A stretch of DNA of 64,000 bases. Source: Candidatus Omnitrophota bacterium (GTDB taxonomy: Bacteria; Omnitrophota; Gorgyraeia; Duberdicusellales; 4484-171). The notes beneath the pieces were generated by a model that searched no databases, was not told the origin of the DNA, and saw only the letters and a program-made list of their open reading frames with translations. The translations under genes and the position numbers were made by a program. Positions 1 to 64,000 of this stretch are shown here, one piece after another. Position 1 is the first letter of the stretch, and each line of letters opens with the position of its first letter. The stretch lies in the NCBI GenBank assembly GCA_021735655.1, contig JAIPGM010000004.1:1-64000 (forward strand), written 5' to 3'.

Positions 1-234
1 TCTCCTTTACGGGGTCAATTAAGCCCCAGAAAAACAATACAACCTATAACCTATCTACTCTGTGACTATCTATTTATTCTACTGATAATCCAGAGTTTTC
101 ACCAACTATCATTGAACAATTATCGTATCATCTCCTTTATTTTGACACCTAACTTATCATAAGATAACTGAATTAGCAAGGTTTTTTCGTCTAAACTAAG
201 ACAAAAAATACATAAACTACCTTTATCCAATGAG

Positions 235-1056
235 TTAAGAAAGGCGGCTAACGCCAAAAAGAAGCTGGGTGAGCTCTCGCGGATTAGCTAAATAATATTT
301 AGCCTTAGAGCTTTTAGATCTACCGATCCTTACCCCCAAATCAGGATCTTTAAGCAGTTTGAATACATCTTCATCGGTTAAGTCATCACCAAAAAATAAT
401 GTAAGATCGTTCTTTGCCTTTCTAAGCTTTTTATGAAAAAACTGAACGCTATCAGCCTTACTAAATGCTATATTTGGTCTTAGCTCTAAAACTTTTTTTC
501 CGGAACCAATTTTAAGAAGCTTGGCCTTTAAAAAGGGCTTACTGGTTTCTTTAAATATCTTAATAACTGTTCTCTGCTTGCTCAAAAGCACCTTGCGATA
601 ATGCACTGCCAGGATTGCCCCCTTATCCTCTATAACAACTCCACCGATATCATTTAAACTTTTAGCCAGCTGCGATTTTGCTTTTTTTATAACCGCTCTA
701 GATTTTATTTGCAGCTTAGGATTTAATAGTACCTTTTTCTTATACTCTATCTCCAAGCCATGCCCACCGGCATAAAAAATATCTTTTAAACCAACTCTTT
801 TTTTAACATCCCTAAGCGATCTTCCGCTAATTATGCCAACTACAAACCGTCGGTTTCCAGCCAGTTTTTTTAAGCTTTTTTTTGTCGAAAGAGGAACCCT
901 TGCTAAGTGAGGATTTCGAACTATCGGCGAAAGAGTTCCGTCGTAATCAAAAAAGATAAAAACTCTCTTTCTGCTCTTTAAAACTTTGCTTAAATATTCT
1001 TTGGTGAGTTTTATCACTCTTCTTGGGGGATTTCTGAAACTATTTGACCAATCCAT
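235..1056 (-). CDS. otsB: trehalose-6-phosphate phosphatase (HAD-IIB)
   Basis: N-terminal HAD motif FIFFDYDGTL. Length 273 aa. Overlaps and follows the otsA homolog, which suggests translational coupling. Confidence 0.75.
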   Translation of the reverse strand: MDWSNSFRNPPRRVIKLTKEYLSKVLKSRKRVFIFFDYDGTLSPIVRNPHLARVPLSTKKSLKKLAGNRRFVVGIISGRSLRDVKKRVGLKDIFYAGGHGLEIEYKKKVLLNPKLQIKSRAVIKKAKSQLAKSLNDIGGVVIEDKGAILAVHYRKVLLSKQRTVIKIFKETSKPFLKAKLLKIGSGKKVLELRPNIAFSKADSVQFFHKKLRKAKNDLTLFFGDDLTDEDVFKLLKDPDLGVRIGRSKSSKAKYYLANPRELTQLLFGVSRLS

Positions 1057-2486
1057 TTCCAGATATCGTTACGTTGAACAATCTGACGCAACTTTCTCAT
1101 TCTTTTCTTCCTTGCTAAATCATTAAGGGTAAGTGCCTTATAGATGGCTTCGCTGGTTTCTTCAGTATTATAAGGATTCACCAAAAAGGCTTCCCGGAGC
1201 TCGCGGCTGGCGCCGGTAAATCGACTTAAAACCAAAGCTCCTTTATCGTCGGCCTTGGCTGAAACAAACTCCTTAGCTACCAAGTTCATTCCGTCATGAA
1301 GTGAAGTAACAATGCAGGTGTCAGCTATTTTATAAAAAGCTACCACTTCTTCAAAATTAAGATGACGACGTAGAAAGACGATTGGTTTCCAGGAATTCTG
1401 AGAATGCTTAAAATTAACTTCTTCGACTAAAGCGTTGACCGTTTCATTAAGTTGTTTATATTGAGAAAGGTGAATTCGCGATATTTCTCCCATCTGGATA
1501 AAAACCATCTTTTCTTTTAACTCCGGATATTTATCTAACAACTTATCCACGGCCTGAATCCTTTCAACAATACCTTTGGTATAATCGATACGATCTAAAC
1601 CGACAACCACTTTATAATTTTTTAGCCCGAATTCTTCATAAAGAGACTTGGCTAATTCTTCAACTTTCGGGCTTTGGGCAGTTTTGTTGATACCGTCAAA
1701 ATCGACACTGATTGGGTAAGCGCGAACTAAAGATTTACGTCCTTTATACACCACTAATTGCCGCTCTTTATTGATCTTAGCTTCAATTTCATTAGCGACA
1801 GCATCGAAAAAATTATTACAAAAATAATTGATATGAAAACCGATCATATCGTAAGAGAGCAGTCCATCTAGCAACTCCTGTTTCTGAGGTAAAATTCTAA
1901 AAACATCATAAGTCGGCCAAGGAATATGCCAAAACATAAGAGTAATCGCCTCGGGATTTATTTCCTTTAAATACTTACTGACTAAAGCTAAATGATAATC
2001 CTGGACAAAGACGATCGCCTTTTTGCCTTTTATTTCTTTATTGATATTTTGAGCAAACTTTTTATTAACCTGTTTATAAATCTTCCAATGCTCATTACTA
2101 AAGTCAGGCTGGACAAAAACTAAATGCGAAAGCGGCCAAAGCCCCTGGTTAGAATATCCATAATAATACCCTAGGTTTTCTTCCTTGCTAAGCCAAATAT
2201 AGCGTAAATCATAAGAGGGGTTTTCCGGTGGTACTTTTACCTTAGCATTTTTAGCTACTAACTTGTCCCCATCGCCACTGCTACAGCAAACCCAGGTACC
2301 TTTCAATTCACGCATTATCGGGTCAAGGGCAGTAATTACTCCGCCTGGTCCACGGCTGCATTCAATTTTACCTCGAAATAATTTATGAACATAAGGCTGG
2401 CGATTAGACGCAACCACAAAAGAATAGTCAGAAAATCTTTTCTTTAATAGATCAAGAACTGTTTTTTTGCTCCAGGCTCTTAGCAT
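1014..2486 (-). CDS. otsA: alpha,alpha-trehalose-phosphate synthase (GT20)
   Basis: 490 aa. OtsA-like N-terminus (VVASNRQPY...GGVITALDP) and the DYHL motif (VQDYHLALV). Confidence 0.8.
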   Translation of the reverse strand: MLRAWSKKTVLDLLKKRFSDYSFVVASNRQPYVHKLFRGKIECSRGPGGVITALDPIMRELKGTWVCCSSGDGDKLVAKNAKVKVPPENPSYDLRYIWLSKEENLGYYYGYSNQGLWPLSHLVFVQPDFSNEHWKIYKQVNKKFAQNINKEIKGKKAIVFVQDYHLALVSKYLKEINPEAITLMFWHIPWPTYDVFRILPQKQELLDGLLSYDMIGFHINYFCNNFFDAVANEIEAKINKERQLVVYKGRKSLVRAYPISVDFDGINKTAQSPKVEELAKSLYEEFGLKNYKVVVGLDRIDYTKGIVERIQAVDKLLDKYPELKEKMVFIQMGEISRIHLSQYKQLNETVNALVEEVNFKHSQNSWKPIVFLRRHLNFEEVVAFYKIADTCIVTSLHDGMNLVAKEFVSAKADDKGALVLSRFTGASRELREAFLVNPYNTEETSEAIYKALTLNDLARKKRMRKLRQIVQRNDIWKWIGQIVSEIPQEE

Positions 2487-2514
2487 AATTTTTAAACTGT
2501 AAAAAAAAATATTT

Positions 2515-3741
2515 TTAAGCTTTAGCTAAAGTTTTTTGATAAACTGCTAAAGTATTTTTAGCAACGTCTTCTTTGGTGTATTGTGACTCAACAATTTGCC
2601 GTCCAGTATAGCCAAAACGATGAGCTAACTTTTTATCTTCAAGCAACTGGCAAGCTTTTGCGGCCAAAGCTTCAAAATCCTTCATTTTAACAATGAACCC
2701 ATTTATTCCATCTTTAATGATTTCTGGCATACCACCCATGTCAGTAACTATTATCGGTTTAGCCATTGACATTGCTTCAAGCATGGTAAGGCCAAAAGGC
2801 TCACAAGCGGTCGAAGGGTAAAAACAAAGCGTACTTAATTCATAAAGTTCTTTAACCTCATCTAAAGTGTACATATTAATCAATATGTTTTTCTCCATTT
2901 TGAAATGCTTCACTAAATCTACCAAGTAAGCAATGTCTTTCTCTTGAGTCCCGCCCCAATCAATAATATTTTTTGAACCAGCTAAGACCAAAATCACGTT
3001 CGGGTCTTTTTGTCGAACGATATTCACAGCCTTAATACTAGTATCACAACCTTTAGCTAGGCCAATTCTCGCCGGATGAAATATAATATTTTTTCCTTTT
3101 AGCTGCGGATAAGTTTTTAATATTTTTTTTGTACTGCCCCCCGGCTTAAACCTATCCTGATCAACCCCGTGATGAATAGTAGTAATCTCAACATCGTCAA
3201 CACCAATACCAATCATTTCTTTTTTTATAAAATGGCTTACTGCAATAATATGTGACCAATTTGTCTTGTGGGTTAACTCTAAATAAAGGATGTCGTCCCA
3301 AACGTTATGGGCGGTAAGAATTAACGGGATACCTCTTTTTTGACACATTTTCTCAAGGGTCTTAATATGTATCTTGCTAAAATAATGCATATTGTGGACA
3401 TGGACAACATCAGGTTTGTTTTTCTCTAAAAAATTAAAAAACAGCTCTTCGATTTCATCTTCAAGGCCAGATAAGCCACGCTTAAACAACCAGTTTAAAT
3501 CCATCAGCGGGGTCCGAAAAATACTAACCCCTTCATAGTCCTGTTCGCCGCTTAAACCACTAACTGAACAAGTCAAAAGACTCACCCGATGGCCCATTTT
3601 TACTAATTCCGGAAGCAATATGGTCAGATGAGTTTCAACTCCCCCAATTATCGGAGGAAACCCCCAATGAAAATGAGAAATATTAAGCTTCTTTTTATTC
3701 ATACTAATAGTAATCCTCCTTTTTAAACCCATTAGGCCCAC
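2515..3741 (-). CDS. GT4 family retaining glycosyltransferase (possibly TreT-like trehalose glycosyltransferring synthase)
   Basis: GGVETH N-terminal motif and the C-terminal EPFGLTMLEAMSMAKPIIVTD (GT4 E-X7-E region). The likely true start is the internal MNKKK at about 3702, which gives a 4-nt overlap with the GH65 stop. Confidence 0.6.
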   Translation of the reverse strand: MGLMGLKRRITISMNKKKLNISHFHWGFPPIIGGVETHLTILLPELVKMGHRVSLLTCSVSGLSGEQDYEGVSIFRTPLMDLNWLFKRGLSGLEDEIEELFFNFLEKNKPDVVHVHNMHYFSKIHIKTLEKMCQKRGIPLILTAHNVWDDILYLELTHKTNWSHIIAVSHFIKKEMIGIGVDDVEITTIHHGVDQDRFKPGGSTKKILKTYPQLKGKNIIFHPARIGLAKGCDTSIKAVNIVRQKDPNVILVLAGSKNIIDWGGTQEKDIAYLVDLVKHFKMEKNILINMYTLDEVKELYELSTLCFYPSTACEPFGLTMLEAMSMAKPIIVTDMGGMPEIIKDGINGFIVKMKDFEALAAKACQLLEDKKLAHRFGYTGRQIVESQYTKEDVAKNTLAVYQKTLAKA

Positions 3742-6058
3742 TTTTGAAATTATGGGTCATGTTAGTTTTAACATTAATTAATTTACCAAAAATAACAATT
3801 TTAACTTGCTTATGCTTTGAAGAATTTATCTTTAATTTAACTAAAGAATTAGTTACTTCAAGTTGTAAATTATCTCCTTTCCAGCTTAAACTAAAAACTA
3901 ACTTTCGCCAAGAATGTGGCATCCGAGGACTAATCGACAGCTCTTCCTTTTTAATTTTAATCCCAGCAAAACCAAAAACCAAAGCTTGCCAGGTTCCGCC
4001 TAAAGAAGCAGCATGCATTCCTTCGGGAGTATTCCCATAAAGATTACTGATATCCGTACGCAAAGAAACATTAAAAAGATTGTAGGCGCGATGAAGATCA
4101 CCAACCTCACAAGCAATCAAAGCGTGCATCGGAGCACTTAAGGATGACTTATGCACTGTTCGCGAAATATAAAAATCATAATTCGCCTCCTTAGTAGCTG
4201 GGCTAAAAACATCATCAAGCAAAACCATCAACATTAAAACATCCGCCTGCTTAATGATCTGAGTTTTGCTTAAATTCTTGGCTTTAATTGTAGCTGGAAT
4301 TAACAAAATTCCATTTTCGTCAGCTCGATTAAGAGCAACTTTCTTAAGACCAAAATAACCATCAAATTGCTCAATAATTTTTTTCTTATTGAATCTTATA
4401 GTTATTTGTGAAGCAATTTTTTTCCACTGACGTATCTCCTTATCATTAATCCCAAGCTTTTTTATTAATTTTTCATAAAAACCGGATCTTGTTTTTAGGC
4501 TAGTCAACAATTTAGCTGCTGTAATTAGATTCCATTTAGCAATCATATTAGTAAAAGCATTATTATTAACATCTACATGAAATTCATCTGGGCCAATCAC
4601 ATGACAAATATCACATTTTTTATTTTTGCTGTTATAGGTTACCCGAGAAGCCCAAAAGCGAGCGCTCTCAGCAATAATTTCATAGCCATAACTATCCATG
4701 AACGACTCATCTTTAGTGGCCACATAGTATTTATAGGTTGCGTAAGCTATGTCGGCAGTAATATGGTGTTCCATCTTGTGGGTATGTATTTTAATAATTG
4801 TACGGTCGAAATCATGGGCCCACTCCGGAGTCTCCTCCTGGCCGGTATCGGCTGACTCCCAAGCAAACTGAGCACCGCGATACCCATTCTGCTTAGCGAT
4901 CTCTCGAGAAGCATTTAGGCGCTTGTAGCGATAAATTAACATGTTCTTGGCTATATTAGGAAAAGTGAAAAGATAGAAAGGAAGAAGAAAAATCTCAGCA
5001 TCCCAAAAAATATGCCCTCGATAGCCTTCGCCGCTTAAAGTTCTAGCACCTATGCTTGATAAGCCATTGTCGCTGTGCGCACAAATAAGCATATGGTAAA
5101 TATTAAACCGCATATTTTGTTGAAGGTTGGCTGTTCCCTCAATAATAACGTCAGCCTTCCTCCAAAGCTTATCCCAAGCAAAGATATGATTTTTGAGCAG
5201 ACTGGAAAAATCACTATTAAAAGCCTTATCGAATATACCAAAAGTATTTTTCTTTTGAACCAGATAACTGCTTTTGTAAGGAAAATGTTTAATACAAAAA
5301 ACCTTAGTAAAAACTACCGTTTGGCCTTTTTTAAGCTTAAGGCGAAAAACATTATCCTCAGCTACTATTTTTTTTCCGTCAATTGTATAGTAAAATCCGG
5401 CCCAATAAACAATAGTATACTTTTTATCAAAAGTTTCAGCGACCAAATACCCAGCCCGGCGATGCTGACCCAATTCTTTAACTCGAAAATGTTTTTTCCT
5501 GCCTTCGCTTAAAACTCCGGCATTAGAAACTGAGGTATCGATTCCCGTATTAACATCAACCGTGCAAGCCGAATCGAGCGGGGTAAGCACTGTCTGCATA
5601 ACACCGATATTTTTGTTATGCTGAGAAAGAAACCGTAAAGATTGATATTCATAGCGGTTTTTTTTAACGTCTTGATATAAGGTATTTCTGACTAAAAGGG
5701 CCTTTTTCATATTCAAGGTACGCCGATGTCTAACAACATCCATGGCAACAGCATCGATTTTTTCACCTTCAACCGAAAATTTAAAATTAATCGGATTCGG
5801 TAAATTAACCATCTCGCTTACTTGAGCGGCCATCTTATCGTAAAGCCCAGCGATAAAAGTTGCTGGCGAAGAATCATAAGGAATTTCTTCATAGATTCCT
5901 CGTGAACCTAAATAACCATTGCCTAAAGCAAACTGCGCCTCACGGATATTCTGAATATCTTTGGAAAATTCAGTTTCTTTAATTAACCAAAGGTCATCAG
6001 CTGTGTAAGTAGAATAAATATTTTTCATAATCAGTATTTTAAGAAAATAACCCTTCAA
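3704..6058 (-). CDS. GH65 family glycoside phosphorylase (trehalose/kojibiose/maltose phosphorylase-like)
   Basis: 784 aa with FALGNGYLGSRG near the N-terminus and GHIFWDAEIF in the catalytic region, both typical of GH65. Followed by a beta-phosphoglucomutase, the classic GH65 partner. Confidence 0.85.
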   Translation of the reverse strand: MKGYFLKILIMKNIYSTYTADDLWLIKETEFSKDIQNIREAQFALGNGYLGSRGIYEEIPYDSSPATFIAGLYDKMAAQVSEMVNLPNPINFKFSVEGEKIDAVAMDVVRHRRTLNMKKALLVRNTLYQDVKKNRYEYQSLRFLSQHNKNIGVMQTVLTPLDSACTVDVNTGIDTSVSNAGVLSEGRKKHFRVKELGQHRRAGYLVAETFDKKYTIVYWAGFYYTIDGKKIVAEDNVFRLKLKKGQTVVFTKVFCIKHFPYKSSYLVQKKNTFGIFDKAFNSDFSSLLKNHIFAWDKLWRKADVIIEGTANLQQNMRFNIYHMLICAHSDNGLSSIGARTLSGEGYRGHIFWDAEIFLLPFYLFTFPNIAKNMLIYRYKRLNASREIAKQNGYRGAQFAWESADTGQEETPEWAHDFDRTIIKIHTHKMEHHITADIAYATYKYYVATKDESFMDSYGYEIIAESARFWASRVTYNSKNKKCDICHVIGPDEFHVDVNNNAFTNMIAKWNLITAAKLLTSLKTRSGFYEKLIKKLGINDKEIRQWKKIASQITIRFNKKKIIEQFDGYFGLKKVALNRADENGILLIPATIKAKNLSKTQIIKQADVLMLMVLLDDVFSPATKEANYDFYISRTVHKSSLSAPMHALIACEVGDLHRAYNLFNVSLRTDISNLYGNTPEGMHAASLGGTWQALVFGFAGIKIKKEELSISPRMPHSWRKLVFSLSWKGDNLQLEVTNSLVKLKINSSKHKQVKIVIFGKLINVKTNMTHNFKSGPNGFKKEDYY

Positions 6059-6689
6059 GCTTTTGAAAGTTAAGCTCTGAAAGGTCAGAACAAACTATAT
6101 CTGCTTTTGAAAGGCGCTCCGGTTTTTGATAACGATCAATCCCTATCGATTTCATCTTAGCTCGATTTGCCGCCTCAATACCTAAAACAGCATCTTCAAA
6201 TACAAGGCAAACATCAGAAGTCAAATTTAGTTTTTCGGCAGCTAAAAGAAATACATCCGGCTCTGGTTTCCCTTTTTTAACATCATTACCAGTAAGAATA
6301 ACATCAAACAAACTATCAACGCCGACTCGCTTTAAAATAAAAAGACAGTTTTTGCTCGAAGAAATCACCGCTACTTTTATATTTTGGGCTTTTAGCTCCT
6401 TTACCAAATCTATAGTACTCTGATAGACCTCTACGCCGTCTCTCTCTAAAAATTCAAGAAAATAAATCTGTTTTCGAGCTGCCGCGACCATAAGTTCCTG
6501 ATCAGATAGATCGGTAAGAACTGCCCGGGCACCGCTAATTCTTGGAATGCCATCTACCTTTTGCTTATAATCTTCAAAGCTAAACTCCTTACCGTATTCA
6601 GAAAACATCTTTTGCCAAGCTTTAAAATGCAAAGACACCGTATGAACAATAACCCCGTCTAAGTCAAAAATTGCCCCCTTAAAGCCCAT
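6039..6689 (-). CDS. pgmB: beta-phosphoglucomutase (HAD superfamily)
   Basis: FDLDGVIV HAD motif I. Length 216 aa. Sits immediately downstream of the GH65 phosphorylase. Confidence 0.75.
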   Translation of the reverse strand: MGFKGAIFDLDGVIVHTVSLHFKAWQKMFSEYGKEFSFEDYKQKVDGIPRISGARAVLTDLSDQELMVAAARKQIYFLEFLERDGVEVYQSTIDLVKELKAQNIKVAVISSSKNCLFILKRVGVDSLFDVILTGNDVKKGKPEPDVFLLAAEKLNLTSDVCLVFEDAVLGIEAANRAKMKSIGIDRYQKPERLSKADIVCSDLSELNFQKLEGLFS

Positions 6690-7332
6690 TGATTTTCCTT
6701 TCTTCTCCGTAAGTATAATTAATAATCTTACTTTTACTTAAATCTAAATTAGGAACAATAATTATAGCTTTATCCTGAGCTAGAAATTTTGACCTTCGGA
6801 CACCAATTTCAAGAACTTCAGCCACTTCGCCAGAAGGGATCTTAATTGAATCGCCAATCCGAAAAGGTTGATCAATCATAATCATGAACCCAGAAATAAT
6901 ATTAGCTATTGTATCCTGAGCGGCTAAAGCAATCGCTAAAGAACCCACGCCTAAAGTAGTGATAAGGGCGCTTATATTAATACCATAAAGTGGCAAAATT
7001 ATTAAAAGAGCAATAATCCAAGTGATTATTTTAAGCACTCTGCGGGCAAGCGGAATTAACTCATCATCAAGACGAGTTTTAGTTTTAGCGGCTACGTTTT
7101 CTTTGTACCATTCGGTTATTGCCCCGATCACTCTCTGAACAATAAAGCCTATAATCAGAATTAGTACAGTGGCTGAGTACTTCTTTAAACTATTATGTAA
7201 GTCCAATGAGATATAACTCGAAATTTTTAGCCGATAGAAAATATAACTGCCGAGAAAACAACCAAAAAGACAAACCGGAAAAAATATCTTTTTAACTATT
7301 TCCCAACTAACTTTTTTTGATATATTGTTCAT
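6679..7332 (-). CDS. small-conductance mechanosensitive channel (MscS family)
   Basis: Three N-terminal TM helices plus an MscS beta-domain signature (PFRIGDSIKI...IIIVPN). Length 217 aa. Confidence 0.65.
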   Translation of the reverse strand: MNNISKKVSWEIVKKIFFPVCLFGCFLGSYIFYRLKISSYISLDLHNSLKKYSATVLILIIGFIVQRVIGAITEWYKENVAAKTKTRLDDELIPLARRVLKIITWIIALLIILPLYGINISALITTLGVGSLAIALAAQDTIANIISGFMIMIDQPFRIGDSIKIPSGEVAEVLEIGVRRSKFLAQDKAIIIVPNLDLSKSKIINYTYGEERKINGL

Positions 7333-7462
7333 AACCGGCCACCTTCAATCTGCAAAAAAATAGCCAAAATTAGACTCTTTTGACTAACTATTGAAGCATC
7401 AGTTTTTTATTATAGCATAAAGGAGGCTTTGAGAAAGATAAATTTTATAAGGCTATAGGGGC

Positions 7463-7825
7463 TTATTTGGGTAGCTTAAGGATAATAAAACCTATTAAAA
7501 TATAAGCTATGCCCCCGACCCTAAATAAAATTAGCGGCTGGTTTGAGGACCATTCGATTAACTTATCAGCAGCTTTGCTTTTTAGAATAAAAAAGGCTTT
7601 AAAAACTCCGATGATTCCGATTAGAGCGATCAACTTAGGAATGAGCCCAAAGGCTTTAAAAGAAACTGAAATTAAACTCGAGGCCAAAAAAAGGGTTATA
7701 AAAAATAAAACTCTTTTAATTTTTTTGAAACTCTTTTTACGCAGTCTTTTCTGAAGTAGCTGCGGCCAAATAAAAAACAAAATTCCCAAAATGATCCAAA
7801 GCCAAGCGATAAAATTTAAAATCAT
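7463..7825 (-). CDS. hypothetical small membrane protein (3-4 TM)
   Basis: Hydrophobic 120 aa ORF with codon usage consistent with its neighbours. No recognisable motif. Confidence 0.35.
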   Translation of the reverse strand: MILNFIAWLWIILGILFFIWPQLLQKRLRKKSFKKIKRVLFFITLFLASSLISVSFKAFGLIPKLIALIGIIGVFKAFFILKSKAADKLIEWSSNQPLILFRVGGIAYILIGFIILKLPK

Positions 7826-7852
7826 AAATTTATTATACCATAGAAAGGTATT

Positions 7853-9949
7853 CTATTTCTTATCTTTTTTTTGCCTCTCTTCTAATATCTTCTCAGATAT
7901 AGATGAAGGGACCTCAACATACTTTTCAAAATGCATAGTATAGTTGCCGCGACCACTGCTTAGAGAACGTAAAGCAGTTGCATAGCCAAACATCTCGGCT
8001 AAAGGAGCCTCGGCTGAAATAATCTGTTGATTGGCCTTAGTCTCGATACCTAAAACTTTACCACGACGTGAACAGATATTCCCGACAACATTACCAACAA
8101 ACTCTTCAGGCGTAGTCACCTCAAGCGACATGCACGGCTCAAGCAATACTGGAGCGCCCTTTAAAAAACCCTTCTTAAAACACTGAGCTGCCGCCAATTT
8201 AAAAGCTAACTCTGAAGAATCAACATCGTGATATGAACCATCAATGAGGTTCACCTTAACGTCAACTACCGGATATCCAGCATAAGCCCCTTTCTGCATC
8301 GCACCGATTACACCTTTCTCTACTGCTGGTATATACTCCTTAGGGATTCTACCGCCAACAACGCTATTCTTAAACTCAAAGCCTTCTCCGGGAGCAGTTG
8401 GGATGATCTCCATCTCAACATGTCCATATTGACCACGGCCGCCAGTCTGCTTTTGATGTTTATATTCTTGAGTAACTTTAGTTAAAATTGTCTCCCGGTA
8501 AGCTACCTTAGGTTGGCCAACTATCGCCTGTACACTAAATTCATGTTTTAAGCGATCAACTATAACCTCTAAATGTAGTTCTCCCATTCCTGAAATAATG
8601 GTCTCATCAGTCTCTTTATCGCTATGCACAGTAAAAGTGGGGTCTTCTTCAGCTAGCTTTAATAAAGCCTTGCCGATTTTATCTTGATCATCACGGCTCT
8701 CAGGCTTAACACTAATTGACATAACCGGAGCCGGGAATTCTATAGCCTCAAGCAAGAGGGGATGATCAGGATCGCAAAGTGTATCGCCGGTTACCGTATG
8801 ATCAAAACCAATTGCGGCAGCAATATCACCGGCATAAATCGTTGATCTATTCTCGCGTTGGTTAGCATGCATCTGTAAAATTCTTCCTACTCGTTCTTTA
8901 CGTTCCTTGGTAACATTAAGAACATAGCTTCCTGCATCCAGCTTGCCGGAATAAACTCTAAAATAAACTAACTTACCCATATGTGGATCAGCCTGAACCT
9001 TAAAAGCAAGCGCTGAGAAAGGTTCATCGTCTTTAGGGTGCCTTTCGATAATCTTATCGGCATTTCCCGGTTCATGTCCCTTAATGGTTGGCTGGTCACT
9101 GGGAGCCGGCAAATAAAGTATTACTGCATCAAGTAATTTCTGAACACCTTTATTGCGAAATGCCGAACCACAAAGGACTGGAACGATTTGATTAGCAATA
9201 GTTCCCTTTCTTATAGCTGGAATCAATTCATCAGCACTTATTTTATCTTCAGATTCAAGATACTTCTCCATCAGCGAATCTTCCAACTCAACAGCTTTTT
9301 CAACCATAATATGGTGATACTTTTTAGCCAACTCAGAAAGTTCCTGAGGTATATCTTCAATATGAAAGTTTTTTCCTAAAGAATCATTATCATAAATATA
9401 GGCCTTCATCTCCATGAGATCGATTATGCCGCGAAAATTATCTTCAGCCCCAATCGGAATTTGCAAAGGAATTACATTGGCTCCTAAATCAAACTCGATG
9501 CTCTTTAATACTTCAAAAAAGTCAGCTCCAACCCGATCCATCTTATTAACAAAAGCTATTTTAGGAACACTATATTTATCTGACTGTCGCCAGACCGTCT
9601 CTGACTGTGGCTCAACTCCACCAACAGCACAAAATAAAGCAACCGCGCCATCGAGAACACGCAATGACCTTTCGACCTCCACCGTAAAATCAACGTGACC
9701 AGGAGTATCAATAATATTTATTCGATGCTCCTTCCAAAAACAGGTTGTAGCCGCTGAAGTTATAGTTATTCCCCGCTCTTGCTCCTGCTTCATCCAGTCC
9801 ATCTGGGCTGCTCCGTCATGAACCTCACCAATCTTGTGCGACCGTCCAGTATAAAAAAGAGTTCTTTCGGTAAGCGTAGTCTTCCCAGCATCAATATGAG
9901 CCATAATCCCAATATTTCTTACTTTTTTTAGTTCAACTTGTCGAGCCAT
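7853..9949 (-). CDS. fusA: translation elongation factor G
   Basis: 698 aa. G1 motif AHIDAGKTT, then DTPGHVDF and NKMDR GTPase motifs. Full EF-G domain architecture. Confidence 0.95.
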
Positions 9950-10104
9950 CTTTCACCTCACAAAATCCTTTATTTTATTACCTTTTTAGCTTCTACCTTA
10001 ACAAATTAAAAAGACCCGTTATTATAACCAACCATCTAGAGAAATCAACCTTTTTTTAGCCTATTGACTAAATAGGTCATTTATTAGAATATAGAAATAA
10101 CACC

Positions 10105-10971
10105 ATGAATTTAATTACTCCTTTTGACCCTTGGCAAAGCAAACTTTGCACCTGTCCAACTAAATATAGCTTATCAGCCTATACGGGTTGCTCACATGGT
10201 TGTCTCTACTGTTATGCCTCATCATATATAAGAAAGTTTGACTCACCACGGCCTAAAAAAGACTTTTTAAAAAAGCTTGAAACCGAAGTTAAAAAAATTA
10301 CTCCTGGATCAACTATAACTATCGCTAATTCCTCTGACCCCTATCAATCTTTAGAAAAAAAATTACAGCTAACCAGGAAAACTTTAGAAATATTAAAAAA
10401 CTACGATTTAAAAATAAACCTAGTTACAAAGTCGTCATTGATTTTACGCGATATAAAAATATTAGAAGCTATTAATCGTAAACAAAGGATTGTTGCTTGC
10501 ATTTCTTTAACTACTCCTAATGAAAAGTTGGCTAAGAAACTTGAACCAGGAGCCTCAACAGTAAAGGAACGCTTAAAAACAATTAAACTGCTCGCTAAAA
10601 AAATTCCAATAGCTGTGCGACTAGACCCTTTAATCTATCCCTTAACTACAGAGAAAATTGAGGATATGATAAAAAATTTAAAAACTGTCGGAGCAAAACA
10701 AATTATTACCTCAACTTACAAAACCAAGCCAGACAATTTTAAAAAAATGATCGCTGGTTTTAACCAATTTAAAAAACTCTGGGAAGAACTTTACTTAAAA
10801 CAAGGTCAACGAAAAAATCAGTATATTTACCTGCCCTTTAAAATTAGAAAAGAGTTAATAGAAAAAGTGCGCAATGTTACCTTGAGTTATGGTTTGAAAT
10901 TTTCCAGCTGCCGGGAAGGGTTTGAGGAATTAAATACTTCTGGTTGCGACGGGTCTTCCTTTCTAGAGTAA
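10105..10971 (+). CDS. radical SAM protein, SplB-like (COG1533 DNA repair photolyase family)
   Basis: YTGCSHGCLYCYA, i.e. a CxxxCxxC cluster motif in the context typical of SplB-like enzymes. Length 288 aa. Confidence 0.65.
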   Translation: MNLITPFDPWQSKLCTCPTKYSLSAYTGCSHGCLYCYASSYIRKFDSPRPKKDFLKKLETEVKKITPGSTITIANSSDPYQSLEKKLQLTRKTLEILKNYDLKINLVTKSSLILRDIKILEAINRKQRIVACISLTTPNEKLAKKLEPGASTVKERLKTIKLLAKKIPIAVRLDPLIYPLTTEKIEDMIKNLKTVGAKQIITSTYKTKPDNFKKMIAGFNQFKKLWEELYLKQGQRKNQYIYLPFKIRKELIEKVRNVTLSYGLKFSSCREGFEELNTSGCDGSSFLE

Positions 10972-11313
10972 ATCGATCTCTACTTCCTTGGTATTTAGAA
11001 GAGTATTGTGCACCGGGCAATTGTGAATAAACCTCAAGAATACCTCTTTTTTATCTCCTAACTGAGCATCGGTGTCTACTTTAACCTTGATGTCAACAAT
11101 CCTGGCCGGGCTTTCAGTGGTTAATTCACCAGTCACCATAATTTCAAGCTTTGTAAATGCTATCGCATGGCGCTCCAAATATTTATTAGCATATACTCCA
11201 ATACAACCTCCCAAAGCCGAAAGCAATACTTCCAAAAAATTTGCCTGACCAAACTGAGACTCTTTACCCTTTGAAAATTGTAATTTAACTCTTACTTCCA
11301 TTTTACACTCCAC
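10963..11313 (-). CDS. OsmC/Ohr family peroxiredoxin-like protein
   Basis: 116 aa. Has the two-Cys pattern (GGC...HNCPV) typical of OsmC. Confidence 0.55.
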   Translation of the reverse strand: MECKMEVRVKLQFSKGKESQFGQANFLEVLLSALGGCIGVYANKYLERHAIAFTKLEIMVTGELTTESPARIVDIKVKVDTDAQLGDKKEVFLRFIHNCPVHNTLLNTKEVEIDLL

Positions 11314-13024
11314 TCAAAGAAAGAATGACATTTAAACCAAAACCAACCAAAACAGCCACTATAAGCATAATACAAACTGATTTTAACATATCCTTAATAC
11401 CTAACTCCTTAATTAATACGACAAAAGTAGCGATGCAAGGAAAGTATACTGCCAGCACTGTTGATCCGACAATCAGCTGTCTTAAACTTAAATCAAGCGG
11501 CCTAAGCATTCCTACAGCCACATCCTTTCTTAAAAAACCAATCACCAGTGCTCCGATTGCCTCTTTAGGCAATCCCCAAAGACGAGTAACTAAAGGTGAA
11601 AGAATAACTGCTAAAAAGTCAATTATCTTTAGAAAAAAAAGAACATTTACTACCAATATTCCCAAAAGCACTAAAGGTAAGGCTTCTCTTAAAAATCCGC
11701 TTATCCTAATCCAGAGTTTCTTTAACACGCCAACTAAATGCGGCCGGCGATAGGGAGGAATTTCTAATAATATTTCCGGACTTATACCTTTAGTAAAAGC
11801 ATTAAGCAACCAACCCAAGATTAACCAAAGACAAAACAAAGTCCCTAAAACAATCGCTATGTACTGGCCGCCAAAACGACCCAAAATATTTATAATCATC
11901 GCTGTCTGAGCCATACAGGGAACAGCGATTGCCAAGAGAGTAGCTGAGATGAATTTTTCCCTTCTTTCCTCAAACAAACGGGTGGCTAAAGCTCCCGGCA
12001 CATTGCATCCTAAACCTAAAATCATCGGAACAATAGCATAGCCATGTAACCCTAGACGGTGAAAAATTCTATCACCTAGAATTGCCAATCTCGGCAAATA
12101 ACCCCAATCCTCTAATACTCCTAGAATCAAATAAAAACTAAAAATGTAAGGTAAAACCATTGCTACTGGAACATATAACCCGGTAGTCAAAATACCAAAA
12201 GAAACACCATAGTCTATACTCCCCTCGATTAGATTGCCGATAAAAATATCGTGAAGGAAGCTCCCCTCCTTTAATAAAAGACTTAGCTTCATAATTAAGG
12301 GAGTATAAATATTATTGAAAAAAGGATTAAAAACATAGTTAATTAACCCTTCACCAAGAAACCTAATTATCAAAAATGATAAAAACACGATAAAGCCGGC
12401 AATAAAAAAAGAAAACGGAGGTTTAATGCTTAAATCTTGCAAGATATCTAGAAAGCTATGATGACGATGAGTGAGTTTCTGAACTTGGGAAACTAAATCG
12501 CCAATCTCAACCCAAATCGGATTTTTAACCTTCTTTAAAGGAGAGGTGCTTGCCTGATCGATTCTTTGGACTAAGTCCTTAATTCCTTCACCGCTAAGCG
12601 CACAGGTAGCCACTACCGGAACACCTAATAATTTCTCTAGTTTAACTTTGTTAATCTCAATACCTTTATGCTTTGTTTCATCCCACATATTAAGCACCAC
12701 CTGCATTGGTGTATCGGTTTTTCGAATCAACTCTAAAGTTAGATAAAGATTCCTTTCTAGATTGGTAGCATCAATTATGTTAATAATTAAATCTGCCTCT
12801 TTAAGCAACTCTACTGATACCTTTTCTGCTTTACTGGTAGGCTTTAAGCTATAGGTACCCGGGGTATCAATTATCTCGGCTTCAATGTTAAAAAATTTCA
12901 TGGTACCTTTAGTAAAGGTAACTGTGGTTCCTGGATAGTTAGAAGCAATCACCTTTGTTCCGGTTAGACGCGAAAAAATTACGCTTTTGCCTACGTTAGG
13001 ATTTCCAATTAAAACTACTTTCAT
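11303..13024 (-). CDS. feoB: ferrous iron transporter B
   Basis: N-terminal G-domain GNPNVGKS, followed by a polytopic membrane domain. Length 573 aa. Confidence 0.9.
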   Translation of the reverse strand: MKVVLIGNPNVGKSVIFSRLTGTKVIASNYPGTTVTFTKGTMKFFNIEAEIIDTPGTYSLKPTSKAEKVSVELLKEADLIINIIDATNLERNLYLTLELIRKTDTPMQVVLNMWDETKHKGIEINKVKLEKLLGVPVVATCALSGEGIKDLVQRIDQASTSPLKKVKNPIWVEIGDLVSQVQKLTHRHHSFLDILQDLSIKPPFSFFIAGFIVFLSFLIIRFLGEGLINYVFNPFFNNIYTPLIMKLSLLLKEGSFLHDIFIGNLIEGSIDYGVSFGILTTGLYVPVAMVLPYIFSFYLILGVLEDWGYLPRLAILGDRIFHRLGLHGYAIVPMILGLGCNVPGALATRLFEERREKFISATLLAIAVPCMAQTAMIINILGRFGGQYIAIVLGTLFCLWLILGWLLNAFTKGISPEILLEIPPYRRPHLVGVLKKLWIRISGFLREALPLVLLGILVVNVLFFLKIIDFLAVILSPLVTRLWGLPKEAIGALVIGFLRKDVAVGMLRPLDLSLRQLIVGSTVLAVYFPCIATFVVLIKELGIKDMLKSVCIMLIVAVLVGFGLNVILSLSGV

Positions 13025-13248
13025 AACTCACCTACGATAACTTTCACCGCCAGGCCACGACCGAGAGCAATCTCGGTTTGACCGGCTTTTACAATTATTG
13101 GACCATGGGTAAACATACCTCTAATTTTTTTAACTATTACCCCTTCCCTAAGGCCTAAGTTTTTAAGTTTCTCCTGAGAATTCTTGCCTCCATCTATACT
13201 CACTACCTTTGCCGCTTGGCCGTCTTTTAGTTCAACTAAATTTAACAT
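13021..13248 (-). CDS. feoA: ferrous iron transport protein A
   Basis: 75 aa SH3-like FeoA immediately upstream of feoB, with overlapping stop and start. Confidence 0.7.
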   Translation of the reverse strand: MLNLVELKDGQAAKVVSIDGGKNSQEKLKNLGLREGVIVKKIRGMFTHGPIIVKAGQTEIALGRGLAVKVIVGEL

Positions 13249-13652
13249 TATTTACACTCCTTACAAATACCAACAATCCTTAAAGTATGCTTAAAAGCTT
13301 TGAAGCTTTTTTTGCGACAAGCTTGATCTTGTAATTTTTCTATATTTTTATCCTCAAATTCGATTATCTTCCCGCAGCGTAAGCAATAAAGGTGATCATG
13401 ATGCTTATCGTTACCGGAAACTTCATAGATCTTAAAGCCTTTACCTAAATCAATTGCCTCTAAGATTCCTTTTTCGTAAAAAAGCTTAAGGGTCCGGAAG
13501 GTGCTAGCTCGAGAAGCCTTACTATTTTTCCGCCGAAGATTTCTTAAAACATCTTCGGCGGAAAAATGTCTCTTTCTCAAAGAAAAAATCAACTTAGCGA
13601 TTTCAGCTCTGGCTTGGGTACTTCGAATATTATGCTTTAACAATAAATCCAT
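13248..13652 (-). CDS. fur: Fur family metal-responsive transcriptional regulator
   Basis: 134 aa. HHDHLYCLRCGKIIEF metal-site motif and a C-terminal CxxC. Confidence 0.8.
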   Translation of the reverse strand: MDLLLKHNIRSTQARAEIAKLIFSLRKRHFSAEDVLRNLRRKNSKASRASTFRTLKLFYEKGILEAIDLGKGFKIYEVSGNDKHHDHLYCLRCGKIIEFEDKNIEKLQDQACRKKSFKAFKHTLRIVGICKECK

Positions 13653-13666
13653 AACTCTTCTGTTTA

Positions 13667-13710
13667 TTGAGACTGAGTCTCAATTATACTCTAAACCCAA
13701 AAACTGTCAA
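13667..13710 (-). promoter_or_regulatory. sigma70-like promoter with a 17-bp perfect palindrome operator upstream of fur-feoAB
   Basis: On the minus strand: TTGACA (13705-13710), a 16-nt spacer, TATAAT (13683-13688), then the palindrome TTGAGACTGAGTCTCAA (13667-13683) at the predicted transcription start. Confidence 0.6.
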
Positions 13711-13737
13711 CAAAATATCTAATAATAATCGGGAGGG

Positions 13738-15435
13738 TTAACTAGCGTTTTCTAAAGAATCAACTTGTCGCTGGAGTTCAATTACTTTAGTTGAAATGAA
13801 TTTTTTCAAGGATCGCCTTTCGATAAAACCTTCCATGACCCCTGCGTTATTCGTAACCGGCACGTATTCAAGATTATACCTATCAATTAACTCCTTAACC
13901 GAGAGTAATAATGACTCCGGCCGAACTGAGTCCACCGGGGGTTCCATAAAATCTACGGCTAAAAGTAAATCATTTAAACCAGTAGCCATAAATATGTTTC
14001 TTATATTATCAATGCTAATGATACCAAGAAGTTTTTTATTCTTATCGACAACCGGATAATGTGAATTGTCGCTTGCGCTAAAAATATTCAAAATTTCAGC
14101 TAAAGGTGTATTTTTATATATTAATGGCGGATTCTTATCCATTACTTCTGCGGCCAAAGTCTTGTCCATCAAATCCTCTTCACTAATATTCAAGCCAACT
14201 TCTTTGGCTTTAATCATTGCTAATTTAGTTAGGGCCGGACCGACCAATTGCAAAATAAAAGTAGTGCCGGTAATAACTATGACTATGGTATTACCAATAT
14301 CGCCAGGGAAGTATTGAGCGGCCAAAATAGATAAACCAATAGCTACCCCAGCCTGGCTAAATAAACCTAAAGGTAGATAACGCTGAACTGTTTTCGGTGC
14401 TCCGGAAATACGGGCACCAAAACGAGCGCCAAATGTTTTTCCGAGCATAGTGCCAACTACATATATTCCTACCAGCAGAACCGTCGAAGGAACCATCTGG
14501 CCAAGATTTAATTTTGCACCCACCAGAACAAAAAAAAGTACATATATCGGTGGAGTAAAGGCTCCAACCAGTTTAAAAACGTCTTTACTTTTGCGCGGGC
14601 TGTAGTTAGTGGCAATCACTCCCAAAGTCATTACCGCTAACAGCATATCCACATGTATAGCCAGAGATAAACCAGCAACTAACAACACTATGCCGACAGA
14701 AAAAGCCAGCAGCCTAGCTTCTTCGGAATACTTCTTAAGAATACTAATTAACCCTAATCCGGAAAGGCAACCCACCATAATAGCCCCGCCTACCTCATAC
14801 AAAGGCCAAAGAAAAGCGGTCCAAAAAGTAGTATTTACTTTGCCGATTAGGGCTCCGGCAATGCTTGAAGCAATAACAAAAAGTAACAGGGCCAGACCAT
14901 CATCTAAGGCGACTATGGCCAAAATAGAACGAGTCAGAGGTCCGCGAGTTTTGTACTCACGCAATACTTCGGTGGTTGTAGCCGGGTCAGTAGCTGAAGC
15001 AATAGCACCAAAAAGCAAAGCCATAGCAAAAGACATTCTCCAATCTCCAAATAAAAACAAACCAGCAAAACCAATCAATAAGCTAACCAGAAGAAAAGGG
15101 CCAATGCCTTCACAAAAAAGAATAGTCATCATCTGTCGGCCATATTTAGAAAATACTTCTTTTTTTAACTCACCGCCAACCATGAAACCAATTAAACCTA
15201 AGGCAAAATAGTTAAACGGCTGTAAAGCCGAAACTACACTTTGGTCAACCATTCCTAAGCCTGATTCTCCAATAGCTAAACCAATAGCTATATAACCTAC
15301 CACTTGGGGTATTTTCAGTTTTTGGAATAGCCGACCTCCGATAGTTCCGCCAAAAAGAGCTAGACCTAAAAGAAATAACATATTCAGATGGGGCAATGAG
15401 ACTTTGGATAAAAAAGCGCTAAATTGTTCTAACAT
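13738..15435 (-). CDS. monovalent cation:proton antiporter (CPA family) with a C-terminal CBS-domain pair
   Basis: About 12 TM helices followed by a soluble C-terminal region with CBS-like repeats. Length 565 aa. Confidence 0.75.
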   Translation of the reverse strand: MLEQFSAFLSKVSLPHLNMLFLLGLALFGGTIGGRLFQKLKIPQVVGYIAIGLAIGESGLGMVDQSVVSALQPFNYFALGLIGFMVGGELKKEVFSKYGRQMMTILFCEGIGPFLLVSLLIGFAGLFLFGDWRMSFAMALLFGAIASATDPATTTEVLREYKTRGPLTRSILAIVALDDGLALLLFVIASSIAGALIGKVNTTFWTAFLWPLYEVGGAIMVGCLSGLGLISILKKYSEEARLLAFSVGIVLLVAGLSLAIHVDMLLAVMTLGVIATNYSPRKSKDVFKLVGAFTPPIYVLFFVLVGAKLNLGQMVPSTVLLVGIYVVGTMLGKTFGARFGARISGAPKTVQRYLPLGLFSQAGVAIGLSILAAQYFPGDIGNTIVIVITGTTFILQLVGPALTKLAMIKAKEVGLNISEEDLMDKTLAAEVMDKNPPLIYKNTPLAEILNIFSASDNSHYPVVDKNKKLLGIISIDNIRNIFMATGLNDLLLAVDFMEPPVDSVRPESLLLSVKELIDRYNLEYVPVTNNAGVMEGFIERRSLKKFISTKVIELQRQVDSLENAS

Positions 15436-15531
15436 AGATTAAATAAAAGGATTAATTAGTTTAAGCAAATATTAAACACCTAGGAGTGATTTTGTCAACA
15501 AAATAAAGAATAGCCATAATCGACAAAAAAC

Positions 15532-16866
15532 TTAAAGACATTTAATTATTCGGTAAGTCTTTTTTAAAATGTTCCGTAAATCGCTAATCTTTATTGATAA
15601 AGGTAAATAAAAATATACGATATTACCTAAAGGGCGCAGGATAACCCCCTGCCTCAAGCCTTCCCGATAAATTTTAAGACCAATTCTCTCCTTAAAGCTA
15701 AACTGTTTTTTGGTTTTCTTGTTCTTAACTAACTCTAAAGCCCCAATCATTCCTTTATAACGCAGGTCTCCAACCAATTTTAGTTCTCGAAAATTTTCTA
15801 GCCCTTTATGAAATTCTGGCAACAACTGGTTAACTCTCTCTAATGTCCGCTCTTGTTTAAACAAAGCTAAACTAGCTAAGGCAGCTGAACAAGCGATTGG
15901 ATTAGCAGTATAGGTATGGCCATGATAAAAAGTTTTCTTCTTTTCATAGTCAGCACAAAAAGCTTTAAATATTTTTTCAGTAGTTAAGGTTATCGCTAAA
16001 GGCAGATAGCCAGAGGTTATTCCTTTGGAAAGACAAATAAAGTCTGGCTTTGTCTTTGTATGTTCACAAGCAAACATCTTTCCGGTTCGGCCAAAACCAG
16101 TTGCAACTTCATCTAAAATCAAATGAACCTTATATTTTTTAGCAAGCCGGGATACTTTTTTCAAATACTGTTCAGGATAAATAATCATTCCCCCGGCAGC
16201 CATAACTAACGGCTCTAAAATTATCGCAGCCACTTCCCGGCTTTTTTTCTTTAACAACTGCTCAAGAGTATTAGCACATTCCATATTACAAGTTGATCTT
16301 TCTTTATTTAAAGGGCAACGGTAGCAATAAGGCGAGGGAACCTTAAAACTCTTAAAAAATAAAGGTTTAAACATCTGATTAAATAAATCTACCCCACCCA
16401 CACTCATTGCACCGATAGTATCGCCATGATAACCATGATCGAGTGAAATAAACTTTGTCTTATTTATCTTGCCTAGATTCTGCCAATACTGAAAAGATAT
16501 CTTAAGTGCTACTTCTACTGCGGTTGAACCATTATCAGAGTAAAAAACCTTAGTAAGATTACTCGAAGTAATTGAAACTAACTTTTCAGCTAACTCAATG
16601 GCCGACCGATGGGTAAATCCAGCAAACAAAGTGTGATCCAAAAACTTTAGCTGCTTAGTTATCGCTGAATTTATTTTAGGATGGTTATGACCGTGAATAT
16701 TGCACCACCAGCTGGAAATAGTATCGTAATAAGACTTACCCTTTACATCGTAGAGCTTTACTCCTTTTGCCCGAGCAATTAAAATCGGTGGGTATTTACG
16801 GCAATCCTTCATCTGAGTATAAGGATGCCAAATATATTTTGAATCTTTTTTTATCCAATGATTCAT
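15532..16866 (-). CDS. bioA: adenosylmethionine-8-amino-7-oxononanoate aminotransferase
   Basis: Class III aminotransferase of 444 aa with a PLP lysine region (DEVATGFGRTGK). Sits in the bio operon. Confidence 0.9.
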   Translation of the reverse strand: MNHWIKKDSKYIWHPYTQMKDCRKYPPILIARAKGVKLYDVKGKSYYDTISSWWCNIHGHNHPKINSAITKQLKFLDHTLFAGFTHRSAIELAEKLVSITSSNLTKVFYSDNGSTAVEVALKISFQYWQNLGKINKTKFISLDHGYHGDTIGAMSVGGVDLFNQMFKPLFFKSFKVPSPYCYRCPLNKERSTCNMECANTLEQLLKKKSREVAAIILEPLVMAAGGMIIYPEQYLKKVSRLAKKYKVHLILDEVATGFGRTGKMFACEHTKTKPDFICLSKGITSGYLPLAITLTTEKIFKAFCADYEKKKTFYHGHTYTANPIACSAALASLALFKQERTLERVNQLLPEFHKGLENFRELKLVGDLRYKGMIGALELVKNKKTKKQFSFKERIGLKIYREGLRQGVILRPLGNIVYFYLPLSIKISDLRNILKKTYRIIKCL

Positions 16867-17504
16867 ATCAACTTTTTTCCGATAGGAATAAATTTTTTAT
16901 ACAAAAAATTCTTACTTCTAGAGTAAGGCAAAATACCTAAGATCTTTTCTTGGCTAATTGCTTTTACTATCTGAGGATTATCTTTTACTACAATCTTGTT
17001 TTCTTTTGGCTTTAAATTATTAAAAACCAGGCCGATTATTTTCATCTTTCTTTTCCTTATTGCCTCAATGGTCAAAAGAGTATGGTTGATAGCCCCTAAT
17101 TTATTAGCTACAACGACTATTGTAGGGAGATTTAGATCTTTGGCGATGTCAATTACCAATCTTTTTTTGCTAAAAGGCACTAAAGCTCCACCGATTCCTT
17201 CAACTATTACAAAATCAAAATTTTTAGCTAAAAGCTTAAAACTTCTTTTGATCTTAACTTCTTGAATGCTCCTCTTCTCGCTCCTAGCGGCTAAATGTGG
17301 CGAAGCTGGAAACTTAAAGCGATAGGTTCTAGTTAAAGGGCAGGGCTTATTTAGATTCCGGCATCCGGTTTCGATCCACTTCTGGGTTGCAACTCGATAA
17401 CTTTTTTCCTTTAAGAATCTTGCCAACAAACTAGTTACAATAGTTTTGCCTACTCCGGTATCGGTTCCAGTTACAAAAATACCGTTCATTTTACCCCCCG
17501 ACAA
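16863..17504 (-). CDS. bioD: dethiobiotin synthetase
   Basis: P-loop GTDTGVGKT. Length 213 aa. Confidence 0.85.
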   Translation of the reverse strand: MSGGKMNGIFVTGTDTGVGKTIVTSLLARFLKEKSYRVATQKWIETGCRNLNKPCPLTRTYRFKFPASPHLAARSEKRSIQEVKIKRSFKLLAKNFDFVIVEGIGGALVPFSKKRLVIDIAKDLNLPTIVVVANKLGAINHTLLTIEAIRKRKMKIIGLVFNNLKPKENKIVVKDNPQIVKAISQEKILGILPYSRSKNFLYKKFIPIGKKLI

Positions 17505-18247
17505 AAATAAACTTGATAAGTCACGTTAATCTTGTTAAATTTAGCTAAATATATTTTCTCAATTGCCGCAATTTTGCTCTTAGTCCAAAAACCCTGCCGA
17601 GAGCTGCCTCTGACGCCGGTATATTTTATTTTTTCTAATAGCTCCTTCAACGAACCATGACTTTCTTTGTAGGTTTCTTCCTCTATCTTAACTTTCCTTA
17701 AACTAGCCTCAAGGAAACTATCTATTTTCTCTTTGTCCGGAAAATTAGCCGCAGGTAATGGCGAACTATTCTGAGAAAACTCTTTCAACGAACTTTGAAG
17801 TTCGCAAAAAGTGTTCGGACCGAAAGTAGAAAATAAAATCAGGCCCTCGTCTTTTAAAAATTTAGTATATTTTTTCAAAACCCTGGCTAAATTATCAAAC
17901 CACTGAAAAGTTGCGTTCGAACTTATTAAATCAAATTCCTCGTTAAAATCAGTTGTTTCAGCATCAGCAGTAATGAATTCAATATCTTTACTCCTCAACT
18001 TAGTTTTAGAAACCCCAACCATCTCTTTAGATATATCAATCGCTTTTATCTGCGCCTTGGGAAAACACTCCTTAAGTAAGCTGGTATAATTTCCAGTTCC
18101 ACAACCAATATCTAATATTTTATTAAACTTTTTAGCCTCCGCTATTTTAATCAATTTTAAACCAGAGAGGCCCTGGACTGTCGAATAACAATCATAAACC
18201 TTGGCATACCTTGAAAAATTACGTCTTACAATTTCCTTATTAATCAT
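17486..18247 (-). CDS. bioC: malonyl-ACP O-methyltransferase
   Basis: SAM-methyltransferase motif I ILDIGCGTG. Length 253 aa. Positioned between bioH and bioD. Confidence 0.75.
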   Translation of the reverse strand: MINKEIVRRNFSRYAKVYDCYSTVQGLSGLKLIKIAEAKKFNKILDIGCGTGNYTSLLKECFPKAQIKAIDISKEMVGVSKTKLRSKDIEFITADAETTDFNEEFDLISSNATFQWFDNLARVLKKYTKFLKDEGLILFSTFGPNTFCELQSSLKEFSQNSSPLPAANFPDKEKIDSFLEASLRKVKIEEETYKESHGSLKELLEKIKYTGVRGSSRQGFWTKSKIAAIEKIYLAKFNKINVTYQVYFCRGVK

Positions 18248-18936
18248 AAATATCCAGCTACATCCTTTTCCAAAAAAACTGCATGCCCGGCTCCTTTCAC
18301 TAAGATAAATTCCGCCTGAGGCAAGTTATCTTTAATATCCTTAACTTCGGCCAAAGGAACGATTTTATCATTCTCGCCTTGGATAATTACTACCTGGTTC
18401 AAAACTCTTAAGCCCGAGACATCTATTTCAGTTTGCTCTAAGTAATTTAACCCTTCAAGCAAAAAAGATAAATCTAAATCCTTAAGATAATCTTTCATCA
18501 GACCCTTTCTAAACTTAAGACTTGTTTTTTGATTAGAAAAACACTGGCTGTAGAACCTAGAAAGATACCCCTTTTTACTTCGCTTAAGAAAATTTCTTAT
18601 TTCTGCTAATTGAATTGCCGGATATTTATTTCTTATACCTACTAAAATAAGCTTATCTACAATTTGAGGAAACTTGGCACTAAAATTTGCGGCTAAAAGT
18701 CCTCCCAGAGACCAACCAAAAAAAGAAAGGCGACTTATCTTATTGTCTCGAATTACTTTAAGCAGTTTCCGTTCAAAATCAAAAGGAGAGCAAAAAAAAG
18801 GAATTAAATAATTAAAGTTTAGATCTAAAGAATCAAAAATCCTATAGTCGCTGGCCCAACCAGGAACTAAAACCATCAATTCTCGACTCCCTCGATCGAT
18901 ATACTTAAAACTGTCTGTTGATTGAAATGACATCAT
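18244..18936 (-). CDS. bioH: pimeloyl-ACP methyl ester esterase (alpha/beta hydrolase)
   Basis: Nucleophile elbow GWSLGG, as in E. coli BioH. Length 230 aa. Confidence 0.7.
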   Translation of the reverse strand: MMSFQSTDSFKYIDRGSRELMVLVPGWASDYRIFDSLDLNFNYLIPFFCSPFDFERKLLKVIRDNKISRLSFFGWSLGGLLAANFSAKFPQIVDKLILVGIRNKYPAIQLAEIRNFLKRSKKGYLSRFYSQCFSNQKTSLKFRKGLMKDYLKDLDLSFLLEGLNYLEQTEIDVSGLRVLNQVVIIQGENDKIVPLAEVKDIKDNLPQAEFILVKGAGHAVFLEKDVAGYL

Positions 18937-20062
18937 TGATTAACTTATCTAATATCTGTTTTTTATGCTCGCTGGTCAACGAAAACCGCAAGCGAGCCTC
19001 ATTCTTAGGCACAGTAGGTGGCCTTATCGGAAGAACCCAATAGCCCCTAGACTTAAGCTCCTGACTTATTTTAACCGATCTTTGACTGTCGCCGACAATC
19101 CAAGGTATTATCTGAGAAGCACCTCTCAATTCAAGCCCCTGTTTCTTTAGCTGATTATAAAAATAGTCAGCATTATCAAGAAGGGTTTTCCTCCTGAATG
19201 GCTCAGTCGCTACCAAATCTAAACTAGCTAGGTTGGAAGCTATGACCGAAGCCGGCAAGGCTGTAGAATAAATAAAACTGCGACACTTATTTATTAAGTA
19301 TTGCTTTACTTTTTCTGAGCAAGCAAGATAAGCCCCAAAACTTCCCAAGGCCTTAGAAAAAGTTCCCATTATTAAATCGACTCTATCAGCTAAATTATAT
19401 TCTTCAACTAGACCTGAGCCATTTTGGCCAAATATTCCGGTAGCATGAGCTTCATCAACCATTAACTTACAGTTGTACTTATCTTTTAATATAACAATTT
19501 CCGAAATGTTAGCCTTGTCACCATCCATACTAAAAACAGTCTCAGTAATTATCGCCGCCGCCTTGAATTTATTTCTTTCTTTTTTTAAAAGCATCTTAAG
19601 ATGATCTAAGTCATTGTGCTGAAACCGAAATAATTTGGCACCGGAAAGACTTATCCCATCAATTATACTGGCATGACTTAGACGATCAGAAAAAATAACA
19701 TCGCCTCTTCCCCAAAGAGCACTGACTATACCTAAATTAGCCTGATAACCAGAGTTGAAAACTAAAGCCGCTGGCTTACCCTTAAATACTGCTAGTCTCT
19801 CCTCTAATTGATGGAAAATTTCTAAGTCGCCGCTTAAAAGACGTGAGGCTGAGGAACCGGTACCGAATTGATCCAGGGCCTTTTTTGAGGCCACCTTTAG
19901 CTTAGGGTGGCTGGACAAACCTAGGTAGTCGTTCGACGAAAAATCAACATACTCCCGAGAGTCAATCCAAATAGTCCCTTTCAATCTAAGACTGGCCGGA
20001 CTTAAAGTCCTCAGGAGATTATTATCTTTTTGTATTTTAAAAAAATCTTCTATTTTCTCCAT
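18905..20062 (-). CDS. bioF: 8-amino-7-oxononanoate synthase
   Basis: Alpha-oxoamine synthase family. PLP lysine motif GTFSKALG. Length 385 aa. Confidence 0.9.
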   Translation of the reverse strand: MEKIEDFFKIQKDNNLLRTLSPASLRLKGTIWIDSREYVDFSSNDYLGLSSHPKLKVASKKALDQFGTGSSASRLLSGDLEIFHQLEERLAVFKGKPAALVFNSGYQANLGIVSALWGRGDVIFSDRLSHASIIDGISLSGAKLFRFQHNDLDHLKMLLKKERNKFKAAAIITETVFSMDGDKANISEIVILKDKYNCKLMVDEAHATGIFGQNGSGLVEEYNLADRVDLIMGTFSKALGSFGAYLACSEKVKQYLINKCRSFIYSTALPASVIASNLASLDLVATEPFRRKTLLDNADYFYNQLKKQGLELRGASQIIPWIVGDSQRSVKISQELKSRGYWVLPIRPPTVPKNEARLRFSLTSEHKKQILDKLINDVISINRQF

Positions 20063-20964
20063 AAATCCTCTATTTGCTTAATCAACTTATAATCTTCTTT
20101 TGGCTTCTGACCCTTAACCGTGAGATAGCCACCAATCAACATACCATTGGCTCCAGCCATAAAACCTTGACTCTGATGATCCTTTAATATTGTTTCCCGA
20201 CCAGCCGCTATCTTGATAATCTTATCTTTTAAAATTATTCTAAAAATACATATTGTCCTTATCGCATCCTCATAAGTTATTGGCTTAATTGACTCTAGGG
20301 GTGTTCCTTTAATCGGAACCAAAAAATTTATTGGCACTGAATCAGCATTAAGCTCTTTTAAAATATAAGCCATATCAAATCTATCCTGCCAGCTCTCACC
20401 CATGCCAACTATTCCGCCGCTACAAACTTCTAAGCCAACCTCTTTTGCTGCTTTTATAGTATCAACTCTTTCCTTAAAGCTGTGAGTAGAAACAATTCGA
20501 GGATAAAAATTTTCTGAAGTTTCTATATTATGATGATAGCGAACTAATCCAGACTGTTTTAATTTTTCTAAATCAGACTTAGGCAATGCCCCTAAAGATC
20601 CACAAACAGTAATATCAAAATTATCTTTTATCTCAACGATACTTGAAATTATCACCGCTAGCTCTTCGGCTGTTAAGCGATTACCGCTGGTAACAATTCC
20701 AAACTTTTTAGCTCCAATAGCCTTAGCCGCTTTAGCTGCGGCTATGATTTCTTGTTTAGTTTTAAGTGGATAAGTAGAAATATCAATTCGATGCTTATGA
20801 GATTGGGCGCAAAACTTACAGTCTTCGCCACAAGATCCGGATTTAGCGTTTAAAATCGAACAAAGCTCTAGCTCTTGACCCAAAAACTTTTGCCTGATTT
20901 TATTGGCTTGAATAAGTAATTCGGAAAGCGGTGATTGCAATAGGCTTAAATCTTCTTTTCCCAC
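20050..20964 (-). CDS. bioB: biotin synthase (radical SAM)
   Basis: CGEDCKFCAQS (CxxxCxxC) cluster motif. Length 304 aa. Confidence 0.9.
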   Translation of the reverse strand: MGKEDLSLLQSPLSELLIQANKIRQKFLGQELELCSILNAKSGSCGEDCKFCAQSHKHRIDISTYPLKTKQEIIAAAKAAKAIGAKKFGIVTSGNRLTAEELAVIISSIVEIKDNFDITVCGSLGALPKSDLEKLKQSGLVRYHHNIETSENFYPRIVSTHSFKERVDTIKAAKEVGLEVCSGGIVGMGESWQDRFDMAYILKELNADSVPINFLVPIKGTPLESIKPITYEDAIRTICIFRIILKDKIIKIAAGRETILKDHQSQGFMAGANGMLIGGYLTVKGQKPKEDYKLIKQIEDLWRK

Positions 20965-20972
20965 TAACTATC

Positions 20973-21024
20973 ATTATATTAAGGCTAATTTATTTGTCAA
21001 CCAAATTAGATAGTTAGTTTACAA
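20973..21024 (-). promoter_or_regulatory. bioO-like BirA operator overlapping a consensus promoter for bioBFHCDA
   Basis: Inverted repeat TTGTCAACC (20994-21002) ... AGTTTACAA (21016-21024), compared with E. coli bioO TTGTAAACC...GGTTTACAA. On the minus strand the -35 TTGACA sits inside a half-site, followed by a 16-nt spacer and a -10 TATAAT (20973-20978). Confidence 0.65.
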
Positions 21025-21991
21025 TTACTTTTATAATATCCCCGGCTGAAACCTTAGTGATAAGCCCATTATTGCTACGCAAAAGTAAATAGCCCTTTTC
21101 ATCAATTCCTTGGGCTTCTCCTTCAATCATCCGGTCAAAAATCTTAACCCTTATGCGTTTGCCCCAAAGAACACAAAATTTACTCCATTCTTTAAGCAAA
21201 CTAGAAAAACTGTCTTTTTTGGCCTCTCTGTAGCAAGTTTCAATTTCTCCAAGTATGGCTCTAGCAATTTCGACCCGCTTAAACTTCTTTCTAGTATTAA
21301 GAAGTAATGAGGTTGCTTCCGGCGGTAAATCTTTTGAGTTAATATTTACTCCTACTCCAACTACTATAAAATTCACTCTATCGGTCTCAGCGTTAATCTC
21401 ACAAAGTACTCCACCTAACTTTTTACCCGCAAGAATAATATCATTGGGCCATTTAACTTGACAATTAATGCCGGTGGCTTTCTTAATGGCCTTGATTACA
21501 GCTAAGGCAATAACCAAACTAATTTGTGAAACATCGCCCAAAAGAAAAAAACTCGGCCTCAACAACAAAGAAAAGTAAATTCCCCCTGATGGAGAGATCC
21601 ATTTACGCATCAGGCGGCCTTTTCCTTTTTTTTGAGTTTCAGCAAATACAACTGTTCCCTCCGGTGCTCCATCTAAACCGAGCTCTCGACCAAAATCTTG
21701 AGTAGAACCTAAGCTATCATAGTAATGAATTTGTCTGGCTATGAGCTTTGTCTTTAGATTATGCTTTATCTCTTCAGGATAGAATTTATCCGGCACTGAA
21801 ACTAAACTATAACCTCGATGAGGTACAGCTGTAATTTCATAACCTTTTTCAGTAAGATTTAAGATGTGTTTCCAGAGAGCCTGACGACTAATCTTTAACT
21901 TTTTGGCTAGTTCTTCCCCAGAAGAGTAGCCGGATCCACCCCTTAAAGCTTCTAATATTGCATAGTCTAGATTTTTGTTGCTAGTTTTCAT
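21014..21991 (-). CDS. birA: bifunctional biotin-protein ligase / bio operon repressor
   Basis: N-terminal winged HTH, a BPL catalytic domain (GRGRLMRKWISP) and a C-terminal SH3-like domain. Length 325 aa. Confidence 0.9.
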   Translation of the reverse strand: MKTSNKNLDYAILEALRGGSGYSSGEELAKKLKISRQALWKHILNLTEKGYEITAVPHRGYSLVSVPDKFYPEEIKHNLKTKLIARQIHYYDSLGSTQDFGRELGLDGAPEGTVVFAETQKKGKGRLMRKWISPSGGIYFSLLLRPSFFLLGDVSQISLVIALAVIKAIKKATGINCQVKWPNDIILAGKKLGGVLCEINAETDRVNFIVVGVGVNINSKDLPPEATSLLLNTRKKFKRVEIARAILGEIETCYREAKKDSFSSLLKEWSKFCVLWGKRIRVKIFDRMIEGEAQGIDEKGYLLLRSNNGLITKVSAGDIIKVIVN

Positions 21992-21999
21992 CTAAGAGG

Positions 22000-22344
22000 C
22001 TATGAACGAATCATAGTTAAAATCATCTTAAACTTGGTTAAAGCGCGCAGAGCGTGGGGTTTATTGGCCGGCATAATAATAATTTGACCTTTGTTCAAAA
22101 TGTGCGGTTCATTAGAAATCATAACTTCAACTTCACCATCAATAACACCAACCAAAGCATCGAAAGGAGCAGTATGCTCACTTAAACCTTGGTCTTTATC
22201 AAAGGCAAACACAGTAACTGTTCCGGTCTCACCTTTAATTAAAGTACGACTGACCACTGAACCTTCTTGGTATTCAATTAACTCGCTTAAGCGGGTTACT
22301 TTTCCCAGTAAAGCCTTCTCAACTGAAACTGATTTATTATCCAT
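22000..22344 (-). CDS. cupin domain protein
   Basis: 114 aa with a cupin-like pattern, including a conserved PHA motif. Confidence 0.45.
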   Translation of the reverse strand: MDNKSVSVEKALLGKVTRLSELIEYQEGSVVSRTLIKGETGTVTVFAFDKDQGLSEHTAPFDALVGVIDGEVEVMISNEPHILNKGQIIIMPANKPHALRALTKFKMILTMIRS

Positions 22345-22502
22345 TGAGCCTCTCCTAAAATAATTAATAAACTATTATGAATACAAGGTAGGCAGTTTAA
22401 CGTCTTACCCGGGACATCTTAGAACAACCTTCTTTGCAATGCGTAACTGGACGCAGCATAAATTTGATTATAATATTCATATCTCACCTCCTCAATTATT
22501 AT

Positions 22503-23111
22503 CTAATTCCCAAAATGCTTCTTTAAATATTGTTCTAGAAGAGCCGTGGCTTCATCTTTACATTGACCACAGACTGTACCAAGTTTTGTTTTCTCTTGCA
22601 ACTCATAGTAGCTACGGGTACCTTCTAAAACAGCCTGTTCGATCTCAATGTCAGTAACATTCATACATTGACAGATAATCTTAGCTTTTTCTTTTTCGAT
22701 TTTATCAACCAATCCCTGGCGCTGATAGTAGTCACTGATTGCAGCTCTCAAAGCCTTATCGCCTAAAACCGAACAGTGTATTTTATGTTCCGGTAAACCG
22801 CCAAGTTCCTTAGCAATATCCTTAGGTGAAAGTTCAGAGGCCTGATCTAAAGTCATTCCCTTGGCCATCTCTGACAAAATTGAAGTTGAGGCAATAGCAC
22901 TAGCGCAGCCATAAGTCTTCCACTTACAATCAATAATTTTATTAGTTTCCTTGTCAACCTTAATGACCACAACCATCTGATCGCCACACTTTATGTTTCC
23001 GACTATGCCTTTGCCGTCTGCCTGATAAGCAGCTTCATCTTCTAAAACATTTTTAGGATTAGTAAAATGTGCCTTTAACTTCTCACTATATACCCATTCT
23101 GGATTAGTCAT
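22503..23111 (-). CDS. nifU: NifU-type Fe-S cluster assembly scaffold (IscU-like domain plus BFD-like 2Fe-2S domain)
   Basis: N-terminal IscU motifs (GCASAIAST, HCSVL) and a central CQCMNV...CGQC BFD-like Cys pattern. Length 202 aa. Confidence 0.85.
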   Translation of the reverse strand: MTNPEWVYSEKLKAHFTNPKNVLEDEAAYQADGKGIVGNIKCGDQMVVVIKVDKETNKIIDCKWKTYGCASAIASTSILSEMAKGMTLDQASELSPKDIAKELGGLPEHKIHCSVLGDKALRAAISDYYQRQGLVDKIEKEKAKIICQCMNVTDIEIEQAVLEGTRSYYELQEKTKLGTVCGQCKDEATALLEQYLKKHFGN

Positions 23112-24301
23112 TATTCATCACTTCCTTGATAAGCACTCGACATATCTCTTATCTTTTTTATTACTTTCGGAAGGACTTTAGCTACATATTCTATATCTTT
23201 AGCGCTCGTATCTCTTCCCAAACTAATTCGCACTGAACCATGAGCATATTCAGCTCCTAGGCCAGTTGCTAATAAAACATGTGACGGATCAAGCGAACCA
23301 GAAGCGCAGGCCGAACCAGTTGAAATAGCTATGCCCTCTAAATCAAGATAAAGCAAAATTGCCTCTCCTTCGGCACCAGCAAACGATACGTTTAAGGTAC
23401 CGGGAATGCAATCACTAGGATGACCATTAAAATAAATATCAGAAATATTCTTCTCTATTGCTTCTTTGAGAATTGCTTTTAATTTTAATAAACGCTCCTC
23501 TTCTGGCTTCATCTCTTTAGTCCGCATCTCTATCGCCTTAGCTAATCCGATTATTCCTAAAGTATTTTCAGTTCCGGCCCGGCGACCTCTTTCCTGATGG
23601 CCACCCCTGATTAAAGGACAAAAAGGAACCCCTCTTTTTACGTACAAAGCACCAATTCCTTTAGGCCCGTATATTTTATGTCCAGAAAGAGTTAAAAAAT
23701 CAACGTCTAACTCCTTTACATCTATTGGAATTTTTCCTACTGCCTGAACTGCATCAGTATGAAAAAGTGCCCCCCTAGAATGAGCTATTTTTGCAATCGT
23801 TTTAATATCTTGAATTGTACCAATTTCATTATTAGCCATCATCACTGAAACTAAACCAACCCTCTCACTAAGCATTTTCTCTAAACTTTCGAGATTGATT
23901 TTGCCTTGAGAGTTAACATCAAGATATAAAATTTTAGTACCTTTTTCTTCCAAGCATTTTGCTGTTTCTAATATACAAGGATGTTCGATGGCAGTTGTGA
24001 CGATCTCGGTACGACCACCACGTAAAGAAGTACAATGCGAAGAGGGGCAAGAAAAAATAGATAAAACTGTATTGTTAGCTTCTGAACCACTACCGACAAA
24101 TATAATCTCAGCGCTTTCAGCTCCAAGAAAAGAAGCAATACCTACTCTGGCTTCCTCAATCTGGCCACGAGCACGCCTGCCGGTTGCATGAAGACTTGAG
24201 GGATTACCAAAAAGCCCTAGCGACTCCCTTAAGGCCTTTTCAACTTGAGGATGCAAGGGGGTTGTTGCATTATGATCTAAATAAATATTCTGCCTAGCCA
24301 T
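23111..24301 (-). CDS. nifS: cysteine desulfurase
   Basis: Class V aminotransferase of 396 aa with PLP lysine SGHKIYGPKG and active-site SGSACASG. Confidence 0.9.
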   Translation of the reverse strand: MARQNIYLDHNATTPLHPQVEKALRESLGLFGNPSSLHATGRRARGQIEEARVGIASFLGAESAEIIFVGSGSEANNTVLSIFSCPSSHCTSLRGGRTEIVTTAIEHPCILETAKCLEEKGTKILYLDVNSQGKINLESLEKMLSERVGLVSVMMANNEIGTIQDIKTIAKIAHSRGALFHTDAVQAVGKIPIDVKELDVDFLTLSGHKIYGPKGIGALYVKRGVPFCPLIRGGHQERGRRAGTENTLGIIGLAKAIEMRTKEMKPEEERLLKLKAILKEAIEKNISDIYFNGHPSDCIPGTLNVSFAGAEGEAILLYLDLEGIAISTGSACASGSLDPSHVLLATGLGAEYAHGSVRISLGRDTSAKDIEYVAKVLPKVIKKIRDMSSAYQGSDE

Positions 24302-24363
24302 ATTTTCTCCTTAAACCTCGCTAAAGATTATACTATTAAATCGCCCGAATGAAAAGCAACACC

Positions 24364-27300
24364 TTATTTCTTAAGAATCTGCCTTTCCTTAAACCAACAG
24401 TACAACACTGGGACCAAAATAAGGTTAGAAAGGGTAGCAGTAATCAGACCGCCTACAGTTGGTGAAGCCATTGGCCTCATAACTTCTGAACCGGTTCCGG
24501 TTGCTAACATAACCGGCAAAAGAGCAATAATTGTAGTTGCTGTAGTCATCATTGCCGGACGAAGGCGCAAGAGTCCAGCCCGGATGACTGTCTTTCGTAT
24601 TTCTTCAATAGTTTTGGGGACCTTCTCTCTAAACAAATTATCTAAAGTTGAAAGTAATACTACCGCATTATCAGTAGCCACACCGAACAAAGCAATGAAC
24701 CCCACCCAAACTGCAGTAGATAATCTAAGATCTAAAAAATATAGCAATATAAGGCCACCCATCAAAGACACTGGCAAACCAGTTGAAAGAATAATTAATG
24801 AACTAAAGTTCTTAAAAGCAATGTAAAGGAGCAAGAGAATAACCGTTAAGGCTATAATCAATGAAGGTATTAATCTTTTTCTCGACTCCATCTCTGATTC
24901 AAATTGGCCAGACCAGGAGATAAAATATCCTGAAGGTAATTTAAGACCCCCACTGCCAATTTTTTCCTGAACTGCTTTCTGAGCATTTTTCACAAAATCG
25001 ATCAAGCCAACCTTCTCCTGATCAACATTAATAAAAACCCTTGCATACATCAAAGTATTTTCGGCACTGATAACTGCCGGGCCCAAGACTTTCTTTAACT
25101 TTGCCAGTTGGGCCAAAGGAATGTGGCCGCCGGAAGAAGTTGGGACAAATATCCTCTTTAAGGCCTCAGGGCTCTCCCTAAGTTCACGTAAGTACCTGAT
25201 TCTTACCGGGTAACGCTCTCGGCCTTCAACAGTAGTAGTTATATTCATTCCACCGATTGCAGTCATAATAACATGCTGGATATCGGAAACTTTTATGCCG
25301 TAGCGAGCGGCCTGTTGACGGTCGATTTCTATTTCAAAATATGGCCGACTTGATGCCCGCTCAGCATAAGGACTCACTGCTCCGGGAACTTGCGCCACAA
25401 TTTTTTCAACCTGTATGCCAATATTAACTATTTTTTCTAAATCTGACCCAAAAACCTTAACCCCTACCGGAGTTTGGATTCCGGTCGCTAGCATATCAAT
25501 TCTATTTCGTATCGGTTGGGTCATAATCGGACTCACCCCGGGCATGCGAGTTTTTTCCTGAATCTCCTGAATTAATTTTTGCCGAGTCATACCAACACGC
25601 CAATCTTTTTTATCCTTTAAATGAATAATTGTTTCAATCATCAAAACCGGAGCCGGATCAGTTGCCGTCTCAGCCCGGCCTAATTTTCCAACCACCCACT
25701 CTACTTCGGGAATATCGCTTTTAATAATAAAATCCTGCTTTCGCATTATCTCCATAACCTGAGTTAGAGACGCTCCCGGTAATAGTACCGGCATAAATAA
25801 AAGATCCCCTTCATTTAAGGGCGGCATAAACTCCTGTTTCATGAGCGATCCACAAATAAGCCCAACTACTATCACCAAAATAGAAATTAGCACTATTATT
25901 TTCTTATGCCTCAATGCCCAGCTAATAGTTGGTTTATAGACTTTGCTTAATGCTCGAGCAGTTCTGTTTTCTTCAACCGGACGTAACTTACCGCGCAAAA
26001 AGTAATAACAAAGCGTGGGCAAAAGCACCAAAGCAATAACTGCAGCTGCAGCCATAGCAAAAGTCTTAGTAAAGGCAAGCGGTCTAAAGAGCTTTCCAGC
26101 CTGGCCAGTTAAGACGAAAACCGGGACAAAACCAACTATTGTGGTAAGCAAAGCAAATAAAACCGGCTTACCTACTTCTTGGGATGCGCTAATACAAGTA
26201 TTCAGTCTTTCTGAAGAAGAGAGTTTAGAAACTTTGAGCTCCTCTCTTTTCTCAACAATTCTCCGGTAAATATTTTCAACTAAGACACATCCCGAATCAA
26301 CCATAACTCCGATAGCTATAGCAATACCACCCAAAGACATAATATTAGCATCAACTCCAAATTGACGCATAAGTATAAAAGAAATTAACACTCCTATCGG
26401 AAGAACAATCGAAATGACTATGCTGCCGCCCAAATGTAATAAAAATATAATAATTACAAAAATGGTAATCAGGACTTCTTGACTCAAGGCTGTCTTTAAA
26501 GTGTCGATCGCCCGCAAAATTAAACCGGTACGGTCATAAAAAGGAACTACTTTAACTCCCTCAGGTAAGCCCACTGACAACTCTTTTATTTTTGACTTGA
26601 TTAGCTGGATGACTTTCAATGGATTCTCCCCGTAGCGCATAAGAATTACGCCACCGGTTACTTCCTTTCCTTGCTTATCCAGAGCTCCTCTTCTAAAATC
26701 TGAACCGATAGTAACCTTAGCGATATTCTTTACATATATCGGTACACCCCCTCGGGAATCAATTACAATATCTTCAATATCTTCAGTATTCTTAATAAAG
26801 CCCAAGCCCCTAACCACAAACTCAACCCCACCCTCTTCAAACACCTTTGCCCCGACATCGATGTTTGACTTTTTAACTGCACTAATAACTTGATGCAGCT
26901 TAACCTGGTGAGAAAAAAGCTTATTCGGATCTATATCTATCTGATACTGCTTAACATATCCGCCGACTGAAGCAACTTCTGACACCCCTTCAACCGAAGT
27001 TAGCTGATAACGAACATACCAGTCTTGAATCGAACGAAGCTCGGCCAAATCATAACCATCACCTTCTACTGTATACCAAAATATCTGACCCAAAGCAGTT
27101 GCGTCGGGCCCTAAAGTTACTGAAGCGTCCTTGGGAATATTTTTTTTGGCAAAGTCGAGGCGTTCCAAAACTCTGGTTCTAGCCCAATAAAAATCAGTTC
27201 CGTCTTCAAAAATCATATTAACTAAACCAAAGCCAAAGGCTGAAGTAGAGCGCACCACCTTTACCTTAGGTACTCCCATTAAACCAGTAGTTAAAGGATA

Positions 27301-27498
27301 GATAACTTGATCTTCAACATCTTTAGGACTTCTGCCCGGCCAATCAGCATAAACTAATATTTGAAGCTCACCGATATCGGGTATGGCATCTACCGGAATT
27401 TCTTTCATCGAAGAATAACCCCAAACAATTAGCAAAATAAAGGTAGCTATTACCAAGAAGCGATTCTTGAGAGCAATTTCAATAATTTTATTAATCAT
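24364..27498 (-). CDS. cusA: heavy-metal efflux RND pump (CusA/CzcA family)
   Basis: 1044 aa with 12 TM helices and two large periplasmic loops, typical of HME-RND. Follows the adaptor and OMF genes. Confidence 0.9.
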   Translation of the reverse strand: MINKIIEIALKNRFLVIATFILLIVWGYSSMKEIPVDAIPDIGELQILVYADWPGRSPKDVEDQVIYPLTTGLMGVPKVKVVRSTSAFGFGLVNMIFEDGTDFYWARTRVLERLDFAKKNIPKDASVTLGPDATALGQIFWYTVEGDGYDLAELRSIQDWYVRYQLTSVEGVSEVASVGGYVKQYQIDIDPNKLFSHQVKLHQVISAVKKSNIDVGAKVFEEGGVEFVVRGLGFIKNTEDIEDIVIDSRGGVPIYVKNIAKVTIGSDFRRGALDKQGKEVTGGVILMRYGENPLKVIQLIKSKIKELSVGLPEGVKVVPFYDRTGLILRAIDTLKTALSQEVLITIFVIIIFLLHLGGSIVISIVLPIGVLISFILMRQFGVDANIMSLGGIAIAIGVMVDSGCVLVENIYRRIVEKREELKVSKLSSSERLNTCISASQEVGKPVLFALLTTIVGFVPVFVLTGQAGKLFRPLAFTKTFAMAAAAVIALVLLPTLCYYFLRGKLRPVEENRTARALSKVYKPTISWALRHKKIIVLISILVIVVGLICGSLMKQEFMPPLNEGDLLFMPVLLPGASLTQVMEIMRKQDFIIKSDIPEVEWVVGKLGRAETATDPAPVLMIETIIHLKDKKDWRVGMTRQKLIQEIQEKTRMPGVSPIMTQPIRNRIDMLATGIQTPVGVKVFGSDLEKIVNIGIQVEKIVAQVPGAVSPYAERASSRPYFEIEIDRQQAARYGIKVSDIQHVIMTAIGGMNITTTVEGRERYPVRIRYLRELRESPEALKRIFVPTSSGGHIPLAQLAKLKKVLGPAVISAENTLMYARVFINVDQEKVGLIDFVKNAQKAVQEKIGSGGLKLPSGYFISWSGQFESEMESRKRLIPSLIIALTVILLLLYIAFKNFSSLIILSTGLPVSLMGGLILLYFLDLRLSTAVWVGFIALFGVATDNAVVLLSTLDNLFREKVPKTIEEIRKTVIRAGLLRLRPAMMTTATTIIALLPVMLATGTGSEVMRPMASPTVGGLITATLSNLILVPVLYCWFKERQILKK

Positions 27499-27509
27499 AA
27501 CTTATTAAT

Positions 27510-28688
27510 TTAATGTTGATGCCCGGCTGGCATCGATTCATCTTCTCCCAAAGCTCCTCCATAAGCTGAAGCTGCTGCGCCTAGCTGTGATTGAGAATCA
27601 ATTAAAAAATTTCCTTTTAAAACTACTGACTCTCCTTTTTCAGCTCCGGAAACTAATGGATAGAAATCCATGGTCATACCGTCAAGAACCCCTTGAGCTA
27701 GTGGCCCAACAACTACCTCCCTTAGTTGAAAACGCCCCTGGTCCAAATCAACATAGATAACTTTTCTTCTTCCAGTATCTAAAACCGCATCCTTGGGGAT
27801 ACTTAAAACCGAACCAAGATCACTTCTAAGCCAAACATCCACATACATATTAGGTTTTAGAATATTCCCTTCATTAGCAACTAAAATTTTAAGCCGCTCA
27901 GTTCTGGTTTTTTCCTTTATCACCGGTTCAATACTTTTAACTTCGCCTTTTAAAACAAGACTTGGATCAGCTTGCAAAGTTATCTCGACCAAATCTCCTT
28001 TTTGAGGCCAAATAATTTCATATTCATAAAACTCTGCATAAACCCACATATACTCATCAGGTAAAATTAAACTTCGGTCGGAAACTCCGGCTACTTCAAG
28101 CTCCTTAATCAAATCCTGATCCAAACCCAAAAGCTCAAGTTTTATCTTAGTAGCTTCAACTACATCTTGAGCTCTTTCTTTAGCATCTTCAAACCCCGAC
28201 TCAGAAACCTTTTTATAAGTATTAAGCGCTTGTAAATACTCTTCTTCGGCAGTTCTTAACTGAGGGTCGTGAGCGACAATCCCTACAGTCCGCATCTCTT
28301 TATATAAAGGTACCACCTCGACTTTGAAAGTCTCTACCCCGGCCAATTTCAGTTCGGTAGGGTTTATGGTAACAATGTTAGTTTTTTCCTGAACCATTTC
28401 TAAATCCTTACTACCGATTAAAGTATTTTGAGGAGTTGAATATATCGGAGTTAAATCCATAAAGCAAATCGGGCATTTATTATTTCCTTTTTCAAACTCT
28501 TGAGGACTCACTCTAACCGAAGGATGCATGCCGCAGGTGTAGTACAATATTTTTCTCTCCGGAGTTGCCTCTTCTGACATTTTCATACCACTCATTTGAT
28601 GGCCTTTATGTTTATTCAGATAAAGAAAGGCAATACTGGCGCCAGCTGCCAAAATAACTATTATAATTATCAATATTAATTTTTTCAT
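27510..28688 (-). CDS. cusB: efflux RND periplasmic adaptor with N-terminal heavy-metal-binding domain
   Basis: YYTCGMHPSV and CPICFMDL N-terminal metal-binding motifs, plus the membrane-fusion-protein fold. Length 392 aa. Confidence 0.8.
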   Translation of the reverse strand: MKKLILIIIIVILAAGASIAFLYLNKHKGHQMSGMKMSEEATPERKILYYTCGMHPSVRVSPQEFEKGNNKCPICFMDLTPIYSTPQNTLIGSKDLEMVQEKTNIVTINPTELKLAGVETFKVEVVPLYKEMRTVGIVAHDPQLRTAEEEYLQALNTYKKVSESGFEDAKERAQDVVEATKIKLELLGLDQDLIKELEVAGVSDRSLILPDEYMWVYAEFYEYEIIWPQKGDLVEITLQADPSLVLKGEVKSIEPVIKEKTRTERLKILVANEGNILKPNMYVDVWLRSDLGSVLSIPKDAVLDTGRRKVIYVDLDQGRFQLREVVVGPLAQGVLDGMTMDFYPLVSGAEKGESVVLKGNFLIDSQSQLGAAASAYGGALGEDESMPAGHQH

Positions 28689-28698
28689 TCCTTACCTC

Positions 28699-29964
28699 CT
28701 AAAGATCCTCCCCAATAATATACTCAATTTGAGCAACTGTCTTCATGTAATCTACAGTTTGTTTTAACTCGGCGATTTTTATAGAAATTACGCTTCTTTC
28801 AGCATCAAGAAAACTCAAAAAATCAACCACTCCATCTTCATAGCCAATACGTGATACCGAAAAATTATGCATGCTCTCAGGCAAGATTACATTCTTATAC
28901 AAATCAATAAGTTGCTCTTCAGTCTCCAGCCTAAAGTGTAAGTCCTCTATCTTGAATGATAAAAAGTTTTCCTTATCTTCAACTTGATACTCTTGAGCTT
29001 CTAGCTTTGCTTTTTCAGAACTAATCTCTGAACGTACTTTCCAAAACCACAAAGGAACTTTTACCTGAAAGCCAATCATCCAGGCATCCTGGCCGTCATT
29101 TTCAAGATTAGTGGTTCCGCCGCCGATATCGATATACTCAGCCATAATTCCGAAATCAGGAATATAGCCTTGCTTGGCTAAAGAAAACTTATCCTTTTGT
29201 TTCTCAAGCATTAAAAGATCAATGATTATATGAGGGCTTTCAGCATAAGCTTTATCTAATAACTCATTTTTATCGATGTTGACTCTCTGAGCCAGTAGCC
29301 TAAAACCTAAAGGAAGCTTAATATAACTATTTTGGGGCCGGTTCAAGATACGATTAATTTGAGCTCGAAGAAGGTTTTTTTGCTTGTTTAATTTCAAAAT
29401 TTTGTCTTCGATCTTAGCAATTTCTAAATCAACTTTCACCAAATCCTGCTGCGGGGCGGAGAGGGTTTCGTATTTACTCTTTATACTACTGCGAATACCT
29501 TCCAAGATCAACTTTTCAGCTTCCATGATGTGGACGGATTCAACGACGAAAAAATAATCATAAAAATAAGACTTCAAATTTTCTATAACCCCCCTTACCT
29601 CTAAAATATAACGGGCATAGGCCACTGCAGCCTCTTTCTGGGCTATGTCGCCTTTAAGCCAAAGTTTACCAGGATAAGGTATCGCTTGTTTTATGCTGTA
29701 TTTTCTCTTCATCGGACCAGCTTTAGTTTCGACTGACTCGCCCCAAAAACCAAAACCAACTTCCGGCTGAGGCAGGCTTCTCTCAGCGGTAATCCTGGCC
29801 TTCTTGGACTCCCATTCTTTATTTAAAGCCCTCAACTTAAGATTATTAACTAAAGCCTCATCAAGCAATAATTCTAAAGTGTCTCTCGTTTTATCTTGAG
29901 CAAAAACTGTCATCCTCAAGACAAAAACAAACATCAAAGAAACTACAAGCAATTTTTTCGTCAT
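28699..29964 (-). CDS. cusC: TolC-family outer membrane efflux protein
   Basis: Signal peptide followed by two OEP repeats. Length 421 aa. First gene of the CBA efflux triad. Confidence 0.8.
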   Translation of the reverse strand: MTKKLLVVSLMFVFVLRMTVFAQDKTRDTLELLLDEALVNNLKLRALNKEWESKKARITAERSLPQPEVGFGFWGESVETKAGPMKRKYSIKQAIPYPGKLWLKGDIAQKEAAVAYARYILEVRGVIENLKSYFYDYFFVVESVHIMEAEKLILEGIRSSIKSKYETLSAPQQDLVKVDLEIAKIEDKILKLNKQKNLLRAQINRILNRPQNSYIKLPLGFRLLAQRVNIDKNELLDKAYAESPHIIIDLLMLEKQKDKFSLAKQGYIPDFGIMAEYIDIGGGTTNLENDGQDAWMIGFQVKVPLWFWKVRSEISSEKAKLEAQEYQVEDKENFLSFKIEDLHFRLETEEQLIDLYKNVILPESMHNFSVSRIGYEDGVVDFLSFLDAERSVISIKIAELKQTVDYMKTVAQIEYIIGEDL

Positions 29965-30242
29965 AGCTTATTCAATCTTTTTATTATACTGATTATCTCA
30001 CTTATTTTTTGTTGCTTATCCTTTTCCGATCTGCCGCTCAGGGCATCGACTACGCAATGCTCCATATGCTTAGAAAGTATCTTTTCAGCAACTCTGCGTA
30101 GGGCGCCGATTGAAGCATATACTTGAGTAGCAATATCAATACAATACTTCTTATCGTCAATCATTTTCTGGATACCTTTAACTTGGCCTTCAATTCGTTT
30201 CAAAGCAATTAAATTCTCTTGGTGAGTTGTCTTGTGGGGCAT
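29961..30242 (-). CDS. csoR: CsoR/RcnR family metal-sensing repressor (Cu(I)-type C-H-C site)
   Basis: 93 aa with a C-x24-H-x3-C ligand arrangement (KYC...SKHMEHC), matching CsoR W-X-Y-Z positions. Confidence 0.75.
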   Translation of the reverse strand: MPHKTTHQENLIALKRIEGQVKGIQKMIDDKKYCIDIATQVYASIGALRRVAEKILSKHMEHCVVDALSGRSEKDKQQKISEIISIIKRLNKL

Positions 30243-30247
30243 ATTAC

Positions 30248-30970
30248 CTACCTCCTGTTTAATTTTATCCTATCTAGAATGGGATTGAAACAATTGGCTA
30301 GAAATAGTGAGCCGATAAAGAAATCATAGCCAGGGAATAGCTTGAAAATAAGAAAAGAAAAAATGCCGGCTAAGCTTCCAAAAATGAACCCTCGTAGAGC
30401 TCCGAAACCCGAGGTCTTAGGCTCAATAAGCATAATAAACAAAAAGAAAAAACTCAAAATACTAAAAGGATTTACTCTTTCGAGAACGAAAAGAGATAAA
30501 AAGAAAACTAAGAACCCTAAAATATGCGGGATTTTCTTAAAAACATAAGCCAGATAAATCCCCACAACTATAATTAAAAAAATGTTAGCTTCGATATGCC
30601 AGGTAAGCGGCAATCGAAAAAGAACGGCTAAAAAAAGAGCGAAATTAGCTGGATTAAATAGGTGTTTTTTTCTAAATCTTAAAAGGTGTTTAGAAACAAT
30701 GGCTAGTAAAGAAAAAATAACTAGTATATAAAAAGCCTGATGATAATCCAAAACTCCTGAAACAATAAATCCGGTAATTAGGGCGCTTTTGACTGAAACC
30801 CTGCGCCTAGAAAATACTTTATTTATATAATAATCAGCCAGACTGGCGCTAACCAGTCCACCTAGAACCCAAAACAGAAAGCGCAATCCCTCTTGAACGG
30901 CCATCATTAACGATAGCGCGCTCAAAAGGACGATTACGATATTTTTCTTGTCTTTTAAAAATTTTCTCAT
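30248..30970 (-). CDS. hypothetical polytopic membrane protein (6-8 TM, several His; FNPA motif reminiscent of the RnfD/NqrB family)
   Basis: Hydrophobic 240 aa ORF embedded in the copper operon. Contains [11 protein letters not shown]. No firm family assignment. Confidence 0.35.
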
Positions 30971-31524
30971 TCTTTAACTATTAACTTAGCCTTCATGCTA
31001 TGATGGCCTCTTCCGCAATAAACTGAACAGAGAATCGGAAATTCCCCTGCTTCTTTAGCAATAAACTCTATTTTTCTAGTTTCCCCTTTTTTAACTGTGA
31101 CGTTTATATTGTATTCCTTAATATAGACTCCATGAGGTACATCCCGGGAACTAGCCAGAATTCTTACTATGTCACCTTTTTCTACAACGATCTCCTCTGG
31201 CTCAAAACCAAACTGATAGGCTTCTAATTCAAACTCTTTAATTTTAGAGATATACTTCTCAGGATCCTTCTTAAATTCATCGACGCAGGAAGGGCAACAA
31301 AAATAATAAGTTTTTCCCTGATGAGTGTATGAATATTCTTTGCTAGCCTCTCCTCCCATAACCGGGCAAATTCCTAAATTGTCTTCGGATCTAACTGCCT
31401 TTTCATCCGTCATCTGCTTATTGGTATGATTATCCATGTCGTGGTGATGATGATCCATGTCTTGAGCATAACCCAAACTCAGATTCAAAAAAATAATTAA
31501 ACCAAACAAAACTACTCTTTTCAT
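30967..31524 (-). CDS. secreted His-rich YHS-domain / CuA-type cupredoxin fusion protein
   Basis: Signal peptide, then a His tract [15 protein letters not shown] motif CPVMGG...[11 protein letters not shown]...DPEKY. C-terminal HGVY...(38 aa)...[12 protein letters not shown], which matches the COX2/N2OR CuA motif H...CxxxCGxxHxxM. Confidence 0.65.
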
Positions 31525-31565
31525 CGCCCAGCCTCCTTTTCTAAATTATACCAGACTTTTTATCC

Positions 31566-32261
31566 CTACTCTACTATTTCAACCTCAAACTCAACATTTA
31601 TTGTTGAATATACCGGGTCGTTGCTCTTAATTGTGACCGACCTTGCCATATGGCCTAATTTAACATGGGGGTGGTCTAAATCGGTTACAATGATCAACTT
31701 TCCTTCTTCGGCAGGCGCAAGATCAGCTTTCCAACTACTTTTTAAATTCTCCATATTCATTGAAAAAGCCGGACTCTCGCTTTTTTTCGTCTTTAGCCTG
31801 ACTGTCGTGCACCCGCAGCTAGTCTTAAGTTCATTAATGGTCAGCGCCGTATTGCCTTTATTCTTTACCTTGACCGCTAACTCTAATTTACCCTTACTCT
31901 TACTGACCTTTCCTAAATCGTATGCCAAAGGCTTAATAAAAATCTCTGGCCGCTTTGCTCCGGCTTCCTCTATTAGCTTTTTCTCGACCACCTTTTTAGT
32001 TTTAAAGTCGATTATGCTATCAAGAGAATATTTTTTAGCTATTTTTAGCATAATCTCCTCTTCCCCCAGGCCAGCCTCTAAAAAGGCGTCTATGTAAGCT
32101 TTCATCTCTTTAGCGTGAGCACAAGTGCAGGAAATAAAAGATTTGCCGCACTTGCAACATTCCAATTTAGAATAAATGTCTTCTTTGGCCCCGGCAAAAA
32201 CAGTACTGCTAAAAAACGCAACCAGTAAAACAAAAACAATAACTTTTAATTTTTTACTCAT
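31566..32261 (-). CDS. secreted Cys-rich protein with C-terminal DUF1573 domain
   Basis: Signal peptide. Cys cluster ECCKCGKSFISCTCAH. The DUF1573 hallmark motif (TSCGCTT) lies mid-protein in LAVKVKNKGNTALTINELKTSCGCTTV, with about 80 residues following it. Confidence 0.6.
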   Translation of the reverse strand: MSKKLKVIVFVLLVAFFSSTVFAGAKEDIYSKLECCKCGKSFISCTCAHAKEMKAYIDAFLEAGLGEEEIMLKIAKKYSLDSIIDFKTKKVVEKKLIEEAGAKRPEIFIKPLAYDLGKVSKSKGKLELAVKVKNKGNTALTINELKTSCGCTTVRLKTKKSESPAFSMNMENLKSSWKADLAPAEEGKLIIVTDLDHPHVKLGHMARSVTIKSNDPVYSTINVEFEVEIVE

Positions 32262-33378
32262 CGTTCTCTCCTCCTTCTACCGGATAGCCGGCATCTTCCC
32301 AGGCGCCAAAGCCATCCTCAAAAACCTTGATTCTTCCCGGCTTAAAACCATTCTTGATCAAAATTCTTCCGGCACTCATACTGGCATCGCACTTTCCTCC
32401 GTCCCAGGTACCTTCACAATAAAAAACCACCTCTTTATCAGGTGATATTTTATCAAGATTGTATTCTAAATCTGAAAGCGGAATACCCAGAGCGTCTTTA
32501 ACATGCCCGGCCGAATAATCATCCTTATTTCTAACATCAACCCAAATAATATCCTTAAACAATAAAAAGTAATGTTCGTAAGCTTCCTCTAGGTGGACTA
32601 TGGCCGGTTCTTGGCTAGCCGGTAACTTTGGCCCGCGAATTAAAGGATAACCTTTTTTCTCCCAAAAAGAGATACCGTCTAAGTTGTAAGCGTTGTAACC
32701 CTTCTGCCGCAGCTTCTTGGTTATGTAACTGCTTCTATGGCCGGCTCCGCAATAAGAAACTAGAGGTGTTTCTTTGTCGATGTCCTGAAGTTTAGCTAAA
32801 ACATTCTCATCATTGCGGTCGAACCTGCTTTTAGGAAACCATACGGCCTCGGGGATGTGCCGTTCAATATATTCATTCTCTTCCCTTACGTCTAAAATAA
32901 CTATTTTTTGTTCCTTCCCTAACCGTTCATAGAGCTCAGTTGAGCTAAGGCTGGGTATCTTGGAAATGTTTTTCTGGCCAAAGGATGCCTTAGGCCCAAT
33001 CTCAGCTGAAATACTAAATTTTAACTTGGGCTGGGAGAGATCATTAGAAACAAGGTAGATATATTTCTCGTCTTTGCCGGGCTGCTTGCCTTGAGGATTG
33101 TAAATTACTTTTAATTCTGCCTTAACTCCGGCTGGTATTCGGTTAGAAGAAATCTCAGCAGTAGTACAACCGCAGGTAGTATAGACTTTCTCAATAACCA
33201 GATCCTCATCCCCGACATTCTCTACCGTAAAAATCTTCTCTTTTCTCTGGCTTTCCTCTATCTTGCCAAAATCCCAGTAATTTGAATCAACCCTAATATT
33301 GGGGCCGGATTTTCCGGCGGCTTCTTGGCTGAAAAATAAAGAAAAAAACAATAATAAATAAAGCAATTTTTTCATCAA
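32254..33378 (-). CDS. secreted DUF1573 domain + tandem rhodanese-domain protein (putative sulfurtransferase)
   Basis: Signal peptide, then N-terminal DUF1573 (VYTTCGCTT). First rhodanese has the active loop YCGAGHRSS. A second rhodanese-like domain carries YCEGTWDGGKCDASMSAGR. Length 374 aa. Confidence 0.65.
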   Translation of the reverse strand: MMKKLLYLLLFFSLFFSQEAAGKSGPNIRVDSNYWDFGKIEESQRKEKIFTVENVGDEDLVIEKVYTTCGCTTAEISSNRIPAGVKAELKVIYNPQGKQPGKDEKYIYLVSNDLSQPKLKFSISAEIGPKASFGQKNISKIPSLSSTELYERLGKEQKIVILDVREENEYIERHIPEAVWFPKSRFDRNDENVLAKLQDIDKETPLVSYCGAGHRSSYITKKLRQKGYNAYNLDGISFWEKKGYPLIRGPKLPASQEPAIVHLEEAYEHYFLLFKDIIWVDVRNKDDYSAGHVKDALGIPLSDLEYNLDKISPDKEVVFYCEGTWDGGKCDASMSAGRILIKNGFKPGRIKVFEDGFGAWEDAGYPVEGGENDE

Positions 33379-33617
33379 TCAGCTTCCTTTTTCTGCTTTC
33401 CTTCATGACAGCTCTTAGGAACTTTTCCGCTGCCTTTGGCAATCCAGTTTAAGAATCCATCAGTGGGCTTTCTCCTAAGATAATCTCCAATATTCTCCTG
33501 GAAAGTAGCTTTGCAGGCTTGACAATCAAAATAATAAGTTTTTCCCTGATGAGAAAAAAAATATTCCGTATTTTTACTCACCCTTACTCCGCATACGGGA
33601 TCCCGTTTTTTAAACAT
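33375..33617 (-). CDS. YHS-domain protein
   Basis: DPVCGV...GKTYYFDCQACKATF, a canonical YHS/TRASH motif. Length 80 aa. Immediately downstream of copA. Confidence 0.7.
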   Translation of the reverse strand: MFKKRDPVCGVRVSKNTEYFFSHQGKTYYFDCQACKATFQENIGDYLRRKPTDGFLNWIAKGSGKVPKSCHEGKQKKEAD

Positions 33618-33630
33618 TTTTAACCTCCAA

Positions 33631-36111
33631 TTATATTGCCCGCTTGTACCTTCGCATCAACAAAGAATTAGATACTACGCTGACCGAACTAAAGGCCATG
33701 GCTGCGCCGGCAATCATCGGGTTCAATAAAAACCCAAATATTGGATAAAGTATACCGGCAGCAACCGGTATACCGGCAGCATTATAAAAGAAAGCCCAGA
33801 AAAGATTCTGTTTTATCTTCTTCATCGCATAATGCGATAAATCCATAGCCATAACCACATCGCGCAGGTCATCCTTAATCAATACTATGTCGCCGGATTC
33901 AATAGCTACATCGGTTCCGCTGCCGATAGCCAACCCAATATCAGCCTGAGTTAAAGCCGGGGCATCATTTATACCGTCGCCGACCATAGCTACTTTTAAA
34001 CCTTCAGCCTGAAGCTTCTTGACTTCATTAGCTTTATCTTTAGGCAGGACTTCGGCTAAAACCCGCTTAATACCCAGTTGTTTGGCTATGGCTTGGCCGG
34101 TGCGTTTGTTATCGCCGGTAATCATAATCACCTGTTTTTTCATCTGTTTCAATTTAGCCACTGCCGCTTTAGAAAATTCCTTCAAAGTATCGGCTACGGC
34201 GATAATTCCGATTAGCTTATCGGCAGCAGCTACCAGCATAGCGGTTTTCCCTTCGTTCTCTAATTTTTCTAAATCTTTTTCTGCTTTTAAAATATCGATA
34301 TTCTCTTCCTCCATAAACTTTCGATTACCCAGTAAAACTCTTACTCCCTCTACCCGGGCCAATACGCCTTTGCCGGTGATTGAGTTAAAATCAGTGATTG
34401 CTTTTAATTCTATAGCCTTATCTTTGGCTCCTTTTACAATTGCTTCAGCCAGAGGATGCTCAGAACTTTTCTCCACCGACGCCGCTAAACACAATACTTC
34501 ACTATCAGCTTTATCATAAGCTACCACATCTGTAATTTGCGGTTCTCCCTTGGTAAGTGTACCGGTCTTATCAAAAACTATTGCTTGAATTTGATGGGCT
34601 AGCTGAAGGCTTTCGGCACTCTTGATCAATATGCCGTTTTCTGCCCCTAAACCGGTCCCGACCATTACGGCAGTCGGGGTAGCTAAGCCCAAAGCACAGG
34701 GACAGGCAATAATTAAAACGGCAATGAAAATAGTTAAAGCAAAAACAAACCCCTGGCCAACAGCCAGCCAGATAATAAAAGCTAAGATAGCAATTCCTAC
34801 TACTGCCGGCACAAAATAGGCTGATATCTTATCGGCTAATTCCTGAATTGGCGCCTTAGACCCCTGGGCTTCTTCGACCAATCTGATGATCTGAGCCAAA
34901 GCCGTATCTTTGCCGACTTTGGTAGCTTTAAACTTAAAACTACCGGTTTTATTTATGGTAGCTCCGATAACCTGGCTGCCTTTAGATTTTTCAACCGGGA
35001 TACTTTCTCCGCTGATCATTGACTCATCCACGCTGGAATAGCCGTCTGTTACTTGGCCGTCAACCGGAATTTTTGCTCCCGGCCTGACTATGACAATATC
35101 GCCGGCTATTACTTCTTCTACCGAAACCTCCTGCTCCTTACCGTTACGTAAAACCAGGGCTTTTTTCGCTTGAAGGCCCATGAGTTTTTTTATCGCCTCA
35201 GAAGTTTTACCTTTAGCGATTGATTCTAAAAACTTACCTAACAAGATAAAAGCAATCAAGAATCCAGCAATCTCATAATAAAGATTTTTCATATCAAAAG
35301 CAGATGAGCCCGACCAGATCACTATCGAAACATATAAACTATAAAGGTAAGCTGCTCCCACACCTAAAGCCACCAAAGTATCCATGTTCGCAGTATGGGT
35401 TTTAATCACTGCCGAAAAACCTCGAGTAAAAAACTGATAGCCGGCAAACATAATCGGAGTAGCCAGGAGAAACTGAATCAAAGCCATATTATTTACCATC
35501 CAGGAAGCAAGAGGCAGTTTTAACCCCGAACTCATCGCAAAATACATCAGCGGCGCAGCCAGAATAATCGAAACTATAAACTTAAGTTTAAGAATTCTTA
35601 TCTCCCTTTCTCGAGTTTCTTTTTCTAAATCCGGGGTGGCTTTTTCTTGCTCAATCGGCTCATAGCCAGCGGCTTTAATTACGGCTTTAATCTTCTCGGC
35701 AGAAAGAATAGCCGGATCAAATTTAATCTTTGCCCGCTGGTTCACCAATAACTCTTTGCTGGTTATCCCCTTAAGGCTGTTTAGGGCTCCCTCTACCGTG
35801 CTAAGGCAATGAGGGTTGTCCATACCGATAACTTTAAGCTCTAACAGGCCTGCGGTTTTCTTATTGCCGGCTACCTTGTAGCCGGTTTTCTCTATAGCCT
35901 TATGCAAAACCTCCAAATTAACTTTACCGGAATCATAGTCAACATAAGCCTTTTCGCTGGCAAAATTAACCCTGGCTTGTTTTACTCCCGGAGTTTTTTT
36001 CAAGGCACCTTCAATAGTTGCCACACAGCTCGCACAGTGCATACCGCTTATACTGATAACCGTCTTACTTAAACCAGACATAGATTTACCCTCTCCTTTC
36101 GTTATCCGCAA
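33631..36111 (-). CDS. copA: copper-translocating P1B-type ATPase with two N-terminal HMA domains
   Basis: Two HMA CxxC motifs ([15 protein letters not shown]). TM CPC motif ([11 protein letters not shown]). DKTGT phosphorylation site and GDGINDAP. Length 826 aa. Confidence 0.95.
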
Positions 36112-36140
36112 CCCCCTGACTGTTCTTTTCCGAGATACTC

Positions 36141-36533
36141 TTAATGATGAGCCTCATGTCCGGAAGGCATTTCTTTTTCACTGTTTTTTCTGCCCTGGCC
36201 GGCATCATCTTTACCCATCATCGGACAACTTTTCATCATTTCTTTCATCATTTGCCGCATTCCTTCGCTATCGATGCTTAGCTCAACCTCTTTCACCAAA
36301 TTTAACTTTTTATCATATTTAACAAGCTTATTGCCTAAAAGCAACACTACCCCTCCATCTTCAGTGGCCACTAATTGTTTTTTAACCATCATCTGCATCA
36401 TACCTTTTCCCATCATACTCTTGCTCATCATACCTTTATCCATCATCTCTGAAGAATGTTCTTCAGCAAAAACAGAAAAGTTAACAACAACCAACAGCAA
36501 ACTACCTAAAACAATACCGGTAAACCGCTTCAT
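36141..36533 (-). CDS. secreted methionine-rich putative Cu(I)-binding protein
   Basis: Signal peptide, multiple MxxM/MM motifs ([20 protein letters not shown]; [14 protein letters not shown]) and a C-terminal HEAHH. Resembles PcoE/SilE/CusF-type Met-rich sites. Confidence 0.55.
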
Positions 36534-36534
36534 C

Positions 36535-36723
36535 TTACGCCTCCTTTTTTAATCCGGGAATAAAAGCCGGAACCCGTTTTCTGTACTCCAGAAATTCCCA
36601 GTCGAACTGCTTCTCGACTTCTTTTTCCTCTCTCATCGCTAACTTGTAGTAAACCGACACAAGAACCGGCCACATCCCGTATGCATAACTGTCTAAACCT
36701 TCTCCAGGCATATTTATCTTCAT
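36535..36723 (-). pseudogene. remnant (C-terminal about 60 aa) of an ICMT/CzcN-like isoprenylcysteine carboxyl methyltransferase family gene
   Basis: The 62 aa ORF ...REEKEVEKQFDWEFLEYRKRVPAFIP matches the conserved C-terminus (EE..L...FG.eY.eY...VP.fIP) of the ICMT/PEMT family, to which CzcN belongs. It is preceded immediately by an in-frame TAA. There is no N-terminal TM/catalytic region. A second ORF in another frame (36530-36748) overlaps it. Confidence 0.45.
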
Positions 36724-36784
36724 TTATAATTATGCCTAGTCTAGGCAAGACTGTAAATTAGACCTTAGCCCAATAGCCAACTCT

Positions 36785-36814
36785 ATGATACCACACCCCC
36801 CTATGGTATGTCAA
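36785..36814 (-). promoter_or_regulatory. sigma70-like promoter with CsoR-type operator at the head of the copper operon
   Basis: On the minus strand: TTGACA (36809-36814), an 18-nt spacer, TATCAT (36785-36790). The inverted repeat ATACCA-CACCCCCCTA-TGGTAT (36788-36809) fills the spacer. A G/C tract flanked by ATACC/GGTAT resembles known CsoR operators. Confidence 0.5.
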
Positions 36815-36870
36815 GATGATATTAAAATATTTTCCGCTCATAACTCCTTGAGAATAAGGGTCTTACAAGC

Positions 36871-37461
36871 TTAATCCTTAGTAACCAAAAAAATAGCGTT
36901 TAAAGCGAAAAGGTTGGGGAAAAACTTTACTAACTTCCTTTTGCCAAGATAAAAGGCACTAGAAACCTTTATCTGTTTTTCAACACAGAAGTCTTTAAAG
37001 TCATTAATGCTCAAAAAATGAACATTGGGTGTATCATGCCAATGGTAAGGTAAAGAAGCGGTTATCGGAACTTTTCCTCTAAAGAAAATTCTAAAGCGGG
37101 CCGGAAAATAGGTAAAATTGGGAAAGCCAACAATTACTTCTTTGCCAATCCTCAAAGATTCAGTCACTACGTAGTCGACTTTTTTAATTTCTTGCATACT
37201 TTGATTCAATATCACATAATCAAAAGCTTTAGCCGGATATCCAGAAAGCCCTGTTTCAATGTCGCCATGGAATACACTTAAATCCTTCTCAACACAATTA
37301 TAAATACCTCTCTCATCCAGCTCAATGCCTTGTGCTTTTACTTTCTTTTCTTTGACTAAAAAATGCAAAAGATCTCCATTGCCGCAGCCAAGATCAAGCA
37401 CCTTAGCTCCGGGTTTAACAATCTTATAGATTATCCTATGGTCCAAACGTATCTTATCCAT
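36871..37461 (-). CDS. metW: methionine biosynthesis protein MetW (methyltransferase-fold partner of MetX)
   Basis: LDLGCGNG motif. Length 196 aa. Sits immediately downstream of metX with overlapping stop and start. Confidence 0.75.
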
Positions 37462-38596
37462 TTTTCACCAAATCATAGGTCTTTCTCAAAAAATTCTTAA
37501 CCAAACGGGTCTGTTCGTCAACCTCCAGCAAAAAAGCATCGTGGCCATAGGTTGACTCTATTTCACAATAAGTAACATCAACTTGTCGAGTTTTAAGCTG
37601 CTGAATTATCTCTCTAGACTGATAAGGCGGATAGAGCCAGTCTGACTTAAAGGCAATAACTAAGAAGCGAGTATCAATTTTGTTACTCTTCGCCACTAAT
37701 TTCCCTTCTGACAAATCAAGATAGTCCATAGCCTTAGTGATATAAAGGTAGCTGTTAGCATCAAAGCGCTTTACAAAGCTATCTCCTTGATATCTCAAAT
37801 ATCCTTCAACTTCAAAGTCAGTCTTAAAACTAAAGCTATAGTTTTTTTCTTTAAGTTTACGGGAAAACTTCTTCTCCATCGACTCATCGCTCATATAAGT
37901 TATATGACCGATCATCCTAGCAACAGACAAACCCCTCTGAGGCTGAGATTTTCCGTAGTAATTACCCTCAAGCCAATCTGGGTCAGCCATTACCGCCTGC
38001 CTCCCAACCTCATCGAAAGCTATTTGCTGAGGAGAATGCTTTAAGGCCGTAGCTATAGGAATTGCCGATGAGATGACTTCCGGATAAGAAGCTGCCCATT
38101 GTAAGACTTGCATACCACCCATTGATCCGCCAGTAACACAAAGTATCTTCTTAATGCCTAAATAATCTATAAGTCTCTTCTGAGCCGCGACCATATCAGC
38201 AATGGTAATTATCGGAAAATCAATACCATAAGGTTTATTGGTCTTAGGGCTAGTTGAAGAAGGCCCGGTTGAGCCTTTACAGCCACCAAGAACATTAGAG
38301 CAAATTATGAAATACTTATCGGTATCAAAAGCTTTGCCCGGGCCAATCATTATATCCCACCAGCCGGGTTTTTCGTCTCCTTGATGAAAACCAGCCGCAT
38401 GAGCATCACCGCTTAAAGCATGGGCAACTAGAACGGCATTGGTTTTAGCTGAATTTAATTCCCCATAAGTTTCATAGCAAAGAGTAATCGGGCCTAGCTC
38501 TCCCCCATTAGCTAGCTTAAGCTGATCAGACTGATCAGCAAAAGTAAAACTCTGCGGTTCAATAATTCCTAAGCTATTTTTAGCATTTTTGCTCAT
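37454..38596 (-). CDS. metX: homoserine O-acetyltransferase
   Basis: Alpha/beta hydrolase of 380 aa with nucleophile GGSMGG. Typical MetX N-terminus and metXW pairing. Confidence 0.9.
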
Positions 38597-38673
38597 AATT
38601 TACTAGATTTACTACTTAATCTGACTAAAGATTATTAGACCACAAGAGCAAACATTGTTCAAGGCCTTTATTC

Positions 38674-39600
38674 TTAGCCCTTAAACAACCAGGTTGAAAG
38701 ATATCTTTCGCCAGTATCGGGTAGAATTGCCACAATTGTTTTTCCTGAGGAATCTTTACGCTTGGCTACCTCTAGGGCCGCCCACATTGCTGCTCCGCTG
38801 GATATACCGACAAAAATTCCTTCCTTCTTAGCTAAAAGGCCAGCAACTTTACCGGCATCAACATGGGACACCTTTATAATTTCATCGATTATTTCTCGAT
38901 TTAAAACTTCCGGGATAAACCCGGCACCGATTCCCTGAATTTTATGCGAACCTGGTTTTTCACCGGAGATAACCGCTGACTCAACTGGTTCAAGGGCGAT
39001 AACCTTTAAAGATTTATTTTTTTTCTTTAAGGCTTCGCCTACCCCGGTTACTGTGCCTCCAGTACCAACCCCGGAAATAAAAATATCAATTTTTCCGCCA
39101 GTGGCTTCCCAAATTTCTTCGGCTGTTGTAATTCTATGAATCTCGGGATTAGCCGGATTATTAAACTGTTGAGGTACAAAACTGTTGGGAGTGTTTTTTG
39201 CAATTTCTTCTGCCTTTTCAACAGCCCCCTTCATGCCTTTAGCTCCTTCAGTCAATACTAATTCTGCTCCAAAAATCTCAAGAAGTTGCCGACGCTCAAT
39301 ACTCATTGTGTCAGGCATGGTAAGAATTAATCTATAGCCCTTAGCAGCACAAACAAAAGCTAAAGCTATCCCAGTATTTCCGCTAGTCGGTTCTACTATA
39401 ACCGAACCCTTCTTGATTAAACCTTTACTTTCAGCATCCGCAATCATTGCTGCGCCAATTCTGTCTTTAACGCTGGAAAGTGGATTAAAAGATTCTAATT
39501 TTGCCAATACTGTAGCCTGGGTATCTTTTGCCAAACGGTTGATTTTCACCAAAGGAGTATTGCCAATAGTTTTCGTAATATCATCTAATATTTTCGCCAC
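38674..39600 (-). CDS. cysK: cysteine synthase / O-acetylserine sulfhydrylase
   Basis: PLP-lysine motif SVKDRIG, plus the glycine-rich loop GTGGT. Length 308 aa. Confidence 0.85.
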
Positions 39601-39617
39601 AATAACCTCCTTAGTTA

Positions 39618-41916
<2,299 letters not shown>

Positions 41917-41922
41917 TTTATT

Positions 41923-42777
41923 TTATAAACTTACCCAGTCCTCAGATACAATATTTCCTTTAATGCCTACCACTACACATTTCAACGGTACTTTTCTTTG
42001 GGCTTGGCCCAACCCTTCTTTTACTAAAGCCAAGAGACCACCACAGCAAGGAACCTCCATAATCATTACAGTTAAAGTATTGATTTTTGCCTCATCAGCC
42101 AAAATTTTTATCTTTTCTAAATAAACCTCTTTATTCGTATCTAATTTAGGGCAAGCAATAGCCAAAGATTTCCCAACTAGATATTTGGAATGAAAATTAC
42201 CCAAGGTATAAGCTACGCAATCAGCCGAAAGCAAAACATCTTTTCCCTGAAAATATGGCGCTCGGGGTGATACCAAATGTAATTGAAGCGGCCACTGCCT
42301 TAAAGCTGACGGTTGCTCTCCTGACACTTCTCCTATGTCTGGCTTATCAGAAAAATCCATCGTTCGCATCCCCGGACAACCCTGATGCGCCGCCACAAGC
42401 TTATCTTTAGCAACCGCAAAACCTTCAGGAATTTCTATGCCCTTTGTTTTTAACACTTCTAAGGCCTGTTTAAGGTATCCTCCTTCTCCGTGAACCTTCA
42501 AATGTTCAAGATGAGCTTTAATAGTACCTGCGCCTTGCTTTACAATATTCTCCATTACTTTTCTTTCGTCGTATTTTTCAGCTTCCCGTTCCTCAATGGT
42601 AATTGCATCTACCGGACAACTTCCGATACAAGCCCCTAGGCCATCACAAAAAAGATCACTAATCAAACGAACCTTTCCGTCAATAAGCTGTAAAGCCCCT
42701 TCGGGGCAATTAGGGATACAATCTCCGCAACCAGTGCATTTATCCAAATCAATTTTTATTATTTTTCTTTTTGACAT
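41923..42777 (-). CDS. 2x[4Fe-4S] ferredoxin-domain protein with Cys-containing C-terminal domain of unknown function
   Basis: CTGCGDCIPNCP and CDGLGACIGSCP ferredoxin motifs. C-terminal CPGM...CPKLD...VPCCGG cysteines. Length 284 aa. Confidence 0.55.
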   Translation of the reverse strand: MSKRKIIKIDLDKCTGCGDCIPNCPEGALQLIDGKVRLISDLFCDGLGACIGSCPVDAITIEEREAEKYDERKVMENIVKQGAGTIKAHLEHLKVHGEGGYLKQALEVLKTKGIEIPEGFAVAKDKLVAAHQGCPGMRTMDFSDKPDIGEVSGEQPSALRQWPLQLHLVSPRAPYFQGKDVLLSADCVAYTLGNFHSKYLVGKSLAIACPKLDTNKEVYLEKIKILADEAKINTLTVMIMEVPCCGGLLALVKEGLGQAQRKVPLKCVVVGIKGNIVSEDWVSL

Positions 42778-42794
42778 GACAACCCTTTTCTAGT

Positions 42795-43238
42795 TTAAAT
42801 ATTATACATAAAAACACTCTTAGCATTCTTATCATTATATCGTTTAACTAAAGTTTCAAGAGTCACTGAATCCAAAGCCTTGATAATACTATTTCCGGTC
42901 TCATCCCAAAGTTGACGAACAATTGATACTGAGGCTGGTTGAAGACTATTATCATCTTGCAAATTATCAATTAAAGTTAAGCCACCTTCAAGAATTTCCA
43001 CTATTTCTCTAACCGTTATCTCTCCGGGAGCTTTCGCTAAAGAATAGCCACCGTGGGCTCCACGAAAAGAATTAACTAACCCTTGGGTCCGTAAAGGAAT
43101 AATGATCTGACTAAGGTACTTTTCAGAAATATCTTCCTTCCGGGCAATGTCTTTTAAAAAAACTGGCCCCTTATCGCAGGCCAAGGCTAAGGCCAGCATC
43201 AACCGAGTTCCATATCGACTACGAGCTGAAATTTTCAT
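42795..43238 (-). CDS. Rrf2 family transcriptional regulator (IscR/CymR-like)
   Basis: N-terminal Rrf2 HTH (SARSRYGTRLMLALA). Length 147 aa. Confidence 0.8.
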   Translation of the reverse strand: MKISARSRYGTRLMLALALACDKGPVFLKDIARKEDISEKYLSQIIIPLRTQGLVNSFRGAHGGYSLAKAPGEITVREIVEILEGGLTLIDNLQDDNSLQPASVSIVRQLWDETGNSIIKALDSVTLETLVKRYNDKNAKSVFMYNI

Positions 43239-43284
43239 TTTTTTCTCCTAATTACTAGTAAGATAATCACCACCATAGGTATTA

Positions 43285-44013
43285 TCAAATTCTATTACTG
43301 ACCCCTAATTTGTCAAGGAAGTTATCACGACCGATCTCTTCGATTAAAAGAGCCAATCTTTGCCTGGGTTTAGCATTATCTTTGAAAAAATTAACTACCT
43401 TCTCGATTAAAGAAAGCACCTCATCTTCGGTAAAAATTTTACCTAGCTTGAATCCCAACCGGGGAGTTCTCCCTCCACAGCCACCCAAATAAACAGCATA
43501 GCCAACTATTTTCTCAGAATGATTAAGGTCAATCTCACCGTGTATACCAATTTCAGAACTTTCGGATCGAGTGCAACGATTAGGACAACCGGAAATCGCA
43601 ATTTTAAATTTATGCGGTAGATCCAATCCGCAAACAATATTTAACTCCTTTTCTATTCTTTCAGAAAGAGAAAAGGTATTAACCAAACCTCGCTTACACC
43701 AGTTATTACCCGGACAAACAGTTGTAACTCTAAGTCGCGGGCCAGAAGTTCCAACTTTAATTTCAGCGAGTCTTAGCTCTTTCTCCACTTTCCCAATGTC
43801 TTCGAAACGAATAAAAGGAATTTCTACTGACTGACGAACTGTAAAATGAACAAAACTCCTAGCATACTTTTTAGAAATCTGAGAAAGTTTCTCTAGCTGC
43901 TCAGCTGAAGAGTTACCGGCAAGCATCCTTGTACGTAAAGTAAAATAGCCATCTTCTCGGGCCTTCAAAAACCCTCTCTTTTTTAAAGCATCTAGGTCTA
44001 TCTTATCCTTCAT
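43285..44013 (-). CDS. small siroheme/[4Fe-4S] sulfite (or nitrite) reductase, alSiR-type
   Basis: Siroheme-4Fe4S coupling motifs CPGNNWC (C-x5-C) and CPNRC (C-x3-C). Single NiR/SiR ferredoxin-like half domain plus a heme-binding domain. Length 242 aa. Confidence 0.7.
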   Translation of the reverse strand: MKDKIDLDALKKRGFLKAREDGYFTLRTRMLAGNSSAEQLEKLSQISKKYARSFVHFTVRQSVEIPFIRFEDIGKVEKELRLAEIKVGTSGPRLRVTTVCPGNNWCKRGLVNTFSLSERIEKELNIVCGLDLPHKFKIAISGCPNRCTRSESSEIGIHGEIDLNHSEKIVGYAVYLGGCGGRTPRLGFKLGKIFTEDEVLSLIEKVVNFFKDNAKPRQRLALLIEEIGRDNFLDKLGVSNRI

Positions 44014-45290
44014 TAGCTAACCTCTTTTTTTACAAAACAACTTAAAGTCTTTTTAACCGAAATTATTGATTTAGCAATATCAGCTGAACTATGGGCAAAA
44101 GATAAAAAATTTGCCTCATATTCCGAAGGGGCAAAGTAAACCCCTTGCTCCAAAGCAGACCGATAAAATAAACTAAACAAAGCCCTGTCGGAAAACTTAA
44201 AGCTAAACATTGATCGATATCTACTTATCTTTAAATCTATACCATTAGCAACAGCATATTTACTTATCGAATCACAAAACTGCTTAGCGAACTGGTTAAT
44301 TATTTCGTAATTTTTAGCTTCCTGGTTCAAAATTCTCAAGGTTGCAATGCCGGCTTGCATAACAATTGGATTACCGGAAAAAGTTGACGCCTGATAGACC
44401 TCTCCCTGAGGAGCTAAACAATTCATAATCTTAGAGCTGCCACCGTAGGCACCAATCGGTAAACCACCACCAATAATCTTTCCTAAACAGATTAAATCAG
44501 CATTTATGCCAACAGTTTGTAAAAAAGAACCAAAGTTAAACCTAAAACCGGTAATCACCTCATCGGCGACAAGCAAACTATCATGCTTTTCAGTAATCAA
44601 CCGCAAAGCTTTCAAAAATTCTATATCCGGAAGGGTTACTCCGTAATTTCCACCGACTGGTTCAACCAAAACTGCAGCGATTGACTTACCGTACTGCTTA
44701 AAAATGCTATTCAAGGCTTCGGTATCACCATAATCAACAATTAAAGTATGTTTTATAAACTCAAGCGGTACACCTTTGCTTAAAGGAATCTGTCCGGTTG
44801 CCAAGCCCGAACCAGCTTCAGCCAATAAATAATCGGCATGGCCATGATAAGAGTTTTTGAACTTAACTATTTTATCTCTTTGAGTGTAGCCACGAGCTAG
44901 ACGAACCGCACTCATTAAGCTTTCAGTCCCTGAATTAACAAAACGGATCTTTTCGATAGCCGGGATTGCTGCGTTAATGGTTCGGGCAAGCTCAACTTCA
45001 CTTTGATGAGTTGCGCCAAAACCAAACCCTTTAGTTAATTGATTTCTAACTGCTTCAACCACTTCTGGACGAGCCTGACCCAAAATCATTGCACCAAAAG
45101 ATGAACAATAGTCAATAAACTCTCTACCTTCATAGTCGTATATCTTTGAACCATGGCCTTGCTTTAATAATACCGGTTCACCGCCGACATAGGAAAAACT
45201 CCGTACCGGACTATTCACTCCGCCAACTAAAAACTGTTTGGCTTCTTTAAACAACTGACTGTTCTCTGAGTAATATTCTTTCTTGTTCAT
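44013..45290 (-). CDS. hemL: glutamate-1-semialdehyde 2,1-aminomutase
   Basis: Class III aminotransferase with PLP lysine LGKIIGGG. The ORF track start at 45323 probably overextends; the likely start is MNKKEYY at 45290. Confidence 0.9.
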   Translation of the reverse strand: MNKKEYYSENSQLFKEAKQFLVGGVNSPVRSFSYVGGEPVLLKQGHGSKIYDYEGREFIDYCSSFGAMILGQARPEVVEAVRNQLTKGFGFGATHQSEVELARTINAAIPAIEKIRFVNSGTESLMSAVRLARGYTQRDKIVKFKNSYHGHADYLLAEAGSGLATGQIPLSKGVPLEFIKHTLIVDYGDTEALNSIFKQYGKSIAAVLVEPVGGNYGVTLPDIEFLKALRLITEKHDSLLVADEVITGFRFNFGSFLQTVGINADLICLGKIIGGGLPIGAYGGSSKIMNCLAPQGEVYQASTFSGNPIVMQAGIATLRILNQEAKNYEIINQFAKQFCDSISKYAVANGIDLKISRYRSMFSFKFSDRALFSLFYRSALEQGVYFAPSEYEANFLSFAHSSADIAKSIISVKKTLSCFVKKEVS

Positions 45291-46221
45291 ATTTTTTTTG
45301 CCAATAAGCAATATCAGCTGCATGGTAACTGATTATATAGTCTGCTCCCGCACGCTGGATTGCTCCAATAAGTTCGAACACAAAGTCTTCCTCCGACCAA
45401 AAACCCTGTTGGGCGCCAAGCTTAGCCAAGGCATATTCACCACTTACATTGTAAACAGCTAAAGGAAAATTAAATTGCCTTTTAGCCTGAACAATTATAT
45501 CCAGATAAGCTAAAGCCGGCTTAACCATTACAATGCCTGCTCCTTCTTTGATATCTTGTCTTATCTTCTCTAGGGCAGTTTCTCGATCATGATAATCAAG
45601 TTGATAGGCTCGACGATCTCCAAAACGCGGAGCTGAATCAGCGATTTCACGAAAAGGACCATAAAATTGAGAAGCAAACTTTGCTGAATAAGCCATAATT
45701 TTAACCTGATTATAACCATTTTGATCAAGCTTATTGCGAATTGCCCGAACTTGATTCTCGGCCATTGCTGAAGGACAAACAAAATCAGCGCCAGCTTTTG
45801 CATGTAAAAGTGCCATTGCCGCAAGAGCTTTAAGAGTTAGGGTATTATCAATGGCGACTTGACCCTCCAGAACTATTCCACAATGACCATGTGAACTATA
45901 AGCACACAAGCAAATATCAGTAAAAATAGTAAAACTAGGATAACGAGACTTAATAAAACTTATAGCCTCGCAAAGAAAATAATTACTCTCCCAAGCTGAT
46001 TTTCCTCGCCAACTTTTTTGAACTGGCAGACCAAAAAGTAAAATATTCCTAATCCCAAGATGATCAAGATTAACCAGCTCATCCTTTAAGGCTTCTAAAG
46101 AATATTTAAAAACTCCTGACATTGACTTAACCTCATCGGCCGGACCTTCCTTTTCTTTTACAAACAAAGGATAGATCAACTTTGAAAGCGATAAATTAAA
46201 CTTATTACTTTCTTTTATCAT
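45247..46221 (-). CDS. hemB: porphobilinogen synthase (ALA dehydratase)
   Basis: Active-site Lys region VMVKPAL. C-terminal YHAADIAYW. Length 324 aa. Confidence 0.9.
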   Translation of the reverse strand: MIKESNKFNLSLSKLIYPLFVKEKEGPADEVKSMSGVFKYSLEALKDELVNLDHLGIRNILLFGLPVQKSWRGKSAWESNYFLCEAISFIKSRYPSFTIFTDICLCAYSSHGHCGIVLEGQVAIDNTLTLKALAAMALLHAKAGADFVCPSAMAENQVRAIRNKLDQNGYNQVKIMAYSAKFASQFYGPFREIADSAPRFGDRRAYQLDYHDRETALEKIRQDIKEGAGIVMVKPALAYLDIIVQAKRQFNFPLAVYNVSGEYALAKLGAQQGFWSEEDFVFELIGAIQRAGADYIISYHAADIAYWQKKYEQERILLREQSVV

Positions 46222-46954
46222 TTCTAAATTGCCTCACTCTCTCTCTAACTACTTCACCAACGATTAAAACCGCCGGTGGTTTAATTTTCGATTTTTTAGA
46301 TCTTTTTTCAATAGTTCCTATTGTTGCCTGTAAAATCCGCGACTTTTTTGTAGTTGCCCGTTCAATAAAAGCGCAAGGTACTGTATCTTTTCGACCGGAC
46401 TTGCGCAAAGCTTTAACTACATTTCCAATATTAGCTACGGCCATAAGATAAACTAAGGTTTCACAATCAGGGGCATCTATCAAAGCTTTTTTGTCTTTCT
46501 TTCTGCCAGTTAAAATGGCCACCGATGAAATTCGATTTTTTATTGTAAGCGGGATTTCAGCACTTAAAGGCCCTGCCAAAGCTGAAGTTATCCCGGGAAT
46601 AATTTCGTAGTTAACTTTTTTTAAATTAAGATACCTTGCTTCCTCAGCTCCCCGGCTAAAAATAAAAGGGTCCCCCCCTTTAAGCCGAACTACCGTTTTA
46701 AAAGCCAAGGACTTCTTGTATAAAAGCCGATTGATTTGGTTTTGCTCTTTTAAATGTAAACCGTCACTTTTACCAACACAAATCTTCTCACAAGACGGTT
46801 GAACTTCTCTTAATAATTCCGGAGCCGATAAAAAATCATAAAGAACACAATCGGCTGTACGAAGAGCCCTGACTCCCTTTAGGCTAATCAATTCAGGATC
46901 TCCTGGTCCAGCTCCAACTATATATACTTTTCCTTTATTATTGTTAATTGACAT
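46205..46954 (-). CDS. cobA: uroporphyrinogen-III C-methyltransferase (SUMT)
   Basis: VYIVGAGPGDPELISLKG N-terminal SAM motif of class III tetrapyrrole methylases. Length 249 aa. SUMT domain only, with no fused HemD. Confidence 0.85.
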   Translation of the reverse strand: MSINNNKGKVYIVGAGPGDPELISLKGVRALRTADCVLYDFLSAPELLREVQPSCEKICVGKSDGLHLKEQNQINRLLYKKSLAFKTVVRLKGGDPFIFSRGAEEARYLNLKKVNYEIIPGITSALAGPLSAEIPLTIKNRISSVAILTGRKKDKKALIDAPDCETLVYLMAVANIGNVVKALRKSGRKDTVPCAFIERATTKKSRILQATIGTIEKRSKKSKIKPPAVLIVGEVVRERVRQFRNDKRK

Positions 46955-47600
46955 TTAGCCTCCGAATGATTTCCAATAAATCATCCCTTTTTCTAAATAG
47001 CTGAATTGCCAAACGGCCCTGTAAATGGTGTGGTTCAATAATACTAAAAGGAATAATTTGTGAAATGCGTTTTTCTAATCCCAAACGGATTAGAGCTGCC
47101 TTAGCCATAACAACTGCGTCATATTTTCCGCAATCAACTTGGGCCAAGCGTTCTTCAATGTCACCACGAATATCCAAAGCAACTAAATCCTCTCGATAAT
47201 TTAAAATTGCTTGTTTGCGATTTTTGCTACTGGTACCTATTCGAGATCCCTTGGGCAGCGTATCTAAGGTAAAGTTGCCACGAACGACCAAACAATCGGC
47301 CCGGCTTATAGATTTGGTTAGCGCCGCCACTATCAAACTTTTAGGGATTTCATCTTCTAGATCCTTTGCACTATGCACAGCAAGATCTATTTCACCACTC
47401 AATAAAGCTGCTTCAATTTCATAGGTAAAAAAATCACTCCCTTCCTTAAAAGCCAAAGGTGTCTTTTTATCTTTATCCCCTTTAGTCTTAATTACAACAA
47501 CCTCAAAGTTAAAAAACGGCAAAAGCTGTTTAACTTCCTCAACCTGTTTAAGCGCTAACGAACTCGGCCGAGTTCCTATTTTGATATAGCGAATCATCAA
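46944..47600 (-). CDS. hemC: hydroxymethylbilane synthase, truncated (domains 1-2 only, lacks cofactor-binding domain 3)
   Basis: Aligns to E. coli HemC residues about 1-238 (IGTRPSSLALKQ, IGTSSKNRKQA, YDAVVMAKAALIRLGLE). Stops 11 nt into cobA. No region equivalent to Cys242/domain 3. Confidence 0.7.
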   Translation of the reverse strand: MMIRYIKIGTRPSSLALKQVEEVKQLLPFFNFEVVVIKTKGDKDKKTPLAFKEGSDFFTYEIEAALLSGEIDLAVHSAKDLEDEIPKSLIVAALTKSISRADCLVVRGNFTLDTLPKGSRIGTSSKNRKQAILNYREDLVALDIRGDIEERLAQVDCGKYDAVVMAKAALIRLGLEKRISQIIPFSIIEPHHLQGRLAIQLFRKRDDLLEIIRRLNVN

Positions 47601-48561
47601 TCTGCCTCCTAATAGCTAACACCTGTTCTTCTATGGCCGCTTCAGCTAATTTTACATAGCTGCTCATAGATTGATTATGTCTTTTGCAAAGATCACTTAA
47701 CGAATCAAGGTTTTTTAAAAAAACGCCTGGAATTTTTGTCAACTCAAAATCTATATCTCGCGGTAAAGCTAAATCATAAACATAAAGTGGCTTTTTACGC
47801 AACCGAATAACCTTGACTAATAACTTGCTACTCAGCACCTGGTGAGGGCTTGAAGTTGCACTCACTAAACAATCTGCCCCTAAAAGCTCTTCTGATAAAT
47901 TATCTAGTAGAAAAACTTTGGCAGAATTTTTCCTAGCTAGACTTTGAGCCTTTTTTATCTTCTTTTTAGCGAAAAAATATAGTTCGAGATCAGTAAATTT
48001 ACTTTCTGAAAACATCTTAGCTATTTTTCCAGTACCGACAATAAGCACTTTTTTCTTACTAGCTAATCCGGTATTAAAAATAAGATCTTCTAAAACAATC
48101 TCGGAAATATTGTTTTCGTTACCGAATAAATCTAGCTGTTGACGTAAATCGTAGCTCGAAGTTAAAACTCCTCGCCAAAGATTCTTAATTGGCCAAGAAA
48201 AACTATCCCTCCTAACCCAAGAATCTAATTGCTCAAGAATTTGCCTTTCTCCGACAATTTGTGACTCAAGACCGCAAGCCAACCTCAAAGCTTTACGGAT
48301 AACACCCTGTGTATCCTGTATAAAGTGGGCTTTTTCAAAAATCGGATGGAACTGGCTCTTAAAATTTGCAATATCTTTTATTAATAGCTCTGTGTTTTCA
48401 GCAAGACCATAAATTTCTACTCGATTGCAAGTAAATAGCACCTCGGATTCAAAAACTGATTCTTTCCAGAACCGTACAATCTGATCACGCCGCAGGCAAG
48501 CATGTTCCCTTAGCGATAAAGGTGTATTCTTATAGTCTATTGCGATAGAGTAAAAATTCAT
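47548..48561 (-). CDS. hemA: glutamyl-tRNA reductase (short form)
   Basis: N-terminal catalytic domain with the Cys-containing motif (EVLFTCNRVEIY) and an NADPH-binding GxGxxA/G (IVGTGKIAKM). Only 337 aa, so probably lacks most of the C-terminal dimerisation helix. Confidence 0.8.
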   Translation of the reverse strand: MNFYSIAIDYKNTPLSLREHACLRRDQIVRFWKESVFESEVLFTCNRVEIYGLAENTELLIKDIANFKSQFHPIFEKAHFIQDTQGVIRKALRLACGLESQIVGERQILEQLDSWVRRDSFSWPIKNLWRGVLTSSYDLRQQLDLFGNENNISEIVLEDLIFNTGLASKKKVLIVGTGKIAKMFSESKFTDLELYFFAKKKIKKAQSLARKNSAKVFLLDNLSEELLGADCLVSATSSPHQVLSSKLLVKVIRLRKKPLYVYDLALPRDIDFELTKIPGVFLKNLDSLSDLCKRHNQSMSSYVKLAEAAIEEQVLAIRRQIDDSLYQNRNSAEFVSA

Positions 48562-49003
48562 CCCACTTCTCCTTGAGATAATTTTTTAAATCTCGGGATA
48601 AAACCGGATCCTTGCCATCAGTATACACTGCGATTAAAGCTTTTTCCGTTCGCAGAACAGCTGGTGAAATAAAATCACTCAAAAGAGGTTTGTCTACAAC
48701 ATTAACTGAAATGCCCTTGACTTTAGCCCAATTGCTCACCTGTTCATTTAGGAAAGAATCATCGGTTGCCGAGATAACTAAAGTTGCTCCGAAGATGTCT
48801 GATTCTTTAGCTTTGCGCTCCAACCATTCAATAGCCCCCTGCTTGGCTAACTCTCTTAACTCTACTGTGACTTTAGGCGCAATCAGAGTAATTCTGGCTT
48901 CAGCCAAAAGCAAAGCCTCAATTTTACGCTGGCCTACTTTACCACCGCCAACCACGATGGCTTTCTTGTTTTTAATTTTAAGCGCAACTGGTAAATAATT
49001 CAT
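48530..49003 (-). CDS. sirC: precorrin-2 dehydrogenase / sirohydrochlorin ferrochelatase (siroheme synthase N-terminal domain, SirC/Met8-like)
   Basis: Rossmann motif KKAIVVGGGKVGQRK. Length 157 aa. Confidence 0.65.
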   Translation of the reverse strand: MNYLPVALKIKNKKAIVVGGGKVGQRKIEALLLAEARITLIAPKVTVELRELAKQGAIEWLERKAKESDIFGATLVISATDDSFLNEQVSNWAKVKGISVNVVDKPLLSDFISPAVLRTEKALIAVYTDGKDPVLSRDLKNYLKEKWDEFLLYRNRL

Positions 49004-49015
49004 AAACTCTTTAAC

Positions 49016-49741
49016 TTATATCCCATCTCCGTCTAAATTAGACTTTAACGGCCGAGTGTGGATTCCACACTCACCACCGCATTTGCTAGTTCCAATCCAA
49101 CGTCCGGCCCGCTCATTGTCGTCATTAGTGATTCTGGTGCAAGGAGAGCAACCTAAAGAACGATAACCCTCCTTATAAAGAGGGTTCACCTTAACTTCAT
49201 ATAAGGCTAAATACTGCCAAACTTCTCTTTCTTTCCAAATGAGAATCGGATTAAGTTTTATCAATCCTTTATCGCGTTCCTCAACTTCCTTGTAATCGGT
49301 CCGGGTTCGACCCTCAGTACAACGCAATCCAGTAACCCAACAGGTAACTTTCATCTCATCCACCGCTCTCTTCACCGGCTCAACCTTTAAAACCTCACAA
49401 CATTGATCAGGATCAACATTGTATAATTCGGGCGATATCTCTGAATCATTCTTATATACTGCCAATTCCGGATAACGGACAACTTCTTGATTCATAAACT
49501 CAACTGTTTCTTTGGGCTTGAACCGAGTGGTTACAATAAACCCTTTTATTTTTGGGTCAACCTTCTTTGCCAAATCCCAAACCACAACTGAATCCTTACC
49601 TAAACTGTTAGCAACAACCAGGCCATCACCATATTTATCATATGCTTCTCTTATAAGTTGTAAGGATCGATCCACCTTTTGCTTAAAATTTAAAGTTTCA
49701 ACCAATACTTTCAAATCGTCTTGTGTGCCTAACAAACTCAT
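49016..49741 (-). CDS. cysH: adenylylsulfate (APS) reductase, thioredoxin-dependent, Fe-S type (CysH family)
   Basis: PP-loop-like SLGKDSVV. C-terminal ECGIH catalytic motif. CC...CxxC cysteines (DQCCEV; GCSPC) typical of 4Fe-4S APS reductases. Length 241 aa. Confidence 0.8.
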   Translation of the reverse strand: MSLLGTQDDLKVLVETLNFKQKVDRSLQLIREAYDKYGDGLVVANSLGKDSVVVWDLAKKVDPKIKGFIVTTRFKPKETVEFMNQEVVRYPELAVYKNDSEISPELYNVDPDQCCEVLKVEPVKRAVDEMKVTCWVTGLRCTEGRTRTDYKEVEERDKGLIKLNPILIWKEREVWQYLALYEVKVNPLYKEGYRSLGCSPCTRITNDDNERAGRWIGTSKCGGECGIHTRPLKSNLDGDGI

Positions 49742-49788
49742 TTTTCCCCTCCTTCAATGATACTAACCCTTAAAATGAGTTAGTTAAA

Positions 49789-50010
49789 TTAGATTTGATA
49801 CTCTATTTCCTTAATTCTTCCGAATTTTACCTTATTCCAAATTCGTTCATGTATATAGTAAAGGAATATCTTTACTGTATTTGCGGCAATGCCCACTACC
49901 AATGACTCTTTAACGTCTTTGGTATAAATATAGATAGCAATTATCGTAGTCAAAAAAGCAATTACCCGCCAAGTTAAAGATTTGACTAAAGATCGTTTTG
50001 GATGTTCCAT
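49789..50010 (-). CDS. small membrane protein (DUF2061-like)
   Basis: 73 aa with two TM helices and an LTWR motif. Confidence 0.35.
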   Translation of the reverse strand: MEHPKRSLVKSLTWRVIAFLTTIIAIYIYTKDVKESLVVGIAANTVKIFLYYIHERIWNKVKFGRIKEIEYQI

Positions 50011-50270
50011 TTACTCACTAAATAGTATAAAAATGTATTTTATACACTACCTATTCTATCAAAATACTAGCTAATACTTTCAAAAAATATAGGCGCACAA
50101 ACGCCTTTTTTAATCACTATCAATGCAATCTCTTTGATAGAGATTAAAATATACCATATTATTAAGAATTGTCAAGGATAAATTTTAAGTTTTTTAAACC
50201 TTGTTTCTAGTTGCTAAGTAGCCCAAATATGGTATTATTAAGGATAATAATCAAAATTAACCCCTGGGGA

Positions 50271-50924
50271 ATGAAGAGCATTAGCAATTACAACTTATAT
50301 TTAGTTACTGGTGAGCAACGCTCAGCTACAAAAAAAACCCTAGAAGTAGTGAGGTTAGCCATTAACGGCGGGGCAAATATTATCCAGCTACGTGATAAAA
50401 ATATGGCCCGGTCTGAGCTAGTCAGCTTAGGAAAAAAACTCTCGACATTAGCTAAGAGTAAGAATATAGTATTTATTGTTAACGACGACCCGGATTTAGC
50501 CGCTGAGCTAGATGCTGACGGAGTGCACCTAGGACAAACTGACATAGAAAAATACTCGGTAGAAAAAACAAGAAAACTAATCGGTAGGAATAAAATTATT
50601 GGCCTATCAACCCATTCCCTAGAACAAATAGAACAAGCTAATAAGCTTGATATTAATTACATTGCCTTTGGACCATTATTTGAAACTAAAACTAAAAACT
50701 ACTCAATTGGAACTAGAGATTTAACTAAAGCTTTATCGTTATCAAAATTTCCTTTAGTTTGTATTGGTGGTATAAACTCAAATAATATCGAAGAAGTTTT
50801 AAAGCTGGGCGCAACTAATATTGCTATGATTCGAGAAATTACTGAAAGTCAAGATATAGAAAAAAAAGTGAAACAGCTAAAAAGCCTGATAACCAAATAT
50901 AAAAAAAATGCAGATAACAATTAA
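50271..50924 (+). CDS. thiE: thiamine-phosphate synthase
   Basis: LYLVTG...IIQLRDK motif. The ORF track starts at 50211, but the likely start is MKSISNY at 50271. First gene of thiESGHF. Confidence 0.8.
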   Translation: MKSISNYNLYLVTGEQRSATKKTLEVVRLAINGGANIIQLRDKNMARSELVSLGKKLSTLAKSKNIVFIVNDDPDLAAELDADGVHLGQTDIEKYSVEKTRKLIGRNKIIGLSTHSLEQIEQANKLDINYIAFGPLFETKTKNYSIGTRDLTKALSLSKFPLVCIGGINSNNIEEVLKLGATNIAMIREITESQDIEKKVKQLKSLITKYKKNADNN

Positions 50925-51108
50925 CGGGAAAAAAGAAATTATCGATAACCCTAAATCTCTCCTTGAGCTTATCGGTGAAAAAAAACTAAATAAAGAAAAA
51001 ATGGTAGTTGAGTTAAATCTCAAGATTATTCCCCGTGACAATCTTAAAAGTACTCAAATTCAAGAAGGAGATTCAATTGAATTTGTTAGCTTCGTAGGAG
51101 GAGGTTAA
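50908..51108 (+). CDS. thiS: sulfur carrier protein ThiS
   Basis: 66 aa beta-grasp protein ending in GG. Lies between thiE and thiG. Confidence 0.8.
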   Translation: MQITINGKKEIIDNPKSLLELIGEKKLNKEKMVVELNLKIIPRDNLKSTQIQEGDSIEFVSFVGGG

Positions 51109-51882
51109 ATGTCGGATTCATTAATAATCGCCGGACAAGAAATCAAAAACCGCCTTTTCGTGGGGACCGGTAAGTTTCCCAACAAACCAATCATAAAGGA
51201 AGTTTTAGAACAGGCTAAAACAGAAGTTGCAACCGTTGCTTTGCGCCGAATTGACCTAGAATCAAAAGAAGATAATATTCTTGATTACATTCCAACTAAC
51301 TGCACAGTTATGACTAACACCTCTGGTGCAAGAAACGCCCAGGAAGCAATCCGTATTGCTAGATTGAGTAAAGCTGCTGGCTGTGGAAATTGGATAAAAC
51401 TAGAGGTAATCGCCGACAATAAACACCTCCTGCCTGACAATCTAGAAACTTTAAAAGCTACTGAAGTTTTAGCCAAAGAAGGTTTTATAGTCCTGCCCTA
51501 TATGAGCCCTGATTTATCAGTAGCTAAAAAATTGATCGAGGTCGGAGCTGCTGCAGTTATGCCACTGGGCTCACCAATCGGCTCAAAACGCGGAGTAAAA
51601 ACTGCGGAATTAGTCAAAATTCTAATTAAAGAAATTGCTGAACCAATTATCGTTGACGCTGGAATTGGTTATCCATCAGAAGCAGCTTACTGTATGGAAC
51701 TAGGCTGTGCGGCGGTCTTAGTTAATACGGCCATAGCCACTGCCAAAGATCCGGTTAAAATGGCTGAAAGCTTCAACTTGGCAGTCCGTGCCGGCCGCCT
51801 GTCTTATCTTAACGCAACTAAAAGCTCTGGACAGGCATCAGCATCTTCTCCGCTTACCGGTTTCCTGCAAACAAGTGAATAG
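51109..51882 (+). CDS. thiG: thiazole synthase
   Basis: TIM-barrel of 257 aa. Conserved Lys Schiff-base region (NTSGARNA) and typical ThiG length. Confidence 0.9.
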
Positions 51883-51884
51883 CT

Positions 51885-52955
51885 ATGAGTTTTTATAATA
51901 TTTATCACAAATACAAAAACTGCTCCTTTGAAGAACTACCCAACCAAGAGCTAACCAAGCTTCTTTCTCTTGAGGCTGAAAAATCTTTAGAAGCAATGGC
52001 TCAAAAAGCCAAAACTTTGACCTTGCAGAATTTCGGAAAAACAATTAGCCTCTATACCCCACTCTACCTATCAAACTATTGCGAGAATGAATGCCTTTAC
52101 TGCGGATTCAATGCAAACAATAAAATTCCAAGAAGGAAACTAAAAATTGATGAGCTAAAAAAAGAAGCTAAATTCATCGCTAAGACCGGCCTGCAACACA
52201 TACTAATTCTTACTGGCGAATCGAAAAAGCTAAGCCCACTCTCCTACATAAAAGAATCTGTAAAAATACTAAATAAATTATTTAGTTCAATATCAATTGA
52301 AATTTACCCCTTAAGTCAAACAGAATATAAAGAACTTATCGCCGCGGGTGTCGACGGTCTAACAATTTATCAAGAGGTATATTCTCAATCAGAATACAAA
52401 AAACTCCATCCGGCTGGTCCAAAACAAGATTATCAATTTAGACTCGATGCTCCAGAAAGGGCTGCCCGAGCCGGTATACGTACCATTAACATCGGAAGCC
52501 TGCTAGGGCTAGCTCCTTGGCGAAAAGAAGCTTTTTTCATGCTAAAGCATGCTGAATACCTGCAAAATAAATACCCAGAAATAGAAATGAGCATTTCCTT
52601 ACCGCGGCTAAGACCTCAATTTAATAACTTTCAAACTCCTTATGAGGTAAGTGATAAAAACATCGTCCAAATAATTACTGCCGCCAGGATATTTATGCCA
52701 CGCTTAGGAATTACCCTATCAACCCGGGAAAATTCTCAGCTTCGCAATAACCTAATTAAATTAGGCATAACTAAAATGAGCGCTGGTTCAACCACTGCTG
52801 TCGGCGGTCATACTTTGGAAAAAACTTACATTAAAAATTCACTCCAGTTTGAAATTTCTGACAAACGAGATGTTTCTCAAATCAAAATAATGTTGCTTAA
52901 AGAAGGATACCAACCAGTGCTAAAGGACTGGGTCGGAGCACTGCAAAATGAATAA
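51885..52955 (+). CDS. thiH: 2-iminoacetate synthase (tyrosine lyase, radical SAM)
   Basis: [10 protein letters not shown] CxxxCxxC motif. Length 356 aa. Sits in the thi operon. Confidence 0.85.
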
Positions 52956-53559
52956 CTTTGAAAAAGAAATCATTAAGTACTTTGGTAAAGATCAATTTAA
53001 AAAAATTCAATCAGTAACCATCGGCATTGCTGGGCTTGGTGGCCTTGGCTCAAACTGCAGCCATAATCTTATCCGCTGCGGTTTTAAAAAACTAATAATT
53101 GTTGATTTTGATAAGGTTGAGCTTTCAAATTTAAACCGCCAATTTTACTTCTTAAATCAAATAGGCAAGCGCAAAGTTGATGCCCTTAAAGAAAATCTGC
53201 TTAAAATTAACCCCGACATCAAAATCACGACTTATTGTGAAAAATTAGAAAAAAACAACCTAAAAAATATTTTTAAAGGTTGTTCTATTATCATTGAAGC
53301 TTTCGATAAAGCCGAATACAAAAGCTTAATCGTTGAAACTTTCCTCCCTACCGATAAGTTTATTGTTTCGGCCTCAGGCTTAGCCGGATATGGAAAAAGT
53401 GATGAAATAAAAATTCACCGCCTAAGAAAAAATCTGGCTATTGTTGGTGACCTTAAGTCCGAAGCCAGCCAAGACTTGCCACCGCTTTCTCCACGGGTAA
53501 ATATTGCGGCAGCTAAACAAGCTGATGTGGTATTAAACTATATATTAAAAAACATTTAA
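52948..53559 (+). CDS. thiF: ThiS adenylyltransferase (E1-like, ThiF/MoeB family)
   Basis: Gly-rich nucleotide loop GLGGLGS and the LSNLNRQ motif. Length 203 aa. Confidence 0.75.
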
Positions 53560-53563
53560 TATC

Positions 53564-54844
53564 TTAGAATGACTTAAACTGTTCTTTTGGCAAGTTAAAA
53601 TAGCCCATTTTGAGCTTAGGAAACTCTCTTTTGATAGATTTAAGCAGATATAAAATACCTTGAGCTTTTACATTTTTGGTTGGAATTATTTTTCGATAGA
53701 TCTCCGGATCCATATTCAAATTACGCCATTGAATCATATCAATCCCACTATTTTTTATAAGTTTAATCAAACTTTTTATTTGTTTGGTTGAATCTGAAAA
53801 ACCGGGAAAAACAAACAGATTTATCGAAACAAACTTATTATACCTTTTGGCTATCGCTATTGACTTTAAAACATCTGAAAAACTATATCCTTGGGGTTTA
53901 AAATATAGATCATAAAACCTCTTATCTGGACTATTCAAGCTCACCCGAAAAGAATCAATCCCAGCTAAGCATAAATTTTTAATCTTATTGGGCAAGCTAG
54001 CATTAGTATTCATATTGATCGTGCCTCGGGAAGTCAACTTCCTAACCTCAACCACAGCCCTAGCAAGGCTATCTGCGCCTAGCAATGGTTCGCCTTCGCA
54101 ACCCTGACCAAAGCTAACTATAGCTTCTTGGGCCACCCTCAAATGGTTACTCATAACCTCAACCAGCTCATCTCGATCAGGCATAAAACTAATCCGGTTA
54201 TGCGAAGCACAAAGACCTTCCTCTTGATGGCTCAAGCAACCCAAGCATTTTGCATTACAACTTCTGGCTGTCGGCAAAGGTGCCTCCCACCGCTGAAGAA
54301 ACAAATTTTTCGCGGCTAAGCAATTATAATTAAGAGCGCAATTAGCTAAGTGCTGATAAAGCCTATTTTTAGGATATCTTTTAAAAAAGCTTCTCACCCC
54401 TTCTTTAACTCGCTTACCATCGTAAAACCACGGGCTTTGGCGGACTCTTTTATCTACTCTTATAGCGCTAACAACAAAACGACCTCGATGAAAACCACAA
54501 GCAGTATAGGCCCAAAGCGGTAGACATTTTTTACTAATAACCTTTACTACTGGTAGATGTAACCTTAAATAAGCTGGAATCGGAAAAACTGCAACAGCAA
54601 AAACATCCTGGCCCTTAAATTTATCTAAAAGCTCAACTTTCTTGCTTTGAGGATTAAATCCCAGGGGTTTTCGCCCAGGCAGATAAAAAAGAGTTGAGCC
54701 CTTAGGCATTGCAATTATCTCCTGGCCCTTAGGTAAAGAATACTTTCCTAAGCTTTCAACCACCATCTTTAAGGTTGAGTGGTGGTAAACCTTACCCTTA
54801 GAATCGGAAAATAATAAATCAGGTAATTTGGCTATCGAACTCAT
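53564..54844 (-). CDS. radical SAM protein with about 190-aa N-terminal domain of unknown function
   Basis: CNAKCLGC (CxxxCxxC) at residues about 196-203. C-terminal half shows a TIM-barrel-like radical SAM pattern. The N-terminal domain has no recognisable motif. Length 426 aa. Confidence 0.5.
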   Translation of the reverse strand: MSSIAKLPDLLFSDSKGKVYHHSTLKMVVESLGKYSLPKGQEIIAMPKGSTLFYLPGRKPLGFNPQSKKVELLDKFKGQDVFAVAVFPIPAYLRLHLPVVKVISKKCLPLWAYTACGFHRGRFVVSAIRVDKRVRQSPWFYDGKRVKEGVRSFFKRYPKNRLYQHLANCALNYNCLAAKNLFLQRWEAPLPTARSCNAKCLGCLSHQEEGLCASHNRISFMPDRDELVEVMSNHLRVAQEAIVSFGQGCEGEPLLGADSLARAVVEVRKLTSRGTINMNTNASLPNKIKNLCLAGIDSFRVSLNSPDKRFYDLYFKPQGYSFSDVLKSIAIAKRYNKFVSINLFVFPGFSDSTKQIKSLIKLIKNSGIDMIQWRNLNMDPEIYRKIIPTKNVKAQGILYLLKSIKREFPKLKMGYFNLPKEQFKSF

Positions 54845-54869
54845 AAATCGCTATTTAAGGCGGGGTGAA

Positions 54870-56003
54870 TTAATTAAAAATCAAAATAAGACTACCGAGA
54901 ACAAAAAAAACAAAAGCCATAATTAACTTTATTAAGCCGACGTTTTTCTTTAAAAAGTTATTAAACTTTTGGGATCCTACCCCCACTAATGAAAGAATAA
55001 ACACGATCACTAAAGGAAAAATAAACATCAAATTATAAAGCACCAGATAAAACCAAGCTCTCAAGCGTAGCTGATCGCTCTTTAAAACAAAAACAATAGT
55101 CGGAAGATACAACTGTCCAGTACAAGCTGCTTCGAGCAAAGAGACCATAAACCCAACCGAAAAAGAAGTAATTGCTAACCCCCAAAGGCTATCCTTTTTC
55201 TTATCGCGAAGCTTTGAGCCAATAGTAAGATTTATTTTTTTCTTTAAGAATTTTGGCAACTGCAACAAAGCACCCTCTGACTTCTTGGTTATTTTAAAAT
55301 GGATATAATCATAAATTGCAAAGATACCCATAAAAAAGCAAAAAAAGCCGACAACATAATAAAACCACTTTATAAAAAAAGTAATATTACCCAAAGAGTA
55401 AAAAAACTCAAAAACTCCCAGACCAATTAAAAGATAAGTGATAAAAACAGCAAGGCAATATGAAATTCCTACATAAATTATCTCTCTCTTTTTGTAGCCA
55501 TAAATCGAAAGGAATGATATAAAGAATACAATCACCGCAAAGGCACAAGGATTAACCCCATCGGCCAAACCGCTACCCAGTATTGCAAGAAGCGAAAACT
55601 TTTTAAAAATATCCATTAAGTTTTGTTTAGAAAAGGCCGGTACTCCTACTTTAGTATCAATTACATCCTGAATAGCCTGATCAAGCCCAGCCTGGATTTC
55701 ACCAAAACCAACAAACATCTTATCCCCAACCACAATGCTAGGAACTAGAGCTTTTTCGCGGCCAAACTGCTCACTCAACGATTTAAGCATCTCTAGACTG
55801 GCTGGCTCGCTAACCCCTGACTCCAACCAATCAGCTTTACCTTTATATTTTTCTTTTAGCTCAGGCAAAAGTTCAGCCTTAACTTTATGGCAAACATGAC
55901 AACTAGAAGAAGTAAATACTAAAATTGTTGGCTTATCTTGCGCATAAGAATATCCAATGAGGCCTAAAAAGGCCATAGTTAAAATAATAATTATCTTTCT
56001 CAT
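54870..56003 (-). CDS. thioredoxin-fold (CxxC) domain fused to CcdA/DsbD-family membrane thiol-disulfide transporter
   Basis: Signal peptide followed by SSSCHVCHK (CxxC). Membrane domain with GVNPCAF and EAACTGQ cysteines, typical of CcdA/DsbD TM1/TM4. Length 377 aa. Confidence 0.6.
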   Translation of the reverse strand: MRKIIIILTMAFLGLIGYSYAQDKPTILVFTSSSCHVCHKVKAELLPELKEKYKGKADWLESGVSEPASLEMLKSLSEQFGREKALVPSIVVGDKMFVGFGEIQAGLDQAIQDVIDTKVGVPAFSKQNLMDIFKKFSLLAILGSGLADGVNPCAFAVIVFFISFLSIYGYKKREIIYVGISYCLAVFITYLLIGLGVFEFFYSLGNITFFIKWFYYVVGFFCFFMGIFAIYDYIHFKITKKSEGALLQLPKFLKKKINLTIGSKLRDKKKDSLWGLAITSFSVGFMVSLLEAACTGQLYLPTIVFVLKSDQLRLRAWFYLVLYNLMFIFPLVIVFILSLVGVGSQKFNNFLKKNVGLIKLIMAFVFFVLGSLILIFN

Positions 56004-56087
56004 AGTTAGGATTATACCAATTATTGCTAAAAAATCTATACCAGAATTTATATTTCAAAAACAAACAATTTAGGGTAAAATGTAACG

Positions 56088-58730
56088 ATGCTTTACGAAT
56101 TCATCGACAATCAAGGCACATTTAAAGTAAAAAATCCTCAAGGCCACAACCTATATTTCCCGCTTACCAATCGTGATGGCTCACTACTTAGCTCAATAAG
56201 CCCGAATCTTGCTGGAGATATAAAAGCTGACAACGACCATTTTATAACTCCGCCTCTTTCTTTGGTTGATATAAAGACTAACCTCCTTTGTCGACGAGAT
56301 TTCTTTATAAAAATTAGTTCTCCAAACATCAAAACAAAAAATAAAATTTTACGATTATCTAGCCCCTGGAAAGATACCCTCGAAGCAGGATTTCTCTACC
56401 ACAAAGTTATAAAAGAAAGTTCACAGCTAAAAGCAGAAGTTTTAAATTTTATCCCCTACAATCTCGGGGTTGAAATTACCTGGATAAAATTAATCAATAC
56501 AGGCAACACTGCCTTAGAAATAACTCCTACTTCCTTTATGCCTCTCTATGGCCGTGACGCTAATTGTCTTCGCGACCATCGCCACGTAAGTAGCCTCCTA
56601 AATCGAGTTGATCTGACTAAGCACGGAATATTGCTAAAGCCAACTATGGTTTTTGATGAAACCGGTCACAAGGCCAATGATGCAACTTATTTCTCTCTGG
56701 GTTTTCAAGATAACGCTAGAGCCCCATTAGGTCAATTCCCCAGCTTAAACTACTTCTGCGGCCAAGGCGATTTAATTAAACCTGATGCTATTGAGAAAAC
56801 TGTTAAGCCGATCACTAAAAACCAAAAGGAGTTTGACGGAAAAGAGACGATCGCGGCCTTGCTTTTTGATAAAAAAATATTAAAAAAATCGTCTGAAGTA
56901 AATTACTTTTTAATCACCGGTATGGTCAGAGCCTCTAAGGGCAAGGCTAAGCTAGCAATAAACAACATATTCTCAAAGCTAAACACACCGGCTAAAATTG
57001 AAAAAAGCCTATCGGACACTAAGCAATATTGGTTAAAAAATCTTAAAACAATAGACTTTGACTTCGCCAACAAAGATCTAAATAACTGGTTGCTCTGGGT
57101 TAAGTTGCAGCCAACCTTGCGCAAGCTATTCGGCAACTCGTTTCTGCCCCACTTTGACTACGGTAAGGGGGGCCGTGGCTGGCGCGACCTTTCACAAGAC
57201 GCTCTGGCCTTACTACTATCAGAACCGGACAAAGCTAAAAAAATAATTATCAATAATTTTAAAGGTGTCCGGCTGGATGGTTCCAATGCTACGATAATTA
57301 CTAAAAAGGGTGAGTTTCTTTCTGACCGAAACAGCATTCCCAGAGTCTGGATGGACCATGGCATCTGGCCCTACTTATCCCTGCGCCTATACATTAACCA
57401 AACAGCTGACCTTAATATTCTCAATAAAGATATTACCTATTTTAAAGATCACGTCCTAAAAAGAGCCAAGGAAGTCGACCAAAACTTCAAGCAAAAAGAT
57501 TTTTTGCTTCGCGATAAATCAAACCGTATTTATAAAGGCACTGTACTTGAACACATCTTAATTCAACATCTGGTTTCTTTTTTTAATGTTGGAAAACATA
57601 ATATCATCCGTCTAGAGAATGCTGACTGGAACGATGGCTTAGATATGGCCCCAGATTTAGGTGAAAGCGTAGCTTTTAGTTTCATGTACGCTCGGAATTT
57701 AAAAGATTTGGCTTGCCTCTTAAAGCAGCTGAAACAAAAGCAGAAAAAAATAATCTTGCTCAAAGAAATTTCTTTTCTGCTTGATCTAATAAAAAATCCC
57801 ATCAACTACAATGATTTTAAAAATAAACAGCAACGATTGAAAGATTTTTTTGAAAAAACAAAAAATATAGACGGAAAAAAAATTAGCTTGGAAATCGACG
57901 CAGTGATCAAAGATTTAGAAAATAAATCTGACCACCTGCTAAGTTGGCTTAAAAAAAAGGAATGGCTAAAAAATGGTTTCTTTAACGGCTATTACGATAA
58001 TAAAGGAAAAAGGGTTGAAGGCAAAATTAATAAAAAAATTAGGATAGCCCTACCTTCTCAAGTTTTTGCCTTAATGAATAAGGGCCTAGATTCTTATCAG
58101 CTTAAAAAAACTTGGAGCTCAATAAATAAATATTTAAAAGACCCAAAATTGGGTGGCTTTCGGCTAAATAGTGACTTTGGTTCAATTTATCTTGACTTAG
58201 GAAGGGCCTTTGGCTTTTCTTACGGCGACAAGGAAAATGGTGCTTTTTTTAACCATATGGTGATAATGCTTAGTTACGCTCTCTATGGCCAGGAATTAAG
58301 CCAAGAGGGCTCAATAGCCCTAGAATCCATCTATAAGATGGCAACCACCAAGGAAGCTAGAATCTACCCCGGGATTCCCGAATATTTTAACAGCCAAGGA
58401 AAAGGACTTTATCTCTATCTCACCGGATCGGCAAGCTGGTATATCTACACCCTTTTTGAAAAAGTCCTCGGAATTAAACTCACAATCGGTGACATACGTT
58501 TTAAACCGCTTTTAAACGCAGGAAATTTTTTTAAAGATAGGATAAAGGTCAGCTTTTCCTTAGGTAATAAAAAACTAACTATTTGCTACCAAAGAATCAG
58601 CAAAAACAAAATTCTTAAAATAAAAAAATTATTAGTAGCCGGCAAAAAAATAACACCTAAGAATAATAGCTACCTAATAAAAAGAAATTCTTTGAGTAAA
58701 AATACTAGGATTACAGTTTACTTGGGGTAG
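56088..58730 (+). CDS. large (alpha/alpha)6-barrel glycoside phosphorylase/hydrolase-like protein (GH94-like)
   Basis: 880 aa. The motif ENADWNDGLDM resembles the GH94 catalytic-Asp region (DWNDG). The size matches cellobiose/chitobiose phosphorylase-class enzymes. Confidence 0.45.
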   Translation: MLYEFIDNQGTFKVKNPQGHNLYFPLTNRDGSLLSSISPNLAGDIKADNDHFITPPLSLVDIKTNLLCRRDFFIKISSPNIKTKNKILRLSSPWKDTLEAGFLYHKVIKESSQLKAEVLNFIPYNLGVEITWIKLINTGNTALEITPTSFMPLYGRDANCLRDHRHVSSLLNRVDLTKHGILLKPTMVFDETGHKANDATYFSLGFQDNARAPLGQFPSLNYFCGQGDLIKPDAIEKTVKPITKNQKEFDGKETIAALLFDKKILKKSSEVNYFLITGMVRASKGKAKLAINNIFSKLNTPAKIEKSLSDTKQYWLKNLKTIDFDFANKDLNNWLLWVKLQPTLRKLFGNSFLPHFDYGKGGRGWRDLSQDALALLLSEPDKAKKIIINNFKGVRLDGSNATIITKKGEFLSDRNSIPRVWMDHGIWPYLSLRLYINQTADLNILNKDITYFKDHVLKRAKEVDQNFKQKDFLLRDKSNRIYKGTVLEHILIQHLVSFFNVGKHNIIRLENADWNDGLDMAPDLGESVAFSFMYARNLKDLACLLKQLKQKQKKIILLKEISFLLDLIKNPINYNDFKNKQQRLKDFFEKTKNIDGKKISLEIDAVIKDLENKSDHLLSWLKKKEWLKNGFFNGYYDNKGKRVEGKINKKIRIALPSQVFALMNKGLDSYQLKKTWSSINKYLKDPKLGGFRLNSDFGSIYLDLGRAFGFSYGDKENGAFFNHMVIMLSYALYGQELSQEGSIALESIYKMATTKEARIYPGIPEYFNSQGKGLYLYLTGSASWYIYTLFEKVLGIKLTIGDIRFKPLLNAGNFFKDRIKVSFSLGNKKLTICYQRISKNKILKIKKLLVAGKKITPKNNSYLIKRNSLSKNTRITVYLG

Positions 58731-58749
58731 GAAATTCTACCGATATATT

Positions 58750-59250
58750 TTAAAAACCTATCGAAAGAATAAGTTTCGTTTGGTCATTAATATTAACCAA
58801 TTCAACAGTACTTTCAGTAATCTCAACCACTCTATACTCACCAACCAAATCTTCTTCCTTAAGAGTATTACCATTAATGATTGCAACCGGAAAATCTAAA
58901 TCATAGATAATCCCATCAAGACGATAGACCCCTGCTTTTCCTGACCCAGGGACACTCTTTGAGGGAAGTGGCAACTTAAAACCTAAAGATTTTTGTTGAT
59001 CAGACAAGTCTCCTTTCTTTATTAGCGAAAATAAAGAGCTGGCTTTTTCTAGCAAGTATTGTCGGCCAACAGTGAAAGAAAAAACTAAAATAGTTACCGC
59101 TAAAATTACTATTAAAATCGAAATAATTTTTTTGTTCAATGACCACCTTGACTTTTTAGGCTGGGTTAAATTTTTACCTGGCTCTTCTTGAGAGCTACCC
59201 GATTTATCATTACCTTCCAACTTTTTTAAAGCATCATAAATTATACTCAC
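58750..59250 (-). CDS. GspB/T2SSB-like pilus or secretion accessory protein (single TM)
   Basis: One TM helix. C-terminal LDGIIY...VAIINGNTLKEEDLVGEYRVVEI...VEL, which is T2SSB-domain-like. Follows the ExeA-like ATPase, as gspA-gspB does. Confidence 0.45.
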   Translation of the reverse strand: MSIIYDALKKLEGNDKSGSSQEEPGKNLTQPKKSRWSLNKKIISILIVILAVTILVFSFTVGRQYLLEKASSLFSLIKKGDLSDQQKSLGFKLPLPSKSVPGSGKAGVYRLDGIIYDLDFPVAIINGNTLKEEDLVGEYRVVEITESTVELVNINDQTKLILSIGF

Positions 59251-60044
59251 TGCAACTCCTTAATACATGAAGAGAACATCTCTGGACCAAAAATACTTTT
59301 TTCTTTAACAAATCCTAAAAGTAAAACTCGATCACAAAGCATATTAACTAAACGAGGAATCCCTTTAGAAAATTCATAAATTAACTTAAAAGACTCTGGG
59401 GCAATTACGATATGTTCAGCCTCAGCTTGTCTTAACCGAAAATTAACATACCGCTCCACTTCAGCCTGGTTTAAAGGACTAAGGTTATGTTTTACGAAAA
59501 TACGTTGATGTATTTGTCGTAAATCAAACCGATTAAGCTTTTCAGTCAACTCCGGCTGGCCAACAAGAACAATTTGCAACAACTTATCAGTTGAAGTTTC
59601 TAAGTTAGAAAGTAGGCGGATTTGTTCTAACTGACGATTGCTTAAATCCTGAGCTTCATCAATAATGACTACTGCCTTTTCACCCCTCAAATTAATATCG
59701 ACCAAAAAAGAATTTAGGGCATTGACAATATCGAGACGGGTTTTCTTTTTAAGCTTCAAACCAAAATCCTCTACTATTGCTCGCAATAACTGAACCTCGC
59801 TAAAATAAGGATTAAGGATCAAAGAAGTCCTAGTGTTAGCCGAAATTCGATTAAGAAAAGCCTTACAAAGAGTAGTTTTACCTGTCCCTACTTCGCCAGT
59901 GATAAGAATAATGCCTTTTTTCTCTTGAACTCCATAAGATAACGCCGCCAATGCTTCCTTGTGAGATAAGCTCTCAAAGAAAAATTGTGGATCAGAAGTA
60001 ATATTGAAAGGTATCTTTTTTAAACCGTAAAGTTCTAGGTACAT
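59247..60044 (-). CDS. ExeA/GspA/MshM-like AAA ATPase
   Basis: Walker A GEVGTGKTT and Walker B IIDEAQ. Length 265 aa. Adjacent to the secretin. Confidence 0.75.
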   Translation of the reverse strand: MYLELYGLKKIPFNITSDPQFFFESLSHKEALAALSYGVQEKKGIILITGEVGTGKTTLCKAFLNRISANTRTSLILNPYFSEVQLLRAIVEDFGLKLKKKTRLDIVNALNSFLVDINLRGEKAVVIIDEAQDLSNRQLEQIRLLSNLETSTDKLLQIVLVGQPELTEKLNRFDLRQIHQRIFVKHNLSPLNQAEVERYVNFRLRQAEAEHIVIAPESFKLIYEFSKGIPRLVNMLCDRVLLLGFVKEKSIFGPEMFSSCIKELQ

Positions 60045-60077
60045 CTTTAGGCTCTATTGATGAAATCAGAAAGAAAA

Positions 60078-61610
60078 CTATTTTTCCTTCTTTTCATTTA
60101 GATTAAACTGAACCGGTATCTGACTTGCCCTTATAAGATCTTGACCGAATATTTCACCAGGCTGTACGATTTCAGCGGTGATAAAAATTAACAAATCAAT
60201 CTTATCAATGTCTTCGGTTTGACGCTTAAATAACCAACCAATTAAAGGTATCTTGCTTAAATAAGGTATACCAATATCATACCTGCTTTTTACATCTTTA
60301 AGCAAACCACCAATGACAATCGTCTCGCCGTCTTTAGTTATTACTTGAGTTTCTGCTTCTCGAGATGTAAGCCAAGGATAAGAAACAAGGGTGGTTTGAT
60401 TTTGATCAACGACTCCGATGTCACTTAAACGAGCGGTAACCGCCGGATGGACAATCATACTGATAAAATCTTCGTTCTCGCCGCAAATCTGAGGCACAAC
60501 ATTAAGTTGAATTCCAATATCCTGATAGAAATCTAGAGAACCGCCAGTAATCTGAGAAGTTTCACTACTGGTTTCGGTTTTAACAATTGGGTATTTCTGT
60601 CCAACAAGAATAGATGCTTCCTGGTTATTCAGAGTAAGGATTACCGGCGCCGAAAGCGTATTAGTCCGAACATCTTCCTCAAGAGCATGAATTATCATCT
60701 CAAACTCAGTACCAGTAAGCTTACGGTACAAAAATTGATAAGCATTAGAAGTGATACCGCTTGCCCCGGAAGGTGTTGATGATATTGAAGGTATCGGAGA
60801 TATCGCCCGAATTGCTGCCTGGCCAATAAGATCACCGGCACTATTTTTATCAGCATCTACATATTGAGCTGAGCTTGCAGTCGCTCCGGTTGTACCAGTT
60901 CCCCAGTCAAGACCAAAATCTTCAAGCACGTCTTTACTAACCTCCATAATCCTGGTTTTTATCAAAATCTGTTTCGGCATAACATCAATTTTTTCAAAAA
61001 GGGTATCTATCTCATCTAATTTCTTAGCAATATCGGAAACAACCATTATCTTAGTCCGAGAGGTTTTTCCTTCTTTGACTCTTTGTCTTTTAGTAACATC
61101 GGTACCAAACTCCCAACCAGCCTGGCCAGTAGTTTCTAAAACTGAAATTCTTCCCATCGGAGAAAGTAACGGCTCAATCATTTTCCTAGCATCATTAGCA
61201 TCGATGAATTTTAAGCGATAAACTTTAGTCCGAGCAGGCTCCACCTCCTGACGCTCTTTAGCTGAAGCTTCTCTTCCGCTTATCTTTTCAGTAGTGTCTA
61301 CCAAAACTATATTTTCTCCGACCCACTCATAACTATAATTATAGGGGCGGATGACTGCCTCAAGGGCAGTAAACCAATCTACTTGCTCTAAATTTATACT
61401 AACTAAACCTTGAACCTCGGGACTCACCACTATGTTGATTTTTTGACCTTCTTTGTAAGCTTTTTGAGCTATTGACTGAAGAACAATTTTGATGTCGACA
61501 TCTTTAAACTTAATTACCGATATTGACTCATTTTGAGCACACACAAAGCTAGCCGGGATCAAACAACAAACAATAAACAATAATATAATTGATTTTTTAT
61601 ATTTTTTCAC
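60078..61610 (-). CDS. secretin (MshL/PilQ/GspD family)
   Basis: Signal peptide, N-domains and a C-terminal secretin domain (IPYLSKIPLIGWLFKRQ...LLIFITAEIV). Length 510 aa. Confidence 0.85.
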   Translation of the reverse strand: MKKYKKSIILLFIVCCLIPASFVCAQNESISVIKFKDVDIKIVLQSIAQKAYKEGQKINIVVSPEVQGLVSINLEQVDWFTALEAVIRPYNYSYEWVGENIVLVDTTEKISGREASAKERQEVEPARTKVYRLKFIDANDARKMIEPLLSPMGRISVLETTGQAGWEFGTDVTKRQRVKEGKTSRTKIMVVSDIAKKLDEIDTLFEKIDVMPKQILIKTRIMEVSKDVLEDFGLDWGTGTTGATASSAQYVDADKNSAGDLIGQAAIRAISPIPSISSTPSGASGITSNAYQFLYRKLTGTEFEMIIHALEEDVRTNTLSAPVILTLNNQEASILVGQKYPIVKTETSSETSQITGGSLDFYQDIGIQLNVVPQICGENEDFISMIVHPAVTARLSDIGVVDQNQTTLVSYPWLTSREAETQVITKDGETIVIGGLLKDVKSRYDIGIPYLSKIPLIGWLFKRQTEDIDKIDLLIFITAEIVQPGEIFGQDLIRASQIPVQFNLNEKKEK

Positions 61611-61981
61611 TATTCCTCCAGTTCTAAAGTAAACCCTTGGTTATTTTTCTCTAGAATAACTTTCCTTCTTTCAATAGTTAAGACTTTATACTCACCAATC
61701 ATGTCTCCGATTTTAACTACTTCATTATTAATAATTGCCACTGATTCTTCTTCAGAGTATATTATACCTCCTAATTCCATGTTTGTAACGTCTGTTTCGC
61801 GAGGTATAAGAATTAGCCCATTTCGGCTAACTAAAGGGACAAACGGATCCCGGCTATTTAGCCCAAAAGAATATTTTTCTAAACTCGCATCGGTGGTCGC
61901 CGTTTGAGAGAATCCCAAAGTCGGCAAAACCAACAATAACGAAATAAAAAATACAACTATTACTTTTCGGCTATCGCGCAT
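61610..61981 (-). CDS. small secreted T2SSB-like domain protein (MshK/PilP position)
   Basis: Signal peptide. GGIIYSEEESVAIINNEVVKIGDMIGEYKVLTI..VIL, paralogous to the C-terminus of the 58750-59250 product. Length 123 aa. Confidence 0.4.
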   Translation of the reverse strand: MRDSRKVIVVFFISLLLVLPTLGFSQTATTDASLEKYSFGLNSRDPFVPLVSRNGLILIPRETDVTNMELGGIIYSEEESVAIINNEVVKIGDMIGEYKVLTIERRKVILEKNNQGFTLELEE

Positions 61982-62499
61982 ACTACTATTTCTATAGAAT
62001 TATAAGGGTAATCTGAAGAAACTTTTAACTCTTTAATATCAAAAAAATATTGGCTAGTTTGAAGATATTCCAAAAATAAAGCTAAGTTATGAAATTTAGC
62101 TTTGGCCTCTATACTGATTGGCAAATAGAATAAATTCTCTTCCGATTCCGCAAGATAGTTAATCAATTCGCCAGGGAGAAAAGACTTTATCTCTACCCCA
62201 AACTCCTTGCTAGCGGTTGAAATAAAAGATAGTGATTCTGAAGCTTCCTGAGAAAGAATGAGCTTGCTTCGACTATTCTCTATTTGATTTTTAAGCTCTT
62301 GATTAACCTTTGAATACTCATTAAGCCTAGGCCAATCATTCTCGGTGCTCTTAATTTGCTGACCGATTAAAGCGATTTTCTTATTAAGGCCAATCACTCT
62401 CTTTATGCTCCAAGGAAGCAAAATCAGTATTTCAATTACAATGACCGCGATTAAAAGTGAAAACGCAATTATTTTTTTATCAAAATTTATTTTTTGCAT
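61960..62499 (-). CDS. type IV pilus assembly protein PilO/MshJ-like
   Basis: N-terminal TM, a coiled-coil segment and a C-terminal PilO-like domain. Length 179 aa. Lies between PilN and the secretin. Confidence 0.5.
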   Translation of the reverse strand: MQKINFDKKIIAFSLLIAVIVIEILILLPWSIKRVIGLNKKIALIGQQIKSTENDWPRLNEYSKVNQELKNQIENSRSKLILSQEASESLSFISTASKEFGVEIKSFLPGELINYLAESEENLFYLPISIEAKAKFHNLALFLEYLQTSQYFFDIKELKVSSDYPYNSIEIVVCAIAEK

Positions 62500-63050
62500 T
62501 CGACAATGAATTTTAGAACCTCAGCATTATTGAAATTTTCCTTTTGGGATTCCTTTATTTCAACTACCGAGAATTGTGAAGAAAAGTACTCTCGCTCACG
62601 CAAAGATCTAATAAAATCATTTAAAGATACTAAAAAATCTTTATTCCATTTCACCACATAGCCTTGAATTTCTAGAGTTCCTTCCTGAAAATCTAAATTT
62701 TGAAACCATATGTTTTTAGGTAGTGAGAAAAAAATATCCCCTAAAATAAGGGACATTTTATAGCGCGGGGTTAAAACTTTATCTAACCTGTCGCGTTTTG
62801 TTTTTAAATTATTGGTTTGCTGCTTGATATCCTGCAGGGTTTTAGCTTTTGACTCCCATTGCTGCCAATTTTTAGCCTCAGAAGAGTAAGTATGGGCCTT
62901 TTTCAAAGCTATTACCTGAAGCAATAAAACCATGGCCAAGCCAACAATGGCAACCACAATCAACAAAGGAAGATAGGCGATTAAATTTCCTAAATCTAAT
63001 TTCATCGCCTTTTGTTTTTGAGGACTTAAATTTATAACTACTTTTTTCAT
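62487..63050 (-). CDS. type IV pilus assembly protein PilN-like
   Basis: N-terminal VINLSP (INLLP-like) motif followed by a single TM. Length 187 aa. Confidence 0.5.
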   Translation of the reverse strand: MKKVVINLSPQKQKAMKLDLGNLIAYLPLLIVVAIVGLAMVLLLQVIALKKAHTYSSEAKNWQQWESKAKTLQDIKQQTNNLKTKRDRLDKVLTPRYKMSLILGDIFFSLPKNIWFQNLDFQEGTLEIQGYVVKWNKDFLVSLNDFIRSLREREYFSSQFSVVEIKESQKENFNNAEVLKFIVECKK

Positions 63051-63063
63051 GCTAATAAATACA

Positions 63064-64000
63064 TTATAAAATCAAACCGAAGGCGGCCGAAAAACTACTC
63101 TTAAAGTGATTAAACCGCTCATCTAGGATTTGACCGTCTAGTTTTTTTAAAAAGCTAGGGATATTTGGCAAAAGGCTCACCTCTACATCTAAGGCTTCAG
63201 CAAAAACACTCTCAATATCTTTAATCGAAGCTAACCCGCCGGTCAAATAGACTTTATCTATATGTTCACCTTTGTTAACTTCGAAATAATCAAAAGAGCT
63301 TTTCATTTCCTTGCAAAGCCCCGAGATGCCGCTTTGAATAAATTCCAGAAATTCGCCAGCATCAGGAGAACTCACAAGTTGCTTTTCAACCTCACCTGGC
63401 TTCAAACCTTTGGTCCGAGCTACGATCGCCACTATATCTTTTGTGCTGAATTTGACATCCCGAGTTAGAAAAGGAACCCCTTTATTTACGATCGTCATAA
63501 CCGAGAAACTACTGCCAATGTCTAAAATGCAAGAATTAATCTCCTTGTTATCGCTACAGTTATCGAGAAAAAGATTGAAGATGCAAATGCTATCTAAATT
63601 TATCTCAGATACTTCTACTCCGAGTGTTTTAAAAGCTTCCAAAATATTATCGATATAATCCTTCTTGGCGACGGCTAGCAAAATTGATAGCTCTGTTGGG
63701 CTGGCATCTTTTAAAATATAATAATCAAAATACACCTCTTCCGGAGAAAAAGGAATATGCTTATTCAGCTCATAGAAAAGTGCCTGCTCTAATCTTTTCT
63801 TCTCCATTTTAGGAAAGGAAAAATAACGCACTAGACAACTCGGATTCTTAATAGAAATCTTGACTGATTTGGCAGAAATCTTCTTTTGAGCCCAGACTTT
63901 TCCAAGAGTTTTAACTAAATCTTCATTCGGTTCAATAAAATAATCAGAAAGGCTATCTCCTTTAAAAATTAGCCCTTTAAGGTAGTAATTTCCAATGTTT
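63064..64000 (-). CDS. type IV pilus assembly protein PilM-like (actin-like ATPase fold), 5-prime partial at window edge
   Basis: The listed ORF starts with GTG at 63831. The same frame stays open with no stop to position 64000, so the N-terminus lies beyond the window. Immediately upstream of pilN, as in pilMNO/mshIJ. Confidence 0.55.
   Translation of the reverse strand, partial: NIGNYYLKGLIFKGDSLSDYFIEPNEDLVKTLGKVWAQKKISAKSVKISIKNPSCLVRYFSFPKMEKKRLEQALFYELNKHIPFSPEEVYFDYYILKDASPTELSILLAVAKKDYIDNILEAFKTLGVEVSEINLDSICIFNLFLDNCSDNKEINSCILDIGSSFSVMTIVNKGVPFLTRDVKFSTKDIVAIVARTKGLKPGEVEKQLVSSPDAGEFLEFIQSGISGLCKEMKSSFDYFEVNKGEHIDKVYLTGGLASIKDIESVFAEALDVEVSLLPNIPSFLKKLDGQILDERFNHFKSSFSAAFGLIL

What the first reader, a model, noticed from the sequence alone, without database searches (positions are those of the whole stretch)
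46944..47600. hemC encodes only domains 1-2 (no dipyrromethane-cofactor domain 3); hemD absent from the cluster; hemA and sirC also short
Alignment to E. coli HemC ends at about residue 238. The cofactor-attachment Cys and domain 3 are missing, and the stop overlaps the cobA start, so there is no room for them. No uroporphyrinogen-III synthase lies between hemC and cobA. Possible explanations: a frameshift or assembly error; a split gene with domain 3 encoded elsewhere; or an unusual compact enzyme, possibly with HemD function supplied non-canonically. Any of these affects whether siroheme can actually be made for the adjacent sulfite reductase.
Basis: seen in the sequence. Interest (0 to 1): 0.5.

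Follow-up and report, generated by a model that had tools for sequence, protein, structure and literature searches.

The report
HemC without its cofactor-carrying domain
The hemC gene here is an intact member of a large, uncharacterised group of porphobilinogen deaminases that lack the third domain and the cysteine said to anchor the enzyme's cofactor, and its siroheme operon has also lost the gene for the next enzyme, HemD.

Summary
hemC (46944-47597, minus strand, 217 aa) ends at the hinge before domain 3, at E. coli residue ~222. Its TAA overlaps the cobA ATG. hemA and sirC are also truncated. No HemD or domain-3 coding sequence exists anywhere in the 64 kb window.

It is not a sequencing artefact. 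More than 100 Omnitrophota homologues (55-69% identity) have the same length, and seven independent contigs carry the same operon.

It belongs to a monophyletic clade of domain-3-less HemC modules found in several candidate phyla. These occur alone or fused as SirC~HemA~HemC, HemA~HemC, HemC~HemD or HemC~CobA~HemD. The catalytic Asp and the arginine/serine cluster are invariant. No cysteine is conserved, and 24 of 204 modules contain none, so the textbook thioether-linked dipyrromethane cofactor cannot be attached in the known way.

In most relatives a canonical HemD sits in the operon, fused to CobA. The window's subclade lost it once.

Best reading: a functional two-domain hydroxymethylbilane synthase with non-canonical primer handling, with HemD supplied from elsewhere or by an unknown enzyme. 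I found no description of this variant in the papers searched. Verdict: new variant of a known kind, interest 0.65.

The parts
46944..47597 (-). hemC, two-domain (domain-3-less) hydroxymethylbilane synthase homologue, 217 aa
   Evidence: PF01379 only. TIGR00212 scores 202 bits (cut-off 164) over profile positions 1-215/293. It is 100% identical to P0001. The AF2 model has pLDDT 89.3 and superposes on 1PDA domains 1-2 with TM 0.89 and rmsd 1.9 A.
46944..46954 (-). hemC stop / cobA start overlap (ATGTCAATTAA)
   Evidence: Read directly from the sequence. It leaves no coding room for domain 3.
46205..46954 (-). cobA (uroporphyrinogen-III C-methyltransferase), 249 aa, with no HemD module
   Evidence: PF00590 only; NF004790 scores 253 bits. 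In most related operons this gene is a CobA~HemD fusion of about 460-490 aa.
47548..48561 (-). hemA (glutamyl-tRNA reductase), 337 aa, lacking the C-terminal dimerisation domain; overlaps the hemC start by 50 nt
   Evidence: GlutR_N plus Shikimate_DH, no PF00745. Aligns to 1GPJ residues 5-325 of 404. It is fused to HemC in some relatives.
48530..49003 (-). sirC/cysG-N-like precorrin-2 dehydrogenase (possibly also the chelatase), 157 aa
   Evidence: NAD_binding_7; TIGR01470 scores 123 bits. Aligns to CysG 1-144.
49016..49741 (-). cysH (PAPS/APS reductase)
   Evidence: PF01507; NF002537 scores 171.6 bits.
49789..50010 (-). DUF2061 small membrane protein, first gene of the conserved cluster
   Evidence: PF09834 is found at the same place in L001, L002, L004, L091 and L094.
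45247..46221 (-). hemB (porphobilinogen synthase)
   Evidence: PF00490, 394 bits.
44013..45254 (-). hemL (glutamate-1-semialdehyde aminomutase); called product 413 aa
   Evidence: NF000818 scores 521 bits. Gene call in L001.
43285..44013 (-). small (242 aa) siroheme/[4Fe-4S] sulfite-reductase-type protein, the presumed consumer of the siroheme
   Evidence: NIR_SIR_ferr plus NIR_SIR. It occupies the same position in all related operons.
42795..43238 (-). Rrf2-family regulator at the end of the cluster
   Evidence: PF02082. Conserved next to the operon.

Best explanation
**What it is (shown).** hemC here is an intact gene under selection. It belongs to a large, apparently monophyletic clade of two-domain HemC proteins that lost domain 3 once and then spread through Omnitrophota and several other mostly uncultivated phyla. 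These modules occur as free proteins and as modules fused to SirC, HemA, CobA and HemD. The gene sits in a sulfate-assimilation/siroheme operon: DUF2061-cysH-sirC-hemA-hemC-cobA-hemB-hemL-small sulfite reductase-Rrf2.

[quoted passage not shown] In E. coli numbering this is Arg11, Ser13, Gln19, Phe62, Lys83, Asp84, Ser129, Arg132, Arg149, Arg155, Arg176, Gln198 and Gly199. The protein therefore most likely still polymerises four porphobilinogens into a linear bilane.

It cannot hold the chain in the canonical way. The domain-3 loop and its cysteine are absent, no cysteine is conserved in the clade, and some members have none. The primer is therefore probably held non-covalently, or through another nucleophile, or the chain starts from free porphobilinogen. 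A remodelled active-site lid may take over part of domain 3's role. The lid changes are Asp/Lys at E. coli positions 48/49 and Asp-Phe at 60/61, together with Glu22 and Ala82.

**HemD.** In most relatives the product passes to a canonical HemD fused to CobA. The window's subclade lost that HemD module from the operon in a single event. There, uroporphyrinogen III must be made by a HemD encoded elsewhere (most likely) or by an unrecognised replacement.
For: **Intactness and selection.**
- The 120 nearest clusters are all 195-232 aa with PF01379 only.
- 41 columns are invariant among 30 members that average 65% column identity.
- The operon is conserved on seven independent contigs.

**Clade.**
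- Of the 155 nearest 50%-identity representatives, 110 lack domain 3: free 31, HemC~CobA~HemD 32 (+3), SirC~(HemA)~HemC 26, HemC~HemD 10, HemA~HemC 8. Pfam confirmed this on 10 of them.
- In an NJ tree, 203 of 204 domain-3-less modules form one pure clade.

**Active site.**
- Catalytic and carboxylate-binding residues are 97-100% conserved.
- Signature substitutions: Y22E 97%, G60D 90%, L61F 97%, M82A 96%. Arg131 is kept in only 54%, against 100% of canonical enzymes.
- No cysteine column exceeds 41%. 24 of 204 modules have no Cys.
- The partner HemD modules have no conserved Cys either.

**Fold.** AF2 pLDDT 89.3; TM 0.89 and rmsd 1.9 A to 1PDA domains 1-2.

**HemD.**
- 80 GTDB loci show HemD in the operon next to short HemC. 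Only the two deltaproteobacterial loci have domain 3.
- The HemD-less operons form an exclusive clade of 48, plus Ca. Omnitrophus magneticus, nested inside the HemD-bearing ones.
Against: - There are no biochemical data for any member of the clade, so hydroxymethylbilane synthase activity and the cofactor state are inferred from sequence only.
Only the 64 kb window and 6-10 kb flanks were scanned.
- Ser (12/120) or Cys (103/120) at E. coli position 107 in the closest relatives could in principle be an alternative attachment site. However, 5/120 have Ala there.
- The tree is a simple NJ tree on sequences chosen for similarity to the query.
- Every clade has diagnostic substitutions, so the lid signature need not be functional.
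Confidence: 0.7

Rival explanations
1. Sequencing or assembly artefact, or a decaying pseudogene: the true gene is a roughly 300-aa HemC.
For: None found.
Against: - Length and end point are the same in more than 100 homologues from NCBI, JGI, ENA and Logan assemblies.
- The identical protein is present on two independent assemblies.
- Active-site residues are invariant.
- The module ends at the same point inside multi-domain fusions.
Confidence: 0.01
2. Split enzyme: domain 3, with the cofactor cysteine, is a separate polypeptide encoded elsewhere and docks onto the two-domain protein.
For: Domain 3 is an autonomous fold joined by a hinge (PMC3945110). Whole genomes could not be scanned.
Against: - No domain-3 HMM hit at E<=1 in the window or in 93 loci of the clade, within 1.32 Mb scanned.
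- No GGCxxP motif in the window or L001-L005.
- Every other pathway enzyme is kept in the operon or even fused, yet domain 3 never is.
- Arg131, needed for cofactor binding in E. coli, is relaxed in the clade.
Confidence: 0.08
3. In the HemD-less subclade no separate uroporphyrinogen-III synthase is needed. Either the two-domain HemC itself closes the ring with D-ring inversion, or the pathway runs on the type-I isomer formed spontaneously.
For: - The operon is complete from glutamyl-tRNA to sulfite reductase except for HemD in seven independent contigs.
- HemD was lost once, and that state has persisted through divergence down to 55% HemC identity.
- The subclade's HemC has its own fixed changes beside catalytic residues: Pro86->Glu 100% against 0% elsewhere, Gln12->Pro 93%, Arg131->Asn/Lys.
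Against: - Sister lineages with the same two-domain HemC keep a canonical HemD, often fused to it.
- The one earlier claim of a bifunctional HemC (Plasmodium) was disproved experimentally (PMC8698207).
- HemD is notoriously hard to annotate, and heme-making organisms without an annotated UroS are known (PMC13564367).
- No natural type-I siroheme is known (my own knowledge).
Confidence: 0.1
4. The two-domain protein is no longer a bilane synthase. It would be, for example, a porphobilinogen-binding or regulatory protein, with the real HemC encoded elsewhere.
For: Loss of the cofactor domain would inactivate a canonical enzyme. The domain 1-2 fold is that of periplasmic binding proteins.
Against: - It occupies the hemC slot between hemA and cobA/hemD in every operon and is fused to the neighbouring pathway enzymes.
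- Catalytic Asp84/Lys83 and all chain-binding arginines except Arg131 are invariant.
- No second, canonical hemC was seen in any of the 93 loci of the clade.
Confidence: 0.05

Closest known systems
Canonical three-domain hydroxymethylbilane synthase / porphobilinogen deaminase (E. coli HemC, PDB 1PDA; TIGR00212; PF01379+PF03900)
   Same: 35% identity. Domains 1-2 superpose at 1.9 A. The catalytic Asp84/Lys83 and residues Arg11, Arg132, Arg149, Arg155, Ser13, Ser129, Gln19, Gln198 are all present. It passes the TIGR00212 cut-off. It holds the same place in the pathway operon.
   Different: Domain 3 (E. coli 222-313), the cofactor turn and Cys242 are absent. No cysteine is conserved. Arg131 is replaced. 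The lid loop and Tyr22/Met82 positions carry clade-specific residues. All roughly two dozen solved structures have domain 3.
Short HemC equivalog NCBIfam NF002202 (PRK01066), a 241-position model. I recall it as the chlamydial HemC; that attribution is from memory and was not tested.
   Same: The model is also too short to contain domain 3. The window protein aligns to positions 20-223 of 241 at 184 bits, and all 30 tested relatives match it.
   Different: The score is below that model's cut-off of 251 bits, so this protein is not a member of that equivalog. No biochemical characterisation of that group was found in the literature searches.
CobA~HemD (K13542-type) and HemC~CobA~HemD fusion proteins
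   Same: The nearest relatives outside the subclade are exactly these fusions, in the same operon. HemC-CobA-HemD fusions have been noted in Euryarchaeota (PMC11237513).
   Different: In the window the three activities are not fused and the HemD module is missing. The published note does not mention loss of domain 3.
Plasmodium falciparum HmbS and its 'missing UroS' problem
   Same: A tetrapyrrole pathway with a HemC but no recognisable HemD.
   Different: The Plasmodium enzyme has domain 3 and was shown to make only hydroxymethylbilane (PMC8698207). Here nothing has been tested, and HemD is readily recognisable in sister lineages.

Membership tests
HemC / hydroxymethylbilane synthase (TIGR00212, Pfam PF01379 + PF03900) | N-terminal two-lobed porphobilinogen deaminase domain (PF01379) scoring above the curated cut-off | tested here: met
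   PF01379 199.7 bits (cut-off 22.1); TIGR00212 202.2 bits (cut-off 164).
HemC / hydroxymethylbilane synthase (TIGR00212, Pfam PF01379 + PF03900) | Catalytic Asp84 with Lys83 and the Arg11/Arg132/Arg149/Arg155 carboxylate-binding cluster | tested here: met
   All are present in the window protein and 99-100% conserved in 204 domain-3-less modules. Arg131 is the exception: Asn here, kept in only 54% of the clade.
HemC / hydroxymethylbilane synthase (TIGR00212, Pfam PF01379 + PF03900) | C-terminal domain 3 (PF03900) | tested here: not met
   The protein ends at E. coli residue ~222. No PF03900 hit. There is no coding room before cobA.
HemC / hydroxymethylbilane synthase (TIGR00212, Pfam PF01379 + PF03900) | Conserved cysteine carrying the thioether-linked dipyrromethane cofactor (E. 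coli Cys242) | tested here: not met
   The residue's domain is absent. No Cys column exceeds 41% in the clade. 13/120 close relatives and 24/204 modules contain no Cys.
HemC / hydroxymethylbilane synthase (TIGR00212, Pfam PF01379 + PF03900) | Catalysis of porphobilinogen -> hydroxymethylbilane | not testable with these tools
   Needs an enzyme assay or hemC complementation.
NCBIfam NF002202 (PRK01066) short HemC equivalog | Whole-protein score at or above the curated cut-off of 251 bits | tested here: not met
   184.5 bits.
Complete siroheme pathway operon (glutamyl-tRNA -> siroheme) | hemA, hemL, hemB, hemC, cobA (SUMT) and precorrin-2 dehydrogenase present | tested here: met
   All are identified by Pfam/NCBIfam in one co-directional cluster, 44013-49003.
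Complete siroheme pathway operon (glutamyl-tRNA -> siroheme) | Uroporphyrinogen-III synthase (HemD, PF02602) | tested here: not met
   None in the window or in the flanks of seven related operons.
Complete siroheme pathway operon (glutamyl-tRNA -> siroheme) | Sirohydrochlorin ferrochelatase (SirB, or a bifunctional CysG-N/Met8-type enzyme) | tested here: inconclusive
   No SirB/CbiX was seen. The 157-aa SirC is closer to bifunctional CysG-N (E 7.5e-20) than to dehydrogenase-only B. megaterium SirC (8.4e-16), but it lacks the C-terminal helical part.

The most novel reading that the evidence does not exclude
The two-domain HemC is a self-sufficient bilane synthase that works without the covalently attached, cysteine-linked dipyrromethane cofactor regarded as universal. 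It would prime from free porphobilinogen, from a non-covalent primer, or from a labile link to a lid or cleft residue. In the window's subclade, uroporphyrinogen III would also be formed without a canonical HemD, either by this HemC (which has fixed changes at Pro86->Glu and Gln12->Pro beside the catalytic residues) or by an unrecognised non-homologous synthase.
Probability: 0.2. Interest if true: 0.85.

Novelty: new variant of a known kind. Interest (0 to 1): 0.65.

Why it matters
Reviews up to 2026 describe hydroxymethylbilane synthase as a three-domain enzyme that builds its product on a dipyrromethane cofactor covalently bound to a conserved cysteine (PMC7242693, PMC13564367). All solved structures fit that description.

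A large natural clade lacks both the domain and the cysteine, yet keeps the catalytic cleft and sits in, or is fused into, siroheme operons. This gives a direct way to ask whether the covalent cofactor is truly required for pyrrole polymerisation.

It also affects pathway calls in metagenomes. These genes are annotated as ordinary HemC, while the HemD-less operons would score as incomplete. So whether Omnitrophota of this subclade can make siroheme for assimilatory sulfite reduction is unresolved. That subclade offers a second, well-defined 'missing uroporphyrinogen-III synthase' case with close HemD-bearing relatives for comparison.

Tried and rejected
1. **Alternative attachment cysteine.** Cys102 (E. 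coli Ala107) is present in 86% of close relatives but is Ser or Ala in the rest, and only 41% in the whole clade. Rejected as a universal site.
2. **Cofactor cysteine on the fused partner.** HemD modules have no conserved Cys.
3. **HemD or domain 3 in the window.** Pfam on all sizeable ORFs except two obvious transporters, plus custom HMMs on six frames, found nothing.
4. **HemD on the same long contigs as HemD-less operons.** Two protein searches with Omnitrophota-type HemD modules gave 53 and 83 hits.
5. **Apparent stand-alone HemDs.**
   - P0287 is a frameshifted HemC~CobA~HemD fusion.
   - P0379 lies in a coproporphyrin-type heme operon of an unrelated organism.
   - P0357 follows a separate cobA with no hemC nearby.
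6. **Genome-collection scan with a 26-sequence HemD alignment.** It failed because no stretch was conserved enough. It worked with 7 sequences, but only the best 80 of 528 confirmed loci are returned.
7. **AlphaFold-database fold search.** Unavailable.
8. **KO tables of Seymour et al. 2023.** The stored copy is truncated and could not be used per genome.
9. **Literature.** Ten full-text searches found no description of a domain-3-less HemC.
10. **Conserved neighbours as HemD substitutes.** The 377-aa unknown plus radical-SAM pair, and DUF2061, are not conserved across the whole HemD-less clade or are membrane peptides. Not pursued.
11. **Rfam.** No RNA family in the window.
Full report
**1. 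The observation**

The minus-strand cluster at 42.8-50.0 kb reads: DUF2061, cysH, sirC (157 aa), hemA (337 aa), hemC, cobA (249 aa), hemB, hemL, a 242-aa NIR_SIR sulfite-reductase-type protein, and an Rrf2 regulator.

hemC is the ORF 46944-47600. The probable start is the ATG at 47597, behind an AGGAGG, giving 217 aa. That sequence is identical to database protein P0001 from a Candidatus Omnitrophica MAG.

- Pfam sees only PF01379, residues 6-207.
- The full-length HemC model TIGR00212 is matched only over positions 1-215 of 293.
- Aligned with E. coli HemC, the last residue pairs with His222. That is the hinge (218-221) preceding domain 3 (222-313), which carries the dipyrromethane on Cys242 (domain limits from PMC3945110).
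- The TAA stop lies within ATGTCAATTAA, which contains the cobA start codon. No downstream coding space exists.
- HemA aligns to residues 5-325 of the 404-residue Methanopyrus enzyme and lacks the dimerisation domain. SirC aligns to CysG 1-144 and to B. megaterium SirC 24-168 of 223.

All parts of the observation are confirmed.

**2. Not an artefact**

The 120 best hits among 5.8 billion proteins (55-69% identity) are all 195-232 aa, 61 of them exactly 217 aa. All have PF01379 as their only domain, and where named they come from Omnitrophota. Thirty of them share 41 invariant columns at 65% mean column identity.

The same operon, with a 215-238-aa hemC abutting a 236-251-aa cobA, was recovered on seven independent contigs:

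- the window / L001
- L002 (502-kb contig)
- L004 (762-kb contig, GCA_964629655.1)
- L007 (here SirC~HemA~HemC is one 684-aa protein)
- L091 (Ca. Gorgyraea atricola)
- L092
- L094 (Ca. Omnitrophus magneticus)

**3. A much larger family**

An exhaustive HMMER search of 1.84 billion cluster representatives returned 679 proteins at E<=1e-30. I classified the best 150, plus a few cluster mates, with local HMMs and checked ten with Pfam.

| Group | Architecture | Count |
|---|---|---|
| Domain-3-less | Total | 110 of 155 |
| Domain-3-less | Free two-domain proteins | 31 |
| Domain-3-less | HemC~CobA~HemD | 32 (+3 partial) |
| Domain-3-less | SirC~(HemA)~HemC | 26 |
| Domain-3-less | HemC~HemD | 10 |
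| Domain-3-less | HemA~HemC | 8 |
| Canonical | Total (HemC with domain 3) | 45 |

In the fusions the next enzyme starts 10-25 residues after the point where the window protein ends, so domain 3 is truly absent.

Named members come from Omnitrophota, Elusimicrobiota and Saganbacteria. Contig titles add Caldisericota, Ratteibacteria, Brevinematia and Auribacter.

In a neighbour-joining tree of 204 domain-3-less and 47 canonical modules, 203 of the 204 form a single clade with no canonical member inside. This points to one ancient loss of domain 3.

**4. Active site and cysteine**

In both groups the following are essentially invariant: Arg11, Ser13, Gln19, Phe62, Lys83, Asp84, Ser129, Arg132, Arg149, Arg155, Ala170, Gln198 and Gly199.

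The domain-3-less clade has its own signature:

| E. coli position | Change | Frequency in clade |
|---|---|---|
| Tyr22 | Glu | 97% |
| Ile48 / Leu49 | Asp / Lys | 85% / 80% |
| Gly60 | Asp | 90% |
| Leu61 | Phe | 97% |
| Met82 | Ala | 96% |
| Cys99 | Thr | 90% |

Arg131 is retained in only 54%, against 100% of canonical enzymes. The R131L mutation abolishes cofactor binding in E. coli (PMC3945110).

Most signature positions lie in the active-site lid (residues 42-60) or contact the growing chain or the exiting product in simulations.

No alignment column has more than 41% cysteine. 13 of the 120 closest relatives and 24 of 204 modules have no cysteine at all. The HemD modules fused to them have no conserved cysteine either. 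A thioether-linked cofactor of the known kind is therefore impossible for at least part of the clade.

**5. Structure**

An AlphaFold2 model (pLDDT 89.3, pTM 0.84) is disordered only in the lid (residues 49-54), as in crystal structures. It superposes on E. coli 1PDA over all 217 residues (TM 0.89, rmsd 1.9 A). Every solved HMBS is 281 residues or longer and has domain 3.

**6. Domain 3 in trans?**

A domain-3 HMM built from 43 canonical sequences, run with filters off over all six-frame ORFs of 95 loci (1.32 Mb), hit only the two deltaproteobacterial canonical HemCs, L082 and L088. It gave nothing in the window. The cofactor-turn motif GGCxxP is present in 30 of 43 canonical seeds and absent from the window and L001-L005. 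A distant, unlinked gene cannot be excluded.

**7. HemD**

No HEM4 domain occurs in the window.

A scan of one genome per GTDB species with an Omnitrophota-type HemD alignment confirmed 528 loci. The best 80 are mostly Omnitrophota. In every one, HemD lies in the same operon, as CobA~HemD, HemC~HemD or HemC~CobA~HemD. Wherever a HemC was detected in those loci it was short, except in the two deltaproteobacterial loci. The two-domain HemC therefore normally works alongside a canonical HemD.

The operons without HemD form an exclusive clade of 48 sequences plus Ca. Omnitrophus magneticus. This clade is nested within the HemD-bearing clade, with L022/L023 (CobA~HemD) as the next branch. That indicates a single loss.

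This subclade also has fixed substitutions next to catalytic residues:

- Pro86->Glu: 100% in the subclade, 0% outside it
- Gln12->Pro: 93%
- Arg131->Asn/Lys

Whether these genomes encode HemD elsewhere could not be tested. Searches with two HemD modules found no hit on the long contigs that carry the HemD-less operons.

**8. Mechanism**

Shown:
- The gene is intact and conserved.
- It has the HMBS catalytic cleft.
- It lacks domain 3 and any conserved Cys.
- It sits in the hemC slot of a siroheme/sulfite-reduction operon.
- HemD is absent from that operon in this subclade.

Inferred:
- It still makes a linear bilane from porphobilinogen.
- The primer is held non-covalently, by another residue, or is free porphobilinogen.
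- The remodelled lid substitutes for domain 3.
- HemD is supplied from elsewhere in the genome. I judge this most likely for two reasons. Uroporphyrinogen-III synthases are poorly conserved and often unannotated (PMC13564367). The only earlier claim of a HemC with built-in cosynthase activity was disproved (PMC8698207).
- From my own knowledge, Ca. Omnitrophus magneticus is magnetotactic, and magnetosome proteins carry c-type heme. If so, it needs uroporphyrinogen III from somewhere.

**9. Comparison with what is known**

The protein passes the HemC equivalog cut-off but fails two defining structural features of the family, domain 3 and the cofactor cysteine. NCBIfam holds a 241-position HemC model (NF002202) that is likewise too short for domain 3. 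The window protein matches it below cut-off. I recall that model as chlamydial, but did not test this.

Reviews of 2020 and 2026 describe only the cysteine-linked cofactor mechanism. A 2024 survey notes HemC-CobA-HemD fusions without comment on domain content. Ten full-text searches found no description of the variant.

**10. Verdict**

This is a real and widespread variant, apparently undescribed, of a textbook enzyme. In this lineage it is coupled to a second unresolved gap (HemD). It is a new variant of a known kind. Interest is moderate to high, because it makes the necessity of the covalent dipyrromethane cofactor experimentally testable.

Noticed in passing
window 43285-44013 (-): The sulfite-reductase-type protein is only 242 aa (one NIR_SIR_ferr plus one NIR_SIR module). 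It is 231-262 aa in all HemD-less operons. HemD-bearing relatives carry versions of about 290-300 aa or about 770-800 aa at the same place.
   Followed up: partly
window 47548-47597 (hemA/hemC) and 48530-48561 (sirC/hemA): hemA overlaps the hemC start by 50 nt, and sirC overlaps hemA by 32 nt. In relatives the same genes are fused into single SirC~HemA~HemC (684-739 aa) or HemA~HemC proteins.
   Followed up: partly
window 53564-56003 (-): A 377-aa protein with no confident Pfam domain and a 426-aa radical-SAM protein lie beside a GH94 glycoside phosphorylase. The trio recurs next to the operon in L001, L002 and L004, but not in L091, L092 or L094.
   Followed up: partly
window 50211-53559 (+): A thiamine cluster (thiE, thiS, thiG, thiH-like radical SAM, thiF) is transcribed divergently from the siroheme operon. 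No TPP riboswitch or any other Rfam family reaches threshold anywhere in the window.
   Followed up: partly
window 1-64000: GC skew is negative in every 2-kb bin (cumulative -5.4) and about 90% of genes are on the minus strand. GC content is 35-43%.
   Followed up: no
window 15532-21991 (-): A biotin block: bioA, bioD, a methyltransferase plus hydrolase pair (bioC/bioH-like), bioF, bioB and birA. It is followed by NifU/NifS-type genes and a copper-efflux block (CusA/B/C-like, CsoR, YHS/cupredoxin proteins, CopA) at 23-36 kb.
   Followed up: no
L010 8686-11809: hemC, cobA, hemD and hemB are each broken into pieces on this 141-kb contig, probably a long-read assembly. What looked like a stand-alone HemD (P0287) is a frameshifted HemC~CobA~HemD fusion.
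   Followed up: yes
L072 (CAMDBI010000033.1); L025, L036, L037, L047, L054, L055, L057, L060, L062, L069: MAG contigs titled Bacteroides fragilis, Planctomycetia or Planctomycetales carry the Omnitrophota-type operon with two-domain HemC. The taxonomic labels look unreliable.
   Followed up: no
L012, L014-L019, L054: In a group of Omnitrophota, HemC(d1-2)~HemD is one protein with no CobA. In L012, L014-L016 and L018 the upstream HemA is full length (ORFs 422-469 aa), in an operon without a sulfite reductase. The two-domain HemC is therefore not confined to siroheme/sulfite-reductase clusters or to short HemA.
   Followed up: no
L093 5486-6654: One close relative (P0118) has only sirC-hemC together. 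They sit next to ThiS/ThiF/JAB and O-acetylhomoserine sulfhydrylase genes, with the remaining pathway genes elsewhere.
   Followed up: no
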